Shown piece after piece: positions 1 through 64,000 of a DNA stretch of 64,000 nt. Under the pieces are notes generated by a model, which was not told the DNA's origin, made no database searches, and saw only the letters and a program-made list of their open reading frames with translations. Positions within the stretch are counted from its first letter, which is position 1. Every line of letters begins with the position of its first letter. The position numbers were made by a program, and so were the translations under genes. This DNA comes from Antedon mediterranea. Lineage: Eukaryota; Animalia; Echinodermata. The stretch is from contig NC_092675.1 in the NCBI RefSeq assembly GCF_964355755.1, positions 14,480,912-14,544,911 of the forward strand, read 5' to 3'.

Positions 1-2363
1 AGAGATAGATCAGCGAGAGAGAGATAGATCAGCGAGAGAGAGATATATAGATCAGCAAGAGAGAGATAGATAGATCAGCGAGAGAGAGATAGATAGATCA
101 GCGAGAGATAGATAAATAGATCAGCGAGAGAGAGATAGATCAGCGAGAGAGAGATAGATAGATCAGCGAGAGAGATAGAGAGATAGATCAGCGAGAGAGA
201 GATAGATCAGCGAGAGAGAGAGATATATATATCAGCGAGAGAGAGATAGATCAGCGAGAGAGAGATAGATCAGCGAGAGAGATATAGATCAGCGAGGGAG
301 AGATAGATCAACGAGAGAGAGATAGATCAGCGAGAGAGAGATAGATAGATCAGCGAGAGAGAGAGAGATATATCAGCAAGAGAGAGATAGATCAGCGAGA
401 GGGAGATAGATCAGCGAGAACGAGAGAGATAGATCAGCGAGAGAGAGATAGATCATTGAGAAAGAGATAGATCAGCGAGAGAGAAATAGATCAGCGAGAG
501 ATAGATAGATCAGCGAGAGAGAGATAGATCAGCGAGAGAGAGATAGATAGATCAGCGAGAGAGAGAGATAGATCAGCGAGAGAGAGATAGATCAGCGAGA
601 GAGAGAGAGAGAGAGAGAGATCTCAGCGAGAGAGAGATAGATCAGCGAGGGAGAGATAGATCAGCGAGAGAGAGATAGATCCGCGAGAGAGAGAGAGATA
701 GATCAGCGAGAGAGAGAGAGAGATAGATCAGTGAGAGAGAGAGATAGATCAGCAAGAGAGAGATAGATCAGTGAGAGAGAGATAAATCAGCGAGAGAGAG
801 ATAGATCAGCGAGAGAGAGATAGATAGATCAGAGAGAGAGATAGATAAGCGAGAGAGAGATAGATCAGAGAGAGAGCGATAGATAGATCAGCGAGAGAGA
901 GATAGATCAGCGAGAGAGAGAGAGATAGATAGATCAGAGAGAGAGAGAGACAGATCAGCGAGAGAGATATAGATCAGCGAGAGAGAGATAGATCAGCGAG
1001 AGAGAGATAGATAGATCGGGGAGAGAGAGAGATAGATAGATCAGCGAGATAGATAGATCAGCGAGAGAGATAGATCAGCGAGAGAGAAATAGATCAGAGA
1101 GAGAGAGAGAGAGAGAGAGATAGATCAGCGAGAGAGAGAGATAGATAGATCAGCGAGAAAGAGATAGGTAGATCAGTGAGAGAAAGATAGATAGAACAGC
1201 GAGAGAGAGATAGATAGATCAGCGAGAGAGAGAGATAGATCAGCGAGAGAGAGAGATATATATATCAGCGAGAGAGAGATAGATCAGCGAGAGAGAGAGA
1301 TAGATCAGCGAGAGAGAGATAGATCAGCGAGGGAGAGATAGATCAACGAGAGAGAGATAGATCAGCGAGAGAGAGATAGATAGATCAGCGAGAGAGAGAG
1401 ATATATCAGCAAGAGAGAGATAGATCAGCGTGAGGGAGATAGATCAGCGAGATAGAGATAGATCAGCGAGAAAGAGATAGATCAGCGAGAGAGAAATAGA
1501 TCAGCGAGAGATAGATAGATCAGCGAGAGAGAGATAGATCAGCGAGAGAGAGATAGATAGATCAGCGAGAGAGAGAGATATAGATCAGCGAGAGAGAGAT
1601 AGATCAGCGAGAGAGAGATAGATAAATCAGCGAGAGAGAGATAGATCAGCGAGAGAGAGAGAGATAGATAGATCAGCGAGAGAAAGATAGATAGATCAGC
1701 GAGAGAGAGAGATAGATAGATCAGCGAGAGAGAGATAGATCAACGAGAGAGAGATAGATAGATCAGCGAGAGAGAGATAGATCAGTGAGAGAGAGATATA
1801 TAGATCAGCGAGAGAGAGAGATAGATCAGCGAGAGAGAGATAGATAGATCAGCGAGAGAGAGATAGATAGATCAGCGAGAGATAGATAAATAGATCAGCG
1901 AGAGAGAGATAGATCAGCGAGAGAGAGATAGATAGATCAGCGAGAGAGATAGAGAGATAGATCAGCGAGAGAGAGATAGATCAGCGAGAGAGAGAGATAT
2001 ATATATCAGCGAGAGAGAGATAGATCAGCGAGAGAGAGATAGATCAGCGAGAGAGATATAGATCAGCGAGGGAGAGATAGATCAACGAGAGAGAGATAGA
2101 TCAGCGAGAGAGAGATAGATAGATCAGCGAGAGAGAGAGATATATCAGCAAGAGAGAGATAGATCAGCGAGAGGGAGATAGATCAGCGAGAACGAGAGAG
2201 ATAGATCAGCGAGAGAGAGATAGATCATTGAGAAAGAGATAGATCAGCGAGAGAGAAATAGATCAGCGAGAGATAGATAGATCAGCGAGAGAGAGATAGA
2301 TCAGCGAGAGAGAGATAGATAGATCAGCGAGAGAGAGAGATAGATCAGCGAGAGAGAGATAGA

Positions 2364-2411
<48 letters not shown>

Positions 2412-5400
2412 CAGCGAGAGAGAGATAGATCAGCGAGGGAGAGATAGATCAGCGAGAGAGAGATAGATCCGCGAGAGAGAGAGAGATAGATCAGCGAGAG
2501 AGAGAGAGAGATAGATCAGTGAGAGAGAGAGATAGATCAGCAAGAGAGAGATAGATCAGTGAGAGAGAGATAGATCAGCGAGAGAGAGATAGATCAGTGA
2601 GAGAGAGATAGATAGATCAGAGAGAGAGAGATAGATAAGCGAGAGAGAGATAGATCAGAGAGAGAGCGATAGATAGATCAGCGAGAGAGAGATAGATCAG
2701 CGAGAGAGAGATAGATCAGCGAGAGAGAGAGAGATAGATAGATCAGAGAGAGAGAGATAGATCAGCGAGAGAGATATAGATCAGCGAGAGAGAGATAGAT
2801 CAGCGAGAGAGAGATAGATAGATCAGGGAGAGAGAGAGATAGATAGATCAGCGAGATAGATAGATCAGCGAGAGAGATAGATCAGCGAGAGAGAAATAGA
2901 TCAGAGAGAGAGAGAGAGAGAGAGAAATAGATCAGCGAGAGAGAGAGATAGATAGATCAGCGAGAAAGAGATAGGTAGATCAGTGAGAGAGAGAGATAGA
3001 TAGAACAGCGAGAGAGAGATAGATAGATCAGCGAGAGAGAGAGATAGATCAGCGAGAGAGAGAGATATATATATCAGCGAGAGAGAGATAGATCAGCGAG
3101 AGAGAGAGATAGATCAGCGAGAGAGAGATAGATCAGCGAGGGAGAGATAGATCAACGAGAGAGAGATAGATCAGCGAGAGAGAGATAGATAGATCAGCGA
3201 GAGAGAGAGATATATCAGCAAGAGAGAGATAGATCAGCGTGAAGGAGATAGATCAGCGAGAGCGAGAGAAATAGATCAGCGAGAGAGAGATAGATCAGCG
3301 AGAAAGAGATAGATCAGCGAGAGAGAAATAGATCAGCGAGAGATAGATAGATCAGCGAGAGAGAGATAGATCAGCGAGAGAGAGATAGATAGATCAGCGA
3401 GAGAGAGAGATATAGATCAGCGAGAGAGAGATAGATCAGCGAGAGAGAGGAGGAGAGAGATCTCAGCGAGAGAGAGATAGATCAGCGAGGGAGAGATAGA
3501 TCAGCGAGAGAGAGATAGATCCGCGAGAGAGAGAGATAGATCAGCGAGAGAGAGAGAGATAGATCAGTGAGAGAGAGAGATAGATCAGCAAGAGAGAGAT
3601 AGATCAGCGAGAGAGAGATAGATCAGCGAGAGAGAGATAGATCAGCGAGAGAGAGATAGATAGATCAGAGAGAGAGAGAGATAGATCAGCAAGAGAGAGA
3701 TAGATCAGCGAGAGAGAGATAGATCAGCGAGAGAGAGAGATAGATCAGCGAGAGAGAGATAGATAGATCAGAGAGAGAGAGATAGGTCAGCGAGAGAGAG
3801 ATAGATCAGAGAGAGAGAGCGATAGATAGATCAGCGAGAGAGAGAGATAGATCAGCGAGAGAGAGATAGATAGATCAGCGAGAGAGAGATAGATCAGTGA
3901 GAAAGAGAGATATATAGATCAGCGAGAGAGAGATAGATCAGCGAGAGAGAGATAGATAGATCAGCGAGAGAGAGATAGATAGATCAGCGAGAGATAGATA
4001 AATAGATCAGCGAGAAAGAGAGATAGATCAGCGAGAGAGAGATAGATCAGCGAGAGAGAGATAGATCAGCGAGAGAGAGAGATATATATATCAGCGAGAG
4101 AGAGATAGATCAGCGAGAGAGAGATAGATTAGCGAGAGAGAGATAGATCAGCGAGGGAGAGATAGATCAACGAGAGAGAGATAGATCAGCGAGGGAGAGA
4201 GATAGATCAGTGAGAGAGAGAGATAGATCAGCGAGAGAAAGATAGATCAGCGAGAGAGAGATATATAGATCAGCGAGAGAGAGATAGATCAGCGAGAGAG
4301 AGATAGATAGATCAGCGAGAGAGAGATAGATCAGCGAGAGAGAGAGATAGATCATCGAGAGAGAGATAGATCAGCGAGAGAGAGATTGATAGATAGGCGA
4401 GAGAGAGATAGATAGATCGGAAAGAGAGAGAGAGAGAGATAGATAGATCAGCGAGAGAGAGATAGATCAGCAAGAGAGAGACAGATAGGTCAGCGAGAGA
4501 GAGATAGATCAGCGAGAGAGAGATAGATCAGCGAGAGAGAGATATATAGATCAGCAAGAGAGAGATAGATCAGCAAGAGAGAGATAGATCAGTGAGAGAG
4601 AGATAGATCAGCGAGAGAGAGATAGATGAGCGCGAGAGAGATAGATAGATCACAGAGAGAGAGATAGATAAGCGAGAGAGAGATAGATCAGAGAGAGAGC
4701 GATAGATAGATCAGCGAGAAAGAGATAGATCAGCGAGAGAGAGAGATAGATAGATCAGAGAGAGAGAGAGAGAGAGATAGATCAGCGAGAGAGATATAGA
4801 TCAGCGAGAGAGAGATAGATCAGCGAGAGAGAGATAGATAGATCGGGGAGAGAGAGAGATAGATAGATCAGCGAGATAGATAGATCAGCGAGAGAGATAG
4901 ATCAGCGAGAGAGAAAATGATCAGAGAGAGAGAGAGAGATAGATCAGCGAGAGAGAGAGATAGATAGATCACAGAGAGAGAGATAGATAAGCGAGAGAGA
5001 GATAGATCAGAGAGAGAGCGATAGATAGATCAGCGAGAAAGAGATAGATCAGCGAGAGAGAGAGATAGATAGATCAGAGAGAGAGAGAGAGAGAGAGATC
5101 AGCGAGAGAGATATAGATCAGCGAGAGAGAGATAGATCAGCGAGAGAGAGATAGATAGATCGGGGAGAGAGAGAGATAGATAGATCAGCGAGATAGATAG
5201 ATCAGCGAGAGAGATAGATCAGCGAGAGAGAAATAGATCAGAGAGAGAGAGAGAGATAGATCAGCGAGAGAGAGAGATAGATAGATCAGCGAGAAAGAGA
5301 TAGGTAGATCAGCGAGAGAGAGATAGATAGATCAGCGAGAGAGAGATAGATAGATCAGCGAGAGAGAGATAGATCAGCGAGAGAGAGATAGATAAGCGAT

Positions 5401-5917
5401 AGAGAGATAGATCAGCGAGAGAGATAGATAGAACAGCGAGAGAGAGATAGATAGATCAGCGAGAGAGAGAGATAGATCAGCGAGAGAGAGATAGATCAGC
5501 GAGAGAGAGATAGATCAGCGAGAGAGAGATAGATCAGCGAGAGCAAGAGAGATAGATCAGCGAGAGAGAGATAGATCAGCGAGAGATAGATAGATAGATC
5601 AGCGAGAGAGAGATATATCAGCAAGAGAGAGATACATAGATCAGCGAGAAAGAGAGATAGATCAGCGAGAGAGAGAGATATATATATATATATAGATCAG
5701 CGAGAGAGAGATAGATCAGCGAGAGAGAGATAGATCAGCGAGAGAGAGATAGATCAGCGAGAGAGAGATAGATCAGCGAGGGAGAGATAGATCAACGAGA
5801 GATAGATAGAACAGCGAGAGAGAGATAGATAGACCAGCGAGAGAGAGAGAGATAGATCAGCGAGAGAGAGATAGATCAGCGAGAGAGAGATAGATAGATC
5901 AGCGAGAGAGAGATAGA

Positions 5918-5949
<32 letters not shown>

Positions 5950-7208
5950 CTAGATAGATCAGCGAGAGAGAGCTAGATAGATCAGCGAGAGAGAGATTGA
6001 TCAGCGAGAGAGAGATAGATCAGCAAGAGAGAGAGATAGATCAGCAAGGGAGAGATAGATCAACGAGAGAGATAGATCAGCGAGAGAGAGATAGATAGAT
6101 CAGTGAGAGAGAGATAGATCAACGAGAGAGAGATATATATCAGCGGGAGAGAGATAGATCAGCGAGAGAGAGATAGATCAGCGAGAAGGAGATAGATCAA
6201 CGAGAGAGATAGATCAGCGAGAAAGAGAGTGATAGATCAGCGAGAGATAGAAAGATCAGCGAGATAGAGATTGATAGATAAGCGAGAGAGAGATAGATCA
6301 GCGAGAGAGAGATAGATCAGCCAGAGAGAGATAGACAGATCAGCGAGAGAGATATATCAGCGAGAGAGAGATAGATAGATCAGCGAGAGAGAGATAAATA
6401 GATCAGCGAGAGAGAGAGATAGATAGATCAGCGAGAGAGAGAGATAGATCAGCGAGAAAGAGATAGATAGATCAGCGAGAGAGAGATAGATCAGCGAGAG
6501 AGAGATATATAGATCAGCGAGAGAGAGATAGATCAGCGAGAGAGAGATAGATAGAACAGCGAGAGAGAGAGATAGATAGATCAGCGAGAGAGAGATAGAT
6601 CAGCGAGAGAGATAGATAGATCAGCGAGAGATAGATAGATAAGCGAGAGAGAGATAGATCAGCGAGAGAGAGATAGATCAGCGAGAGAGAGATAGATCAG
6701 CGAGAGAGAGATAGATCAGCAAGAGAGAGATAGATAGATCAGCGAGAGAGAGATAGATCAGCGAGAGAGAGATAGATCAGCGAGAGACAGATAAATCAAC
6801 GAGAGAGAGATAGGTCAGCGAGAGAGAGATAGATCAGCGAGAAACAGATAGATCAGCGAGAGATAGATCAGCGAGAGAGAGAGAGATAGATCAGCGAGAG
6901 AGAGATAGATCAGCGATAGAGAGATAGATCGATCAGCGAGAGACAGATCAGCGAGAGAGAGATAGATCAGCGAGAGAGAGATAGATAAACGAGAGAGATA
7001 TAGATCAGCGAGAGAGAGATAGATCAGCGAGAGTGAGATAGATCAGCGAGAGAGAGATAGATCAGCGAGAGAGAGATAGATCAGCGAGAGAGAGAGAGAT
7101 AGATCAGCGAGAGAAAGAGAGAGATAGATCAGCGAGAGAGAGAGAGATAGATCAGCAAGAGAGAGATAGATCAGCGAGAGAGAGATAGATCAGCGAGAGA
7201 GAGATAGA

Positions 7209-7249
<41 letters not shown>

Positions 7250-10200
7250 AGCGAGAGAGAGAGATAGATCAGCAAGAGAGAGATAGATCAGCGAGAGCGA
7301 TAGATCAGCTAGAGAGAGATAGATCAGCTAGAGAGAGATAGATAGATCATCGAGAGAGAGAGATAGATATAGATCAGCGAGAGAGAGAGAGAGATCAGCG
7401 AGAGAGATAGATCAGCGAGAGAGAGAGATAGATAGATCAGCGAGAGAGAGATAGATAGATCAGCGAGAGAGAGATAGATCAGCAAGAGAGATAGATCAGC
7501 GAGAGAGAAATAGATCAGCGAGAGAGAGTTAGATTAGCGAGAGAGAGATAGATAGATCAGCGAGAGAGAAATAGGTAGATCAGCGAGAGAGAGAGAGAGA
7601 TAGATAGATCAGCGAGAGAGAGATAGATAGATCAGCGAGAGAGATAGATAGATCAGCGAGAGAGAGATAGATCAGCGATAGAGAGATAGATCAGCGAGAG
7701 AGAGATAGATAGATCAGCGAGAGAGAGATAGATAGATCAGCGAGAGAGATAGATCAGCGAGAGAGAGATAGATCAGCGAGAGAGAGATAGATCAGCGAGA
7801 GAGAGATATATCAGCGAGAGCGAGAGAGATAGATCAGCGAGAGAGAGAGATAGATCAGCGAGAAAGAGATAGATCAGCGAGAGAGAGATAGATCAGCGAG
7901 AGATAGATAGATAGATCAGTGAGAGAGAGATAGATAGATCAGCGAGAGAGAGATAGATCAGCGAGAGAGGGATAGATCAGCGAGAGAGAGATAGATCAGC
8001 GAGAGAGATATAGATCAGTGAGAGAGAGATAGATCAGCGAGAGAGAGATAGATCAGCGAGGGAGAGATAGATCAACGAGAGAGAGATAGATCAGCGAGAG
8101 AAAGATAGATAGATCAGCGAGAGAGAGATATATCTCAGCGAGAGAGAGATAGATTAGCGAGAAAGAGATAAATCAGCGAGAGGGAGATAGATCAGCGAGA
8201 GCGAGAGAGATAGATCAGCGACAGAGAGATAGATCAGCGAGAGATAGATAGATAGATCAGCGAGAGAGAGATAGATAGATCAGCGAGAGAGAGATAGATC
8301 AGCGAGAGAGAGGTATATAAATCAGCGAGAGAGAGAGAGATAGATCAGCGAGAGAGATAGATCAGCGAGAGAGAGATAGATCAGCGAGGGAGAGATAGAT
8401 TAACGAGAGAGAGAGATAGATAGATCCGAGAGAGAGAGACAGATAGATCAGCGAGAGAGAGATAGATCAGCGAGAGAGAGACAGATAGGTCAGCGAGACA
8501 CAGATAGATCAGCGAGAGAGAGAGAGATAGATAGATCAGCGATAGAGAGATAAATAGATCAGCGAGAGAGAGATAGATCAGCGAGAGAGAGATAGATAGA
8601 TCAGCGAGAGAGAGATAGATCAGCGAGAGAGAGAGCTAGATAGTTCAGCGAGAGAGAGATAGATCACCGAGAGAGAGAGATAGATCAGCGAGAGAGAGAT
8701 AGATCAGCAAGAGAGAGATAGATCAGCGAGGGAGAGATAGATCAACGAGAGAGAGATAGATCAGCGAGATAGAGATAGATAGATCAGTGAGAGAGAGATA
8801 TATCAGCGAGAGAGAGATAGATCAGCGAGAGAGAGATAGATCAGCGAGAAGGAGATAGATCAGCGAGAGAGATAGATCAGTGAGAGAGAGAGTTATAGAT
8901 CAGCGAGAGAGATAGATCAGCGAGAGAAAGATAGATCAGCGAGAGAGATAGATCAGCGAGAGAGAGATAGATAGATAGATCAGCGAGAGAGAGATAGATA
9001 GATCAGCGAGAGAAAGATAGATCAGCGAGAGAGAGATATATAAATCAGCGAGAGAGAGAGATAGATCAGCGAGAGAGATAGATCAGCGAGAGAGAGATAG
9101 ATCAGCGAGGGAGAGATAGATTAACGAGAGAGAGAGATAGATAGATCCGAGAGAGAGAGATAGATAGATCAGCGAGAGAGAGAGATAGATCAGCGAGAGA
9201 GAGACAGATAGGTCAGCGAGAGACAGATAGATCAGCGAGAGAGAGAGATAGATAGATCAGCGAGAGAGAGATAAATAGATCAGCGAGAGAGAGATAGATC
9301 AGCGAGAGAGAGATAGATAGATCAGCGAGAGAGAGATAGATCAGCGAGAGAGAGATAGATAGATCAGCGAGAGAGAGATAGATCACCGAGAGAGAGATAG
9401 ATCAGCGAGAGAGAGATAGATCAGCAAGAGAGAGATAGATCAGCGAGGGAGAAATAGATCAACGAGAGAGAGATAGATCAGCGAGAGAGAGATAGATAGA
9501 TAATTGAGAGAGAGAGATATATCAGCGAGAGAGAGATAGATCAGCGAGAGAGAGATAGATCAGCGAGAAGGAGATAGATCAGCGAGAGAGATAGATCAGC
9601 GAGAGAGAGAGTGATAGATCAGCGAGAGAGATAGATCAGCGAGAGAAAGATAGATCAGCGAGAGAGATAGATCAGCGAGAGAGAGATAGATAGATCAGCG
9701 AGAGAGAGATAGATCAGCGAGAGAGAGCTAGATAGATCAGCGAGAGAGATAGATCAGCGAGAGAGAGAGATAGATCAGCGAGAGTGAGATAGATAGATCG
9801 GAGAGAGAGATAGATAGATCAGCGAGAGAGAGATAGATCAGCGAGAGAGAGATAGATAGATCAGCGAGAGAGAGATAAATAGATCAGCGTGAGAGAGATA
9901 GATCAGCGACAGAGAGATAGATAGATCAGCGAGAGAGAGAGATAGATAGATCAGAGAGAGAGATAGATCAGCGAGAGAGAGAGAGAGATAGATAGATAAG
10001 CGAGAGAGAGAGATAGATCAGCGAGAGAGAGATAGATAGATCAGCGAGAGAGAGAGATATATCAGCGAGAGAGATAGATCAGCGAGAAAGAGATAGATCA
10101 GCGAGAAGGAGATAGATCAGCGAGAGAGATAGATCAGCGAGAGAGAGAGTGATAGATCAGCGAGAGAGAGATAGATCAGCGAGAGAGAGATAGATAGATC

Positions 10201-13200
10201 AGCGAGAGAGAGATATATCAGCGAGAGAGAGATAGATCAGCGAGAGTGAGATAGATAGATCGGAGAGAGAGATAGATAGATCAGCGAGAGAGAGATAGAT
10301 CAGCGAGAGAGAGATAGATAGATCAGCGAGAGAGAGATAAATAGATCAGCGAGAGAGAGATAGATCAGCGAGAGAGAGATAGATAGATCAGTGAGAGAGA
10401 GAGAGATAGATAGATCAGAGAGAGAGATAGATCAGCGAGAGTGAGAGAGAGAGAGATAGATAGATCAGCGAGAGAGAGAGAGAGATAGATCAGCGATAGA
10501 GAGATAGATAGATCAGCGAGAGAGAGAGATATATAAGCGAGAGAGATAGATCAGCGAGAGAGAGATAGATCAGCGAGAAGGAGATAGATCAGCGAGAGAG
10601 ATAGATCAGTGGGAGAGAGAGAGTGATAGATCAGCGAGAGAGAGATAGATAGATCAGCGAGAGAGAAATATATCAGCGAGAGAGAGATAGATCAGCGAGA
10701 GAGAGATAGATCAGCGAGAGAGAGATAGATCAGCGAGAGAGAGAGTGATAGATCAGCGAGAGAGAGATAGATCAGCGAGAGAGAGATAGATCAGCGAGAA
10801 AGATAGATCAGCGAGAGAGAGATAGATAGATCAGCGAAAGAGAGATAGATCAGCAAGAGAGATTGATAGATCAGCGAGAGAGAGGTAGGTCAGTGAGAGA
10901 GAGATAGATAGATCAGCGAGAGAGAGATAGATAGATCGGAGAGAGAGAGATAGATAGATCAGCGAGAGAGAGATAGATCAGCGAGAGAGAGCTAGATAGA
11001 TCAGCGAGAGAGATAGATCAGCGAGAGAGAGAGATAGATCAGCGAGAGTGAGATAGATAGATCAGAGAGAGATAGATAGATCAGCGAGAGAGAGATATAT
11101 CAGCGAGAGAGATAGATCAGCGAGAAAGAGATAGATCAGCGAGAAGGAGATAGATCAGCGAGAGAGATAGATCAGCGAGAGAGAGAGTGATAGATCGGCG
11201 AGAGAGAGATAGATCAGCGAGAGAGAGATAGATAGAACAGCGAGAGAGAGATATATCAGCGAGAGAGAGATAGATCAGCGAGAGTGAGATAGATAGATCG
11301 GAGAGAGAGATAGATAGATCAGCGAGAGAGAGATAGATCAGCGAGAAAGAGATAGATAGATCAGCGAGAGAGAGATAAATAGATCAGCGAGAGAGAGATA
11401 GATAGATCAGCGAGAGAGAGAGATATAGATAGATCAGAGAGAGAGATAGATCAGCGAGAGAGAGAGAGAGATAGATAGATCAGCGAGAGAGAGAGAGATA
11501 GATCAGCGAGAGAGAGATAGATAGATCAGCGAGAGAGATATATATCAGCGAGAGAGATAGATCAGCGAGAGAGAGATAGATCAGCGAGAAGGAGATAGAT
11601 CAGCGAGAGAGATAGATCAGTGAGAGAGAGAGTGATAGATCAGCGAGAGAGAGATAGATAGATCAGCGAGAGAGAGATATATCAGCGAGAGAGAGATAGA
11701 TCAGCGAGAGGGAGATAGATCAGCGAGAGAGAGATAGATCAGCGAGAGAGAGATAGATCAGCGAGAGAGAGAGTGATAGATCAGCGAGAGAGAGATAGAT
11801 CAGCGAGAGAGAGATAGATCAGCGAGAAAGATAGATCAGCGAGAGAGAGATAGATAGATCAGCAAAAGAGAGATAGATCAGCAAGAGAGATTGATAGATC
11901 AGCGAGAGAGAGGTAGGTCAGTGAGCGAGAGATAGATAGATCAGCGAGAGAGAGATAGATAGATCGGAGAGAGAGAGATAGATAGATCAGCAAGAGAGAG
12001 ATTGATCAGCGAGAGAGAGACAGACGGGTCAGCGAGAGAGAGATAGATCAGCGAGAGAGAGATAGATAGATCAGCGATAGAGAGATAAATAGATCAGCGA
12101 GAGAGAGATAGATCAGCGAGAGAGAGATAGATCAGCGAGAGAGAGATAGATCAGTGAGAGAGAGATAGATAGATCAGCGAGAGAGAGATAGACCAGCGAG
12201 AGAGAGATAGATCAGCGAGAGAGAGATAGATCAGCGAGAGAGAGATAGATCAGCGAGGGAGAGATAGATCAACGAGAGAGAGATAGATCAGCGAGAGAGA
12301 GATAGATAGATCATCGAGAGAGAGATATATCAGCGAGAGAGAGATAGATCAGCAAGAGAGAGATAGATCAGCGAGAGGGAGATAGATCAGCGAGAGAGAT
12401 AGATCAGCGAGAGAGAGAGAGTGATAGATCGGAGAGAAAGAGATAGATCAGCGAGAGAGAGAGATAGATCAGCGAGAGAGATAGTTCAGCGAGAAAGAGA
12501 TAGATAGATCAGCGAGAGAGAGATAGATAGATCAGCGAGAGAGAGATAGATCAGCGAGAGAGAGATAGATAGATCAGCGAGAGAGAGATTGATAGATCGG
12601 AGAGAAAGAGATAGATAGATCAGCGAGAGAGAGATAGATAGATCAGCGAGAGAGAGATAAATAGATCAGTGAGAGAGATAGATAAGCGAGAGAGAGATAG
12701 ATAGATCAGCGAGAGAGAGATAGATAGATCAGCGAGAGAGAGATAGACCAGCGAGAGAGAGATAGATCAGCGAGAGAGAGATAGATCAGCGAGAGAGAGA
12801 TAGATCAGCGAGGGAGAGATAGATCAACGAGAGAGAGATAGATCAGCGAGAGAGAGATAGATAGATCATCGAGAGAGAGATATATCAGCGAGAGAGAGAT
12901 AGATCAGCAAGAGAGAGATAGATCAGCGAGAGGGAGATAGATCAGCGAGAGAGATAGATCAGCGAGAGAGAGAGAGTGATAGATCGGAGAGAAAGAGATA
13001 GATCAGCGAGAGAGAGAGATAGATCAGCGAGAGAGATAGTTCAGCGAGAAAGAGATAGATAGATCAGCGAGAGAGAGATAGATAGATCAGCGAGAGAGAG
13101 ATAGATCAGCGAGAGAGAGATAGATAGATCAGCGAGAGAGAGATTGATAGATCGGAGAGAGAGAGATAGATAGATCAGCGAGAGAGAGATAGATAGATCA

Positions 13201-16200
13201 GCGAGAGAGAGATAAATAGATCAGTGAGAGAGATAGATAAGCGAGAGAGAGATAGATAGATCAGCGAGAGAGAGATAGATCAGCGAGAGAGAGATAGATA
13301 GATCAGCGAGAGAGAGATAGATCAGCGAGAGAGAGAGATAGATAGATCAGCGAGAGAGAGATAGATAGATCGGAGAGAGAGAGATAGATAGATCAGTGAG
13401 AGAGATAGATCAGCGAGAGAGAGATAGATAGATCAGCGAGAGAGAGATAAATAGATCAGCGAGAGAGAGATAGATAGATCAGCGAGAGAGATATATATCA
13501 GCGAGAGAGATAGATCAGCGAGAGAGAGATAGATCAGCGAGAAGGAGATAGATCAGCGAGAGAGATAGATCAGCGAGAGAGAGATAGATAGATCAGCGAG
13601 AGAGATATATATCAGCGAGAGAGATAGATCAGCGAGAGAGAGATAGATCAGCGAGAAGGAGATAGATCAGCGAGAGAGATAGATCAGTGAGAGAGAGAGT
13701 GATAGATCAGCGAGAGAGAGATAGATAGATCAGCGAGAGAGAGATATATCAGCGAGAGAGAGATAGATCAGCGAGAGGGAGATAGATCAGCGAGAGAGAG
13801 ATAGATCAGCGAGAGAGAGATAGATCAGCGAGAGAGAGAGTGATAGATCAGCGAGAGAGAGATAGATCAGCGAGAGAGAGATAGATCAGCGAGAAAGATA
13901 GATCAGCGAGAGAGAGATAGATAGATCAGCAAAAGAGAGATAGATCAGCAAGAGAGATTGATAGATCAGCGAGAGAGAGGTAGGTCAGTGAGCGAGAGAT
14001 AGATAGATCAGCGAGAGAGAGATAGATAGATCGGAGAGAGAGAGATAGATAGATCAGCGAGAGAGAGATTGATCAGCGAGAGAGAGACAGACGGGTCAGC
14101 GAGAGAGAGATAGATCAGCGAGAGAGAGATAGATAGATCAGCGAGAGAGAGATAAATAGATCAGCGAGAGAGAGATAGATCAGCGAGAGAGAGATAGATC
14201 AGCGAGAGAGAGATAGATCAGTGAGAGAGAGATAGATAGATCAGCGAGAGAGAGATAGACCAGCGAGAGAGAGATAGATCAGCGAGAGAGAGATAGATCA
14301 GCGAGAGAGAGATAGATCAGCGAGGGAGAGATAGATCAACGAGAGAGAGATAGATCAGCGAGAGAGAGATAGATAGATCATCGAGAGAGAGATATATCAG
14401 CGAGAGAGAGATAGATCAGCAAGAGAGAGATAGATCAGCGAGAGGGAGATAGATCAGCGAGAGAGATAGATCAGCGAGAGAGAGAGAGTGATAGATCGGA
14501 GAGAAAGAGATAGATCAGCGAGAGAGAGAGATAGATCAGCGAGAGAGATAGTTCAGCGAGAAAGAGATAGATAGATCAGCGAGAGAGAGATAGATAGATC
14601 AGCGAGAGAGAGATAGATCAGCGAGAGAGAGATAGATAGATCAGCGAGAGAGAGATTGATAGATCGGAGAGAGAGAGATAGATAGATCAGCGAGAGAGAG
14701 ATAGATAGATCAGCGAGAGAGAGATAAATAGATCAGTGAGAGAGATAGATAAGCGAGAGAGAGATAGATAGATCAGCGAGAGAGAGATAGATAGATCAGC
14801 GAGAGAGAGATAGACCAGCGAGAGAGAGATAGATCAGCGAGAGAGAGATAGATCAGCGAGAGAGAGATAGATCAGCGAGGGAGAGATAGATCAACGAGAG
14901 AGAGATAGATCAGCGAGAGAGAGATAGATAGATCATCGAGAGAGAGATATATCAGCGAGAGAGAGATAGATCAGCAAGAGAGAGATAGATCAGCGAGAGG
15001 GAGATAGATCAGCGAGAGAGATAGATCAGCGAGAGAGAGAGAGTGATAGATCGGAGAGAAAGAGATAGATCAGCGAGAGAGAGAGATAGATCAGCGAGAG
15101 AGATAGTTCAGCGAGAAAGAGATAGATAGATCAGCGAGAGAGAGATAGATAGATCAGCGAGAGAGAGATAGATCAGCGAGAGAGAGATAGATAGATCAGC
15201 GAGAGAGAGATTGATAGATCGGAGAGAGAGAGATAGATAGATCAGCGAGAGAGAGATAGATAGATCAGCGAGAGAGAGATAAATAGATCAGTGAGAGAGA
15301 TAGATAAGCGAGAGAGAGATAGATAGATCAGCGAGAGAGAGATAGATCAGCGAGAGAGAGATAGATAGATCAGCGAGAGAGAGATAGATCAGCGAGAGAG
15401 AGAGATAGATAGATCAGCGAGAGAGAGATAGATAGATCGGAGAGAGAGAGATAGATAGATCAGTGAGAGAGATAGATCAGCGAGAGAGAGATAGATAGAT
15501 CAGCGAGAGAGAGATAAATAGATCAGCGAGAGAGATAGATAAGCGAGAGAGAGATAGATAGATCAGCGAGAGAGAGAGATAGATCAGCGAGAGAGAGATA
15601 GATAGATCAGCGAGAGAGAGATAGATAAGCAAGAGAGATAGATAGATAGATCAGAGAAAGAGAGAGAGAGATCAGCGAGAGAGAGATAGATCAGCGAGAG
15701 AGAGATAGATCAGCGAGAGAGAGATAGATAGATCAGCGAGAGAGAGATAGATCAGCGAGAGAGAGATAGATCAGCGAGAGAGATAGATCAGCGAGAGAGA
15801 GATAGATCAGCGAGAGAGAGATATATAGATCAGCAAGAGAGAGATAGATCAGCGAGAGAGATATAGTTCAGCGAGAGAGAGATAGATCAGCGAGAGAGAG
15901 AGATAGATCAGCGAGGGAGAGATAGATCAGCGAGAGAGAGAGATAGATCAGCGAGAGGGAGATAGATCAGCGAGAGAGAGATAGATCAGCGAGAAAGAGA
16001 GTGATAGATCAGCGAGAGAGAGAGATAGATCAGCGAGAGAGAGAGATAGATCAGCGAGAGAGATAGATCAGAAAGAGAGAGATAGATAGATAACCGAGAG
16101 AGAGATAGATCAGCGAGAGAGATTAATAGATCAGCGAGAGAGAGATAGGTCAGTGAGAGAGAGATAGATAGATCAGCGAGAGAGAGATAGATAGATCGGA

Positions 16201-19200
16201 GAGAGAGAGAGATAGATAGATCAGCGAGAGAGAGATTGATCAGCGAGAGAAAGACAGGTCAGCGAGAGAGAGATAGATCAGCGAGAGAGAGATAGATAGA
16301 TCAGCGAGAGAGAGTTAAATAGATCAGCGAGAGAAAGATAGATCAGTGAGAAAGAGATAGATCAGCGAGAGAGAGATAGATCAGTGAGAGAGAGATAGAT
16401 AGATCAGCGAGAGAGAGATAGATCAGCGAGAGAGAGAGATAGATCAGCGAGAGAGAGATAGATCAGCGAGAGATAGATCAGCGAGAGAGAGATAGATTAG
16501 CGAGAGAGATATAGATCAGCGAGAGATAGATAGATAGATCAGCGACAGAGAGATAGATCAGCGAGAGAGAGATAGATAGATCAGCGAGAGAGAGATAGAT
16601 AGATCAGCGAGAGAGAAATAGATCAGCGAGAGAGAGAGAGTGAGATAGATCAAAGAGAGAGAGATAGATCAGCAAGAGAGGGATAGATAGATCAGCGAGA
16701 GAGAGATAGATCAGCGAGAGAGAGATAGATAGATCAGCGAGAGAGCGATAGATCAGCGAGAGAGAGATAGATCAACGAGAGAGATAGATCAGCGAGAGAG
16801 AGATAGATCAGGGAGAGAGAGATATATAGATCAGCGAGAGAGAGATAGATCAGCGAGAGAGAGCTAGATAGATCAGCGAGAGAGAGATAGATCAGCGAGA
16901 GAGATAGATAGATCAGCGAGAGAGAGAGAGTGATAGATCGGAGAGAAAGAGATAGATCAGCGAGAGAGAGAGATAGATCAGCGAGAGAGATAGTTCAGCG
17001 AGAAAGAGATAGATAGATCAGCGAGAGAGAGATAGATAGATCAGCGAGAGAGAGATAGATCAGCGAGAGAGAGATAGATAGATCAGCGAGAGAGAGATTG
17101 ATAGATCGGAGAGAGAGAGATAGATAGATCAGCGAGAGAGAGATAGATAGATCAGCGAGAGAGAGATAAATAGATCAGTGAGAGAGATAGATAAGCGAGA
17201 GAGAGATAGATAGATCAGCGAGAGAGAGATAGATAGATCAGCGAGAGAGAGATAGACCAGCGAGAGAGAGATAGATCAGCGAGAGAGAGATAGATCAGCG
17301 AGAGAGAGATAGATCAGCGAGGGAGAGATAGATCAACGAGAGAGAGATAGATCAGCGAGAGAGAGATAGATAGATCATCGAGAGAGAGATATATCAGCGA
17401 GAGAGAGATAGATCAGCAAGAGAGAGATAGATCAGCGAGAGGGAGATAGATCAGCGAGAGAGATAGATCAGCGAGAGAGAGAGAGTGATAGATCGGAGAG
17501 AAAGAGATAGATCAGCGAGAGAGAGAGATAGATCAGCGAGAGAGATAGTTCAGCGAGAAAGAGATAGATAGATCAGCGAGAGAGAGATAGATAGATCAGC
17601 GAGAGAGAGATAGATCAGCGAGAGAGAGATAGATAGATCAGCGAGAGAGAGATTGATAGATCGGAGAGAGAGAGATAGATAGATCAGCGAGAGAGAGATA
17701 GATAGATCAGCGAGAGAGAGATAAATAGATCAGTGAGAGAGATAGATAAGCGAGAGAGAGATAGATAGATCAGCGAGAGAGAGATAGATCAGCGAGAGAG
17801 AGATAGATAGATCAGCGAGAGAGAGATAGATCAGCGAGAGAGAGAGATAGATAGATCAGCGAGAGAGAGATAGATAGATCGGAGAGAGAGAGATAGATAG
17901 ATCAGTGAGAGAGATAGATCAGCGAGAGAGAGATAGATAGATCAGCGAGAGAGAGATAAATAGATCAGCGAGAGAGATAGATAAGCGAGAGAGAGATAGA
18001 TAGATCAGCGAGAGAGAGAGATAGATCAGCGAGAGAGAGATAGATAGATCAGCGAGAGAGAGATAGATAAGCAAGAGAGATAGATAGATAGATCAGAGAA
18101 AGAGAGAGAGAGATCAGCGAGAGAGAGATAGATCAGCGAGAGAGAGATAGATCAGCGAGAGAGAGATAGATAGATCAGCGAGAGAGAGATAGATCAGCGA
18201 GAGAGAGATAGATCAGCGAGAGAGATAGATCAGCGAGAGAGAGATAGATCAGCGAGAGAGAGATATATAGATCAGCAAGAGAGAGATAGATCAGCGAGAG
18301 AGATATAGTTCAGCGAGAGAGAGATAGATCAGCGAGAGAGAGAGATAGATCAGCGAGGGAGAGATAGATCAGCGAGAGAGAGAGATAGATCAGCGAGAGG
18401 GAGATAGATCAGCGAGAGAGAGATAGATCAGCGAGAAAGAGAGTGATAGATCAGCGAGAGAGAGAGATAGATCAGCGAGAGAGAGAGATAGATCAGCGAG
18501 AGAGATAGATCAGAAAGAGAGAGATAGATAGATAACCGAGAGAGAGATAGATCAGCGAGAGAGATTAATAGATCAGCGAGAGAGAGATAGGTCAGTGAGA
18601 GAGAGATAGATAGATCAGCGAGAGAGAGATAGATAGATCGGAGAGAGAGAGAGATAGATAGATCAGCGAGAGAGAGATTGATCAGCGAGAGAAAGACAGG
18701 TCAGCGAGAGAGAGATAGATCAGCGAGAGAGAGATAGATAGATCAGCGAGAGAGAGTTAAATAGATCAGCGAGAGAAAGATAGATCAGTGAGAAAGAGAT
18801 AGATCAGCGAGAGAGAGATAGATCAGTGAGAGAGAGATAGATAGATCAGCGAGAGAGAGATAGATCAGCGAGAGAGAGAGATAGATCAGCGAGAGAGAGA
18901 TAGATCAGCGAGAGATAGATCAGCGAGAGAGAGATAGATTAGCGAGAGAGATATAGATCAGCGAGAGATAGATAGATAGATCAGCGACAGAGAGATAGAT
19001 CAGCGAGAGAGAGATAGATAGATCAGCGAGAGAGAGATAGATAGATCAGCGAGAGAGAAATAGATCAGCGAGAGAGAGAGAGTGAGATAGATCAAAGAGA
19101 GAGAGATAGATCAGCAAGAGAGGGATAGATAGATCAGCGAGAGAGAGATAGATCAGCGAGAGAGAGATAGATAGATCAGCGAGAGAGCGATAGATCAGCG

Positions 19201-19407
19201 AGAGAGAGATAGATCAACGAGAGAGATAGATCAGCGAGAGAGAGATAGATCAGGGAGAGAGAGATATATAGATCAGCGAGAGAGAGATAGATCAGCGAGA
19301 GAGAGCTAGATAGATCAGCGAGAGAGAGATAGATCAGCGAGAGAGATAGATAGATCAGCGAGAGAGAGATAGATAGATCAGCGAGAGAGATAGATAGATC
19401 AGCGAGA
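1..19407. repeat. GA/GATA-rich minisatellite array, consensus GATAGATCAGC(GA)n, unit ~18-24 bp; extends beyond window start
   Basis: Continuous repetition of gatagatcagcgagagaga with variable (GA)n and (GATA)n. Strongly purine-rich + strand. Ends abruptly at ...agcgaga|tggac. Confidence 0.98.
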
Positions 19408-19412
19408 TGGAC

Positions 19413-22400
19413 AAATGCACAAATTGGTCTAAAACGTCTCCAAATGCGATTTGAAGCTATTCTAAGCACTTTGGTGTTTTGTGTGAAAAAGTGTTGTCTA
19501 AATGCTCAAAATGGTCTAAAACGTTTTTAAATACGATATTAAGCTATTTTGTGCTCTTTGATGTTTTTGTGTGAAAAGTGTTATCGAAATGCTCAAAATG
19601 GTCTAAAACGGTTTTATAATGTGATTCTAAGCACTTTGGTGTTTTTATGTTAACAATTTTTTTCGAAAATCACAAAATGGTCTAAAACGTCTCCAAATGC
19701 GATTTGAAGCTATTCTAAGCACTTTGGTGTTTTTATGTTAAACAAGTTTTTTCGAAAATCACAAAATGGTCTAAAACGTCTCCAAATGCGATTTGAAGCT
19801 ATTCTAAGCACTTTGGTGTTTTGTGTGAAAAAGTTTTGTCGAAATGCTCAAAATGGTCTAAAACGATTTATAATGTGATTTTAAGCACTTTGATGTTTTT
19901 GTGTTACCAAGTTTCATCGAAATGCACAAAATGGTCTAAAACGTCTCCAAATGCGATTTGAAGCTATTCTAAGCACTTTGGTGTTTTTATGTTAACAAGT
20001 TTTTTCGAAAATCACAAATTGGTCTAAAATGTCTCCATATGCGATTTGAAGCTGTTCTAAGCACTTTGGTTTTTTTATGTTAACAAGTTTTTTTGAAAAT
20101 CACGAAATGGTCTAAAACGTCTCCAAATGCGATTTGAAGCTATTCTAAGCACTTTTGTGTTTTGTGTGAAAAAGTTTTGTCGAAATGCTCAAAATGGTCT
20201 AAAACATTTTTAAATACGATATTTAGCTATTTTGTGCTCTTTGATGATTTTGTGTGAAAAGTGTTATCGAAATGCTCAAAATGGTCTAAAACGGTTTTAT
20301 AATGTGATTCTAAGCACTTTGGTGTTTTTATGTTAACAATTTTTTTAGAAAATCACAAAATGGTCTAAAACGTCTCCAAATGCGATTTGAAGCTATTCTA
20401 AGCTCTTTGGTGTTTTTATGTTAACAAGTTTTTTCGAAAATCACAAAATGGTCTAAAACGTCTCCAAATGCGATTTGAAGCTATTCTAAACCCTTTGGTG
20501 TTTTTATGTTGATAAGTTTTTGCGAAAATCACAAATTGGTCTAAAACGTCTCCAAATGCGATTTGAAGCTATTCTAAACACTTTGGTGTTTTTATGTTGA
20601 CAAGTTTTTTCGAAAATCACAAATTGGTCTAAAATGTCTCCAAATGCGATTTGAAGCTATTCTAAGCACTTTGGTGTTTTTATGTTAACAAGTTTTTTCG
20701 AAAATCACAAATTGGTCTAAAACGTCTCCACATGCGATTTGAAGCTATTCTAAACACTTTGGTATTTTTAGGTTAACAGGTTTTTTCGAAAATCACAAAT
20801 TGGTCTGAAACGTCTCCAAATGCGATTTGAAGCTATTCTGTACACTTTGATGTTTTTATGTTAACAAGTTTTTTCGAAAATCACAAAATGGTCTAAAACG
20901 TCTCCAAATACGATTTGAAGCTATTCTAAGCACTTTGGTGTTTTTATGTTAACAAGTTTTTTCGAAAATCACAAAATGGTCTAAAACGTCTCCAAATGCG
21001 ATTTGAAGCTATTCTAAGCACTTTGGTGTTTTTATGTTAACAAGTTTTTTCGAAAATCACAAAATGGTCTAAAACGTCTCCAAATGCGATTTGAAGCTAT
21101 TCTAAGCACTTTGGTGTTTTTATGTTAACATGTTTTTTCGAAAATCACAAAATTGTCTAAAACGTCTCCAAATGCGATTTTAAGCTATTCTAAACACTTT
21201 GGTATTTTTAGGTTAACAAGTTTTTTCGAAAATCACAAATTGGTCTAAAACGTCTCCAAATGCGATTTGAAGCTATTCTGTACACTTTGATGTTTTTATG
21301 TTAACAAGTTTTTTTCGAAAATCACAAAATAGTCTAAAACGTCTCCAAATGCGATTTGAAGCTATTCTAAGCACTTTGGTGTTTTGTGTGAAAAAGTTTT
21401 TTCGAAATGCTCAAAATGGTCTAAAACGTTTTTAAATACGATATTAAGCTATTTTGTGCTCTTTGATGTTTTTGTGTGAAAAGTCTTATCGAAATGCTCA
21501 AAATGGTCTAAAATGGTTTATAATGTGATTTTAAGCACTTTGATTTTTTTGTGTAACCAAGTTTCATCGAAATGCACAAAATGGTCTAAAACGTCTCCAA
21601 ATGCGATTTGAAGCTATTCTAAGCACTTTGGTGTTTTTATGTTAACAAGTTTTTTCGAAAATCACAAAATGGTCTAAAACGTCTCCAAATACGATTTGAA
21701 GCTATTCTAAGCACTTTGGTGTTTTTATGTTAACACGTTTTTTCCAAAATCACAAAATGGTCTAAAACGTCTCCAAATGCGATTTGAAGCTATTATAAGC
21801 AGTTTGGTGTTTTTATGTTAACAAGTTTTTTCGAAAATCAGAAAATGGTCTAAAACGTCTCCAAATGCGATTTGTAGCTATTCTAAGCACTTTGGTGTTT
21901 TGTGTGAAAAAGTTTTGTCGAAATGCTCAAAATGGTCTAAAACGATTTATAATGTGATTTTAAGCACTTTGATGTTTTTGTGTAACCAAGTTTCATCGAA
22001 ATGCACAAAATGGTCTAAAACGTCTCCAAATGCTATTTGAAGCTATTCTAAGCACTTTGGTGTTTTTATGTTAACAAGTTTTTTCGGAAATCACAAAATG
22101 GTCTAAAACGTCTCCAAATGCGATTTGAAGCTATTCTAAGCACTTTGGTGTTTTTATGTTAACAAGTTTTTTCGAAAATCCCAAAATGGTCTAAAACGTC
22201 TCCAAATGCGATTTGAAGCTATTCTAAGCACTTTGGTGTTTTTATGTTAACAAGTTTTTTCGAAAATCACAAAATGGTCTAAAACGTCTCCAAATGCGAT
22301 TTGAAGCTATTCTAAGCACTTTGGTGTTTTTATGTTAACAAGTTTTTTCGAAAATCACAAAATGGTCTAAAACGTCTCCAAATGCGATTTGAAGCTATTC

Positions 22401-25400
22401 TAAGCACTTTGGTGTTTTTGTGTGAAAAGTGTTATCGAAATGCTCAAAATGGTCTAAAACGGTTTATAATGTGATTTTAAGCACTTTGATGTTTTTGTGT
22501 AACCAAGTTTCATCGAAATGCACAAATGGTCTAAAACGTCTCCAAATGCGATTTGAAGCTATTCTAAGCACTTTGGTGTTTTTATGTTAACAAGTTTTTT
22601 CGAAAATCACAAAATGGTCTAAAACGTCTCCAAATACGATTTGAAGCTATTCTAAGCACTTTGGTGTTTTTATGTTAACACGTTTTTTCCAAAATCACAA
22701 AATGGTCTAAAACGTCTCCAAATGCGATTTGAAGCTATTATAAGCAGTTTGGTGTTTTTATGTTAACAAGTTTTTTCGAAAATCAGAAAATGGTCTAAAA
22801 CGTCTCCAAATGCGATTTGAAGCTATTCTAAGCACTTTGGTGTTTTGTGTGAAAAAGTTTTGTCGAAATGCTCAAAATGGTCTAAAACGATTTATAATGT
22901 GATTTTAAGCACTTTGATGTTTTTGTGTAACCAAGTTTCATCGAAATGCACAAAATGGTCTAAAACGTCTCCAAATGCTATTTGAAGCTATTCTAAGCAC
23001 TTTGGTGTTTTTATGTTAACAAGTTTTTTCGGAAATCACAAAATGGTCTAAAACGTCTCCAAATGCGATTTGAAGCTATTCTAAGCACTTTGGTGTTTTT
23101 ATGTTAACAAGTTTTTTCGAAAACCATAAAATGGTCTAAAACTTCTCCAAATGCGATTTGAAGCTATTCTAAGCACTTTGGTGTTTTTATGTTAACAAGT
23201 TTTTTCGAAAATCACAAAATGGTCTAAAACGTCTCCAAATACGATTTGACGCTATTCTAAGCTCTTTGGTGTTTTTATGTTAACAAGTTTTTTCGAAAAT
23301 CACAAAATGGTCTAAAACGTCTCCAAATGCGATTTGAAGCTATTCTAAGCACTTTGGTGTTTTGTGTAAAAAAGTTTTGTCTAAATGCTCAAAATGGTCT
23401 AAAACGTTTTTAAATACGATATTAAGCTATTTTGTGCTCTTTGATGTTTTTGTGTGAAAAGTGTTATCGAAATGCTCAAAATGGTCTAAAACGGTTTATA
23501 ATGTGATTTTAAGCACTTTGATGTTTTTGTGTAACCAAGTTTCATCGAAATGCACAAATTGGTCTAAAACGTCTCCAAATGCGATTTGAAGCTATTCTAA
23601 GCACTTTGGTGTTTTGTGTGAAAAAGTTTTGTCGAAATGCTCAAAATGGTCTAAAACTTTTTTAAATACGATATTAAGCTATTTTGTGCTCTTTGATGTT
23701 TTTGTGTGAAAAGTGTTATCGAAATGCTCAAAATGGTCTAAAACGGTTTATAATTTGATTTTAAGCACTTTGATGTTTTTGTGTAACCAAGTTTCATCGA
23801 AATGCACAAAATGGTCTAAAACGTCTCCAAATGCGATTTGAAGCTATTCTAAGCACTTTGGTGTTTTTATGTTAACAAGTTTTTTCGAAAATCACAAAAT
23901 GGTCTAAAACGTCTCCAAATACGATTTGAAGCTATTCTAAGCACTTTGGTGTTTTTATGTTAACACGTTTTTTCCAAAATCACAAAATGGTCTAAAACGT
24001 CTCCAAATGCGATTTGAAGCTATTATAAGCAGTTTGGTGTTTTTATGTTAACAAGTTTTTTCGAAAATCAGAAAATGGTCTAAAACGTCTCCAAATGCGA
24101 TTTGAAGCTATTCTAAGCACTTTGGTGTTTTGTGTGAAAAAGTTTTGTCGAAATGCTCAAAATGGTCTAAAACGTTTTTAAATACGATATTAAGCTATTT
24201 TGTGCTCTTTGATGTTTTTGTGTGAAAAGTGTTATCGAAATGCTCAAAATGGTCTAAAACGGTTTATAATGTGATTTTAAGCATTTTGATGTTTTTGTGT
24301 AACCAAGTTTCATCGAAATGCACAAAATGTTCTAAAACGTCTCCAAATGCGATTTGAAGCTATTCTATGCACTTTGGTGTTTTTATGTTAACAAGTTTTT
24401 TCGAAAATCACAAAATGGTCTAAAACGTCTCCAAATACGATTTGAAGCTATTCAAAGCACTTTGGTGTTTTTATGTTAAAAAGTTTTTTCGAAAATCACA
24501 AAATGGTCTAAAACGTCTCCAAATACGATTTGAAGCTATTCTAAGCACTTTGGTGTTTTTATGTTAACACGTTTTTTCCAAAATCACAAAATGGTCTAAA
24601 ACGTCTCCAAATGCGATTTTAAGCTATTCTAAACACTTTGGTATTTTTATGTTAACAAGTTTTTTCGAAAATCACAAAATGGTCTAAAACGTCTCCAAAT
24701 GCGATTTGAAGCTATTCTAAGCACTTTGGTGTTTTTATGTTAACAGGTTTTTTCGAAAATCACAAAATGGTCTAAAACGTCTCCAAATGCGATTTGAAGC
24801 TATTCTAAGCACTTTGGTGTTTTTATGTTATCAAGTTTTTTCGAAAATCAAAAAATGGTCTAAAACGTCTCCAAATGCGATTTTAAGCTATTCTAAACAC
24901 TTTGGTATTTTTATGTTAACAAGTTTTTTCGAAAATCACAAAATGGTCTAAAACGTCTCCAAATGCGATTTGAAGCTATTCTAAGCACTTTGGTGTTTTG
25001 TGTGAAAAAGTTTTGTCAAAATGCTCAAAATGGTCTAAAACGTTTTTAAATACGATATTAAGCTATTTTGTGCTCTTTGATGTTTTTGTGTGAAAAGTGT
25101 TATAGAAATGCTCAAAATGGTCTAAAACGGTTTATAATGTGATTTTAAGCACTTTGATGTTTTTGTGTAACCAAGTTTTTTCGAAAATCACAAAATGGTC
25201 TAAAACGTCTTCAAATACGATTTGAAGCTATTCTAAGCACTTTTGTGTTTTTATGTTAACAAGTTTTTTCGAAAATCACAAAATGGTCTAAAACGTCTCC
25301 AAATGCGATTTGAAGCTATTCTAAGCACTTTGGTGTTTTGTATGAAAAAGTTTTGTCGAAATGCTCAAAATGGTCTAAAACGATTTATAATGTGATTTTA

Positions 25401-28400
25401 AGCACTTTGATGTTTTTGTGTTACCAAGTTTCATCGAAATGCACAAAATGGTCTAAAACGTCTCCAAATGCGATTTGAAGCTATTCTAAGCACTTTGGTG
25501 TTTTTATGTTAACAAGTTTTTTCGAAAATCACAAAATGGTCTAAAACGTCTCCAAATGCGATTTGAAGCTATTCTAAGCACTTTGGTATTTTTATGTTAA
25601 CAAGTTTTTTCGAAAATCACAAAATGGTCTAAAACGTCTCCAAATGCGATTTTAAGCTATTCTAAACACTTTGGTATTTTTATGTTAATAAGATTTTTCG
25701 AAAATCACAAATTGGTTTAAAACGTCTCCAAATGCGATTTGAAGCTATTCTGTACACTTTGATGTTTTTATGTTAAAAAGTTTTTTCGAAAATCACAAAA
25801 TGGTCTAAAACGTCTCCAAATGCGATTTGAAGCTATTCTAAGCACTTTGGTATTTTGTGTGAAAAAGTTTTGTCGAAATTCTCAAAATGGTCTAAAACGA
25901 TTTATAATGTGATTTTAAGCATTTTGATGTTTTTGTGTAACCAAGTTTCATCGAAATGAACAAAATGGTCTAAAACGTCTCCAAATGCGATTTGAAGCTA
26001 TTCTAAGCACTTTGGTGTTTTTATGTTAACAAGTTTTTTCGAAAATCACAAAATGGTCTAAAACCTCTCCAAATAGGATTTGAAGCTATTCTAAGCACTT
26101 TGGTGTTTTTATGTTAACAAGTTTTTTCGAAAATCACAAAATGGTCTAAAACGTCTCCAAATGCGATTTGAAGCTATTCTAAGCACTTTGGTGTTTTTAT
26201 GTTAACAAGTTTTTTCGAAAATCACAAAATGGTCTAAAACGTCTCCAAATGCGATTTTAAGCTATTCTAAACACTTTGGTATTTTTATGTTAACAAGTTT
26301 TTTCGAAAATCACAAAATGGTCTAAAACGTCTCCAAATGCGATTTGAAGCTATTCTAAGCACTTTGGTGTTTTTATGTTAACAAGTTTTTTCGAAAACCA
26401 TAAAATGGTCTAAAACTTCTCCAAATGCGATTTGAAGCTATTCTAAGCACTTTGGTGTTTTTATGTTAACAAGTTTTTTCGAAAATCACAAAATGGTCTA
26501 AAACGTCTCCAAATACGATTTGACGCTATTCTAAGCTCTTTGGTGTTTTTATGTTAACAAGTTTTTTCGAAAATCACAAAATGGTCTAAAACGTCTCCAA
26601 ATGCGATTTGAAGCTATTCTAAGCACTTTGGTGTTTTGTGTAAAAAAGTTTTGTCTAAATGCTCAAAATGGTCTAAAACGTTTTTAAATACGATATTAAG
26701 CTATTTTGTGCTCTTTGATGTTTTTGTGTGAAAAGTGTTATCGAAATGCTCAAAATGGTCTAAAACGGTTTATAATGTGATTTTAAGCACTTTGATGTTT
26801 TTGTGTAACCAAGTTTCATCGAAATGCACAAATTGGTCTAAAACGTCTCCAAATGCGATTTGAAGCTATTCTAAGCACTTTGGTGTTTTGTGTGAAAAAG
26901 TTTTGTCGAAATGCTCAAAATGGTCTAAAACTTTTTTAAATACGATATTAAGCTATTTTGTGCTCTTTGATGTTTTTGTGTGAAAAGTGTTATCGAAATG
27001 CTCAAAATGGTCTAAAACGGTTTATAATTTGATTTTAAGCACTTTGATGTTTTTGTGTAACCAAGTTTCATCGAAATGCACAAAATGGTCTAAAACGTCT
27101 CCAAATGCGATTTGAAGCTATTCTAAGCACTTTGGTGTTTTTATGTTAACAAGTTTTTTCGAAAATCACAAAATGGTCTAAAACGTCTCCAAATACGATT
27201 TGAAGCTATTCTAAGCACTTTGGTGTTTTTATGTTAACACGTTTTTTCCAAAATCACAAAATGGTCTAAAACGTCTCCAAATGCGATTTGAAGCTATTAT
27301 AAGCAGTTTGGTGTTTTTATGTTAACAAGTTTTTTCGAAAATCACAAAATGGTCTAAAACGTCTCCAAATGCGATTTGAAGCTATTCTAAGCACTTTGGT
27401 GTTTTGTGTGAAAAAGTTTTGTCTAATTGCTCAAAATGGTCTAAAACATTTTTAAATACGATATTAAGCTATTTTGAGCTCTTTGATGTTTTTGTGTGAA
27501 AATTGTTATCGAAATGCTCAAAATGGTCTAAAACGGTTTATAATGTGATTCTAAGCACTTTGGTATTTTTATGTTAACAATTTTTTTCGAAAATCACGAA
27601 ATGGTCTAAAACGTCTCCAAATGCGATTTGAAGCTATTCTAAGCACTTTGGTGTTTTTAGGTTAACAAGTTTTTTGGAAAATCACAAAATGGTCTAAAAC
27701 GTCTCCAAATGCGATTTGAAGCTATTCTAAACCCTTTGGTGTTTTTATGTTGATAAGTTTTTTCGAAAATCACAAAATGGTCTAAAACGTCTCCAAATGC
27801 TATTTGAAGCTATTCTAAGCACTTTGGTGTTTTTATGTTAACAAGTTTTTTCGAAAATCACAAAATGGTCTAAAACGTCTCCAAATGCGATTTGAAGATA
27901 TTCTAAGCACTTTGGTGTATTTATGTTAACAAGTTTTTTCGAAAACCATAAAATGGTCTAAAACGTCTCCAAATGCGATTTGAAGCTATTCTAAGCACTT
28001 TGGTGTATTTATGTTAACAAGTTTTTTCGAAAATCACAAAATGGTCTAAAACGTCTCCAAATACGATTTGACGCTATTCTAAGCACTTTGGTGTTTTTAT
28101 GTTAACAAGTTTTTTTGAAAATCACAAGATGGTCTAAAACGTCTCCAAATGCGAATTGAAGATATTCTAAACCCTTTGGTGTTTTTATGTTGATAAGTTT
28201 TTTCGAAAATCACAAATTGGTCTAAAACGTCTCCAAATGCGATTTGAAGCTATTCTAAACACTTTGGTGTTTTTATGTTGACAAGTTTTTTCGAAAATCA
28301 CAAATTGGTCTAAAATGTCTCCAAATGCGATTTGAAGCTATTATAAGCACATCACAAAATGGTCTAAAACGTCTCCAAATGCGATTTGAAGCTATTCTAA

Positions 28401-31400
28401 GCACTTTGGTGTTTTTATGTTAACAAGTTTTTTCGAAAACCACAAAATGGTCTAAAACGTCTCCAAATGCGATTTGAAGCTATTCTAAGCACTTTGGTGT
28501 TTTTATGTTAACAAGTTTTTTCGAAAATCACTAAATGGTCTAAAACGTCTCCAAATACGATTTGACGCTATTCTAAGCACTTTGGTGTTTTTATGTTAAC
28601 AAGTTTTTTCGAAAATCACAAAATGGTCTAAAACGTCTCCAAATACGATTTGACGCTATTCTAAGCACTTTGGTGTTTTTATGTTAACAAGTTTTTTTCG
28701 AAAATCACAAAATGGTCTAAAACGTCTCCAAATGCGATTTTAAGCTATTCTAAACACTTTGGTATTTTTATGTTAATAAGTTTTTTCGAAAATCACAAAT
28801 TGGTCTAAAACGTCTCCAAATGCGATTTGAAGCTATTCTGTACACTTTGATGTTTTTATGTTAACAAGTTTTTTCGAAAATCACAACATGGTCTAAAACG
28901 TCTCCAAATGCTATTTGAAGCTATTCTAAGCACTTTGGTATTTTGTGTGAAAAAGTTTTGTGGAAATGCTTAAAATGGTCTAAAACGATTTATAATGTGA
29001 TTTTAAGCACTTTGATGTTTTTGTGTAACCAAGTTTCATCGAAATGCACAAAATGGTCTAAAACGTCTCCAAATGCGATTTGTAGCTATTCTAAGCACTT
29101 TGATGTTTTTGTGTAACCAAGTTTCATCGAAATGCACAAAATGGTCTAAAACGTCTCCAAATGCTATTTGAAGCTATTCTAAGCACTTTGGTGTTTTTAT
29201 GTTAACAAGTTTTTTCGAAAATCACAAAATGGTCTAAAACGTTTCCAAATACGATTTGACGCTATTCTAAGCACTTTGATGTTTTTATGTTAACAAGTTT
29301 TTTCGAAAATCACAAAATGGTCTAAAAGGTCTCCAAATGCGAATTGAAGATATTCTAAACCCTTTGGTGTTTTTATGTTGATAAGTTTTTTCGAAAATCA
29401 CAAATAGGTCTAAAACGTCTCCAAATGCGATTTGAAGCTATTCTAAACACTTTGGTGTTTTTATGTTGACAAGTTTTTTCGAAAATCACAAATTGGTCTA
29501 AAATGTCTCCAAATGCGATTTGAAGCTATTATAAGCACATCACAAAATGGTCTAAAACGTCTCCAAATGCGATTTGAAGCTATTCTAAGCACTTTGGTGT
29601 TTTTATGTTAACAAGTTTTTTCGAAAACCACAAAATGGTCTAAAACGTCTCCAAATGCGATTTGAAGCTATTCTAAGCACTTTGGTGTTTTTATGTTAAC
29701 AAGTTTTTTCGAAAATCACAAAATGGTCTAAAACGTCTCCAAATACGATTTGACGCTATTCTAAGCACTTTGGTGTTTTTATGTTAACAAGTTTTTTCGA
29801 AAATCACAAAATGGTCTAAAAGGTCTCCAAATACGATTTGACGCTATTCTAAGCACTTTGGTGTTTTTATGTTAACAAGTTTTTTTCGAAAATCACAAAA
29901 TGGTCTAAAACGTCTCCAAATGCGATTTTAAGCTATTCTAAACACTTTGGTATTTTTATGTTAATAAGTTTTTTCGAAAATCACAAATTGGTCTAAAACG
30001 TCTCCAAATGCGATTTGAAGCTATTCTGTACACTTTGATGTTTTTATGTTAACAAGTTTTTTTCGAAAATCACAAAATGGTCTAAAACGTCTCCAAATGC
30101 GATTTGAAGCTATTCTAAGCACTTTGGTGTATTTATGTTAACAAGTTTTTTCGAAAACCATAAAATGGTCTAAAACGTCTCCAAATGCGATTTGAAGCTA
30201 TTCTAAGCACTTTGGTGTTTTGTGTGAAAAAGTTTTGTCGAAATGCTCAAAATGGTCTAAAACGATTTATAATGTGATTTTAAGCACTTTGATATTTTTG
30301 TGTAACCAAGTTTCATCGAAATGCACAAAATGGTCTAAAACGTCTCCAAATGCGATTTGAAGCTATTCTAAGCACTTTGGTGTTTTAATGTTAACAAGTT
30401 TTTTCGAAAATCACAAAATGGTCTAAAACGTCTCCAAATGCCATTTTAAGCTATTCTAAGCACTTTGGTGTTTTTATGTTAACAAGTTTTTTCGAAAATC
30501 ACAAAATGGTCTAAAACGTCTCCAAATGCGATTTTAAGCTATTCTAAACACTTTGGTATTTTTATGTTAATAAGTTTTTTCGAAAATCAAAAATTGGTCT
30601 AAAACGTCTCCAAATGCGATTTGAAGCTATTCTGTACACTTTGATGTTTTTATGTTAACAAGTTTTTTCGAAAATCACAAAATGGTCTAAAACGTCTCCA
30701 AATGCGATTTGAAGCTATTCTGTACACTTTGATGTTTTTATGTTAACAAGTTTTTTCGAAAATCACAAAATGGTCTAAAACGTCTCCAAATGCGATTTGA
30801 AGCTATTCTAAGCACTTTGGTATTTTGTGTGAAAAAGTTTTGTCGAAATGCTTAAAATGGTCTAAAACGATTTATAATGTGATTTTAAGCACTTTGATGT
30901 TTTTGTGTTACCAAGTTTCATCAAAATGCACAAAATGGTCTAAAACGTCTCCAAATGCCATTTGAAGCTATTCTAAACACTTTGGTGTTTTTATGTTAAC
31001 AAGTTTTTTCGAAAATCACAAAATGGTCTAAAACGTCTCATAATGCGATTTGAAGCTATTCTAAGCACTTTGGTGTATTTATGTTAACAAGTTTTTTCGA
31101 AAACCATAAAATGGTCTAAAACGTCTCTAAATGCGATTTGAAGCTATTCTAAGCACTTTGGTGTTTTTATGTTAACAAGTTTTTTCGAAAATCACAAAAT
31201 GGTCCAAAACGTTTCCAAATACGATTTGACGCTATTCTAAGCACTTTGGTGTTTTTATGTTAACAAGTTTTTTCGAAAATCACAAAATGGTCTAAAACGT
31301 CTCCAAATGCGAATTGAAGATATTATAAACCCTTTGGTGTTTTTATGTTGATAAGTTTTTTCGAAAATCACAAATAGGTCTAAAACGTCTCCAAATGCGA

Positions 31401-33017
31401 TTTGAAGCTATTCTAAACACTTTGGTGTTTTTATGTTGACAAGTTTTTACGAAAATCACAAATTGGTCTAAAATGTCTCCAAATGCGATTTGAAGCTATT
31501 ATAAGCACATCACAAAATGGTCTAAAACGTCTCCAAATGCGATTTGAAGCTATTCTAAGCACTTTGGTGTTTTTATGTTAACAAGTTTTTTTCAAAAAAC
31601 CACAAAATGGTCTAAAACGTCTCCAAATGCGATTTGAAGCTATTCTAAGCACTTTGGTGTTTTTATGTTAACAAGTTTTTTCGAAAATCACAAAATGGTC
31701 TAAAACGTCTCCAAATGCGATTTGAAGCAATTCTAAGCACTTTGGTGTTTTTATGTTAACAAGTTTTTTCGAAAATCACAAAATGGTCTAAAACGTCTCC
31801 AAATGCGATTTGAAGCTATTCTAAGCACTTTGGTGTTTTTATGTTAACAAGTTTTTTCGAAAACCACAAAATGGTCTAAAACGTCTCCAAATGCGATTTG
31901 AAGCTATTCTAAGCACTTTGGTGTTTTAATGTTAACAAGTTTTTTCGAAAATCACAAAATGGTCTAAAACGTCTCCAAATGCCATTTGAAGCTATTCTAA
32001 GCACTTTGGTGTTTTTATGTTAACAAGTTTTTTCGAAAATCACAAAATGGTCTAAAACGTCTCCAAATGCGATTTTAAGCTACTCTAAACACTTTGGTAT
32101 TTTTATGTTAATAAGTTTTTTCGAAAATCACAAAATGGTCTAAAACGTCTCCAAATGCGATTTGAAGCTATTCTAAGCACTTTGGTATTTTGTGTGAAAA
32201 AGTTTTGTCGAAATGCTCAAAATGGTCTAAAACGTTTTTAAATACGATATTAAGCTATTTTGTGCTCTTTGATGTTTTTGTGTGAAAAGTGTTATCGAAA
32301 TGCTCAAAATGGTCTAAAACGGTTTATAATGTGATTTTAAGCACTTTGATGTTTTTGTGTAATCAAGTTTCATCGAAATGCACAAATTGGTCTAAAACGT
32401 CTCCAAATGCGATTTGAAGCTATTCTAAGCACTTTGGTGTTTTGTGTGAAAAAGTTTTGTCTAAATGCTCAAAATGGTCTAAAACGTTTTTAAATACGAT
32501 ATTAAGCTATTTTGTGCTCTTTGATGTTTTTGTGTGAAAAGTGTTATCGAAATGCTCAAAATGGTCTAAAACGGTTTATAATGTGATTTTAAGCACTTTG
32601 ATGTTTTTGTGTAACCAAGTTTCATCGAAATGCACAAATTGGTCTAAAACGTCTCCAAATGCGATTTGAAGCTATTCTAAGCACTTTGGTGTTTTTATGT
32701 TAACAAGTTTTTTCGAAAATCACAAAATGGTCTAAAACGTCTCCACTTTGGTGTTTTGTGTGAAAAAGTTTTGTCGAAATGCTCAAAATGGTCTAAAACG
32801 TTTTTAAATACGATATTAAGCTATTTTGTGCTCTTTGATGTTTTTGTGTGAAAAAGTTTTGTCGAAATGCTCAAAATGGTCTAAAACGATTTATAATGTG
32901 ATTTTAAGCACTTTGATGTTTTTGTGTTACCAAGTTTCTTCGAAATGCACAAAATGGTCTAAAACGTCTCCAAATGCGATTTGAAGCTATTCTAAGCACT
33001 TTGGTGTTTTTATGTTA
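19413..33017. repeat. 88-bp AT-rich satellite array with ~87-bp and ~78-bp variant monomers
   Basis: Monomer cacaaaatggtctaaaacgtctccaaatgcgatttgaagctattctaagcactttggtgtttttatgttaacaagttttttcgaaaat (88 nt; e.g. tcacaaaatg at 20881 and 20969). Variants start gctcaaaatggtctaaaacgtttttaaatacg and gctcaaaatggtctaaaacggtttataatgtg. Confidence 0.98.
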
Positions 33018-33287
33018 CGACCACATCGGACAGTATGATCACATCAGTCCAAGAGATGGCTGCTAAAAAAAATTGAACTAGCCAACAATTCTAAAACTAG
33101 CAAACTATGGCTAACTTACCAAATGTTAGAAGTTGCACGAGAACTCATCAAAGCAGATCGAACTGGGTCATGGAAAATGCATCTTCATGCTATGAATGAT
33201 TGTTTGCCAATATTTGCTGCAGCTGGACATTCTAATTATCTGAAGTCTGGTTATCTCAACCTCCAGAAAATTCAAAGGTTAGAAACA
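33018..33287 (+). pseudogene. Academ A transposase, fragment 1
   Basis: ELANNSKTSKLWLTYQMLEVARELIKADRTGSWKMHL...LPIFAAAGHSNYLKSGYLNLQKIQRLET. Contains the RTGxWxxHL...AAGHxNY motif of this family. Interrupted by the Polinton. Confidence 0.8.
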
Positions 33288-34094
33288 AGTAGTATAGTAC
33301 CCCGTTCAGTCCAATGAATAATTCATAAATTAATTAATGAATATTAATATATTAATTATGAGAGTACTATTTATGAATAATAAATATTTTAAAGGGTATT
33401 ATTTATGAATAAATTAATAAATTAATTAATTATGAGGGGTAGTTTTATGAATAATTAATATTTTAAAAGGTATTATTATGAATAAATGAATAAATCAATT
33501 AATTATGAAGGGTAGTTTTTATGAATAATTAAATGGTATTATTTATAAATAAATGAATTAATTAATTAGGTATGAGGGGGTAGTTTTATGAATATTTAAT
33601 AATTAAAATGGTATTATTTATGAACAAATTAATAAATTAATTTGTTTAGTGATCCCAGTCCAATGAAAAAGTAATGAGATGTTTTAATATTCATGAATAT
33701 TAATATATTTTTTATTAATATGAGGGTGTTTTAATGAATAATTAGTAAATGCGTTGGTTTTTATTCTCTGAATTAATAAATTAAGTATTATATATGTAAA
33801 TTGTATTTAAATGTTAAAAATCAGTCTGATCAAATAGAATCAATCTGATCAGTTCTATTTGTAACTGGATAGGCTACCCTCAGTAAAGATGGTAATAAAT
33901 AAATAAAAATTAAAAATAATGTGCTTACCTTCATTGAGAAGTCTGAAATCTACAAGTTTAATCAGCTTTGATTACTGCTTTTTTTTATGTTTGTATAAGA
34001 ACAAAATCATAACATCAATCCGCTGTCTTTCCATGGAATTAGTTTACAGTATGTGAGGCGTGGACAGGTTATTTTTTCAAATCCAGTGATTTTA

Positions 34095-34395
34095 GCGGGT
34101 ATGTGACGTCATCCGGCAATGAACCAATAAGATTCCTTATAAACATAGCGCTAATGAATTAATCTACCAATCATAATTCGTTGTTTTTTGTAAGCTTAGC
34201 GATCTCAGTCCAATGAATAAGTAATGAGATGTTTTAATATTCGTGAATATTAATATATTTTTATTAATATGAGAGTGTTTTAATGAATACTTAGTAATTG
34301 CGTTGGTATTTATTCTATGAATTATTGAATTAAGTATTATATATGTAAATTGTTTTATTTTTAACAGGGTACCTGATTTACTATATATATACAGA
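34095..34395 (+). promoter_or_regulatory. Putative Pol II promoter in the TIR (CRE/ATF TGACGTCA, CCAAT boxes, TATA-like tract)
   Basis: gtgacgtcatccggcaatgaaccaataag at ~34103-34131, second ccaat at ~34167, ctatatatatac at 34381, ~100 nt upstream of ATG 34485. Mirrored in the right TIR. Confidence 0.4.
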
Positions 34396-34484
34396 TTGTT
34401 AATTTGAAAACAGTACAGTTTTCCTGCTTTAGATTTTTAACATTTAGTCATCTGTTCTTTATCCTGCTGTTATTATCTATCAGG

Positions 34485-35171
34485 ATGAATTCTACTCTAC
34501 CGGTAGTAAGAGATTTTTTTCTTCTTCAAAAGGACAGAGTGCTGTATCTAATCGAGTAAAGATACACAAAGTTTCACATCAACACGGCACAGCAGTACCT
34601 TCAAATCGTATGACGTGTTTAATGGCGATTCAACCCCCACCTCCAATGAACGTTGATTTCAATAATGTATCTAATACTGAAGAAGACGAACATTATAGAT
34701 CGAGAATAATTTCTGAAAAGGAGAGGATTGTATACGACGACATGTCATCGGTAGTTGACTACCACCTATTTCTGGCAAGAAAAGCCGATGTAGAAGATGA
34801 GGTAGAAGATGAGGTGTTTGCGGAAGAGTACCTGAACCCTGTGTTGGAGGTGGAGATTAAGAAAGAAACTACCGAACTTGAGTACAAAGAAATAATGAGA
34901 ACAATTGAGAAGGTTTTCATAGAAGAATTTATATTCATTCTGAAGGACATGGTTGAACGTTATAACTTTCACGGCTCAAGATATGAACAACTCCTAACAT
35001 TTTTTCGACCAATTCTGGCATTGAAACTTGTGGACAATAGCCCTACCCATTTTTGAATGGGCGCTAAACTACTTTCATTTACGTTGTATCAATGTTGATG
35101 CGTTCGATAAAGCCATAAAGTTGATTACAAATGATTCAGAACTTTTTAATAAGATTCTTTACCAATTGTAA
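34485..35171 (+). pseudogene. Unknown Polinton accessory gene within left TIR (reconstructed ~225 aa), frameshifted
   Basis: ORF 34610-35056 continues after a 1-nt frameshift as EWALNYFHLRCINVDAFDKAIKLITNDSELFNKILYQL* (in frame in the right copy). Upstream ATG at 34485. AATAAA at ~35303. Confidence 0.7.
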
Positions 35172-35474
35172 TTTGTACAAATTAAAAATAATATCTTAAC
35201 ACTTTTTTAATTAATGTTACATAATTTTATAATTCTTATTTCTTTTCGGTAAATTTATTATTATTATGGTTGTAAATTATATTGAAATAGAATGTGTGTT
35301 AAAATAAAGGTTGTGTTTTTTCTTTTAAAAGCAACAACAACGAAAATGAAATTTGATATTTGCGTGTTATTTAAGTATTTGATTTATTTTTTTAATTTTC
35401 ATTTGGGTGAATGAGGGTAATGAATATGATTGAGTATTTAAGAAAAGTATATTAAGATCCTAAGCATCCTGATA

Positions 35475-38400
35475 TAGGCTATGGGGCATGGCCTTCTATC
35501 GTTTCATTTCGTGATCTCCTATCGGGAGGGGGGGGGGGAGAGAATAAAATTGGTATTACAATTATAACACAAATATAAACTGGCCGGTCCCGCTTGTAAA
35601 TTTTACGCGTCAACGAAATATGTTTGTTTTTATATGTATTTTATTGCGATATAGAAGATTTTTGTAGGTCAGTACAGGTCGCACAATTGACCAATCAAAA
35701 AATTTGTCTTTTAACTCATGGAGCTGTGCAACAGTAACTGTCCAATCAGATTCGCTTACACAGCGGGATACGGCTACTAGACAATCGTAAACAAACATGT
35801 GTTGTTCTTCTGGAGCGCGGAGGAAGATGTCATCTTCTGATGATCAAAAACGTTGTTATTGACACAATACATCTAATTCTGGGACAATATTAACATTCAC
35901 AGAAACCAAATGGAAAACTTATTTAATGTGTACAAAAAATCTAAGCGGCAATCAAAAGGAGTTTTGTAGCCGCAAATCCTTTTGAAAATATTGAGAGCTT
36001 ACCAATACTTGTTACCAATTCCTGACGACGCTTGATGTCATAAAAAGATGCTATCAATATTTCACTGATTGTAGCAAACAAAGGCGAGCAGGAAAATATG
36101 ACATAGAGGATGTTAATTCATCCAACAATGAAGAAGGTAAATTCTATTTTTTTTAATGATAGGTCTAGACTAGGCCCCTAGCCTAGCTAGTAGGCCTAGG
36201 CCTAGTAATTATAAATTAGTTCATATCATATCTGCCTTGCTAAAAAAAGCCTAGCTAGGTAGGTTGGCGGTGGGTAGTCTACAAAGTTTATTTTTTTAAT
36301 ATGTAGAGTAGGCTAGGCCTAGTATATAATTTTTTTTTAATATCTGGGCCAACATAAAATGAACCCATAATTACAATATGAATTAGGCCTAGCTAGGGTG
36401 GCCCCAGTATTATTGTGTAGTGGACCTAGTTTGATGGTACCTCCATCTTGGGAAAAAACATTTGCATTTTATTCAATGTGGTAATGCATGCAAACCTTGG
36501 CAAGTAGCCTCAGGCAAGGACAGAATGGACCAACCTGATGCTTTATGTTGTTATTTGAGACATATTATTTGAATTCTTGTACTGCAATATTAAATAGTGT
36601 ATAGATGATACTGAACTGATTATATTATTATATTTATTACACAAACATTTAGAATCATAAATATTAATTAGTATTCTTTTTTTTTACAGAAGAATTTCAA
36701 GGATTAGAGTCAACAGAAGAGTCAACAGAAGAGTCAACAGCAGAACCTGTTACTAAACGAAGGAGAGTTCTGCGATCACATGTAACAATTACACAAACTG
36801 CATAAAAAATGCTGAACGAAGTCGAAGAGTAGCCATCGGCTCACAAACAATTAAAATACCAAAAGCCGAACAGCAAATTCCAGAACAGTTGAAAACATTT
36901 TTATCTGCTAATCAAGTTCTTCTTTCAGATATGAAGCATGTGTGAAGCAGATTACCTCAAGGGAATACATGTATTCATAACATCATCATTATTATGCCAT
37001 TCTATTTCAGAATCAAATGGAAAAGTTTTAATCAAGAAGAGGCAGACATCAGAATGTTTCTGTATGCGAAGTATGCTGTAGACCATGGTGGTAAAGATAT
37101 TGTTACAATCAGCCCTGACACTGATGATGTTTTTATTATTGGATTGGCATTTTGCAAAAGTCTGCATGGCTCTCACCTATATTTCAATACTGGAAAAGAT
37201 GCTAATCTCCGAACAATTGATCTGCAGGCTATTCAGGAACATATTGGAAATGATGTTTCAAATGCATTAATTAGACTACATTGCTTCACAGGATGCGATT
37301 CAGTCAGCGCTTTTTTGGGAACGGTAAAGTGAAGGCAATGAAACTCGTAATGGAAAACTCTAATTTATGCATTCTTTGCATTGGGCAATTCTACCAGCGA
37401 ACTTTCAGATGAATTACTTTGTGATCTAGAAACATTTGTATGTAGGCTGTATGGTCACAAGAACCAATCTGTCAATGAAGTAAGGTATGCAATGTTCTCA
37501 ATGAATGTAAGAGCTGAAAATATGATGCCACCCAATAAAGATACTGTATATAAACATATTCAGCGTGCCAATTCTCAAGCTTCAATTCACAAAGCTAGTT
37601 TTATTCAACAACAAAATGCTCCATCTCCTGTTGGAAATGGGTGGAAGATGGCCGATAATAAACTCGTAATTGACTGGATGGAGAAGCAACCTGCTCTACA
37701 CAGCATTCTCGAATTGTCATCCTGGTCATGTAAAAAGTCAAAATGCAATGAAGGGGTTGCAAATGAAAAATGCTGTGTATCCTTAGGATTCTCTTGTACA
37801 GAATTATGCTCATGCAAAAACTGTAAAAATCTTCTTCATACATCAGATGTTTTTGAAATTGATGGTGATGATAGCGATGATGAGGAAGAGGGAGATGAAT
37901 TTGAGCAGGAAGAACTTTTTAGTGTAGTTTAAGTGTAATTTATGGTTTACAAATGTTCATTTTACTTGGTCTACATGATTTTAATGTAATTACCCTAAAT
38001 TCACATATTATAGGCCTATTTAGGTTAAACTATTTTGTAACTTAACTATTTTGTAACGTAACGGATGAACCATGAGAAAGTATAAATAAAGAACCCATGA
38101 GATGATAAGCAATATTAAGACACATGAGTATTATAAGAAACTTTGCTGTAATAATTTCATTTATTTGTTACTAATTGCTTATAATTCTATGTTGTACATC
38201 TACAATGAAAACAATAATGCAACATTTGATTTATTACTAATTGATTATAATTCTATGTTATGCATCCAATGAAAACAAAAAGTTGCAATTATATAGGAGA
38301 GATAATATTAATAAATATTTTGTGACAGCATAGTCATGAATTATAAAGATTGAAAATGCATCTTCTTTTCAGTGTGCTTAAATAAATATTAATTAAGGTT

Positions 38401-38609
38401 TACTAACAGATACATTTCTTACAAGGAAATTCGATTTTTTTACACCTAAAATTACTCTTATTGCGTAACTTTTGGAAGCGGGATCGGCTGAATTTGTGTT
38501 AACCTAATTATTAACTATAAACTGTGTGAATATCTTCCTCCCCCACCCCCGTTAGGAGATCACGAAATTCGTTTTCTAGGCCTCTTTTTGGCTCATGCCC
38601 CATAGCCTA
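35475..38609 (+). mobile_element. Academ DNA transposon B (3,135 bp, internally deleted), inserted in the Polinton integrase
   Basis: TIR TAGGCTATGGGGCATG...CATGCCCCATAGCCTA, continuing imperfectly ~80 bp (atttcgtgatctccta). 3-bp TSD ATA (35472-74, 38610-12). XPG-like and Cys-rich coding remnants. Confidence 0.88.
36800..37932 (+). pseudogene. Academ B XPG/FEN1-like nuclease plus C-terminal Cys-rich finger, frameshifted
   Basis: QEEADIRMFLY...SPDTDDVFII...LHCFTGCDSVSAF (PIN/H3TH-type motifs), then SCKKSKC...CCVSLGFSCTELCSCKNCKN and an acidic tail. Confidence 0.85.
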
Positions 38610-38787
38610 ATAATTTTGGTGGTGTGGACCGACTTTATCAAAATGTAAAAGACGATTTAAATATTACCAAGAGACAAGTTCAAGACTGACTGAACAAGCA
38701 ATACATTACACACATCCATTCAACGTAAATTCAAACAAAACTGGGTACTTGTAAGTGCTATTGATAAACAACGGGGAATGGATTTGG

Positions 38788-38972
38788 AAAAATAACGTGT
38801 ATAAAATTTGATTCAGACAAACTGTTTGCAAAATCAAAGGTTTGACTCTAGATTTCCAAAAATCAAAGGAAGTCAATTTTGAAATAGTTGGTATAGCATG
38901 GTACGAGGAATCGGACTGGAAAAAATAACAACAACTAATCCTAACAAAATAACCCGTAAACCAAAATCTCAC
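38788..38972 (+). pseudogene. C-terminal remnant of Polinton protein-primed DNA polymerase B
   Basis: KNNVYKI*..QTVCKIKGLTLDFQKSKEVNFE then, frameshifted, SMVRGIGLEKITTTNPNKITRKPKSH. Fits the KNYxY...CKxKG(I/F)TL...VNF...NPxKI.R pattern near the end of Polinton pPolB. Confidence 0.78.
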
Positions 38973-40059
38973 TTAATATTTATTTTTTATTATAAATTTG
39001 TAAAAGTAGTTAACCTATTTTAATTCATGGTAAATTTATTTTTCGAATTAATTTAATTTGTTTTATTTTCTGTTGAATTTTTATTATTATTATGTTTGTA
39101 AAGTGTATTGCAATAGATTTGTTTATTAAAATAAATTAATTATGTTTTGACTTAATTTATGTCAGTGTAAATTTGTAAAAGTAGTTTTCCTATTTTAATT
39201 CATGATAAGTTTATTTCTTGACTTTACTTAATTTTTTCTTTTCTGTTAAAGTAGAATGTGTATTAAAATACATTTTGTTTTTAACATCAACAACAAAAAA
39301 TGAAATTTTATCTTTGTGTGTTGTTTAATTCGTGTATGATGTTTTTCTAATTTATTTATACAAAAAAAAAAAAAAAAAACAAGTTTTTTTGTTAAATGTA
39401 ATTGCAAACATACATAATAAATGATTGCGATTAAAAATTATATTTTGTAAAGTGTATTACAATAGAATGTGTATTGAAATACATTTTGTTTTTAACATCA
39501 ACAACAAAAATGAAATTTGATCTTTGCGTGTTGTTTAACTCGTGTATGAAGTTTTTGAATTTGTTAAATGTAATTGCAAACATACATATTAAATGATTGT
39601 GACTAAAATTATTCTGGTTACTTTGTATTTTTTTATTTTAAACAGTAGTATTTTTAACAGTAGTTATATTTTATATATAAAAAGTAATATTACAAAAATA
39701 AACATACAAAATTCATAAAGCATAGACTTATTAAATTTAAATACAATTTCTTTATTTCAAAATGAATTTCATTTTATACGTGTTTTCAATTTTAAATCTT
39801 TTAAGAAAGACACAATACGTACTGATATAAGAACGTACACAAAAGAAAACAAATTTGAGACGCACGGTTTGTAACGACACTTTCAATAAGAAGGCATATT
39901 ATAAATGTATTTTTACCAAATTTATAAAGTAAATGCTTATTATTGAGAAATATACATTTTAGATAAATGATAACACATCTAAAATTAATTCGAGAGATCA
40001 ATACAATATGGTGTTCATAATAATTTGTTTTGATGACTAGAGGAAACATCTGAAGACAT

Positions 40060-40623
40060 TCAAAGAAAACCAAGCGTTAACACCATACCAGTCACTAAGA
40101 ATGCTACTACTACTCTGAAAAAAACATCTCCCTTCCTACACAGAAACAAATTATGAACGAAAATAAAAAATAAAAAAATAAAAATAATTATTAAACAAAA
40201 CACGCGCATTATGAATAAAATGAATAATTTAAGAATATTTGTTAAACTACCCACGAACAAACTAACCGATTCATCGTCATTACGAAGTTCAAATAACGAA
40301 AACCTTTCCTTGAAAAATCCACAGGAGACACGTTTTACATTTTCTAACAGCAATTCAGTGTCACATTGTGTCGCAACACATGTACATACAACGAGTCCTG
40401 TCACAAGTCTGCCGACATCTATTTTTCTATCGCTCATCATTTGTTCTAATACATAATACAGCGCTTCCAAAGAAATATCTTTACACAATTCTAACACATT
40501 AAAATTGTTTTCCAACTCTTTACAATCACGAATAGTACTCTGGAGGATGGGTGAATCCAAAACAACTAACCCCGTCAATTTATATTCAATGTATGCTAAA
40601 ACTACTTCCTCTAAATCAACCAT
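40060..40623 (-). CDS. Intronless Bcl-2-family-like protein (187 aa from ATG 40623) with hydrophobic C-terminus; Polinton cargo
   Basis: BH4-like DLEEVVLAYIEYKL (human BCL2 DNREIVMKYIHYKL), BH3-position ILQSTIRDCKELENNF, BH1-like VLEQMMSDRKIDVGRLV (BAX DMFSDGNFNWGRVV), weak BH2, then hydrophobic stretches. Order and spacing fit the fold. Confidence 0.72.
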   Translation of the reverse strand: MVDLEEVVLAYIEYKLTGLVVLDSPILQSTIRDCKELENNFNVLELCKDISLEALYYVLEQMMSDRKIDVGRLVTGLVVCTCVATQCDTELLLENVKRVSCGFFKERFSLFELRNDDESVSLFVGSLTNILKLFILFIMRVFCLIIIFIFLFFIFVHNLFLCRKGDVFFRVVVAFLVTGMVLTLGFL

Positions 40624-41304
40624 AACGCTCGACAAAACAAATGATAATGGATGTAATTACCAAGAAAGTTACAACTTAAAACCTTTATTTTTGTTTTTAA
40701 AAAGAAAAAAAGTAACATAGAAACTAATTTTGTCAGGAAATGTGTTTTTATTATTTATGTGATTTATTTGTGTTTATAAAGTTACAACATTAACATTTAA
40801 TTTGGTAAAAAAATGTGAATATACGGAGCCGATTGTAATTTTTAATCCTTAGTATAGTGAGAGATTTTATAAACAAAAAAAGAGCGGACGGAAATTAAAG
40901 ATTGCAGATTAGACATATAGAAATGGATTGAAATTGGAAATCTACATGATCAAAGAAAAGAAACCCATTGTTCCGACAGAAGCTAATGACATTTACAAAG
41001 GATGACAAACTTTGAATAGAGTAAATACCGTATAACATAATTAAATTTTGTCAAGATAGTTGTCAAAAATAAATAAAATATATTATACTGAATTTACTTT
41101 GTACATTTATTTAATTTAGGCCGTAATTAGGTTTGTTGTTCATTTATGATTGTGACAAAAAAAAATACATACTAATAAAACAGCTATAGGCCTATAAAAA
41201 AAGTAAAAAAAAAAATAATGATTCAGTGTTATAATTTTATTTACCTGTCATTATGTTAATAAAACATATTCTAAATTTAATTTATGTCATGTTAGATATA
41301 TTTT

Positions 41305-41540
41305 CAAAGACATTTGTTACATACAAATAATTTTGTAAAGAAATGTGTTACATAAGATAAATTTGTTAAGAAGTTTGTTTCATAAAAATATTTGTGAAGA
41401 TAAATTTGTTACATAAAAATTATTTTTGTAAAGAAATTTGTTACGTAAATTTATTTTTTACAAGAAGTTTGTAACAGAAAATTATTTTGCAAAGAATTAG
41501 TTGCATCAATTGATTTTATCAAACGTATGTAACATAAAAA
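41305..41540. repeat. Degenerate short AT-rich tandem repeat (atttgttacataa / ttttgtaaagaa) next to the right TIR
   Basis: About 8-10 imperfect copies of aatttgttacataa-like and ttttgtaaagaa-like units. Confidence 0.6.
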
Positions 41541-41543
41541 AAA

Positions 41544-43660
41544 ATCAAATTTCATTTTCGTTGTTGTTGCTTTTAAAAGAAAAAACACAACCTTTATTTT
41601 AACACACATTCTATTTCAATATAATTTACAACCATAATAATAATAAATTTACCGAAAAGAAATAAGAATTATAAAATTATGTAACATTAATTTAAAAAGT
41701 GTTAAGATATTATTTTAAATTTGTACAAATTACAATTGGTAAAGAATCTTATTAAAAAGTTCTGAATCATTTGTAATCAACTTTATGGCTTTATCGAACG
41801 CATCAACATTGATACAACGTAAATGAAAGTAGTTTAGCGCCCATTCAAAATGGGTAGCGCTATTGTCCACAAGTTTCAATGCCAGAATTGGTCGAAAAAA
41901 TGTTAGGAGTTGTTCATATCTTGAGCCGTGAAAGTTATAACGTTCAACCATGTCCTTCAGAATGAATATAAATTCTTCTATGAAAACCTTCTCAATTGTT
42001 CTCATTATTTCTTTGTACTCAAGTTCGGTAGTTTCTTTCTTAATCTCCGCCTCCAGCACAGGGTTCAGGTACTCTTCCGCAAACACCTCATCTTCTACAT
42101 CGGCTTTTCTTGCCAAAAATAGGTGGTAGTCGAGTCAACTACCGATGACGTGTCGTCGTATACAATCCTCTCCTTTTCAGAAATTATTCTCGATCTATAA
42201 TGTTCGTCTTCTTCAGTATTAGATATATTATTGAAATCAACGTTCATTGGAGGTGGGGGTTGAATCACCATTAAACACGTCATACGATTTGAAGGTACTG
42301 CTGTGCCGTGTTGATGTGAAACTTTGTGTATCTTTACTCGATTAGATACAGCACTCTGTCCTTTTGAAGAAGAAAAAACTCTCTTACTACCGGATTGATT
42401 TTAAGTAGAATTCATCCTGATAGATAATAACAGCAGGATAAAGAACAGATGACTAAATGTTAAAAATCTAAAGCAGGAAAACTGTACTGTTTTCAAATTA
42501 ACAATCTGTATATATATAGTAAATCAGGTACCCTGTTAAAAATAAAACAATTTACATAATATATAATACTTAATTCAATAATTCATAGAATAAATACCAA
42601 CGCAATTACTAAGTATTCATTAAAACACTCTCATATTAATAAAAATATATTAATATTCACGAATATTAAAACATCTCATAACTTATTCATTGGACTGAGA
42701 TCGCTAAGCTTACAAAAACAATGAATTATGATTGGTAGATTAATTCATTAGGGCTATGTTTATAAGGAATCTTATTGGTTATTTGCCGGATGACGTCACA
42801 TACCCGCTAAAATCACAGGATTAGAAAAAATAACCTGTCCACGCCTCACATACTGTAAACTAATTCCATGGAAAGACAGCGGATTGATATTATGATTTTG
42901 TTCTTATACAAACATAAAAAAAGCAGTAATCAAAGCTGATTAAACTTGTAGATTTTATTCATTAAACTATACATCAGACTTCTCAATGAAGGTAAGCACA
43001 TTCTTTTTAATATGTATTTATATTATATATATATATTTATTTATTACCATCTTTACTGAGGGTAGCCTATCCAGTTCCAAATAGAACTGATCAGATTGAT
43101 TCTATTTAATCAGACTGATTTTTAATATTTAAATACAATTTAGATATATAATACTTAATTTATTAATTCAGAGAATAAAAACCAACGCATTTACTAATTA
43201 TTCATTAAAACACCCTCATATTAATAAAAAATATATTAATATTCATGAATATTAAAACATCTCATTACTTTTTCATTGGACTGAGATCGCTAAACAAATT
43301 AATTTATTCATTTCTTCATAAATAATACCATTTTAATTATTAAATATTCATAAAACTACCCCCCTCATACCTAATTAATTAATTCATTTATTTATAAAAA
43401 ATACTCTTTAAAATATTAATTATTCATAAAAACTACCCTTCATAATTAATTAATTTATTCATTTATTCATAATAATCCCTTTAAAATATTAATTATTCAT
43501 AAAAACTACCCCTCATAATTAATTAATTTATTAATTTATTCATAAATAATACCCTTTAAAATATTTATTATTCATAAATAGTACTCTCATAATTAATATA
43601 TTAATATTAATTAATTAATTTATAAATTATTCATTGGACTGAACGGGGTACTATACTACT
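41544..43660 (-). repeat. Right terminal inverted repeat of the Polinton (~2.12 kb)
   Basis: Reverse complement of 33288-35357. Confidence 0.93.
41730..42415 (-). pseudogene. Second copy of the unknown TIR gene (early stop and mid-gene frameshift)
   Basis: ORFs 42095-42283 and 41730-42116 are nearly identical to 34610-35171. Upstream in-frame MNST*NQSGSKRVFSSSKGQSAVSNRVKIHKVSHQHGTAVPSNR from ATG 42415. Confidence 0.7.
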
Positions 43661-43666
43661 GAAACA

Positions 43667-43854
43667 GAACATCCATCCGTTTTCTATAAGTTCAATAATG
43701 GATTTCATGTTGTTCGACGCACCAATAAATACTGGGCCGAACAGACTTTGATGCGATCTCTGAAAAGTTCAGGTGGTCTAACTAGAGGAAGTGGTATGAC
43801 AGAGCATCAAAGAGCTGTGTGGACAATGTATGCACCTATATCTGCTGCCTACAA
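43667..43854 (+). pseudogene. Academ A transposase, fragment 2
   Basis: In frame with fragment 1 once the Polinton is removed: LET-EHPSVFYKFNNGFHVVRRTNKYWAEQTLMRSLKSSGGLTRGSGMTEHQRAVWTMYAPISAAYN. Confidence 0.85.
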
Positions 43855-45513
43855 CATAGTTGCCATTTCTGGAATTATTATGCTTTTTTGGCATTATTTG
43901 GAGGCCCACGGCATCTGGCATAATGCCGCGGCATTATTTAGCCGTTTTTAGCATAATCTGGCATAATTTTGTGTTTTTTGAACAACCAAAAAAAATAATA
44001 TACTGTACCACAGAACAAAAATAAAATATTTTGTTAATACATATCACCTTACACAATATCATATCGTACAAAACAGATCTGTTCGGGTTTTCCGTACAAT
44101 AATTCTTCCATCCTTTCGTTTCGGACTTAATCGACTCTTCGGATACTGGAAGGCTGCTCGAAAACTACCGTGTGTGCGATATAGGCAGCACAACAAATCC
44201 GAAGAGGCTACCTATTGGCCAATTATGTTGTTCTATTTCAGAGACCATGCAGGTTATTGGATCCCCAGATATAGAGACAATTGAACGAAAACACATTATG
44301 AAAGGGGTTTTGTTTTTACAGTTCTTAATTATAAGCGGCCACACCCCTACCTCAACCCTTAAAATGGCAATTTCCGGTAACTAGAAGCTCTAATTTTAAA
44401 AAGAATTTCTTCTAGAGAATTTGTTTTCCATATTTCAAATTATGTTCCATTTGCATCGTCGTAGCTACCCTATATTTCCAAATGTTCTTCACCTCTCAGT
44501 GACCATGATGGGGCGAGGTCCAAGGGACTCTTATACATTTTTATTTAAAATTAAGTGCAATTTCCGGCCATCTAGCAGCTCTATTTTTCAAATTTGTTTT
44601 ACCTCAGCCCCAACCATGGTGGGGCTGAGGTCCTGGAAACACTTAATATACTGTATATTTTTATTTCCTATTTTAAATTATAATTGGCACTTTCAAAACT
44701 ATCATGGGCTAAGATCCTGGAGGTACTAATAAATGTATTTTATATTTGAAATTAAGTGGCATTTCCGGCCATTGAGAAGCTCTATTTTTTTCAAATTTTC
44801 TTACCTCAGCCCCAACCATGAGGTCCTGGAGACACAATTAATATATATTTTGATTTCCTATTTTAAATTATAATTGCCATTTTCAAACTATGGTGGGCTA
44901 AGATCATGGAGACACTAATAAATATATTTTTATTTCATATTTTAAATTAAGTGCCATTTCCGGCCATCGAGTAGCTGTATTTTTCCAAATTTTCTTATCA
45001 ACCATGGTGGGGCTGAGGTCCTGGAGACACTCAAAATAATTTTTTTTATTTCCTATTTTAAATTATAATTTCCATTTTCTAATTATGGTGGCTATAAGAT
45101 CCTTTCATTTTTTAAATTAAGTGCAAAGATCCCGGCCATCGAGCAGCTCTCCTATTTCAGCTAAAAAATTATAAATTTCCATGGCTGTAACAGGTTTTTG
45201 TTTTTTTTTTTAGGGTGGGGAGAGGGGTGGGGGTTGATGTTGGTGTCATTTGCAATTACCATTTTCGCACCCCAGATATTTAGAATTATTAGTTATTACT
45301 CACAAAACTAAAAATATAAATTTTGTACGACATGGGGATACAATTTTAGGCCCTATTTTGTGTCAGTTGGGGTTTTACAAACGTTTATTAGACATACACC
45401 CGTTGGTGGCGCTGTTTAGGGCCACATTTTGGGGCTCTGGCATTATTTTTCCCAATCTGGCATTATTTGAGACAGGATACGGCATAATTTAAATTTTATC
45501 GCTGGCAACGCTG
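43855..45513. mobile_element. Non-autonomous hAT-like DNA transposon (1,659 bp) with internal ~200-bp tandem repeats
   Basis: 8-bp TSD GCCTACAA (43847-54, 45514-21). Short imperfect TIR CATAGTTGCCA...TGGCAACGCTG. Subterminal ggcat(t/a)attt repeats at both ends. No transposase. Confidence 0.85.
44360..45160. repeat. ~200-bp imperfect tandem repeat (about 4 copies) inside the hAT element
   Basis: aagtg...tttccggccat recurs at ~44553, 44754, 44949 and 45119. Hairpin cctcagcccca-accatgg-tggggctgagg is complete in the first unit and partial in others. Confidence 0.75.
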
Positions 45514-45521
45514 GCCTACAA

Positions 45522-46940
45522 TTACGCCATGCAAGACTTCAGTAACAGAGTGTACAGTACACTGTTTCAGAGGTTTCTAGTAGTATCTCAATCTTGAGAT
45601 CTCTGCTTAGAGGAGGTAATGAAGTATGAACTTTCACCTTATCCTCCATTTTTGTTTGAAGGAAAGCACATTTTGAGGAAGGCCGAGAAAGCGCAGCTTT
45701 TAAGTGCTATACGAGAACATTTTATTTCATTAGATTCTGCTGTGATTCAGTCTATTCCAAAGATAGATCACTATGTTCTTGACGGAGGTTCACTTTTACA
45801 TCGATTGAAATGGAAGGAAGTACGTACAGCTCAATTGCGAACACCTATGCATCTTTGACGTATTGTCTATATGGCAGGGCCACTGTTGTCTTCGATAGGT
45901 ACAATAAAGGCCCTAACACAAAGGACAGCACTCATCTGCGTCGTAAAACTCAGATTGTAAATAAGGTCAACATATCAGATGGAACCACATTTGTTGGTAA
46001 GAAGGATGATTTCTTATCGAATGATTTCAACAAGCAGGCTCAAATTTACCTTATTGCAAACTGCTTGCGTCAGCAAGGCTGTCAAGTCATTCATGCTGAA
46101 GGTGATGCAGATGTAGATATAGTGAGAGCAGCCATTACCATGTCATCTTACACGTCAACAACCCTTATTGGAGAAGACACAGATTTGTTGGTCTTGCTAT
46201 TACATCACGCAGTAAAAGATTGCAACGATCTTTACTTTCGTTCTGACAAAGACAAACAGAAATCTTTTGTCTACAACATCAAAGTTCTAAAAAAGAGATT
46301 TGGTGATGATGTATGCTATGATCTGCTGTTTTTCCATGCATTCTCAGGCTGTGACACTACTTCAAGAATCTTTGGGGTTGGCAAGAGATCTTTATTCCAA
46401 AAAGTACACAAAGGCGATTCTATATTACATGCTTGTGCAAACATTTTTTGTACACCAAAGATAGATCCAGTGACTATAGAAGAAACTGGGTGTAAAGCAA
46501 TGATGTCCTTGTTTAATGGGACCCAGTCGCTCGAATCTTTACGGTACAGTTATCTCTGTAAGAAGGTGGCCTCATCAAAGACTTTTGTAAAGCCCGAAAG
46601 ACAACCTCCTACAAGCTCTGCTACAAATCAACATTCTCGGAGGACCTACTTGCAAGTTATGCAGTGGATCGTCAAGGGCCACGTCATGGATCCAACTGAA
46701 TGGGGTTGGAGTGCAAAAGAGGACAGACTTGTTCCAATCATGATGGACATTAATCCGGCACCACCAGACTCACTGCTCAAGATTATTCGATGCAACTGCT
46801 CTACAGGATGCAGCACATTGAAGTGTACCTGCAGAAAAAATGCACTCGAATGCACCACCGCTTGTGGACCTTGTCAAAGTGATAACTGTGAAAACATGAA
46901 CCAAGAGCCAGTTTCAGACGATGATGAAATCGAAGATTAA
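45522..46940 (+). pseudogene. Academ A, fragment 3: end of transposase region, XPG-like nuclease and Cys8 finger
   Basis: YAMQDFSNRVYST, then probable internal deletion, LFQRFLVVSQS*DLCLEEVMKYELSPYPP...VLDGGSLLH, frameshift, AEGDADVDIV...GEDTDLLVLL...HAFSGCDTTSRIFGVGK...CNCSTGCSTLKCTCRKNALECTTACGPCQSDNCEN. Confidence 0.88.
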
Positions 46941-47124
46941 TACCATGACTTTTAACATAAATACTGTTGCAAGAATTTAAAGGTATGTTCACACATTTTT
47001 TTAAATTTTAGATTTCGACCGCAGAATTGAGTCAACGTTTGACATTGTTTCCTGGACGCTATGATACAACAATTATTGAAAAGCATGTTATTGCAAATTT
47101 GTTAAGGTTCGGTCTATTTGTAAA

Positions 47125-47570
47125 GGATGTATGAAAATGTCATGCATTAAGTGTCAAAGGTCAAAACCTCGTGTTTTCGGTTATTTCTCAACAAAATGTT
47201 CAAAAACAGTAAATATAAATATGTATGTTCTGAACATTTTGACACTAATATCAAGACTTTTTGATTTGTAGTTATACGTAGATACGAAAATGTCATGCTA
47301 TGTGTCAAAGGTCAAAAATAAGAATTTCTGGTTATTTTCCAACAAAATGTTCAAAAAGGGTAAATATAAATATGTATATTCTGAACATGTTGACACCAAT
47401 ATCAAATCTCTATGACTAGTAGTTACGTAGGTATATAAATGTCGTGCCATATATGTCAAAGGTCAATAAATGTAATTTACTCTCATTTTTCAACAAAATA
47501 TTAAAAAGAGTAAATATAAACACATATATTCTGAACAATTTGACACCAAATACAGCTCTCTACGACAAGC
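47125..47570. repeat. ~150-bp tandem repeat (3 copies) in the Academ A 3' region
   Basis: tgtcaaaggtcaa at ~47152, 47303 and 47454, each followed by caacaaaat.tt.aaaaa..gtaaatataaa...ttctgaaca..ttgacac. Confidence 0.8.
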
Positions 47571-48981
47571 GGTTACTGATTTCCAAAAATATTGAAAGTG
47601 AAATTACTACCAGCACCAGAGAAACTATTAAAGTTGATTAGATGTACCTGTAAATAAGGTTGTAGTAAAATGAATTGCAGTTGCAGAAAATATGGTTTGG
47701 ACTGCTGCTCCACTATTTTTTAAGAATGCCACGGCATCAGCACATGCTCAATTCCCCACCAATAGATGGAGGATGAGATACTGACAAGATGAAAGTGAAA
47801 TTACCGCATTTATTTGAATAAATGCCCTTGGTGGTTGATTTTTAAGGAGGGTAGTGGGGGCGTGTAATCGTCGTGAGGAGTTTATTCGGAGAGGCGTATA
47901 TTTTTGTGGGTGTAATGTGGTAACCTGTATAATCAAATAAATACACCCTTTAGATATGAACAAATACAACACCATCATGTCATTCAGTGAATTCTATTAC
48001 AAATAGAGATGTGTTAAAATACAATATTGTGTATAATATGCATGTGGCATTCGAGGAAATAAATTCCAAATGATGTCCGATGGGAGCGGGGGAGGGGTGC
48101 GGTGGCGTAGGTTATTCAAAATGATATCCTATGGAGGGAGAGGGGGAATTTATCGATTTTTCTAAATGTAGCGTTTATCCGAATTAAAAAAGGTAATTAA
48201 ATAGATTGTGGCGAAAGGATTTTCCCGATGAGGGGGGGGGGGATGGAGAGCGCAGCCAGCATCAATTGGCTGGGCCATCAATGGGAGCGCACCCAGAAGT
48301 TCCGACAATATTATACCGGTAAAGGGTAGTTTTACACACTTTTAAAAATGAAAATCCTTGAAACAGCACTCAGTGGGGTATTGTCTTATATTAGGAAATA
48401 TCATCATATTGTCTACATAAAAAATAGCCAATTGGGGAGAGGGGATGGGGGGACGGACAGACTCCCTCACCCTTCCCATTTGATCTCCCATCCCTATACC
48501 CCTCCCCACTGGCACCACCAATGTTGTAATATATTGTTATAACAGTACAAATGTAAATGAACTGATTTATTAATAGACACCGTAATCATATGCATTAAGC
48601 ATAGGAAGGACTGCGTTTTATATATTATAACAATAGGGATATATCTAGATACTTAAACATTTGTTTTTCGGCCATTTTCTAATTAACTGCACTTAAAATA
48701 ATGTGTTTATTGTAGGTCAGATCTTCAAAATTGTAAAGAAATATATAAACCATTGTAAAAACTGTTATAAAGTGGTAATTAGATCTATCATTTATGTTTT
48801 TTTGTCCTTTTTTAGGAATTTTCGCCATTGGCGGCCATTTTGTTTTAAAAAACCTATTTCCCCTACCTGGATTTTTCTAGACTTTTAGTATGTTCATATA
48901 GGGACCTTATAGAAATTTATTGTGGTGAAATAAATTCTGTTGCAATTTTTTCAATCATATTTCATAGTTTTCCTGTACTAT

Positions 48982-50760
48982 GCACTCATCGGACCGAAAA
49001 CGTACACGCTACTAAAGAATTTGTGTTCACCGGAGAAACCAGCGACACTGTCTTACGCAGATTTAATTACAAAGCTCACGACACATCTACAAAAGAGAAC
49101 AGCATAGCGGGGAAAGCATTGCGGGTGTCACGAAACCTAAGACCACGAAAGCTAAGACCCCCTAAGACCTAAGATCACGAAAGCTAAGACCCAGGACCTA
49201 AGATTACAAATATTTATCTTTCGCACCTGCCTTGTATTTTAACTCCCAACATTTATTCTGAATACCACACCTTAGAATTGGCACTTTCATGAAAAAGAAT
49301 CACATAAAAAGTAACAAATACATTTTTAAATTGATGATTTTACAGACGTTTTTCTCGCACACAAAATGACTAGCCTACAGTACAGTAGGCCTACCCCATG
49401 TTCAATGTTTTTGTTTCTATGGAACGTCAAAAGAGCAAAAATTATATAGAGGGCTGAAAACTCTGTGGAGTCCATCTACAGTGTGGATGGAACAATGTAA
49501 AATTAAAATTGTAATGATAATAGTATAATCATGCAAGTACGAAGAAATAAATACTGGCAAATAAATTTTAATTTAAAAATCATGATAAGTTTTTTTGTTT
49601 CGTTTTTTTCTGTTTTTATACTTGTACTATTATTGTTGCTCTTTTGGCGCTCCATAGAAACAAAAACATTGGGCATGGGGAGCTCGAGGAGTTACATTTC
49701 AGTATACAAAGAAACACATCTGTAAAATCATCAATTTAAAGGATTTATTTATTTGTTATTATGTGTTTCTCCTTCTGAAAGTACTTATAAGTCCTAATTT
49801 TAAAGTGTGGTGTTAAGGATAAAGTTAGTCAACAAATTTGGAGTCAAAATACAAGAAAGGCAGGTGCGTAAGAAAAACATCCTCTGAACCAACACAATGG
49901 AGTAAATGTATACCAACAAACAACCCGTCAAGTTTGTTTGTTGTAAAGACAAAAAAAAAAATTACTCAACGGGCGAAAATAATGTGAGTTTATCTATGTT
50001 TTGCGGTAGTATTAAATCATATTTATGGTAATAAATGAAACCTAATGTGTTTAAAATTATGTATGGATAAACAAGTATTGTTTTTAAGCTGTAGTATATC
50101 TTAGTATTTGTAATCTTAGGTGTTGGGTCTTAGCTTTCGTGATCTTAGGTCTTAGGGGGTCTTAGCTTTCGTGGTCTTAGGTTTCGTGACACCCAAAGCA
50201 TTGCTTCATACATTGCTGAACTACGAAGGTTAGCCATTCATTGCAATTTTGGAAACACTTTGACCTCGACACTGCGAGACATTTTCGTCTGCGGGTTGAA
50301 TTGCGTCAAGAGAACATTCAGAAACGTTTAATGGCGGTTCATGACCTTAAATTAGATGATGCAATTAAAACCACTGTAGCTATGGAAACAGCAAGTCGTG
50401 ATGCTACAGAATTTCAGAAAACAAGGACACCAAATACTTCAGGTGAGAGCAATGTAAATAAATTTACTACAAAAAATTACCAATCTAAAAGACACCAAGG
50501 TCATAAACAAAGTAAAGCATCTACACACTGCATGTTACAGATGTGGTAATACAGGCCATAAAGCAGATCGCTGCAGGCACATACATACTGTTTGCAATTA
50601 CTGTTCCAAGGAAGGACATCTAGAAAAAGTATGCATGAAGAAAAAAAAGACAATAATCTGTCAAAGCCTAACACTGGTAACCTTAAAAAAAATGTACAGT
50701 ATGTACAGGGAGAGGAAGTCAACTATGAACCTATGCTATATGCAAATCATATGTCAAAAG
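48982..50760 (+). pseudogene. Gypsy gag remnant, interrupted by a MITE
   Basis: ALIGPKTYTLLKNLCSPEKPATLSYADLITKLTTHLQK...ESIASYIAELRRLAIHCNFGNTLTSTLRDIFVCG. Two CCHC-type knuckles CYRCGNTGHKADRC and CNYCSKEGHLEKVC at ~50534-50634. Confidence 0.82.
49123..50194. mobile_element. MULE/foldback-like MITE (1,072 bp)
   Basis: TIR GGGTGTCACGAAACCTAAGACCACGAAAGCTAAGACCCC with ctaagac subrepeats. 10-bp TSD AAAGCATTGC (49113-22, 50195-204). Further imperfect inverted match inside (~49215-49440 vs ~49635-49870). Confidence 0.85.
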
Positions 50761-50889
50761 TATACTGGTTTAAGCCCGAAACAATACGAAAACGTATAAT
50801 AAATACATTTCGGTTCTTATTCGAAATCGGTATCCATTGTTTATTGCTATCTGTCTAGCACAAAATAGGTACCCACAAAACGCCGCTCA

Positions 50890-53501
50890 AGTTCTCAACT
50901 CTACCACAAGCCAAGAAATGTCCCATATTCAATGAGGGACAAGGTCGAAAAAAAGCTTGGACGACTACAAAATCAAGAGATTATTAGCCCTGTGAAATAC
51001 AGCGAATGGCCAGCTCCCATTGTACCTGTACAGAAGAAGTCAGGGCAAGTTAGAATCTGTGGTGAATTTAAAGTTACAATTAACCCTGTGATGAAAGTAG
51101 AACAGTACCCATTACCTAAAATAGAAGATATCTTTGCATCTCTAGCAGGAGGTCAGAAATTTACAAAAATTTACCTTAAACAAGCATATTTACAGATGGA
51201 AGTGGAAGACACTTCAAAGGAACTGTTAACTATTAATACGCATAAATGGTTATTTAGATATAACCGACTTCCATTTGGTGTAGCCTCAGCTCCTGCAATC
51301 TGGCAAAGAGCGATGGACCAGGTACTGCAAAATGTACCCTTTACATCTTGCATATTGGATGATATGATGGCGGAAAAACAACTGAGGAACACTTTAAAAA
51401 CTTGGACACAGCTCAGTTTTAAAGAGATTAGAGAAATACAACTTAAGAGTAAATCGTGAGAAATGTGGGTTTTTCAAAGAAGACATCACATGCTGTGGTC
51501 ATGTGATAACTGAAAAAGGGTTACAGAAATCCCCTGACAAGATCCATGCAGTTATCAATGCGCCAAAACCTGACAACAAACAGCAAATGCGATCATTCTT
51601 GGGTTTAATAAATTACTATCGTAGGTTTTTGCCAAACTTATCGTCCATAGTCGCACCCTTGAATGGACTTTTACAAAATGAAAAAAACTTGGAAATGGAC
51701 ACATTCATGTGATGAAGCTTTTAAAGCGGTCAAAGAACTTATAACTTCAGATCAAGTTCTATGCCACTATAATCCTGAACTAACAGTTAAAATAGCCTGT
51801 GATGCATCGCCATACGGCCTTGGTAGCGTTCTTTCACATATTATGCCAGACGGAAGTGAAAGACCAATTGCATTTGCTTCTCGCTTCTTAACAAAAGCTG
51901 AAAAGGGCTATGCCCAAATAGACAAGGAAGCATTAGGACTTTATTGGGGAATACAAAAGTTTCATACTTACCTGCATGGCTGACATTTTACTTTGGTTAC
52001 AGATCATAAGCCGCTAGTAAGCATCTTGCATCAACAAAAGTCAATTCCAGCAATGACTGCTGCAAGACTACAAAGATATGCCCTTTACCTATCTGGACAT
52101 ACATATGATATCGAATATCACAACACGCACGCTCATGGGAATGCTGATGGATTGAGTATAGATTGCCTATACCTACAGATGTGATTGATTACGTCGATGA
52201 GGCATCTACATTCTACACCTCCCAGATTGAAAGGTTGCCGATATCAAGTAACAGAAATACGGAAAGAAACACAGAAAGATCAGATTCTGTCACACGTATT
52301 AGATACTGTTTTAAAAGGGACTAACAAACTTCCTGACAGAACTTACTTGCCATCAAGGGTGTTTAATGTGGGGAAATCGAGTACTAATTCCAGATAGACT
52401 TCGTGCTGCTATTCTTAATGAAATACATGATGGACACATTGGGATTGTTAAGATGAAAAACTTAGCTCGCTCTTACATCTGGTGGCCTAACATTGATTGC
52501 GAAATTGAACAAGTTTGTAAATATTGTATCGGTTGCCAGCAAACAAGCAAAATGCTAAAATCCGGACCGGTAGACCCTTGGGAGTGGCCATCTGCCCCAT
52601 GGGATCGCTTACATATAGATTTTGCAGGGCCGTTCATGAACTCTATGTTTTTAATTGTTGTTGACGCCCATAGCAAATGGCCAGAAGTTTATCCAATGAG
52701 ATCTACTACAGCACAACTGACTATTGAGAAATTGCGAATTATGTTTAGCCAATATGGTATTCCCAGACAAATTGTATCGGACAACGGTGCTCAATTTAAG
52801 TCGGAGGAATTTACAGATTTCATGAAAGCAAATGGTATTTGACATACCACATCATCCCCATATCACCCCAGAACAAATGGCCTAGCAGAGAGATTTGTGC
52901 AAACGTTTAAATTGGCCATTAAGCAATCAAGAGGAAACAGTTGTCGTTCACTACACAGCAACATCTGAGTACATTTCTGTTTAAGTACAGAACAACTCAT
53001 ACACTTACCAAGGAAAGACCTGCAAAATTACTCTACGGACGCAATCTACGAACACGTTTGGATCTTTTGAAACCGGATCTAACAGCTACTGTCTTGAAAG
53101 GTCAAGATCGTATGCAGTTTGCAAAACATTGTGGAACCAGCATCCGAGAGTTTCAACCCGGACAATCAGTAATGGTCCGTGATTATCGTAACACAAACCA
53201 GAAATGGATATCAGCTCAAATACATGGAAAAACTGGTCCACTATCTTACACAGTTGACACAGGACTTGGAGGAACACTATGGAGGCGTCATGCTGATCAA
53301 CTACACCCAACTATGGTGAATGTCACTCCTACAGAAATATTCACCCCGGATGACCATGTTCCAGAAATACTAAATCCAACAGACGCTCCACAATCAGATA
53401 ACCTTACTCGAAATGTTAACACCGACACACCTGTTACAACTGGCAGCGCATCTCTTACACAAGAAACTGCACCCATACGTCGATATCCAAAAAAGAAATA
53501 A
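50890..53501 (+). pseudogene. Gypsy pol remnant: reverse transcriptase, RNase H, integrase
   Basis: RT: SEWPAPIVPVQKKSGQVRICG, YNRLPFGVASAPAIWQ, CILDD. RNase H: ACDASPYGLGSVL, YAQIDKEAL, VTDHKPL. Integrase: HDGHIG..CKYCIGC, LHIDFAGP, VSDNGAQF, NGLAERFV. Protease not seen. Confidence 0.93.
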
Positions 53502-53724
53502 TATTCGCCCACCAAAGAGACTACACTTGTAAATAGACATGAAACAAGAGGTTGATTTTAGTTGAACTTTATTATTTGTGATTTGCATTGAAAGATACTA
53601 TACAGAAAACTTTGATTGAAACATTATAATTACGAATGATTACAGAACAGTACAGAACTCTAATTACATGTTTTAGAAATCAAACTTCATAGTCTTTACT
53701 ATTCTTAAAATGGTAGGGAGGATG

Positions 53725-53860
53725 TGTTATATATGCATGTTGTAACGACGCCTTTGGCGTGCCATAATTGTTCTCTCTCTCTCTTCTGAAAAAATGTTTA
53801 GTTGTACACGCTGTGTACCTAGAGCCCTTACTTTACATATATAATTTACTATATACAACA
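53725..53860 (+). repeat. Putative 3' LTR (~136 bp) preceded by polypurine tract
   Basis: PPT ggtagggagga at 53712-53722, then TGTTATA...TACAACA inverted ends. No second LTR in the window to confirm. Confidence 0.65.
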
Positions 53861-53867
53861 GTTGGTA

Positions 53868-54140
53868 TTCCTTACAATGTGCTAAATCATACAACATTGG
53901 TTGCTGGTGGTGTCTACAATATCTAAGCTAGGCTAGTTGGGGGAAGGGGGTCTCTAGTCGAACTTTAGAGGGGTCTGCCAGGGCCAAGACATGTACAGAT
54001 AGTCTGTAATAGGTAATTTAGCATTTCTTACAATGTGCTAAATCATATAACATTAGTTGATGGTGGTACAGTATCTACAATATCTAATCTAGGCCAGTTG
54101 GGGGAAGGGGAGTCTCTAGTCAAACTTTAGGGTGTCTGGC
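53868..54140. repeat. Direct duplication, ~156-bp period, 2 copies
   Basis: cttacaatgtgctaaatcata...tctacaatatctaa...agttgggggaagggg...aactttag at 53871 and 54027. Confidence 0.8.
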
Positions 54141-54270
54141 ACTTGCGGTGCAGCAGACAATTAGTCTGTCGTTACCCATTTAGTATTGTATGAACACAAC
54201 TTGTTCATTTGGCATTAATTTTGAGTGGTACCTCACTCATCTATGCTATCCCCATTTTTAGGCCCTCCCT

Positions 54271-55179
54271 CGATTTTTTTTTTCGTACATAAGTTGGGGA
54301 CCCCCTCATGAAACGTCACAAAATAAACATGAATAATTCATCAGTTAAATTTTCTTGTTCCTTGTGCACCCAAGCGTATAGCAACAAGAAGTGATTACAC
54401 AACTGCGATACGATACTTTTACAGTCGGCCTAGGATTCTAAGTCAATTCACGTGATTGCCTTCGCGCACTCTTCTTCACACACACACACACCACTATGCA
54501 AAATGTGTCGAGTCGAGGCTAATCGACAGCTAGGCAAGACTTTACACTAAGTAGTAATTCATTGGACATAGCCCAAAGAAAGCTTAGACCCACAAGAATA
54601 AAGAATGTGTATAATTTGTGTACTGTATTTTTTTAATTCTGCTATTTTATTATCAAACAATATGCATGTAATCAAAGGAACTTTAAAAATGCGCGTATAT
54701 GAACACATGCGATGGGAAGGTTAGACCCACGAGAATAAAAAATGTATTTTTGTGTAATGTTTATTGTTTAATTTTGCTGACTCTAACACACACGTCACAC
54801 ACACCAACACAGCTACTACTCTAGAATAGACACGGGTTTAGAGAATAGTAATTAGGCCTAATAGTATAGTATCAATAGAAACTATAATTTTAACACGTAA
54901 TTCTTTAGTAATAAATTATATTAAACACACCATAAACTAAAGGCTGATTATTTCGACAATCCACACAAAACGCCGCTATTCTATTATGAAATCGCACGCG
55001 GCAACCACAGCGGAGATAGGCCTAGAATCGTACCGCACTGTGTAAACTACTGTTATCACTTCTTGTTGCTATACGCTTGGGTGCACACGGAACAAGAAAA
55101 TTTAACTGATGAATTATTCATGTTTATTTTGTGACGTTTCATGAGGGGGTCCCCAACTTATGTACGAAAAAAAAAATCG
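54271..55179. mobile_element. MITE with ~125-bp near-perfect TIRs, superfamily unassigned
   Basis: cgattttttttttcgtacataagttggggaccccctcatgaaacgtcac...gcaacaagaagtgat, with reverse complement at ~55055-55179. May extend ~12 bp further, imperfectly. TSD not resolved. Confidence 0.78.
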
Positions 55180-55888
55180 CTGGCGGGCATACAGTATTGC
55201 AGCAGACAAAATGTCTGTCGTTGGTGATATTGGTATAAGGATGCCAATAGGCATCCCATGGTGGTGAAATTTGGTGGTATTTCTCTCATCTAATTGGTGC
55301 CGATTTTTTAGCACCTTTCAGGGTCCCCCGGTCTAGACGCAGCAGGGGGTTCCCGGCAGACTCCCATTTACATTGACTTCCCATTTACACACTTAAATAG
55401 TCAAATATTGGTACCTAGCTCATATCTAACCAAATGTCTCTGGACTGCCTGTTTAATACTAAAAATTTATTCAAGAACACCATAAAAAAAATACTTGTTT
55501 AAAATTGTTTTTGTTGATTATATGCCATTTTTCAATAGTTATTCACTTCAAATTGGATCGAAACTAAAATTATTTACCTGAAAAAACTTTAATTTAAAGC
55601 AAAACATTTTAGTTTATTTATTTTATTTTACAGTCTTTTTGCTTTATTCAAAATCTGATTTTATTAATCTACATTTTTAGGGGACAATACATTTTAATCC
55701 TCCTAATGTAATTACAATAGTATATTGGTTGTTGATCAATCTCAAGATGAGGGTTTCTTTTTTGCGAGTTGCAAGTCGGAAAATGCCAGTTATGAGTTGA
55801 AATATGCGAGATGCGGGTCGGAAAATGTGAGTCGGAAAATGCGAAAACTTGTTCACCGAAAACTATTTTTCAAGGATGTCGTATCATT

Positions 55889-55995
55889 AACAAGGCCATA
55901 TACATGGCTGCCGTCGCGTGCTCATGTTAGTGTTTACCGACCAACCGACCGACCAACATAGTGAGCTGTAGAGTAGCGTTGCACACGACTAAAAA
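55889..55995 (+). mobile_element. Short DINE-1/HINE-like (Helentron-associated) element
   Basis: aacaaggcc...gtcgcgtg, (ccga)n tract, catagtgagctgtagagtagcgttgcacacgactaaaa. A related copy lies at 62179-62304. Confidence 0.5.
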
Positions 55996-58249
55996 TCAAA
56001 TATATACACGCAAAAAATATAAACCAAAAAATCAGTAAATAAATTACAATTTAAATTTAGTTTTTAAAGATTTATTTTTCCATAATTAACCTGTTTAAAG
56101 ACTAGTGGTTGTTTTATTTAACATAAATGTTGTTGAAACGAACTTATACTGAATATTATAAGGGTAATGATGATTAGAAACAGACATGAGTCATTTAGTA
56201 AAACTAATTTCACTGTTTTCAGACAAACTGTCCATATATAATATAACTACAGTACTACCATCAGAAAGTCATGGAGAGAGGACCAATTAATTATCTGTTG
56301 ACATAGTGCCTCTCCATTTAAAATACATTCTGGAATCTAACCATGTTATCTATGAATATACAATTTAACATTCTGTTTGCTTTTCATAATTCTGGAAAGA
56401 AAACTGTAAAATGTCAGTCTCAAAAATTCATAAGTACTATGTTCAAGTATACGTAGTAGGCATCTATCAATTGTATTATACTAGAGGGTTCGCTCGCGCA
56501 TCCTCTAGTGGGTGTACCCGAATGGTCATCGAAAACATGACCAACGCCTCTGAAAATTGAAGCCCATGTGACACCTATGCATATGACTGATGAGTAATGT
56601 ATGTTTATTTTGTGATGTTTCATGGTGGTCCATAAATTAGGTACGCCAAAAATATCGCTTCCAGGGTAATGTAGCAAATTAGAGTTAAAAAAATGTACGA
56701 ATAGAGAACAATATAGGCTAATTATTATATTCGGTCTTCCGCCGAATGTGTGTGTGAGAGTTGAACCTGTACTGAAAATAAGTTTGGTAAGATAGTCCAG
56801 TCAATCTAATGATATACCCACCACAAATTGCAATAGTAACAAAGCTAGTATTTTTAAATTCTATATAATGTGTAGAACGACATACTAAAAGTCACCGAAA
56901 ATCCAAGCATTGGGTCAAGGGGTCAGAGGTCAATAAAGGTCATTTTAAGTCAAAATTAATATGCCCCATTAATTACATAAATTTAACCATTTAAAATACA
57001 TTATATACAAGTGGGATTTATGTCTCCGAAAGCTTATTAAATTTCCTATTCAGTGATATCAGACTTATAGTCATAACATTTTATTTAGAATGTCATTTTT
57101 GCGGAAAAACACAACATAATGTGTCAATTTTGGCTAAAAATGTTGTTTTCAATGTAAACAACAATGGTATACACACAGGAGGGATACCCTGGGGTGAACA
57201 TTTCAGTCCAACGCGATACACATGACCAGTTCAAGATGCAGATGAGTGACATCTCCGTTCCTGTTGCTTCTGGATGATCTACATTCCATTTTTTCCAGAT
57301 GGCATTTGTGTTGCCATGGTTACAGTATTTATATTGGGATGTATAACTATTTTTTAACCAGTGGAAATACAAAATGTTCAACAGCAGTTTGACAATGACC
57401 TCCATGTTGTATGACGTTCGGACCATCTAGGCTGGATTGTCAACAGACCTGGTGATTGAAAAAGTTTCTATGAGAAGCCTCAAAGAAAACCAGAGGTTTG
57501 GCAAGAGAATAGGAATGCGTACATCCAGACCAAATCTGCGCTGAAATGTATGTAATGCCTTGTAATAGTATCTCCAGCAGCGGCCAACATAAGACCTTAT
57601 GGCCACACGTCAGAAACACAATGGCAATTGAAAAATCCATTTGGTTACGACTCAGAGACTTCATACCATTGACACGGGAGTTACTGCAGGTGACTCGGAA
57701 TATTAGCAATGTGGTATTAAGCATTGAATATTTTGGCCAGAAAGTCTTGCAATGTATTCAAGATCCTGGCAATAAAGTCATATGTGTGCATCAATCCTAC
57801 AGTTCCAGAGGAGACTCGAGGTGACTTTGTTATCCACCACCACTTTTTGAAACTACCAACTTACAATACTTTCAGCTAATAAACCAACATGATGCCACGT
57901 GGAAACAACTTCTTCTGAATAGTCTAATACATCCAACTCACTGAATGATGTCCAGTAGGCCTACATTTTAGATGGTAGTGCTCTCCTGCACAGCATTCCA
58001 TGGAATAGTGTAGAGATCTGTAAAAAATATTGCTCTGCATAGTCTTTGATAATTATGAAAGCGGCTCATCCACCAAAGACGGCGCACATGGTAAGGCGGG
58101 TCAGGTGGTAGTATCCCTGTACATTTTACCAGTGACATGTGCCACAAAATAGGATCACTTTCTGTAACAAACAACAATTTATAAATCTTCGTAACTAGTA
58201 TTTGAACTTTCGGATAGTACAAAAAACCATTGAATCAGCAAACAGGAAA

Positions 58250-58900
58250 ACATCATCCGATGACACGGATCTACTAGTGCTCCTCTGCAGTCAAGCATTT
58301 AAAACATCTTGTGATATTCTTTAGACTGGAGCTGAGATGCTGGACTATCAAACTGGTTCAAACAGTACTTTTGAGAGACATCTGTGATAACCTTCTGTTT
58401 GCTCATGCGATACTGGTGACACAACATCCAAAGTTTTCGGAATTGGAAAACAAGTGGCTCTAAAAAAGCTTGTCATTGCACTTATTTCTGACATTATGCT
58501 GTAGTCTTCAGATGCAAACAAGCTACAAAGGATGACATTGTGGTTGCTAGAGAAAATGGTTTAGTGCGTCTGTACAATGGACTACCTGGACAACGTGGAA
58601 TGACTCCATCCCATCTACAAGTACAACCTCGCATATCGCCAACTTCATAATCGTACCACAACCAAGGTACTTAACATCATGTTCAAGTTCAAGTTATCTT
58701 TTAGCAATAGAGTGGGGTTGATATGTGTACCGAGGATTGGGGATGGAAGATCAGATGATGGAAACATGGTTCCTCTACACACAGACTTAAAGCCAGAACC
58801 CAAGTATCTCCTTGAAGCATTCAGGGTAACTAGAACTACATGTGGTGAATGCAATGGCATTGCACTGTACTAATACCCGAACAAGAAAGTGATACTGATG
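58250..58900 (+). pseudogene. Academ C XPG/Cys-finger remnant
   Basis: DDTDLLVLLC (~58259), LFAHAIL/DTTSKVFGIGKQVALKK (~58393-58468), WGW-like segment and CGEC..HCTN. Homologous to Academ A fragment 3, with many frameshifts. Confidence 0.75.
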
Positions 58901-58960
58901 ACATATAAGTTGTGAGTCCTTTTCTATTTGAAGTATTAAACAATATCATCCCACACGGAG

Positions 58961-59735
58961 CAATTCAAATAAAAAGGTCTGGATTAAAATGATCTTACAA
59001 AATATACAAAAATATCACAATATACAGTACAATATAACAAGAGTCAAAGTTCAAGAATTTAAGAGTCGGATGGCAATTGGCAAAAACGAATTTCTTTTCC
59101 AGTTTGTTCTACATGCCGGGCATTGAAAGCGACGCCCATGAGGCATGAGCTCGAAATCACTGAACAAGGCATGGTTAACAAGAATAGCTCTACTTTTTTC
59201 TAGAGTTTGCATGTCACAGAAGGAAGATAAGCTACGAAGTTGACAACCTATTAATTTAGAACTTAAGTTAACAATTCTTTGTAGTGAGTTTCTCTTTTTG
59301 ACCCTAAGACTAAAAAACCAGCATATAAAGGAAACAAGTTAAAACGTTCTCAATAAAGGAATTATGAAAAACCATGAGAATTACTTTTATCGACATTAAA
59401 ATGGTTCAGCTTCCTTAACAGATAAAGTTTCTGGTGTCCTTTCTTTACTATTGCCTCTTTATTTAATTCCCAGCTGAGAATGTCCTCAAATATAGTACCT
59501 AGGTATTTAAAGGAATGGACAATATCGCTGGTTCGTCATTTGTGGGGGATACCAGAGGGCTGCGTCCTTTCTCCTTCCTAAAATCTACAATAATCTCCTT
59601 GGTTTTGGTCACATTGAGTTCCAAGTAGGAGTTTCCACAAAATTGGATAAAACCATCTAATGCGGAACCATGACCGTCCTGTGAATTTTGAAGGAGAGAC
59701 AGCAAGACAGTGTCGTCAACAAATTTGCATAAACG
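58961..59735 (-). mobile_element. 5'-truncated non-LTR retrotransposon (Rex1/Babar-like): RT C-terminus and 3' UTR
   Basis: Minus strand KFVDDTVLLSLL...YLELNVTKTKEIIVDFRK...FKYLG...KLYLLRKL...RTNWKRNSFLPIAIRLLNS* (stop 59051-53). Confidence 0.85.
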
Positions 59736-60964
59736 CTACCCCTTACCCCAAAATTGTTTACATTACATTTGATCAAGAATCAATTTCAATAAGAATAGTA
59801 GCCTACATCATTACTTTTAAAATTCTTCTAGTTAACATCATGTTTCCTATTTTATATATCGATAGGTACAGATAAAACACAATTTTGATTAAATGCATAT
59901 ACAATTATGGCACAATATTACAGTTAATCCTTTTTTTTAAGGAAAAAAATGAGTTTTTGTAAAAGGTCAATAACCTTTTGACCTCTAGTTATATAAATAC
60001 ATGTTGTATTTTGTTTTTTTAAATTGCATATTAGAAAGAAATATATATTCTACACATTGATATCAAGATTATTGAGATTGGATTATAAAACCACAAGTTA
60101 TGGGCATAAATGTTACCCCCCTACCCCAAAATATTTATGGAATAAAATCACTATATAGTTGTTGAGATTACGTAAAAAATAATGTGTTCCAATGCTTCAA
60201 TTTTCGGTGACTTTTAATATGTCATTATAAACTACATTTGGAATGAAAAAATTAATGTTTCGTTACTATTGCAATTTGTGGTGGGTTTACCTCTAAATAT
60301 CACTAGATTGACTGGACTAAGATGCGAAATGTATACCAATTATGATTGATTACGTCCCCTGTCAGCAATGATATATGGACACTTGACAGCAATCGGTGGT
60401 TAGGAACGTAAAGGGGAAAAGTTACTCAATAGATTTATTTATTTGTAAACAAAATGTACATTAATTCTCCCTGTAAATGATGTAAAAACTTTCAACAATT
60501 GGTATTACAACAATTGGTATTAATGCAAATAATATAATTGTAAAGAACAGTATATGTATAATATAGGCTACATATTATATTATTATATATATTATCTGAA
60601 CGTTACACACAGGAGGAAACCGTTAATAGGGGTCATCAATCACTGAAACAGTCTCTAACGTGACCGTACCAAGAGACTAAAAGCATAGTTTATCAACGTG
60701 GGTGACAGTGAGCGGGGCTTTAACATTTGTATCACAATATATCATGATAACAGCATCTTGTTAATTTTGGAACAAAATGATCAAATAACAACTTTCGTAG
60801 CCTACTTATATTTCGGTCGTAGTAGACACCATTTATAATTATAAATAGAGCAAGCAACAGAAATAATCGATAAACAGTAAAGGTGTTTCCCTGGTAGGCA
60901 TGGCCTCCTATAGTAACATTGAATCGCACCTAAATTTGATAAAATTATTAATAAATAGCATAAA

Positions 60965-61245
60965 TAATTAGTTAAATTACTAAAACAAATTGTATTTCAC
61001 GTAAAGTAAAGGACTTTATAATTGATATTTGAATATCTAAAACAAAAATTGTAGTTCATGATTCAGTTGAATCACTAAAATCACATTGTAGTTCACATAA
61101 AAGTAAAGGCCTACAATAAAAGTTAAATTACTAAAACAAATTGTAGTTCATGTAAAGTAAATGCCTTTAATCAATATAATTGATAGTTGAATATCTAAAA
61201 CAAATTAATTTCAGTAGTTCACGATACGTTGAACCACTAAAATAT
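60965..61245. repeat. Degenerate AT-rich tandem repeat (ctaaaacaaattgtagttca core)
   Basis: About 5-6 imperfect copies of (a/t)ctaaaacaaattgtagttca(c/t)g. Confidence 0.6.
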
Positions 61246-61767
61246 TTTTTTATTTAATATTGAATGGCGCCACCAACGGCCATTTTGCCGGAAGTGACGG
61301 ACCCGGAAGCCAGTTGAACAACAGCGCGAGTGTGTGAAAATAACCCTGTGATATCCACAAATTTCGATAGGTAACGCTAAATGTTGTCGTTGTAAAAGAA
61401 ACAAGCACGAATGTGCAATACTCGTGGTACAGCGAAAGAAGCTGTAATGACGTCATAAGACCGGATGTGTAACGTCACATACACATCAAAAATCCGGCTC
61501 TCTATAGCTTTGAGGACATGTCCTTGTAGTATATTCATGCTAAATCCGAGCTCAATACTACAACGAATAAGGGAGGAGTAGTACTTTATAAATCGCACTT
61601 TTTGCTCAATAGTGTGTGGATGGTAGAAGAAGAGGAAAAGATGAGAGAGTCCTAGACTCAGGTACCCCGAGTAATAAAACGAGATATACTCTATATCATA
61701 TTACGTATACAGTATATTTCACCATAAAGCGAAATAGGTTTCGCGTATTTTTAACATTAATTAATCA

Positions 61768-62178
61768 TTATGGCCACTTTAAAAGTGGTGTTTACTAAAT
61801 TAATGCTAAAAATACGCATTTTAAATTGCTTTAAAATCCGTACTTGCCCGCACTGGGCCGGGGCAAGTGGCACATTTTTGGAAAGCCAGGACCATACTAC
61901 GTCAATCTATACTATTGTGAACCCGGCCCGAGGTGTCGGGGTGTGGTCATATGGCCACTTTAAAAGTGGTGCTATTAATACTTAGTAAAATAACACTAAA
62001 AATACGCATTTTAAGTTGCTTTAAAACACGTACTTGCCCGCACTGGGCCGGGGCAAGTGGCACATTTCTGGAATGTCAGGACCATTCTACGTCAATCCAT
62101 ACTATTGAGAACCCGGCCCGAGGCGTCGGGTGTGGTCATACTGCCACTTTAAAAGTGGTGCTATTAATACTTAGTAAA
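61768..62178. repeat. ~185-190-bp tandem repeat, ~2.2 copies, rich in short palindromes
   Basis: gccacttt(t)aaaagtggtg at ~61772, 61954 and 62143. Hairpin acttgccc...gggcaagt in each full unit. Confidence 0.85.
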
Positions 62179-62304
62179 AACAAGGCCAACAGCCATAAAG
62201 TCGCGTGCTACAATGCATAGTGATACCGGACCGACAGACAAACAGACCGACAGACAGACAGACAGACCGACAGACAGACGGACCGACCGACATAGTGAAC
62301 TATA
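62179..62304 (+). mobile_element. DINE-1/HINE-like element fragment with (GACA/GACC)n tract
   Basis: aacaaggcc...agtcgcgtgct...(gaca/gacc)n catagtgaactata. Same architecture as 55889-55995, 3' end missing. Confidence 0.5.
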
Positions 62305-62739
62305 CTGACCGAAATTACTGAACATGTTTAAAAATGTTGAAATGTTTAAAAACATTTATATTTTTTTAATTTACACGTGCGTAGCCTGTCACTTTTGACG
62401 TGCTCGTATAACGTAATTTCGAGTTGAAAAGTAAGTCAAGAAAACAGAAATCGGGCAAAAAGAGTGCGCAATAACATTTAACGCGCAGTGCGCGCGCAAA
62501 AATCTGCGCACTCATGGCAATTTTGTAAACGCTTAAAATTGCCTGAAACGTACTCTTATTTCATCGAAAATAAATTTTTTAAATTTTAAGCGCGCGTACG
62601 CATGCGTTACATGCGCTACGCACGTAATTGTATTGCCATATGATGATTTATGCCCTGAAATTTATGAGTACCAAATTTTATTTAATTGTGATTCATGGTT
62701 GTTAAAGTAGAAATGTCAACACCTATTTGAGTATTTGTA

Positions 62740-64000
62740 CGAAAGCCCATTAATGCCATTTGAAGTATATGTTTTTCGAACGTAATCCGTTCTAACGAAT
62801 TAGTAATTCGTTTGAACGGATTAATAATCTGTTCAAACGAATTAGTAATCCGTTCAAACGAATTGCAACATATACAACAAGTGCCATTTAAAGTATATGT
62901 TGTAATTCGTTTAAACGGATTACTAATCCGTTCAAACGAATTGCTAATTTGTTTAAACGGATTACTAATTTGTTCAAACGAATTACTAATTCGTTCAAAC
63001 GAATTAATAATTTGTTTAAACGGATTACTAATTCGTTCAAACGAATTAGTAATCCGTTTAAACAAATTAGTAATTTGTTTAAACAAATTAATAATTTGTT
63101 TAAACAAATTAATAATTTGTTTAAACAAATTAATAATTTGTTTAAACGGATTACTAATCTGTTTGAACGAATTAGTAATTCGTTTGAACGAATTAGTAAT
63201 CCGTTTAAACAAATTAGTAATTTGTTTAAACAAATTAATAATTTGTTTAAACGGATTACTAATTCGTTTAAACGAATTAGTAATTCGTTTAAACAGATTA
63301 GTAATCCGTTTAAACAAATTACTAATCCGTTTGGACGGATTCCTAATTCGTTTGAACAGATTATTAATCTGTTTAAACAAATTAGTAATTCGTTTGAACG
63401 GATTAGTAATCTGTTCAAACGAATTAGTAATCCGTTCAAACCAATTGCAACATATACAACAAGTGCCATTTAAAGAATATGTTGTAATTCGTTTGAACGG
63501 ATTACTAATCTGTTCAAACGAATTACTAATTTGTTTAAACAGATTAATAATTTGTTAAAACGAATTAGGAATCCGTTCAAACGGATTAGTAATTTGTTTA
63601 AACGGATTACTAATTTGTTCAAACGAATTACTAATTCGTTCTAACGAATTAGTAATCCGTTTGAACAAATTATTAATTTGTTTAAACAAATTAATAATTT
63701 GTTTAAACGGATTACTAATTCGTTCAAACGAATTACTAATTTGTTCAAACAGATTAATAATCCGTTTAAACAAATTATTAATTTGTTTAAACAAATTACT
63801 AATTCGTTTAAACGGATTACTAATTCGTTTGAACGAATTAGTAATTCGTTTGAACGGATTACTAATCCGTTTAAACAAATTAGTAATTCGTTTGAACGAA
63901 TTAGTAATCCGTTTAAACAAATTAGTAATTCGTTTGAACGGATTAGTAATCCGTTTGAACAAATTAGTAATCCGTTTAAACAAATTAGTAATTTGTTTGA
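62740..64000. repeat. 21-bp near-palindromic tandem array, probably internal to a non-autonomous DNA transposon starting at TA|CGAAAGCCC; runs off window end
   Basis: Unit attagtaatccgtttaaacaa, whose reverse complement ttgtttaaacggattactaat is a rotation of the same consensus. Spacer ttgcaacatatacaacaagtgccatttaaag at 62863 and 63445. Confidence 0.85.

Follow-up and report, generated by a model that had tools for sequence, protein, structure and literature searches.

The analysed window, a stretch of 64,000 nucleotides of the Antedon mediterranea genome (contig NC_092675.1), contains a Polinton-derived element that spans positions 33288-43660 (10,373 bp, including a nested transposon) and lies inside the open reading frame (ORF) of another transposon, which is Academ-like. 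Features described here are on the forward strand unless the minus strand is given. The element begins with AGTAGT and ends with ACTACT, one of the two forms of termini by which Polintons are recognized ((AGT)2//(ACT)2 or (AG)3//(CT)3), and it is flanked by perfect copies of the 6-bp target-site duplication (TSD) GAAACA at 33282..33287 and 43661..43666, both as read in the preliminary description of this DNA. Given the local base composition, a 6-bp match of this kind arises by chance with a probability of ~3e-4. The host transposase ORF runs up to the insertion (33039..33287), continues in frame behind it (43667-43951) and has a further piece at 45783-46940; the pieces flanking the insertion share one frame, in agreement with the earlier proposal that excision restores the host ORF. 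The Academ label, here and for the nested transposon, is presumptive and based on motifs, together with the TSD length. The locus adjoins 33 kb of satellite arrays.

Terminal inverted repeats (TIRs) are present at both ends. The left TIR (33288..35361) starts with AGTAGT and measures 2,074 bp, and the right TIR (41540..43660, minus strand) ends with ACTACT and measures 2,121 bp; their alignment comprises 2,024 matches, 34 mismatches (1.65%) and 17 indel events. The left TIR contains four repeats of ~74 bp (33351-33642), an internal duplication of ~160 bp and a 12-bp motif that occurs three times. It also harbours an acidic-then-helical ORF (34448..35056; 202 aa from stop to stop), whose counterpart in the right TIR (41730-42400, minus strand) is disrupted at another site, and for which searches gave no family and no credible match. 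Without the nested transposon the element measures 7,235 bp, of which 4,195 bp are TIR and 3,040 bp lie between the TIRs, matching the earlier estimates of ~7.2 kb and ~4.2 kb.

The nested Academ-like DNA transposon (35475..38609; 3,135 bp) has TAGG...CCTA ends and is flanked by a 3-bp duplication, ATA, which fits the TSDs of 3 or 4 bp that AcademX generates (PMC10045372). It retains broken transposase C-terminal ORFs (36946-37932). Homology links the ORFs of the nested and the host transposon (E 2e-6 and 2e-7), and no Pfam family matched the Academ-like ORFs. The nested transposon is a later insertion, which splits a stub of the Polinton integrase.

Since the longest stop-free frame within the element is 202 aa, it contains no intact gene for a capsid, ATPase, protease, integrase or polymerase, which bears out, for intact genes, the reported absence of the first three. 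Among 40 profiles built from ORFs of relatives, six matched at E <0.01, all of them integrase or the C-terminus of the DNA polymerase pPolB, the other profiles among the 40 bearing no capsid, ATPase or protease label. The element was previously called core-less; this holds for intact core genes, but stubs of both the integrase and pPolB are kept. The rve integrase stub starts with ~15 codons in front of the nested insertion (35426..35470), which match residues 1-15 of the 167-aa relative P0002 (E 0.027; integrase profile iE 0.0095), and continues behind it (38613..38786) to residue ~77. The stub is 67% identical to an rve integrase (E 5.5e-14) and stops about where the rve core begins, so that an integrase of residues 1-77 only is left, split by the nested transposon and interrupted by a stop as well as a frame break near 38,700. 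The pPolB C-terminal stub (38815..38886; family DNA_pol_B_2) is a match of 24 codons, compared with up to 970 aa in related polymerases; it matched a profile of eight pPolB C-termini with an iE of 4.8e-6, a score reached by none of 200 shuffles. The 5' stub of the integrase is fused to the 3' stub of pPolB at a deletion junction at 38786..38815, inside the interval 38760-38820 proposed earlier. No homologue of the pPolB stub alone was found among four candidates, and the stubs or P0002 as queries against viral_contigs gave no locus. The terminal 25-mer had no matches in viral_contigs and metagenome_contigs. A degenerate-motif search matched two phage contigs that are unrelated to the element (L001 and L002) and do not enter any later count, and a further degenerate motif had no matches.

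Behind the junction follow an AT-rich spacer (39010..39562), in which the inner end of the TIR recurs in three degenerate copies (73-74%), two degraded coding-like stretches (39780..40090 and 40781..41020) and a 31-bp tandem repeat of ~7 copies (41296..41517), which adjoins the right TIR. The first coding-like stretch was considered as an extra piece of pPolB and rejected, its collinear match to the pPolB C-terminal profile having an E of 0.66, and no family matched the second. TAATGARAT sites were rejected as well (5 found against 5.35 expected), and no Rfam families were found within 33000-44000.

The sole intact ORF of the element encodes 187 aa (40060..40623, minus strand), of which residues 1-120 are predicted to be Bcl-2-like, and has a hydrophobic C-terminus. 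It looks Bcl-2-like by three weak, concordant tests. The best Pfam family was PF00452 (Bcl-2), with an E of 0.012 and a score of 16.6 bits, where the curated cut-off is 31.4. Among 48,161 chains searched with a low-confidence model (pLDDT 42), 21 of the 22 top chains were of the Bcl-2 family, the best with a Z of 7.1 (rmsd 4.0, 110 residues aligned), a value that, being below 8, is not decisive alone. Atlas features reached 0.92, with 10/10 best matches in one family or clan and recognition below the threshold. Sequence homologues were absent from 451 candidates, from PDB sequences and from 1.84 billion representatives. With a full-length single-sequence model (pLDDT 56), Foldseek searches of BFVD and PDB yielded nothing at E 0.001, although many weak Bcl-2 rows below significance were returned, and VIA matched the C-terminal helices of this model and nothing else. 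Bcl2 homologues are known accessory genes of adintoviruses according to PMC8502044, which refers to its Supplementary Figs S1-S2 for their location, and this makes inheritance from a parent likelier than capture from a host. By analogy, the predicted Bcl-2-like ORF is probably an inherited viral accessory gene and not new host cargo. The host-interaction cargo postulated earlier is thus represented by one predicted Bcl-2-like ORF, while its capture from a host has become less likely. At three sites of this ORF every compared copy differs from the window, and all three are second-codon positions, which fits neutral decay of the window copy.

Four of the 12 listed sequencing runs (X1, X5, X6 and X10) were compared, which carry three coded organism labels; X5 may be an RNA run. 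Sample S1 is possibly the source of the window, and would then not be independent. Contig depth serves as a proxy and is no copy number. The fused junction had unbroken depth over 38,750-38,820 in all four runs. Listed contigs bridge it by at least 31 letters on each side in X5, X6 and X10, and in X10 the full 331 bases of the junction region lie within a single contig of 824 nt. Among the contigs listed for X1 none bridges the junction by 31 letters per side, and continuity in this run rests on depth, which was ~7,700 at 38,799 and 7,277 for a listed interior contig, compared with 359 for the left-flank contig of the locus; the junction is ~20 times deeper than the flank of the window locus. 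In X5, X6 and X10 the left flank was barely covered, if at all, but such a hole proves nothing and is given no weight here. Copies without the nested transposon are present in X1, X6 and X10, and in X5 the nested transposon has other flanks than here.

The preliminary description had reasoned that a junction unique to this locus would mean post-insertion decay. On this view, a full-length Polinton inserted and its middle was lost at this locus only. The window copy has indeed decayed, with stops, frame breaks and a nested insertion, and 96% of vertebrate Maverick loci are reported as eroded (PMC8097293). Against this stand the occurrence of the junction under three organism labels and its ~20-fold excess over the flank in X1, by which decay at this locus is largely refuted; we regard it as hardly tenable. 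With depth as a proxy for copies, the same internal deletion is found in many copies, and the earlier view of a defective Polinton derivative is upheld, with integrase and pPolB stubs only and a junction that is not unique to the locus. We conclude that this is probably a real non-autonomous Polinton family of a known kind.

The junction region occurs in several sequence variants side by side, and in X1 the terminal repeats vary in length. Where contigs match the window letter for letter over the frame break near 38,700, they reached depths of 3,155 (X1) and 20.7 (X5), so that the already broken version has itself been amplified. Over 331 bases, the X10 contig that shares the junction departs from the window at 11 letters and additionally by indels, and since the TIRs of the window copy are only 1.65% apart, the deletion looks older than the insertion in the window. 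In X6, the outer TIR (33314-34449) had a depth of 500-1,650, compared with 20,000-60,000 at the inner TIR, and loose contig ends occur at 34,609 in X1 and X6, which suggests that many of the copies with the junction may end differently or lack ends altogether.

These depths also bear on an alternative, namely that a single old Polinton with the deletion gained its copies passively, through tandem or segmental duplication by the host in satellite-rich chromatin and not through transposition. The extreme depth in X6 (tens of thousands), with an interior far above the outer TIR, is array-like, the locus abuts the satellite arrays, and no second flank was seen, contigs ending at the TIR. Passive duplication is harder to reconcile with a window copy that has its own perfect TSD in the ORF of another transposon and TIRs that have diverged so little, with the ~20-fold shallower flank contig of X1 and with the coexistence of several junction-region variants. 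We consider it unlikely.

All four runs contain a contig that enters at 38,819, with 119 to at least 255 unlike letters upstream. These contigs, which match the pPolB stub only, are ~85% identical to the stub and not linked to TIRs, and fit candidate longer relatives of the element. Their depth was ~5 to 37 times lower than that of the fused form (608 against ~7,700, 4.6 against ~50, 534 against ~19,800 and 3.7 against 25.8). No contig among those listed continues the integrase past 38,786.

Our preferred reading, to which we assign a probability of roughly 0.72, is a multi-copy family of internally deleted Polintons, with the integrase start joined to the polymerase end, that likely parasitises intact Polintons. 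Of this explanation we observed the ends and the TSD, both stubs, the junction that the runs have in common, and the nested insertion that came later. The fusion of the two genes would stem from a single deletion, and intact Polintons would provide the polymerase and the integrase in trans. The (AGT)2 ends and the TIRs may act as protein-primed replication origin and integrase substrate, as proposed for Mavericks (PMC8097293). The short template would be replicated and integrated by a helper, either a copy within the same genome or a polintovirus that infects the host, and like defective genomes it would out-replicate its parent. The Bcl-2-like ORF would be a parental accessory gene that was spared by its position beyond the deletion; selection on it may persist or may have ceased.

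Movement in trans could also be brought about by the integrase alone, through excision and reinsertion in the style of a giant MITE or foldback element, with neither protein-primed replication nor packaging. Integrase action needs no more than TIRs and a 6-bp TSD, and intact vertebrate Mavericks, whose size is suggested to be constrained, measure 12.7-24.6 kb (PMC8097293), far more than the 7.2 kb found here. The data do not separate the two routes. However, both ends have kept the (AGT)2 motif used in protein priming, and a replicative gain would fit the excess relative to parent-like contigs; movement by integrase alone appears highly improbable to us.

In its termini, 6-bp TSD, TIRs and rve integrase/pPolB ancestry, the element resembles autonomous Polintons/Mavericks, polintoviruses and adintoviruses (PMC8097293, PMC5718144). 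It differs from autonomous Polintons in its size (7.2 kb, not 12.7-24.6 kb) and in that both hallmark genes are fused stubs and no virion gene is intact, and its TIRs of 2.1 kb are longer than those reported for intact vertebrate elements (46-1,447 bp). Like the cargo Mavericks of nematodes (Widen et al., 10.1101/2022.07.12.499685), it carries a non-core gene within Polinton ends, and like insect polintons (10.1101/2025.02.07.637071), it has a transposable element inside its ends and coding sequence in its TIRs; these cargo carriers are described with core genes, whereas the present element has no intact ones. The nested transposon, missing from other copies and with other flanks in X5, is not established as cargo of the family. 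Like defective-interfering viral genomes and MITE-type non-autonomous transposons, the element has kept its cis-acting ends and lost its enzymes, and it is deeper in reads than its presumed parent; it is much larger than a MITE. Non-autonomous Polintons reportedly featured already in the first description of Polintons, so the concept is not new: Kapitonov and Jurka (2006) are said to have described deletion derivatives in zebrafish that keep the parental TIRs and 6-bp TSDs and were thought to move in trans. The integrase-pPolB fusion, which occurs under three organism labels, the ORF in the TIRs and the retained predicted Bcl-2-like ORF would set the present element apart from these. In the literature searched, as accessible outside subscription papers, Repbase and supplements, no integrase-pPolB-fused derivative with a Bcl-2-like gene is described, and a phrase such as 'non-autonomous Polinton' was found only regarding Tlr1.

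Whether Polintons move as transposons, as viruses or as both is still debated, and PMC8097293 describes defective Mavericks of high copy number as perplexing. A deletion junction that is sharp and common to a whole family offers a natural marker, by which copies can be counted and dated; it shows which cis sequences suffice for movement and allows trans-mobilisation to be tested from genome data alone. A more far-reaching joint reading, which we consider doubtful, is that of a long-lived lineage of satellite Polintons, present at no less than ten times the level of its helper and selected for a working viral Bcl-2. This lineage would be older than the split of several hosts, or would have been passed between hosts, and its anti-apoptotic Bcl-2 would keep germ cells alive during helper replication, as in a defective-interfering-like endogenous virus. 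If the Bcl-2-like ORF is conserved across copies, the family would represent a helper-dependent element that spreads an apoptosis regulator through animal germ lines.

The Polinton-derived insertion is 10,373 bp long (33288-43660), begins with AGTAGT, ends with ACTACT and is flanked on either side by GAAACA, a 6-bp TSD with a chance of about 3e-4, as computed from local base composition. Its TIRs of 2,074 and 2,121 bp align with 2,024 matches, 34 mismatches and 17 indel events. Removal of the nested element leaves 7,235 bp, of which 4,195 bp are TIR, and the pieces of the host transposon ORF to the left and right keep one frame. The termini and perfect TSD, the in-frame host ORF and the sizes of about 7.2 and 4.2 kb given in the preliminary description are thus borne out. 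The 12-mer CAGTCCAATGAA has three copies per TIR and none elsewhere in the window (33307-34217 and 42686-43641; 6 matches against 0 expected), one of them 19 bp from each element end, and could be where a protein binds the origin. Both TIRs also contain a second ORF (34448-35056; 41730-42400), which is broken at different sites on the left and right, had no family match and coincides with the zone of highest TIR depth in sequencing run X6.

The window is animal-like repetitive DNA, with satellites occupying 1-33,000 as two adjoining arrays, 1-19407 (19/21-bp unit) and 19413-33020 (88-bp unit, higher-order periods), the latter truncating the host Academ-like element. Gypsy-like RT and integrase at 50.9-52.8 kb lie in a broken Gypsy-like retroelement (50458-53501; RT, zinc-binding and rve integrase domains). 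Further tandem arrays occur at 44533-45091 (period 195 bp), 47133-47549 (151 bp), 61792-62179 (190 bp) and 62782-63998 (21 bp).

Core genes had at first gone unseen, but protein and profile matches revealed stubs of both hallmark genes, integrase and pPolB. With X placed at breaks, 38615-38790 matches a 167-aa rve-domain protein (E 5.5e-14, 67% identity), and the integrase stub ends at about the start of the catalytic core. This protein was used to retrieve 63 Polinton-like loci from metagenome contigs, and a pPolB profile (family DNA_pol_B_2) built from eight of their polymerase C-termini matches 38815-38886 (iE 4.8e-6), a score reached by none of 200 interior shuffles. A single deletion fused the two stubs; its junction lies between 38,786 and 38,815, where the integrase match ends and the polymerase match starts. 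At one related locus, L007:4917-10574, pPolB lies upstream of integrase on one strand, opposite to the order implied by the window stubs. When 40 profiles from ORFs of four related loci were searched against the element, only six scored below E 0.01, and these represent integrase or the polymerase C-terminus. None of the other profiles was labelled by Pfam as capsid, ATPase or protease, so the absence of these genes is read mainly from ORF size, no ORF in the element exceeding 202 aa. The element lacks intact genes for pPolB, integrase and virion proteins and is therefore not an autonomous Polinton, yet it is Polinton-derived. In the interior, 39010-39562 holds three degenerate copies (73-74%) of the TIR inner end (35196-35398), preceding a coding-like stretch at 39780 as the original precedes the integrase start; together these are possibly a repeated promoter-like module.

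Residues 1-15 of the rve protein align with 35426-35470 and residues 15-77 with 38606-38786, so the nested element (35475-38609; 3,135 bp, TAGG...CCTA ends, 3-bp duplication) interrupts the 5' end of the integrase. Homology links its broken ORFs to those of the host transposon (E 2e-6 and 2e-7), and Pfam gave no family. We provisionally call it Academ-like on its motifs and TSD length. AcademX TSDs are given as 3-4 bp (PMC10045372). Joints skipping the nested element are present in X1, X6 and X10, and it has different flanks in X5. It represents a distinct insertion that came later, and any role as family cargo is at most putative.

Part of the interior is present in 12 sequencing runs from six studies, of which we examined X1 and X5 (two samples of organism A), X6 (B) and X10 (C). 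Depth over 38,750-38,820 was unbroken in all four. Among the contigs listed, the junction is bridged by at least 31 letters on each side in X5 (136 nt, depth 6.2) and X6 (71 nt, depth 301) and by none in X1; an 824-nt X10 contig (depth 25.8) spans all 331 bases of the junction query. At 38,799, X1 contig depths sum to about 7,700 (one interior contig, 7,277) against 359 for the left-flank contig of the window locus, making the junction about 20-fold deeper, although contig depth is not a copy number. Depths are 3,155 (X1) and 20.7 (X5) for contigs that agree exactly with the window through the frame break near 38,700, indicating that the broken version itself multiplied. A junction unique to this locus would have meant post-insertion decay; with the junction found under three organism labels, decay at the window locus only is very improbable. 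Over 331 letters, the X10 contig has 11 differences from the window in addition to indels, against 1.65% divergence between the window TIRs, which suggests that the deletion predates the window insertion, unless the TIRs were homogenised.

Contigs matching the polymerase stub alone, from 38,819 on, occur in all four runs. They are about 85% identical to the stub, and upstream of it their sequence is unlike the window over 119 to 255 or more letters. Depths of these parent-like contigs were 608, 4.6, 534 and 3.7 (X1, X5, X6, X10), and those of the fused form about 7,700, 50, 19,800 and 25.8; the ratios of about 13, 11, 37 and 7 drop to about 5 (X1) and 23 (X6) when further divergent contigs are counted as parent-like. 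Passive duplication by the host is an unlikely account of how the family multiplied. The parent-like contigs fit a longer Polinton relative, a candidate helper, in each genome, seen at the polymerase stub with TIRs unlinked; integrase continued past the junction in none of the contigs listed. Counting against a simple picture, outer-TIR depth in X6 is 500-1,650 against tens of thousands for the inner TIR and interior, a fall of about 30- to 100-fold, and contigs in X1 and X6 depart from the window as loose ends outward of 34,609. Different outer ends, possibly marking subfamilies, may be present in a large share of the family.

The sole intact ORF (187 aa, 40060-40623, minus strand) had no homolog in sequence searches. 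Its best Pfam family was PF00452 (E 0.012, below cut-off), and language-model features gave 0.92, with 10 of 10 best matches in one family or clan and recognition below threshold. Residues 1-120 were modelled with low confidence (pLDDT 42); in a structure search with this model, Bcl-2-family chains, cellular and viral, made up 21 of the top 22 among 48,161 (best match Z 7.1, rmsd 4.0, 110 aligned); the full-length model gave nothing significant in structure searches. These three weak but concordant tests make a Bcl-2-like fold very likely. Bcl2 and IAP homologs are reported in adintoviruses (PMC8502044), so inheritance from the parent Polinton would be the simpler origin. At three sites all compared copies depart from the window, each at a second-codon position, which fits decay of the window copy and is silent on selection across the family. 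The hydrophobic C-terminal region runs into AT-rich low-complexity DNA, and some of this region may be intron.

Non-autonomous Polintons were reportedly noted by Kapitonov and Jurka in 2006. In the portions of the literature covered, they are described as apparently absent from the anole (PMC3014272), intact Mavericks of vertebrates are 12.7-24.6 kb long and have TIRs of 46-1,447 bp (PMC8097293), cargo has been reported in Mavericks (10.1101/2022.07.12.499685), and polintons are reported to carry TE cargo or to have genes in their TIRs (10.1101/2025.02.07.637071). The element is real and of a kind already known; its architecture is undescribed within the Polinton/Maverick literature covered, including portions of PMC6431247, PMC5499653, PMC4028283, PMC11131425, PMC11414722 and PMC5718144. 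Movement by integrase alone is a distinctly doubtful account. We favour, at a probability of roughly 0.72, a deleted-Polinton family founded by one deletion fusing integrase and pPolB, with helper-supplied enzymes and copy gain over the parent. The terminal AGT repeats would be used to start protein-primed replication, the role expected in Mavericks (PMC8097293), a helper would provide polymerase and integrase, and the short template would outgain its parent in copies.

Follow-up and report, generated by a model that had tools for sequence, protein, structure and literature searches.

The locus considered here raises the question of whether a Polinton/Maverick element that has lost most of its genes carries a gene of Bcl-2 descent and, if so, whether that gene is maintained by selection or simply carried along. 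In the initial annotation of the window, by which we mean the whole 64,000-nucleotide stretch analysed, a stop-free ORF of 187 aa was described between Polinton TIRs, and this ORF is real: it runs from 40623 to 40060 on the minus strand, and an ATG-ORF as long was found in 0/2000 base shuffles of 38600-41540. The reading that we prefer, with a probability of roughly 0.55, is that of a viral-type Bcl-2 accessory gene, inherited from a parent adintovirus or Maverick and predicted to act against cell death, that is now a passenger in a helper-dependent, amplified Polinton of 10.4 kb.

The element and its surroundings

The features on which the argument draws are as follows, in the order of the window.

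33282-33287, no strand: left TSD, GAAACA, 6 bp, identical to 43661-43666
33288-35361, plus strand: left TIR, 2,074 bp, starting AGTAGT, with 73-75-bp subrepeats inside
34610-35056, plus strand: orphan ORF of the TIR, 148 codons from its ATG, the mirror copy in the right TIR being frameshifted mid-gene
35420-35474, plus strand: first codons of the Polinton integrase up to DPKHP, a motif common to 12 Maverick-type integrases, with an in-frame stop
35475-38609, plus strand: nested DNA transposon, 3,135 bp, with 16-bp TIRs (TAG..CTA) and a 3-bp TSD (ATA), splitting the integrase
38613-38789, plus strand: remaining integrase remnant, profile positions 13-74 of 347 in two frames, without the catalytic core
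40060-40266, minus strand: codons 120-187 and stop, comprising a T-rich hydrophobic part (codons 120-164, 55% T) and a tail-anchor-like end (165-187)
40255-40260, minus strand: position of an A/T run whose length varies, and is greater, in other copies, and which is frame-shifting in two of the three alleles spelled out
40267-40623, minus strand: codons 1-119, likely a Bcl-2 helical domain, with BH4-like residues 4-17, G71-R72 of BH1, six predicted helices and a BH2 without W/GGW
41540-43660, minus strand: right TIR, 2,121 bp, finishing ACTACT
43661-43666, no strand: right TSD, GAAACA, the element sitting inside a gene of another transposon

The Polinton copy thus delimited is 10,373 bp long (33288-43660), and its (AGT)2//(ACT)2 TIR ends, its 6-bp TSD and its Maverick-type rve integrase, of which a remnant is left, place it among the Polintons/Mavericks, the end motif and TSD length being as given in the available text of PMC8097293. 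The two TIRs are 94.8% identical and we infer that the insertion is fairly young, because they differ by 33 mismatches and 79 gap columns over 2,137 columns. No intact integrase, pPolB, ATPase, protease or capsid ORF is found among the window ORFs of at least 100 aa, and Pfam gave no match in 12 read-through frames that cover the element apart from its nested insertion and right TIR. The TIR-flanked Polinton context originally proposed holds in the form of a non-autonomous derivative, one that has lost nearly all core genes and would need a helper element to move.

The integrase had been called broken, and indeed only its first ~75 codons are left, in two frames and with an in-frame stop. They were found with a profile built from 12 Maverick-type integrases drawn from 17 metagenome loci, a reference member of the type being rve+chromo by Pfam, and the matches have E-values of 0.0055 (profile positions 13-45) and 0.54 (41-74). 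A scan of viral contigs for integrase motifs returned four chance loci and then none. The transposon nested in the integrase, which we take to be Academ-like, holds ORFs of 112 and 146 codons. A broken pPolB had also been reported, of which no remnant was detected in the element, both tests being weak for pPolB: the profile was made from two sequences only, presumed to be pPolB on the motifs that they carry, and the reference polymerase itself (L034:2099-5449) went undetected by Pfam. A degraded gene-like stretch at 40790-41050 on the plus strand, upstream of and opposite to the Bcl-2-like ORF and matching neither Pfam nor PolB, may be what was taken for pPolB. The description of the Bcl-2-like ORF as the sole gene-like one without stops proves to be loose, as the left TIR keeps its 148-codon ORF and the nested insertion keeps its two. 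For the TIR ORF the searches found no family and no relatives, and the reading frames of its two TIR copies disagree at both ends.

The Polinton is itself inserted in a gene of another transposon (33020-33287 and 43661-46940), the frame of which continues across the TSD at either end of the element. This host transposon, again presumably Academ-like, has a 376-aa ORF (45810-46940) with a distant relationship to those of the nested insertion. There are thus three layers of nesting, the host transposon holding the Polinton and the Polinton holding the nested insertion. Directly to the left of the element lie two large satellites, one at 1-19407 with a purine-rich unit of 19/42 bp and one at 19413-32745 with an 88-bp unit and higher-order repeats. 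Elsewhere in the window there are frameshifted Gypsy-like pol fragments at 50932-53501, the first with a Pfam RVT_1 match, and a near-palindromic 21-bp tandem array at 62782-63998, which gives rise to a spurious 193-aa ORF (62888-63469) and to most of the inverted-repeat matches.

Affinity of codons 1-119

That the ORF is of Bcl-2 descent in codons 1-119 is very probable, and the original assignment to the family stands at that strength, on several signals that are individually weak and that concur: Pfam, the ESM Atlas, the BH4 match and the helix pattern. The best Pfam family is the one that had been proposed, PF00452 (E 0.01 with the full protein, 0.0033 with residues 1-135), which aligns with residues 37-99; its score of 16.8-18.4 bits stays under the gathering threshold of 31.4 bits. 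The BH4-like start noted earlier is borne out, with 8/15 residues of the segment at 4-17 identical to a fetched Bcl-2, and with a score, against a profile built from 120 Bcl-2/Bcl-xL proteins of vertebrates and herpesviruses, that no more than 28 and 14 of 5000 shuffles attained; the BH4 family of Pfam gave no match to the ORF. The DVGR segment, which had been read as BH1-like, does fall in the BH1 region of the Pfam alignment, where G71-R72 are kept and the N-W of NWGR is replaced. The weak BH2 that had been annotated is positional only, for as the 187-aa protein contains no Trp the W..GGW motif is absent and BH2 is not conserved. With a BH1 that lacks N-W and a BH2 that lacks W, the groove may bind differently or no longer bind.

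The top match in the ESM Atlas is a Bcl-2 cluster (0.92, 217/256 features), Bcl-2 is named in 21/30 matches and Bcl-2 together with BH4 in five, and clusters of pox B6, E1B-19K and M11L are among the matches listed. The recognition value is 1671, where the tool's own note counts anything below 2300 as weak, and hhalign returned a probability of 4%. AF2 models from the single sequence have a mean pLDDT of 56 and 41, which is low confidence, and in these low-confidence models the order of the predicted helices fits alpha1-6 of Bcl-2 and residues 42-114 align with residues 104-185 of Bcl-xL (Z 4.5-5.2, rmsd 3.3-3.7). Foldseek on these models put the Bcl-2 family in 19/41 of the rows shown, none of them a significant fold match, and the Bcl-2 family is well represented in the PDB. 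A wider fold search with the same low-confidence models had no Bcl-2 chain among the best 50 rows, and a viral library was uninformative too. We infer a Bcl-2 fold for codons 1-119 from these results taken together.

It would seem unlikely that the ORF is instead an orphan helical Polinton gene whose likeness to Bcl-2 is due to chance, or a protein of Bcl-2 fold with a non-apoptotic role. Such an explanation is favoured by the fact that no match passes a curated threshold and no fold search is significant, by the loss of the canonical NWGR and GGW, and by the shuffled proteins, 4-10% of which attain an Atlas score of 0.9. It has to contend, however, with four kinds of evidence (Pfam, Atlas, BH4 and helix pattern) that agree on one family and do so in the correct order along the chain.

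Relatives of the ORF were sought widely. None was found at E<=0.01 among 183 candidates from a set of 5.8 billion sequences, none among 1.84 billion representatives or by exact look-up, and none in viral and metagenome contigs or among PDB sequences, nor did the sequence sets or the viral and metagenome contigs hold a relative linking the ORF to a known adintovirus Bcl-2. A MAFFT alignment was rejected, as it misplaced the tail of the ORF onto BH1, and identity is too low for a phylogeny. A Bcl-2 profile matched 0/224 ORFs in the 17 Maverick-type metagenome loci. A BIR/IAP gene, another anti-apoptotic cargo of the group, is present on one Maverick-type metagenome contig (L040:461-886, minus strand; Pfam E 9.5e-21).

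The tail and the other copies

The ORF has a good start context. Words resembling TATA, and AATAAA words, lie at plausible distances, which has little meaning at 25% GC. Downstream of the domain, the hydrophobic C-terminal segments that had been described are present in the window copy, although the first is largely compositional, with 3906/5000 shuffles of the same T-rich DNA also hydrophobic. Residues 165-187 are hydrophobic in the window copy and their frame differs in other copies.

The part after codon 119 could also be read as a splice structure, with codons 120-164 as a retained or real intron near the intron that splits BH2 and codons 165-187 as a tail-anchor exon, the gene then being a genomic capture and not a retrocopy. 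A donor-like GTTAGT stands in phase 0 after codon 119 (40266), the stretch that follows is T-rich with AG words at 40138-40136 and 40134-40132, and frame-shifting indels are confined to it; furthermore the intron that animal Bcl-2 genes have after the BH2 Trp codon, as given in the available part of PMC7527217, maps within a few residues of the site in a structural register of low confidence. We nevertheless consider a spliced gene very unlikely, as GTTAG is present four times in the ORF and the first of the AG words does not keep the phase, the supposed last exon varies as much as the "intron", with 6/7 of its variants non-synonymous, and its 3-nt deletions fall in a 3-nt repeat. The T-rich stretch is, moreover, free of stops, as are only 227/5000 shuffles of it, and intact Mavericks are given as intronless in the sections of PMC8097293 available. 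Contigs of run X7, which is RNA by guess only, traverse the ORF without a joint, which counts neither for nor against splicing or expression.

Part of the stretch was found in 17/18 of the runs listed, which come from 9 studies. The summed depth of contigs over the ORF is about 13,000-29,000 in X1 (organism A) and 37,000-107,000 in X5 (organism B), single divergent contigs have depths of mostly 136-313 (X1) and 72-94 (X5), and in runs X8 and X10 the ORF is at a depth of 6-57. There are many copies, probably hundreds, contig depth itself being no copy number. In X8 and X10, contigs run past 41049 into an inverted copy of the integrase start, which suggests that the arms are longer in other subfamilies than in the window copy, whose own junction is covered by a deep X1 contig. 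Loose ends at 39080/39117 resemble cross-mapped TIR contigs and were not accepted as evidence of a junction.

At codon ~123 the A/T run is longer in the other copies, with 12, 13 and 20 extra letters spelled out, and loose ends in X1 and X5 point to still longer runs. The frame is shifted by the forms with 13 and 20 extra letters, which reach a stop 2-3 codons past the run, one subfamily has a further 8-letter difference downstream of it (as judged from gap counts), and low-depth contigs skip 108-172 nt inside the ORF. Because the run lengths shift the frame in other copies, it is the Bcl-2 domain that is the unit common to the copies, and the 187-aa protein of two segments is particular to the window copy; the ORF as first described is open there, but its length is copy-specific.

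Variation among the copies over the ORF was compared with 40 of the 42 variant rows, with classes assigned by hand and the small-share runs X11-X17 left out; X10 is without coverage of most of the domain in this comparison. In codons 1-120 the variants segregating among the other copies are three synonymous and seven non-synonymous, where neutrality would give a synonymous share of 21-27% (P 0.35-0.54). When divergent contigs are included, 6/17 are synonymous (P 0.12-0.30), a count that leaves out two adjacent rows changing one codon jointly and one stop row (contig depth 4). The comparison thus gives a synonymous share near neutral, whilst codons 1-120 are less variable than the tail, with 13/33 variants in 64% of the ORF length (p=0.003), or 20/40 when the 7 divergent-contig rows are added (p=0.046). 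No indel is listed in codons 1-120, where ~5 would be expected at the mean rate of the region; this deficit is suggestive at most, since the homopolymer density of the domain is about a third of that of its flanks (0.56 against 1.4-1.9 per 100 bp).

The boundaries, the TSD, the integrase remnant, the open ORF and the many variant copies are established for the element. On the preferred reading a parent adintovirus or Maverick would have borne a divergent Bcl-2 as an accessory gene that kept host cells alive, and an internal deletion would then have taken the core genes and left the TIRs, the integrase start and the Bcl-2 gene, the last perhaps surviving through its closeness to a TIR. Helper elements would have amplified the derivative, the copies of which would drift largely neutrally, with the C-terminal tail presumably altered by slippage of the A/T run. 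From what is known of viral Bcl-2 biology, the hydrophobic tail would attach the product to mitochondrial or ER membranes, and the product would sequester Bax/Bak or BH3-only proteins, so that the cell is kept alive during replication of the element; an anti-apoptotic role is predicted by analogy with these viral proteins. Inheritance from a parent adintovirus would be a simpler origin than the captured retrocopy proposed initially.

That the gene is now a passenger is likely on the sequence comparison, as the 3/10 synonymous variants of codons 1-120, the out-of-frame run lengths and the internal skips all fit it. The lower density of variants in codons 1-120 and the lack of a listed indel there do, however, run counter to pure drift, and they are among the points that speak for a selected survival cargo, in which actively copied masters keep a working Bcl-2 domain that protects the (germ) cells carrying or amplifying them. 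The slippery T run would on this account yield a hydrophobic tail in any frame and changes in its length would be tolerated. Also in its favour are the retention of the domain, the least variable part of the ORF, while core genes were deleted, the stops of the shifted frames shortly past the run, which leave the domain intact, and the good start context. Against it, the synonymous share is not raised, even with divergent contigs, and the low homopolymer density weakens the indel deficit, and so a selected cargo is in our view doubtful, although a possibility of some weight. The "selfish survival cargo" of the initial annotation accordingly finds no support in the copy comparison, with a synonymous share near neutral and frame-shifting runs elsewhere, the numbers being small. 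More doubtful still is the widest version of the idea, an amplified helper-dependent Polinton satellite in at least two animal species that has shed its core genes and uses a working Bcl-2 as a selfish survival device, with the T run as an any-frame anchor. Were selection to be shown, it would mean that a transposon satellite manipulates the survival of host cells and spreads many extra copies of Bcl-2 in an animal germ line.

Comparison with known systems

Anti-apoptotic genes in Polinton-like viruses, which the initial annotation had mentioned, are already published. Homologues of Bcl2 and IAP have been observed in adintoviruses (Starrett et al. 2021, PMC8502044, in the part available), where Fig. 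S2 has three Bcl2 labels, one of them beside an integrase label, and anti-apoptotic genes are noted for mammal-associated adintoviruses in the accessible text of PMC11071296. With Bcl-2 cargo in adintoviruses already known, the window gene alone is likely, from its sequence, to be a new and very divergent member. What has been described less is its setting in a non-autonomous, apparently strongly amplified derivative with long TIRs, where a putative anti-death gene is the chief one left. Literature searches found no account of a non-autonomous amplified Polinton keeping Bcl-2, an absence that is weak as the searches were insensitive.

Like the adintoviruses of PMC8502044, as far as its available text describes them, the window has a likely Bcl2 homologue within an animal Polinton-type element; unlike them the element is non-autonomous, has 2.1-kb TIRs and is without capsid, ATPase, protease or detectable PolB, a comparison of gene content and not of sequences. 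With the vertebrate Mavericks, in the sections available of Barreat and Katzourakis 2021 (PMC8097293), it shares the (AGT)2//(ACT)2 ends, the 6-bp TSD and accessory ORFs near the ends. Intact vertebrate Mavericks are there given as 12.7-24.6 kb long with 7-8 core ORFs and TIRs of 46-1,447 bp, whereas the window element is ~7.2 kb without its nested insertion and has longer TIRs.

The predicted protein resembles the viral Bcl-2 mimics E1B-19K, BHRF1 and F1L (Kvansakul et al. 2017, PMC5691641, in the portion available) in its low identity to cellular Bcl-2, its compactness and its putative membrane association. E1B-19K and BHRF1 keep their BH1 and BH2 motifs according to the same portion, whereas the window protein keeps only the G-R of BH1; it has no detectable sequence kinship with any of the viral mimics. 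A transposon with domains of apoptosis regulators has a further parallel in the giant LTR retrotransposons of planarians named Burro, with BCL2-like and BIR motifs (reviewed in PMC6431247, in the part accessible), although in Burro these belong to the polyprotein of a retroelement and the window gene stands alone in a DNA element.
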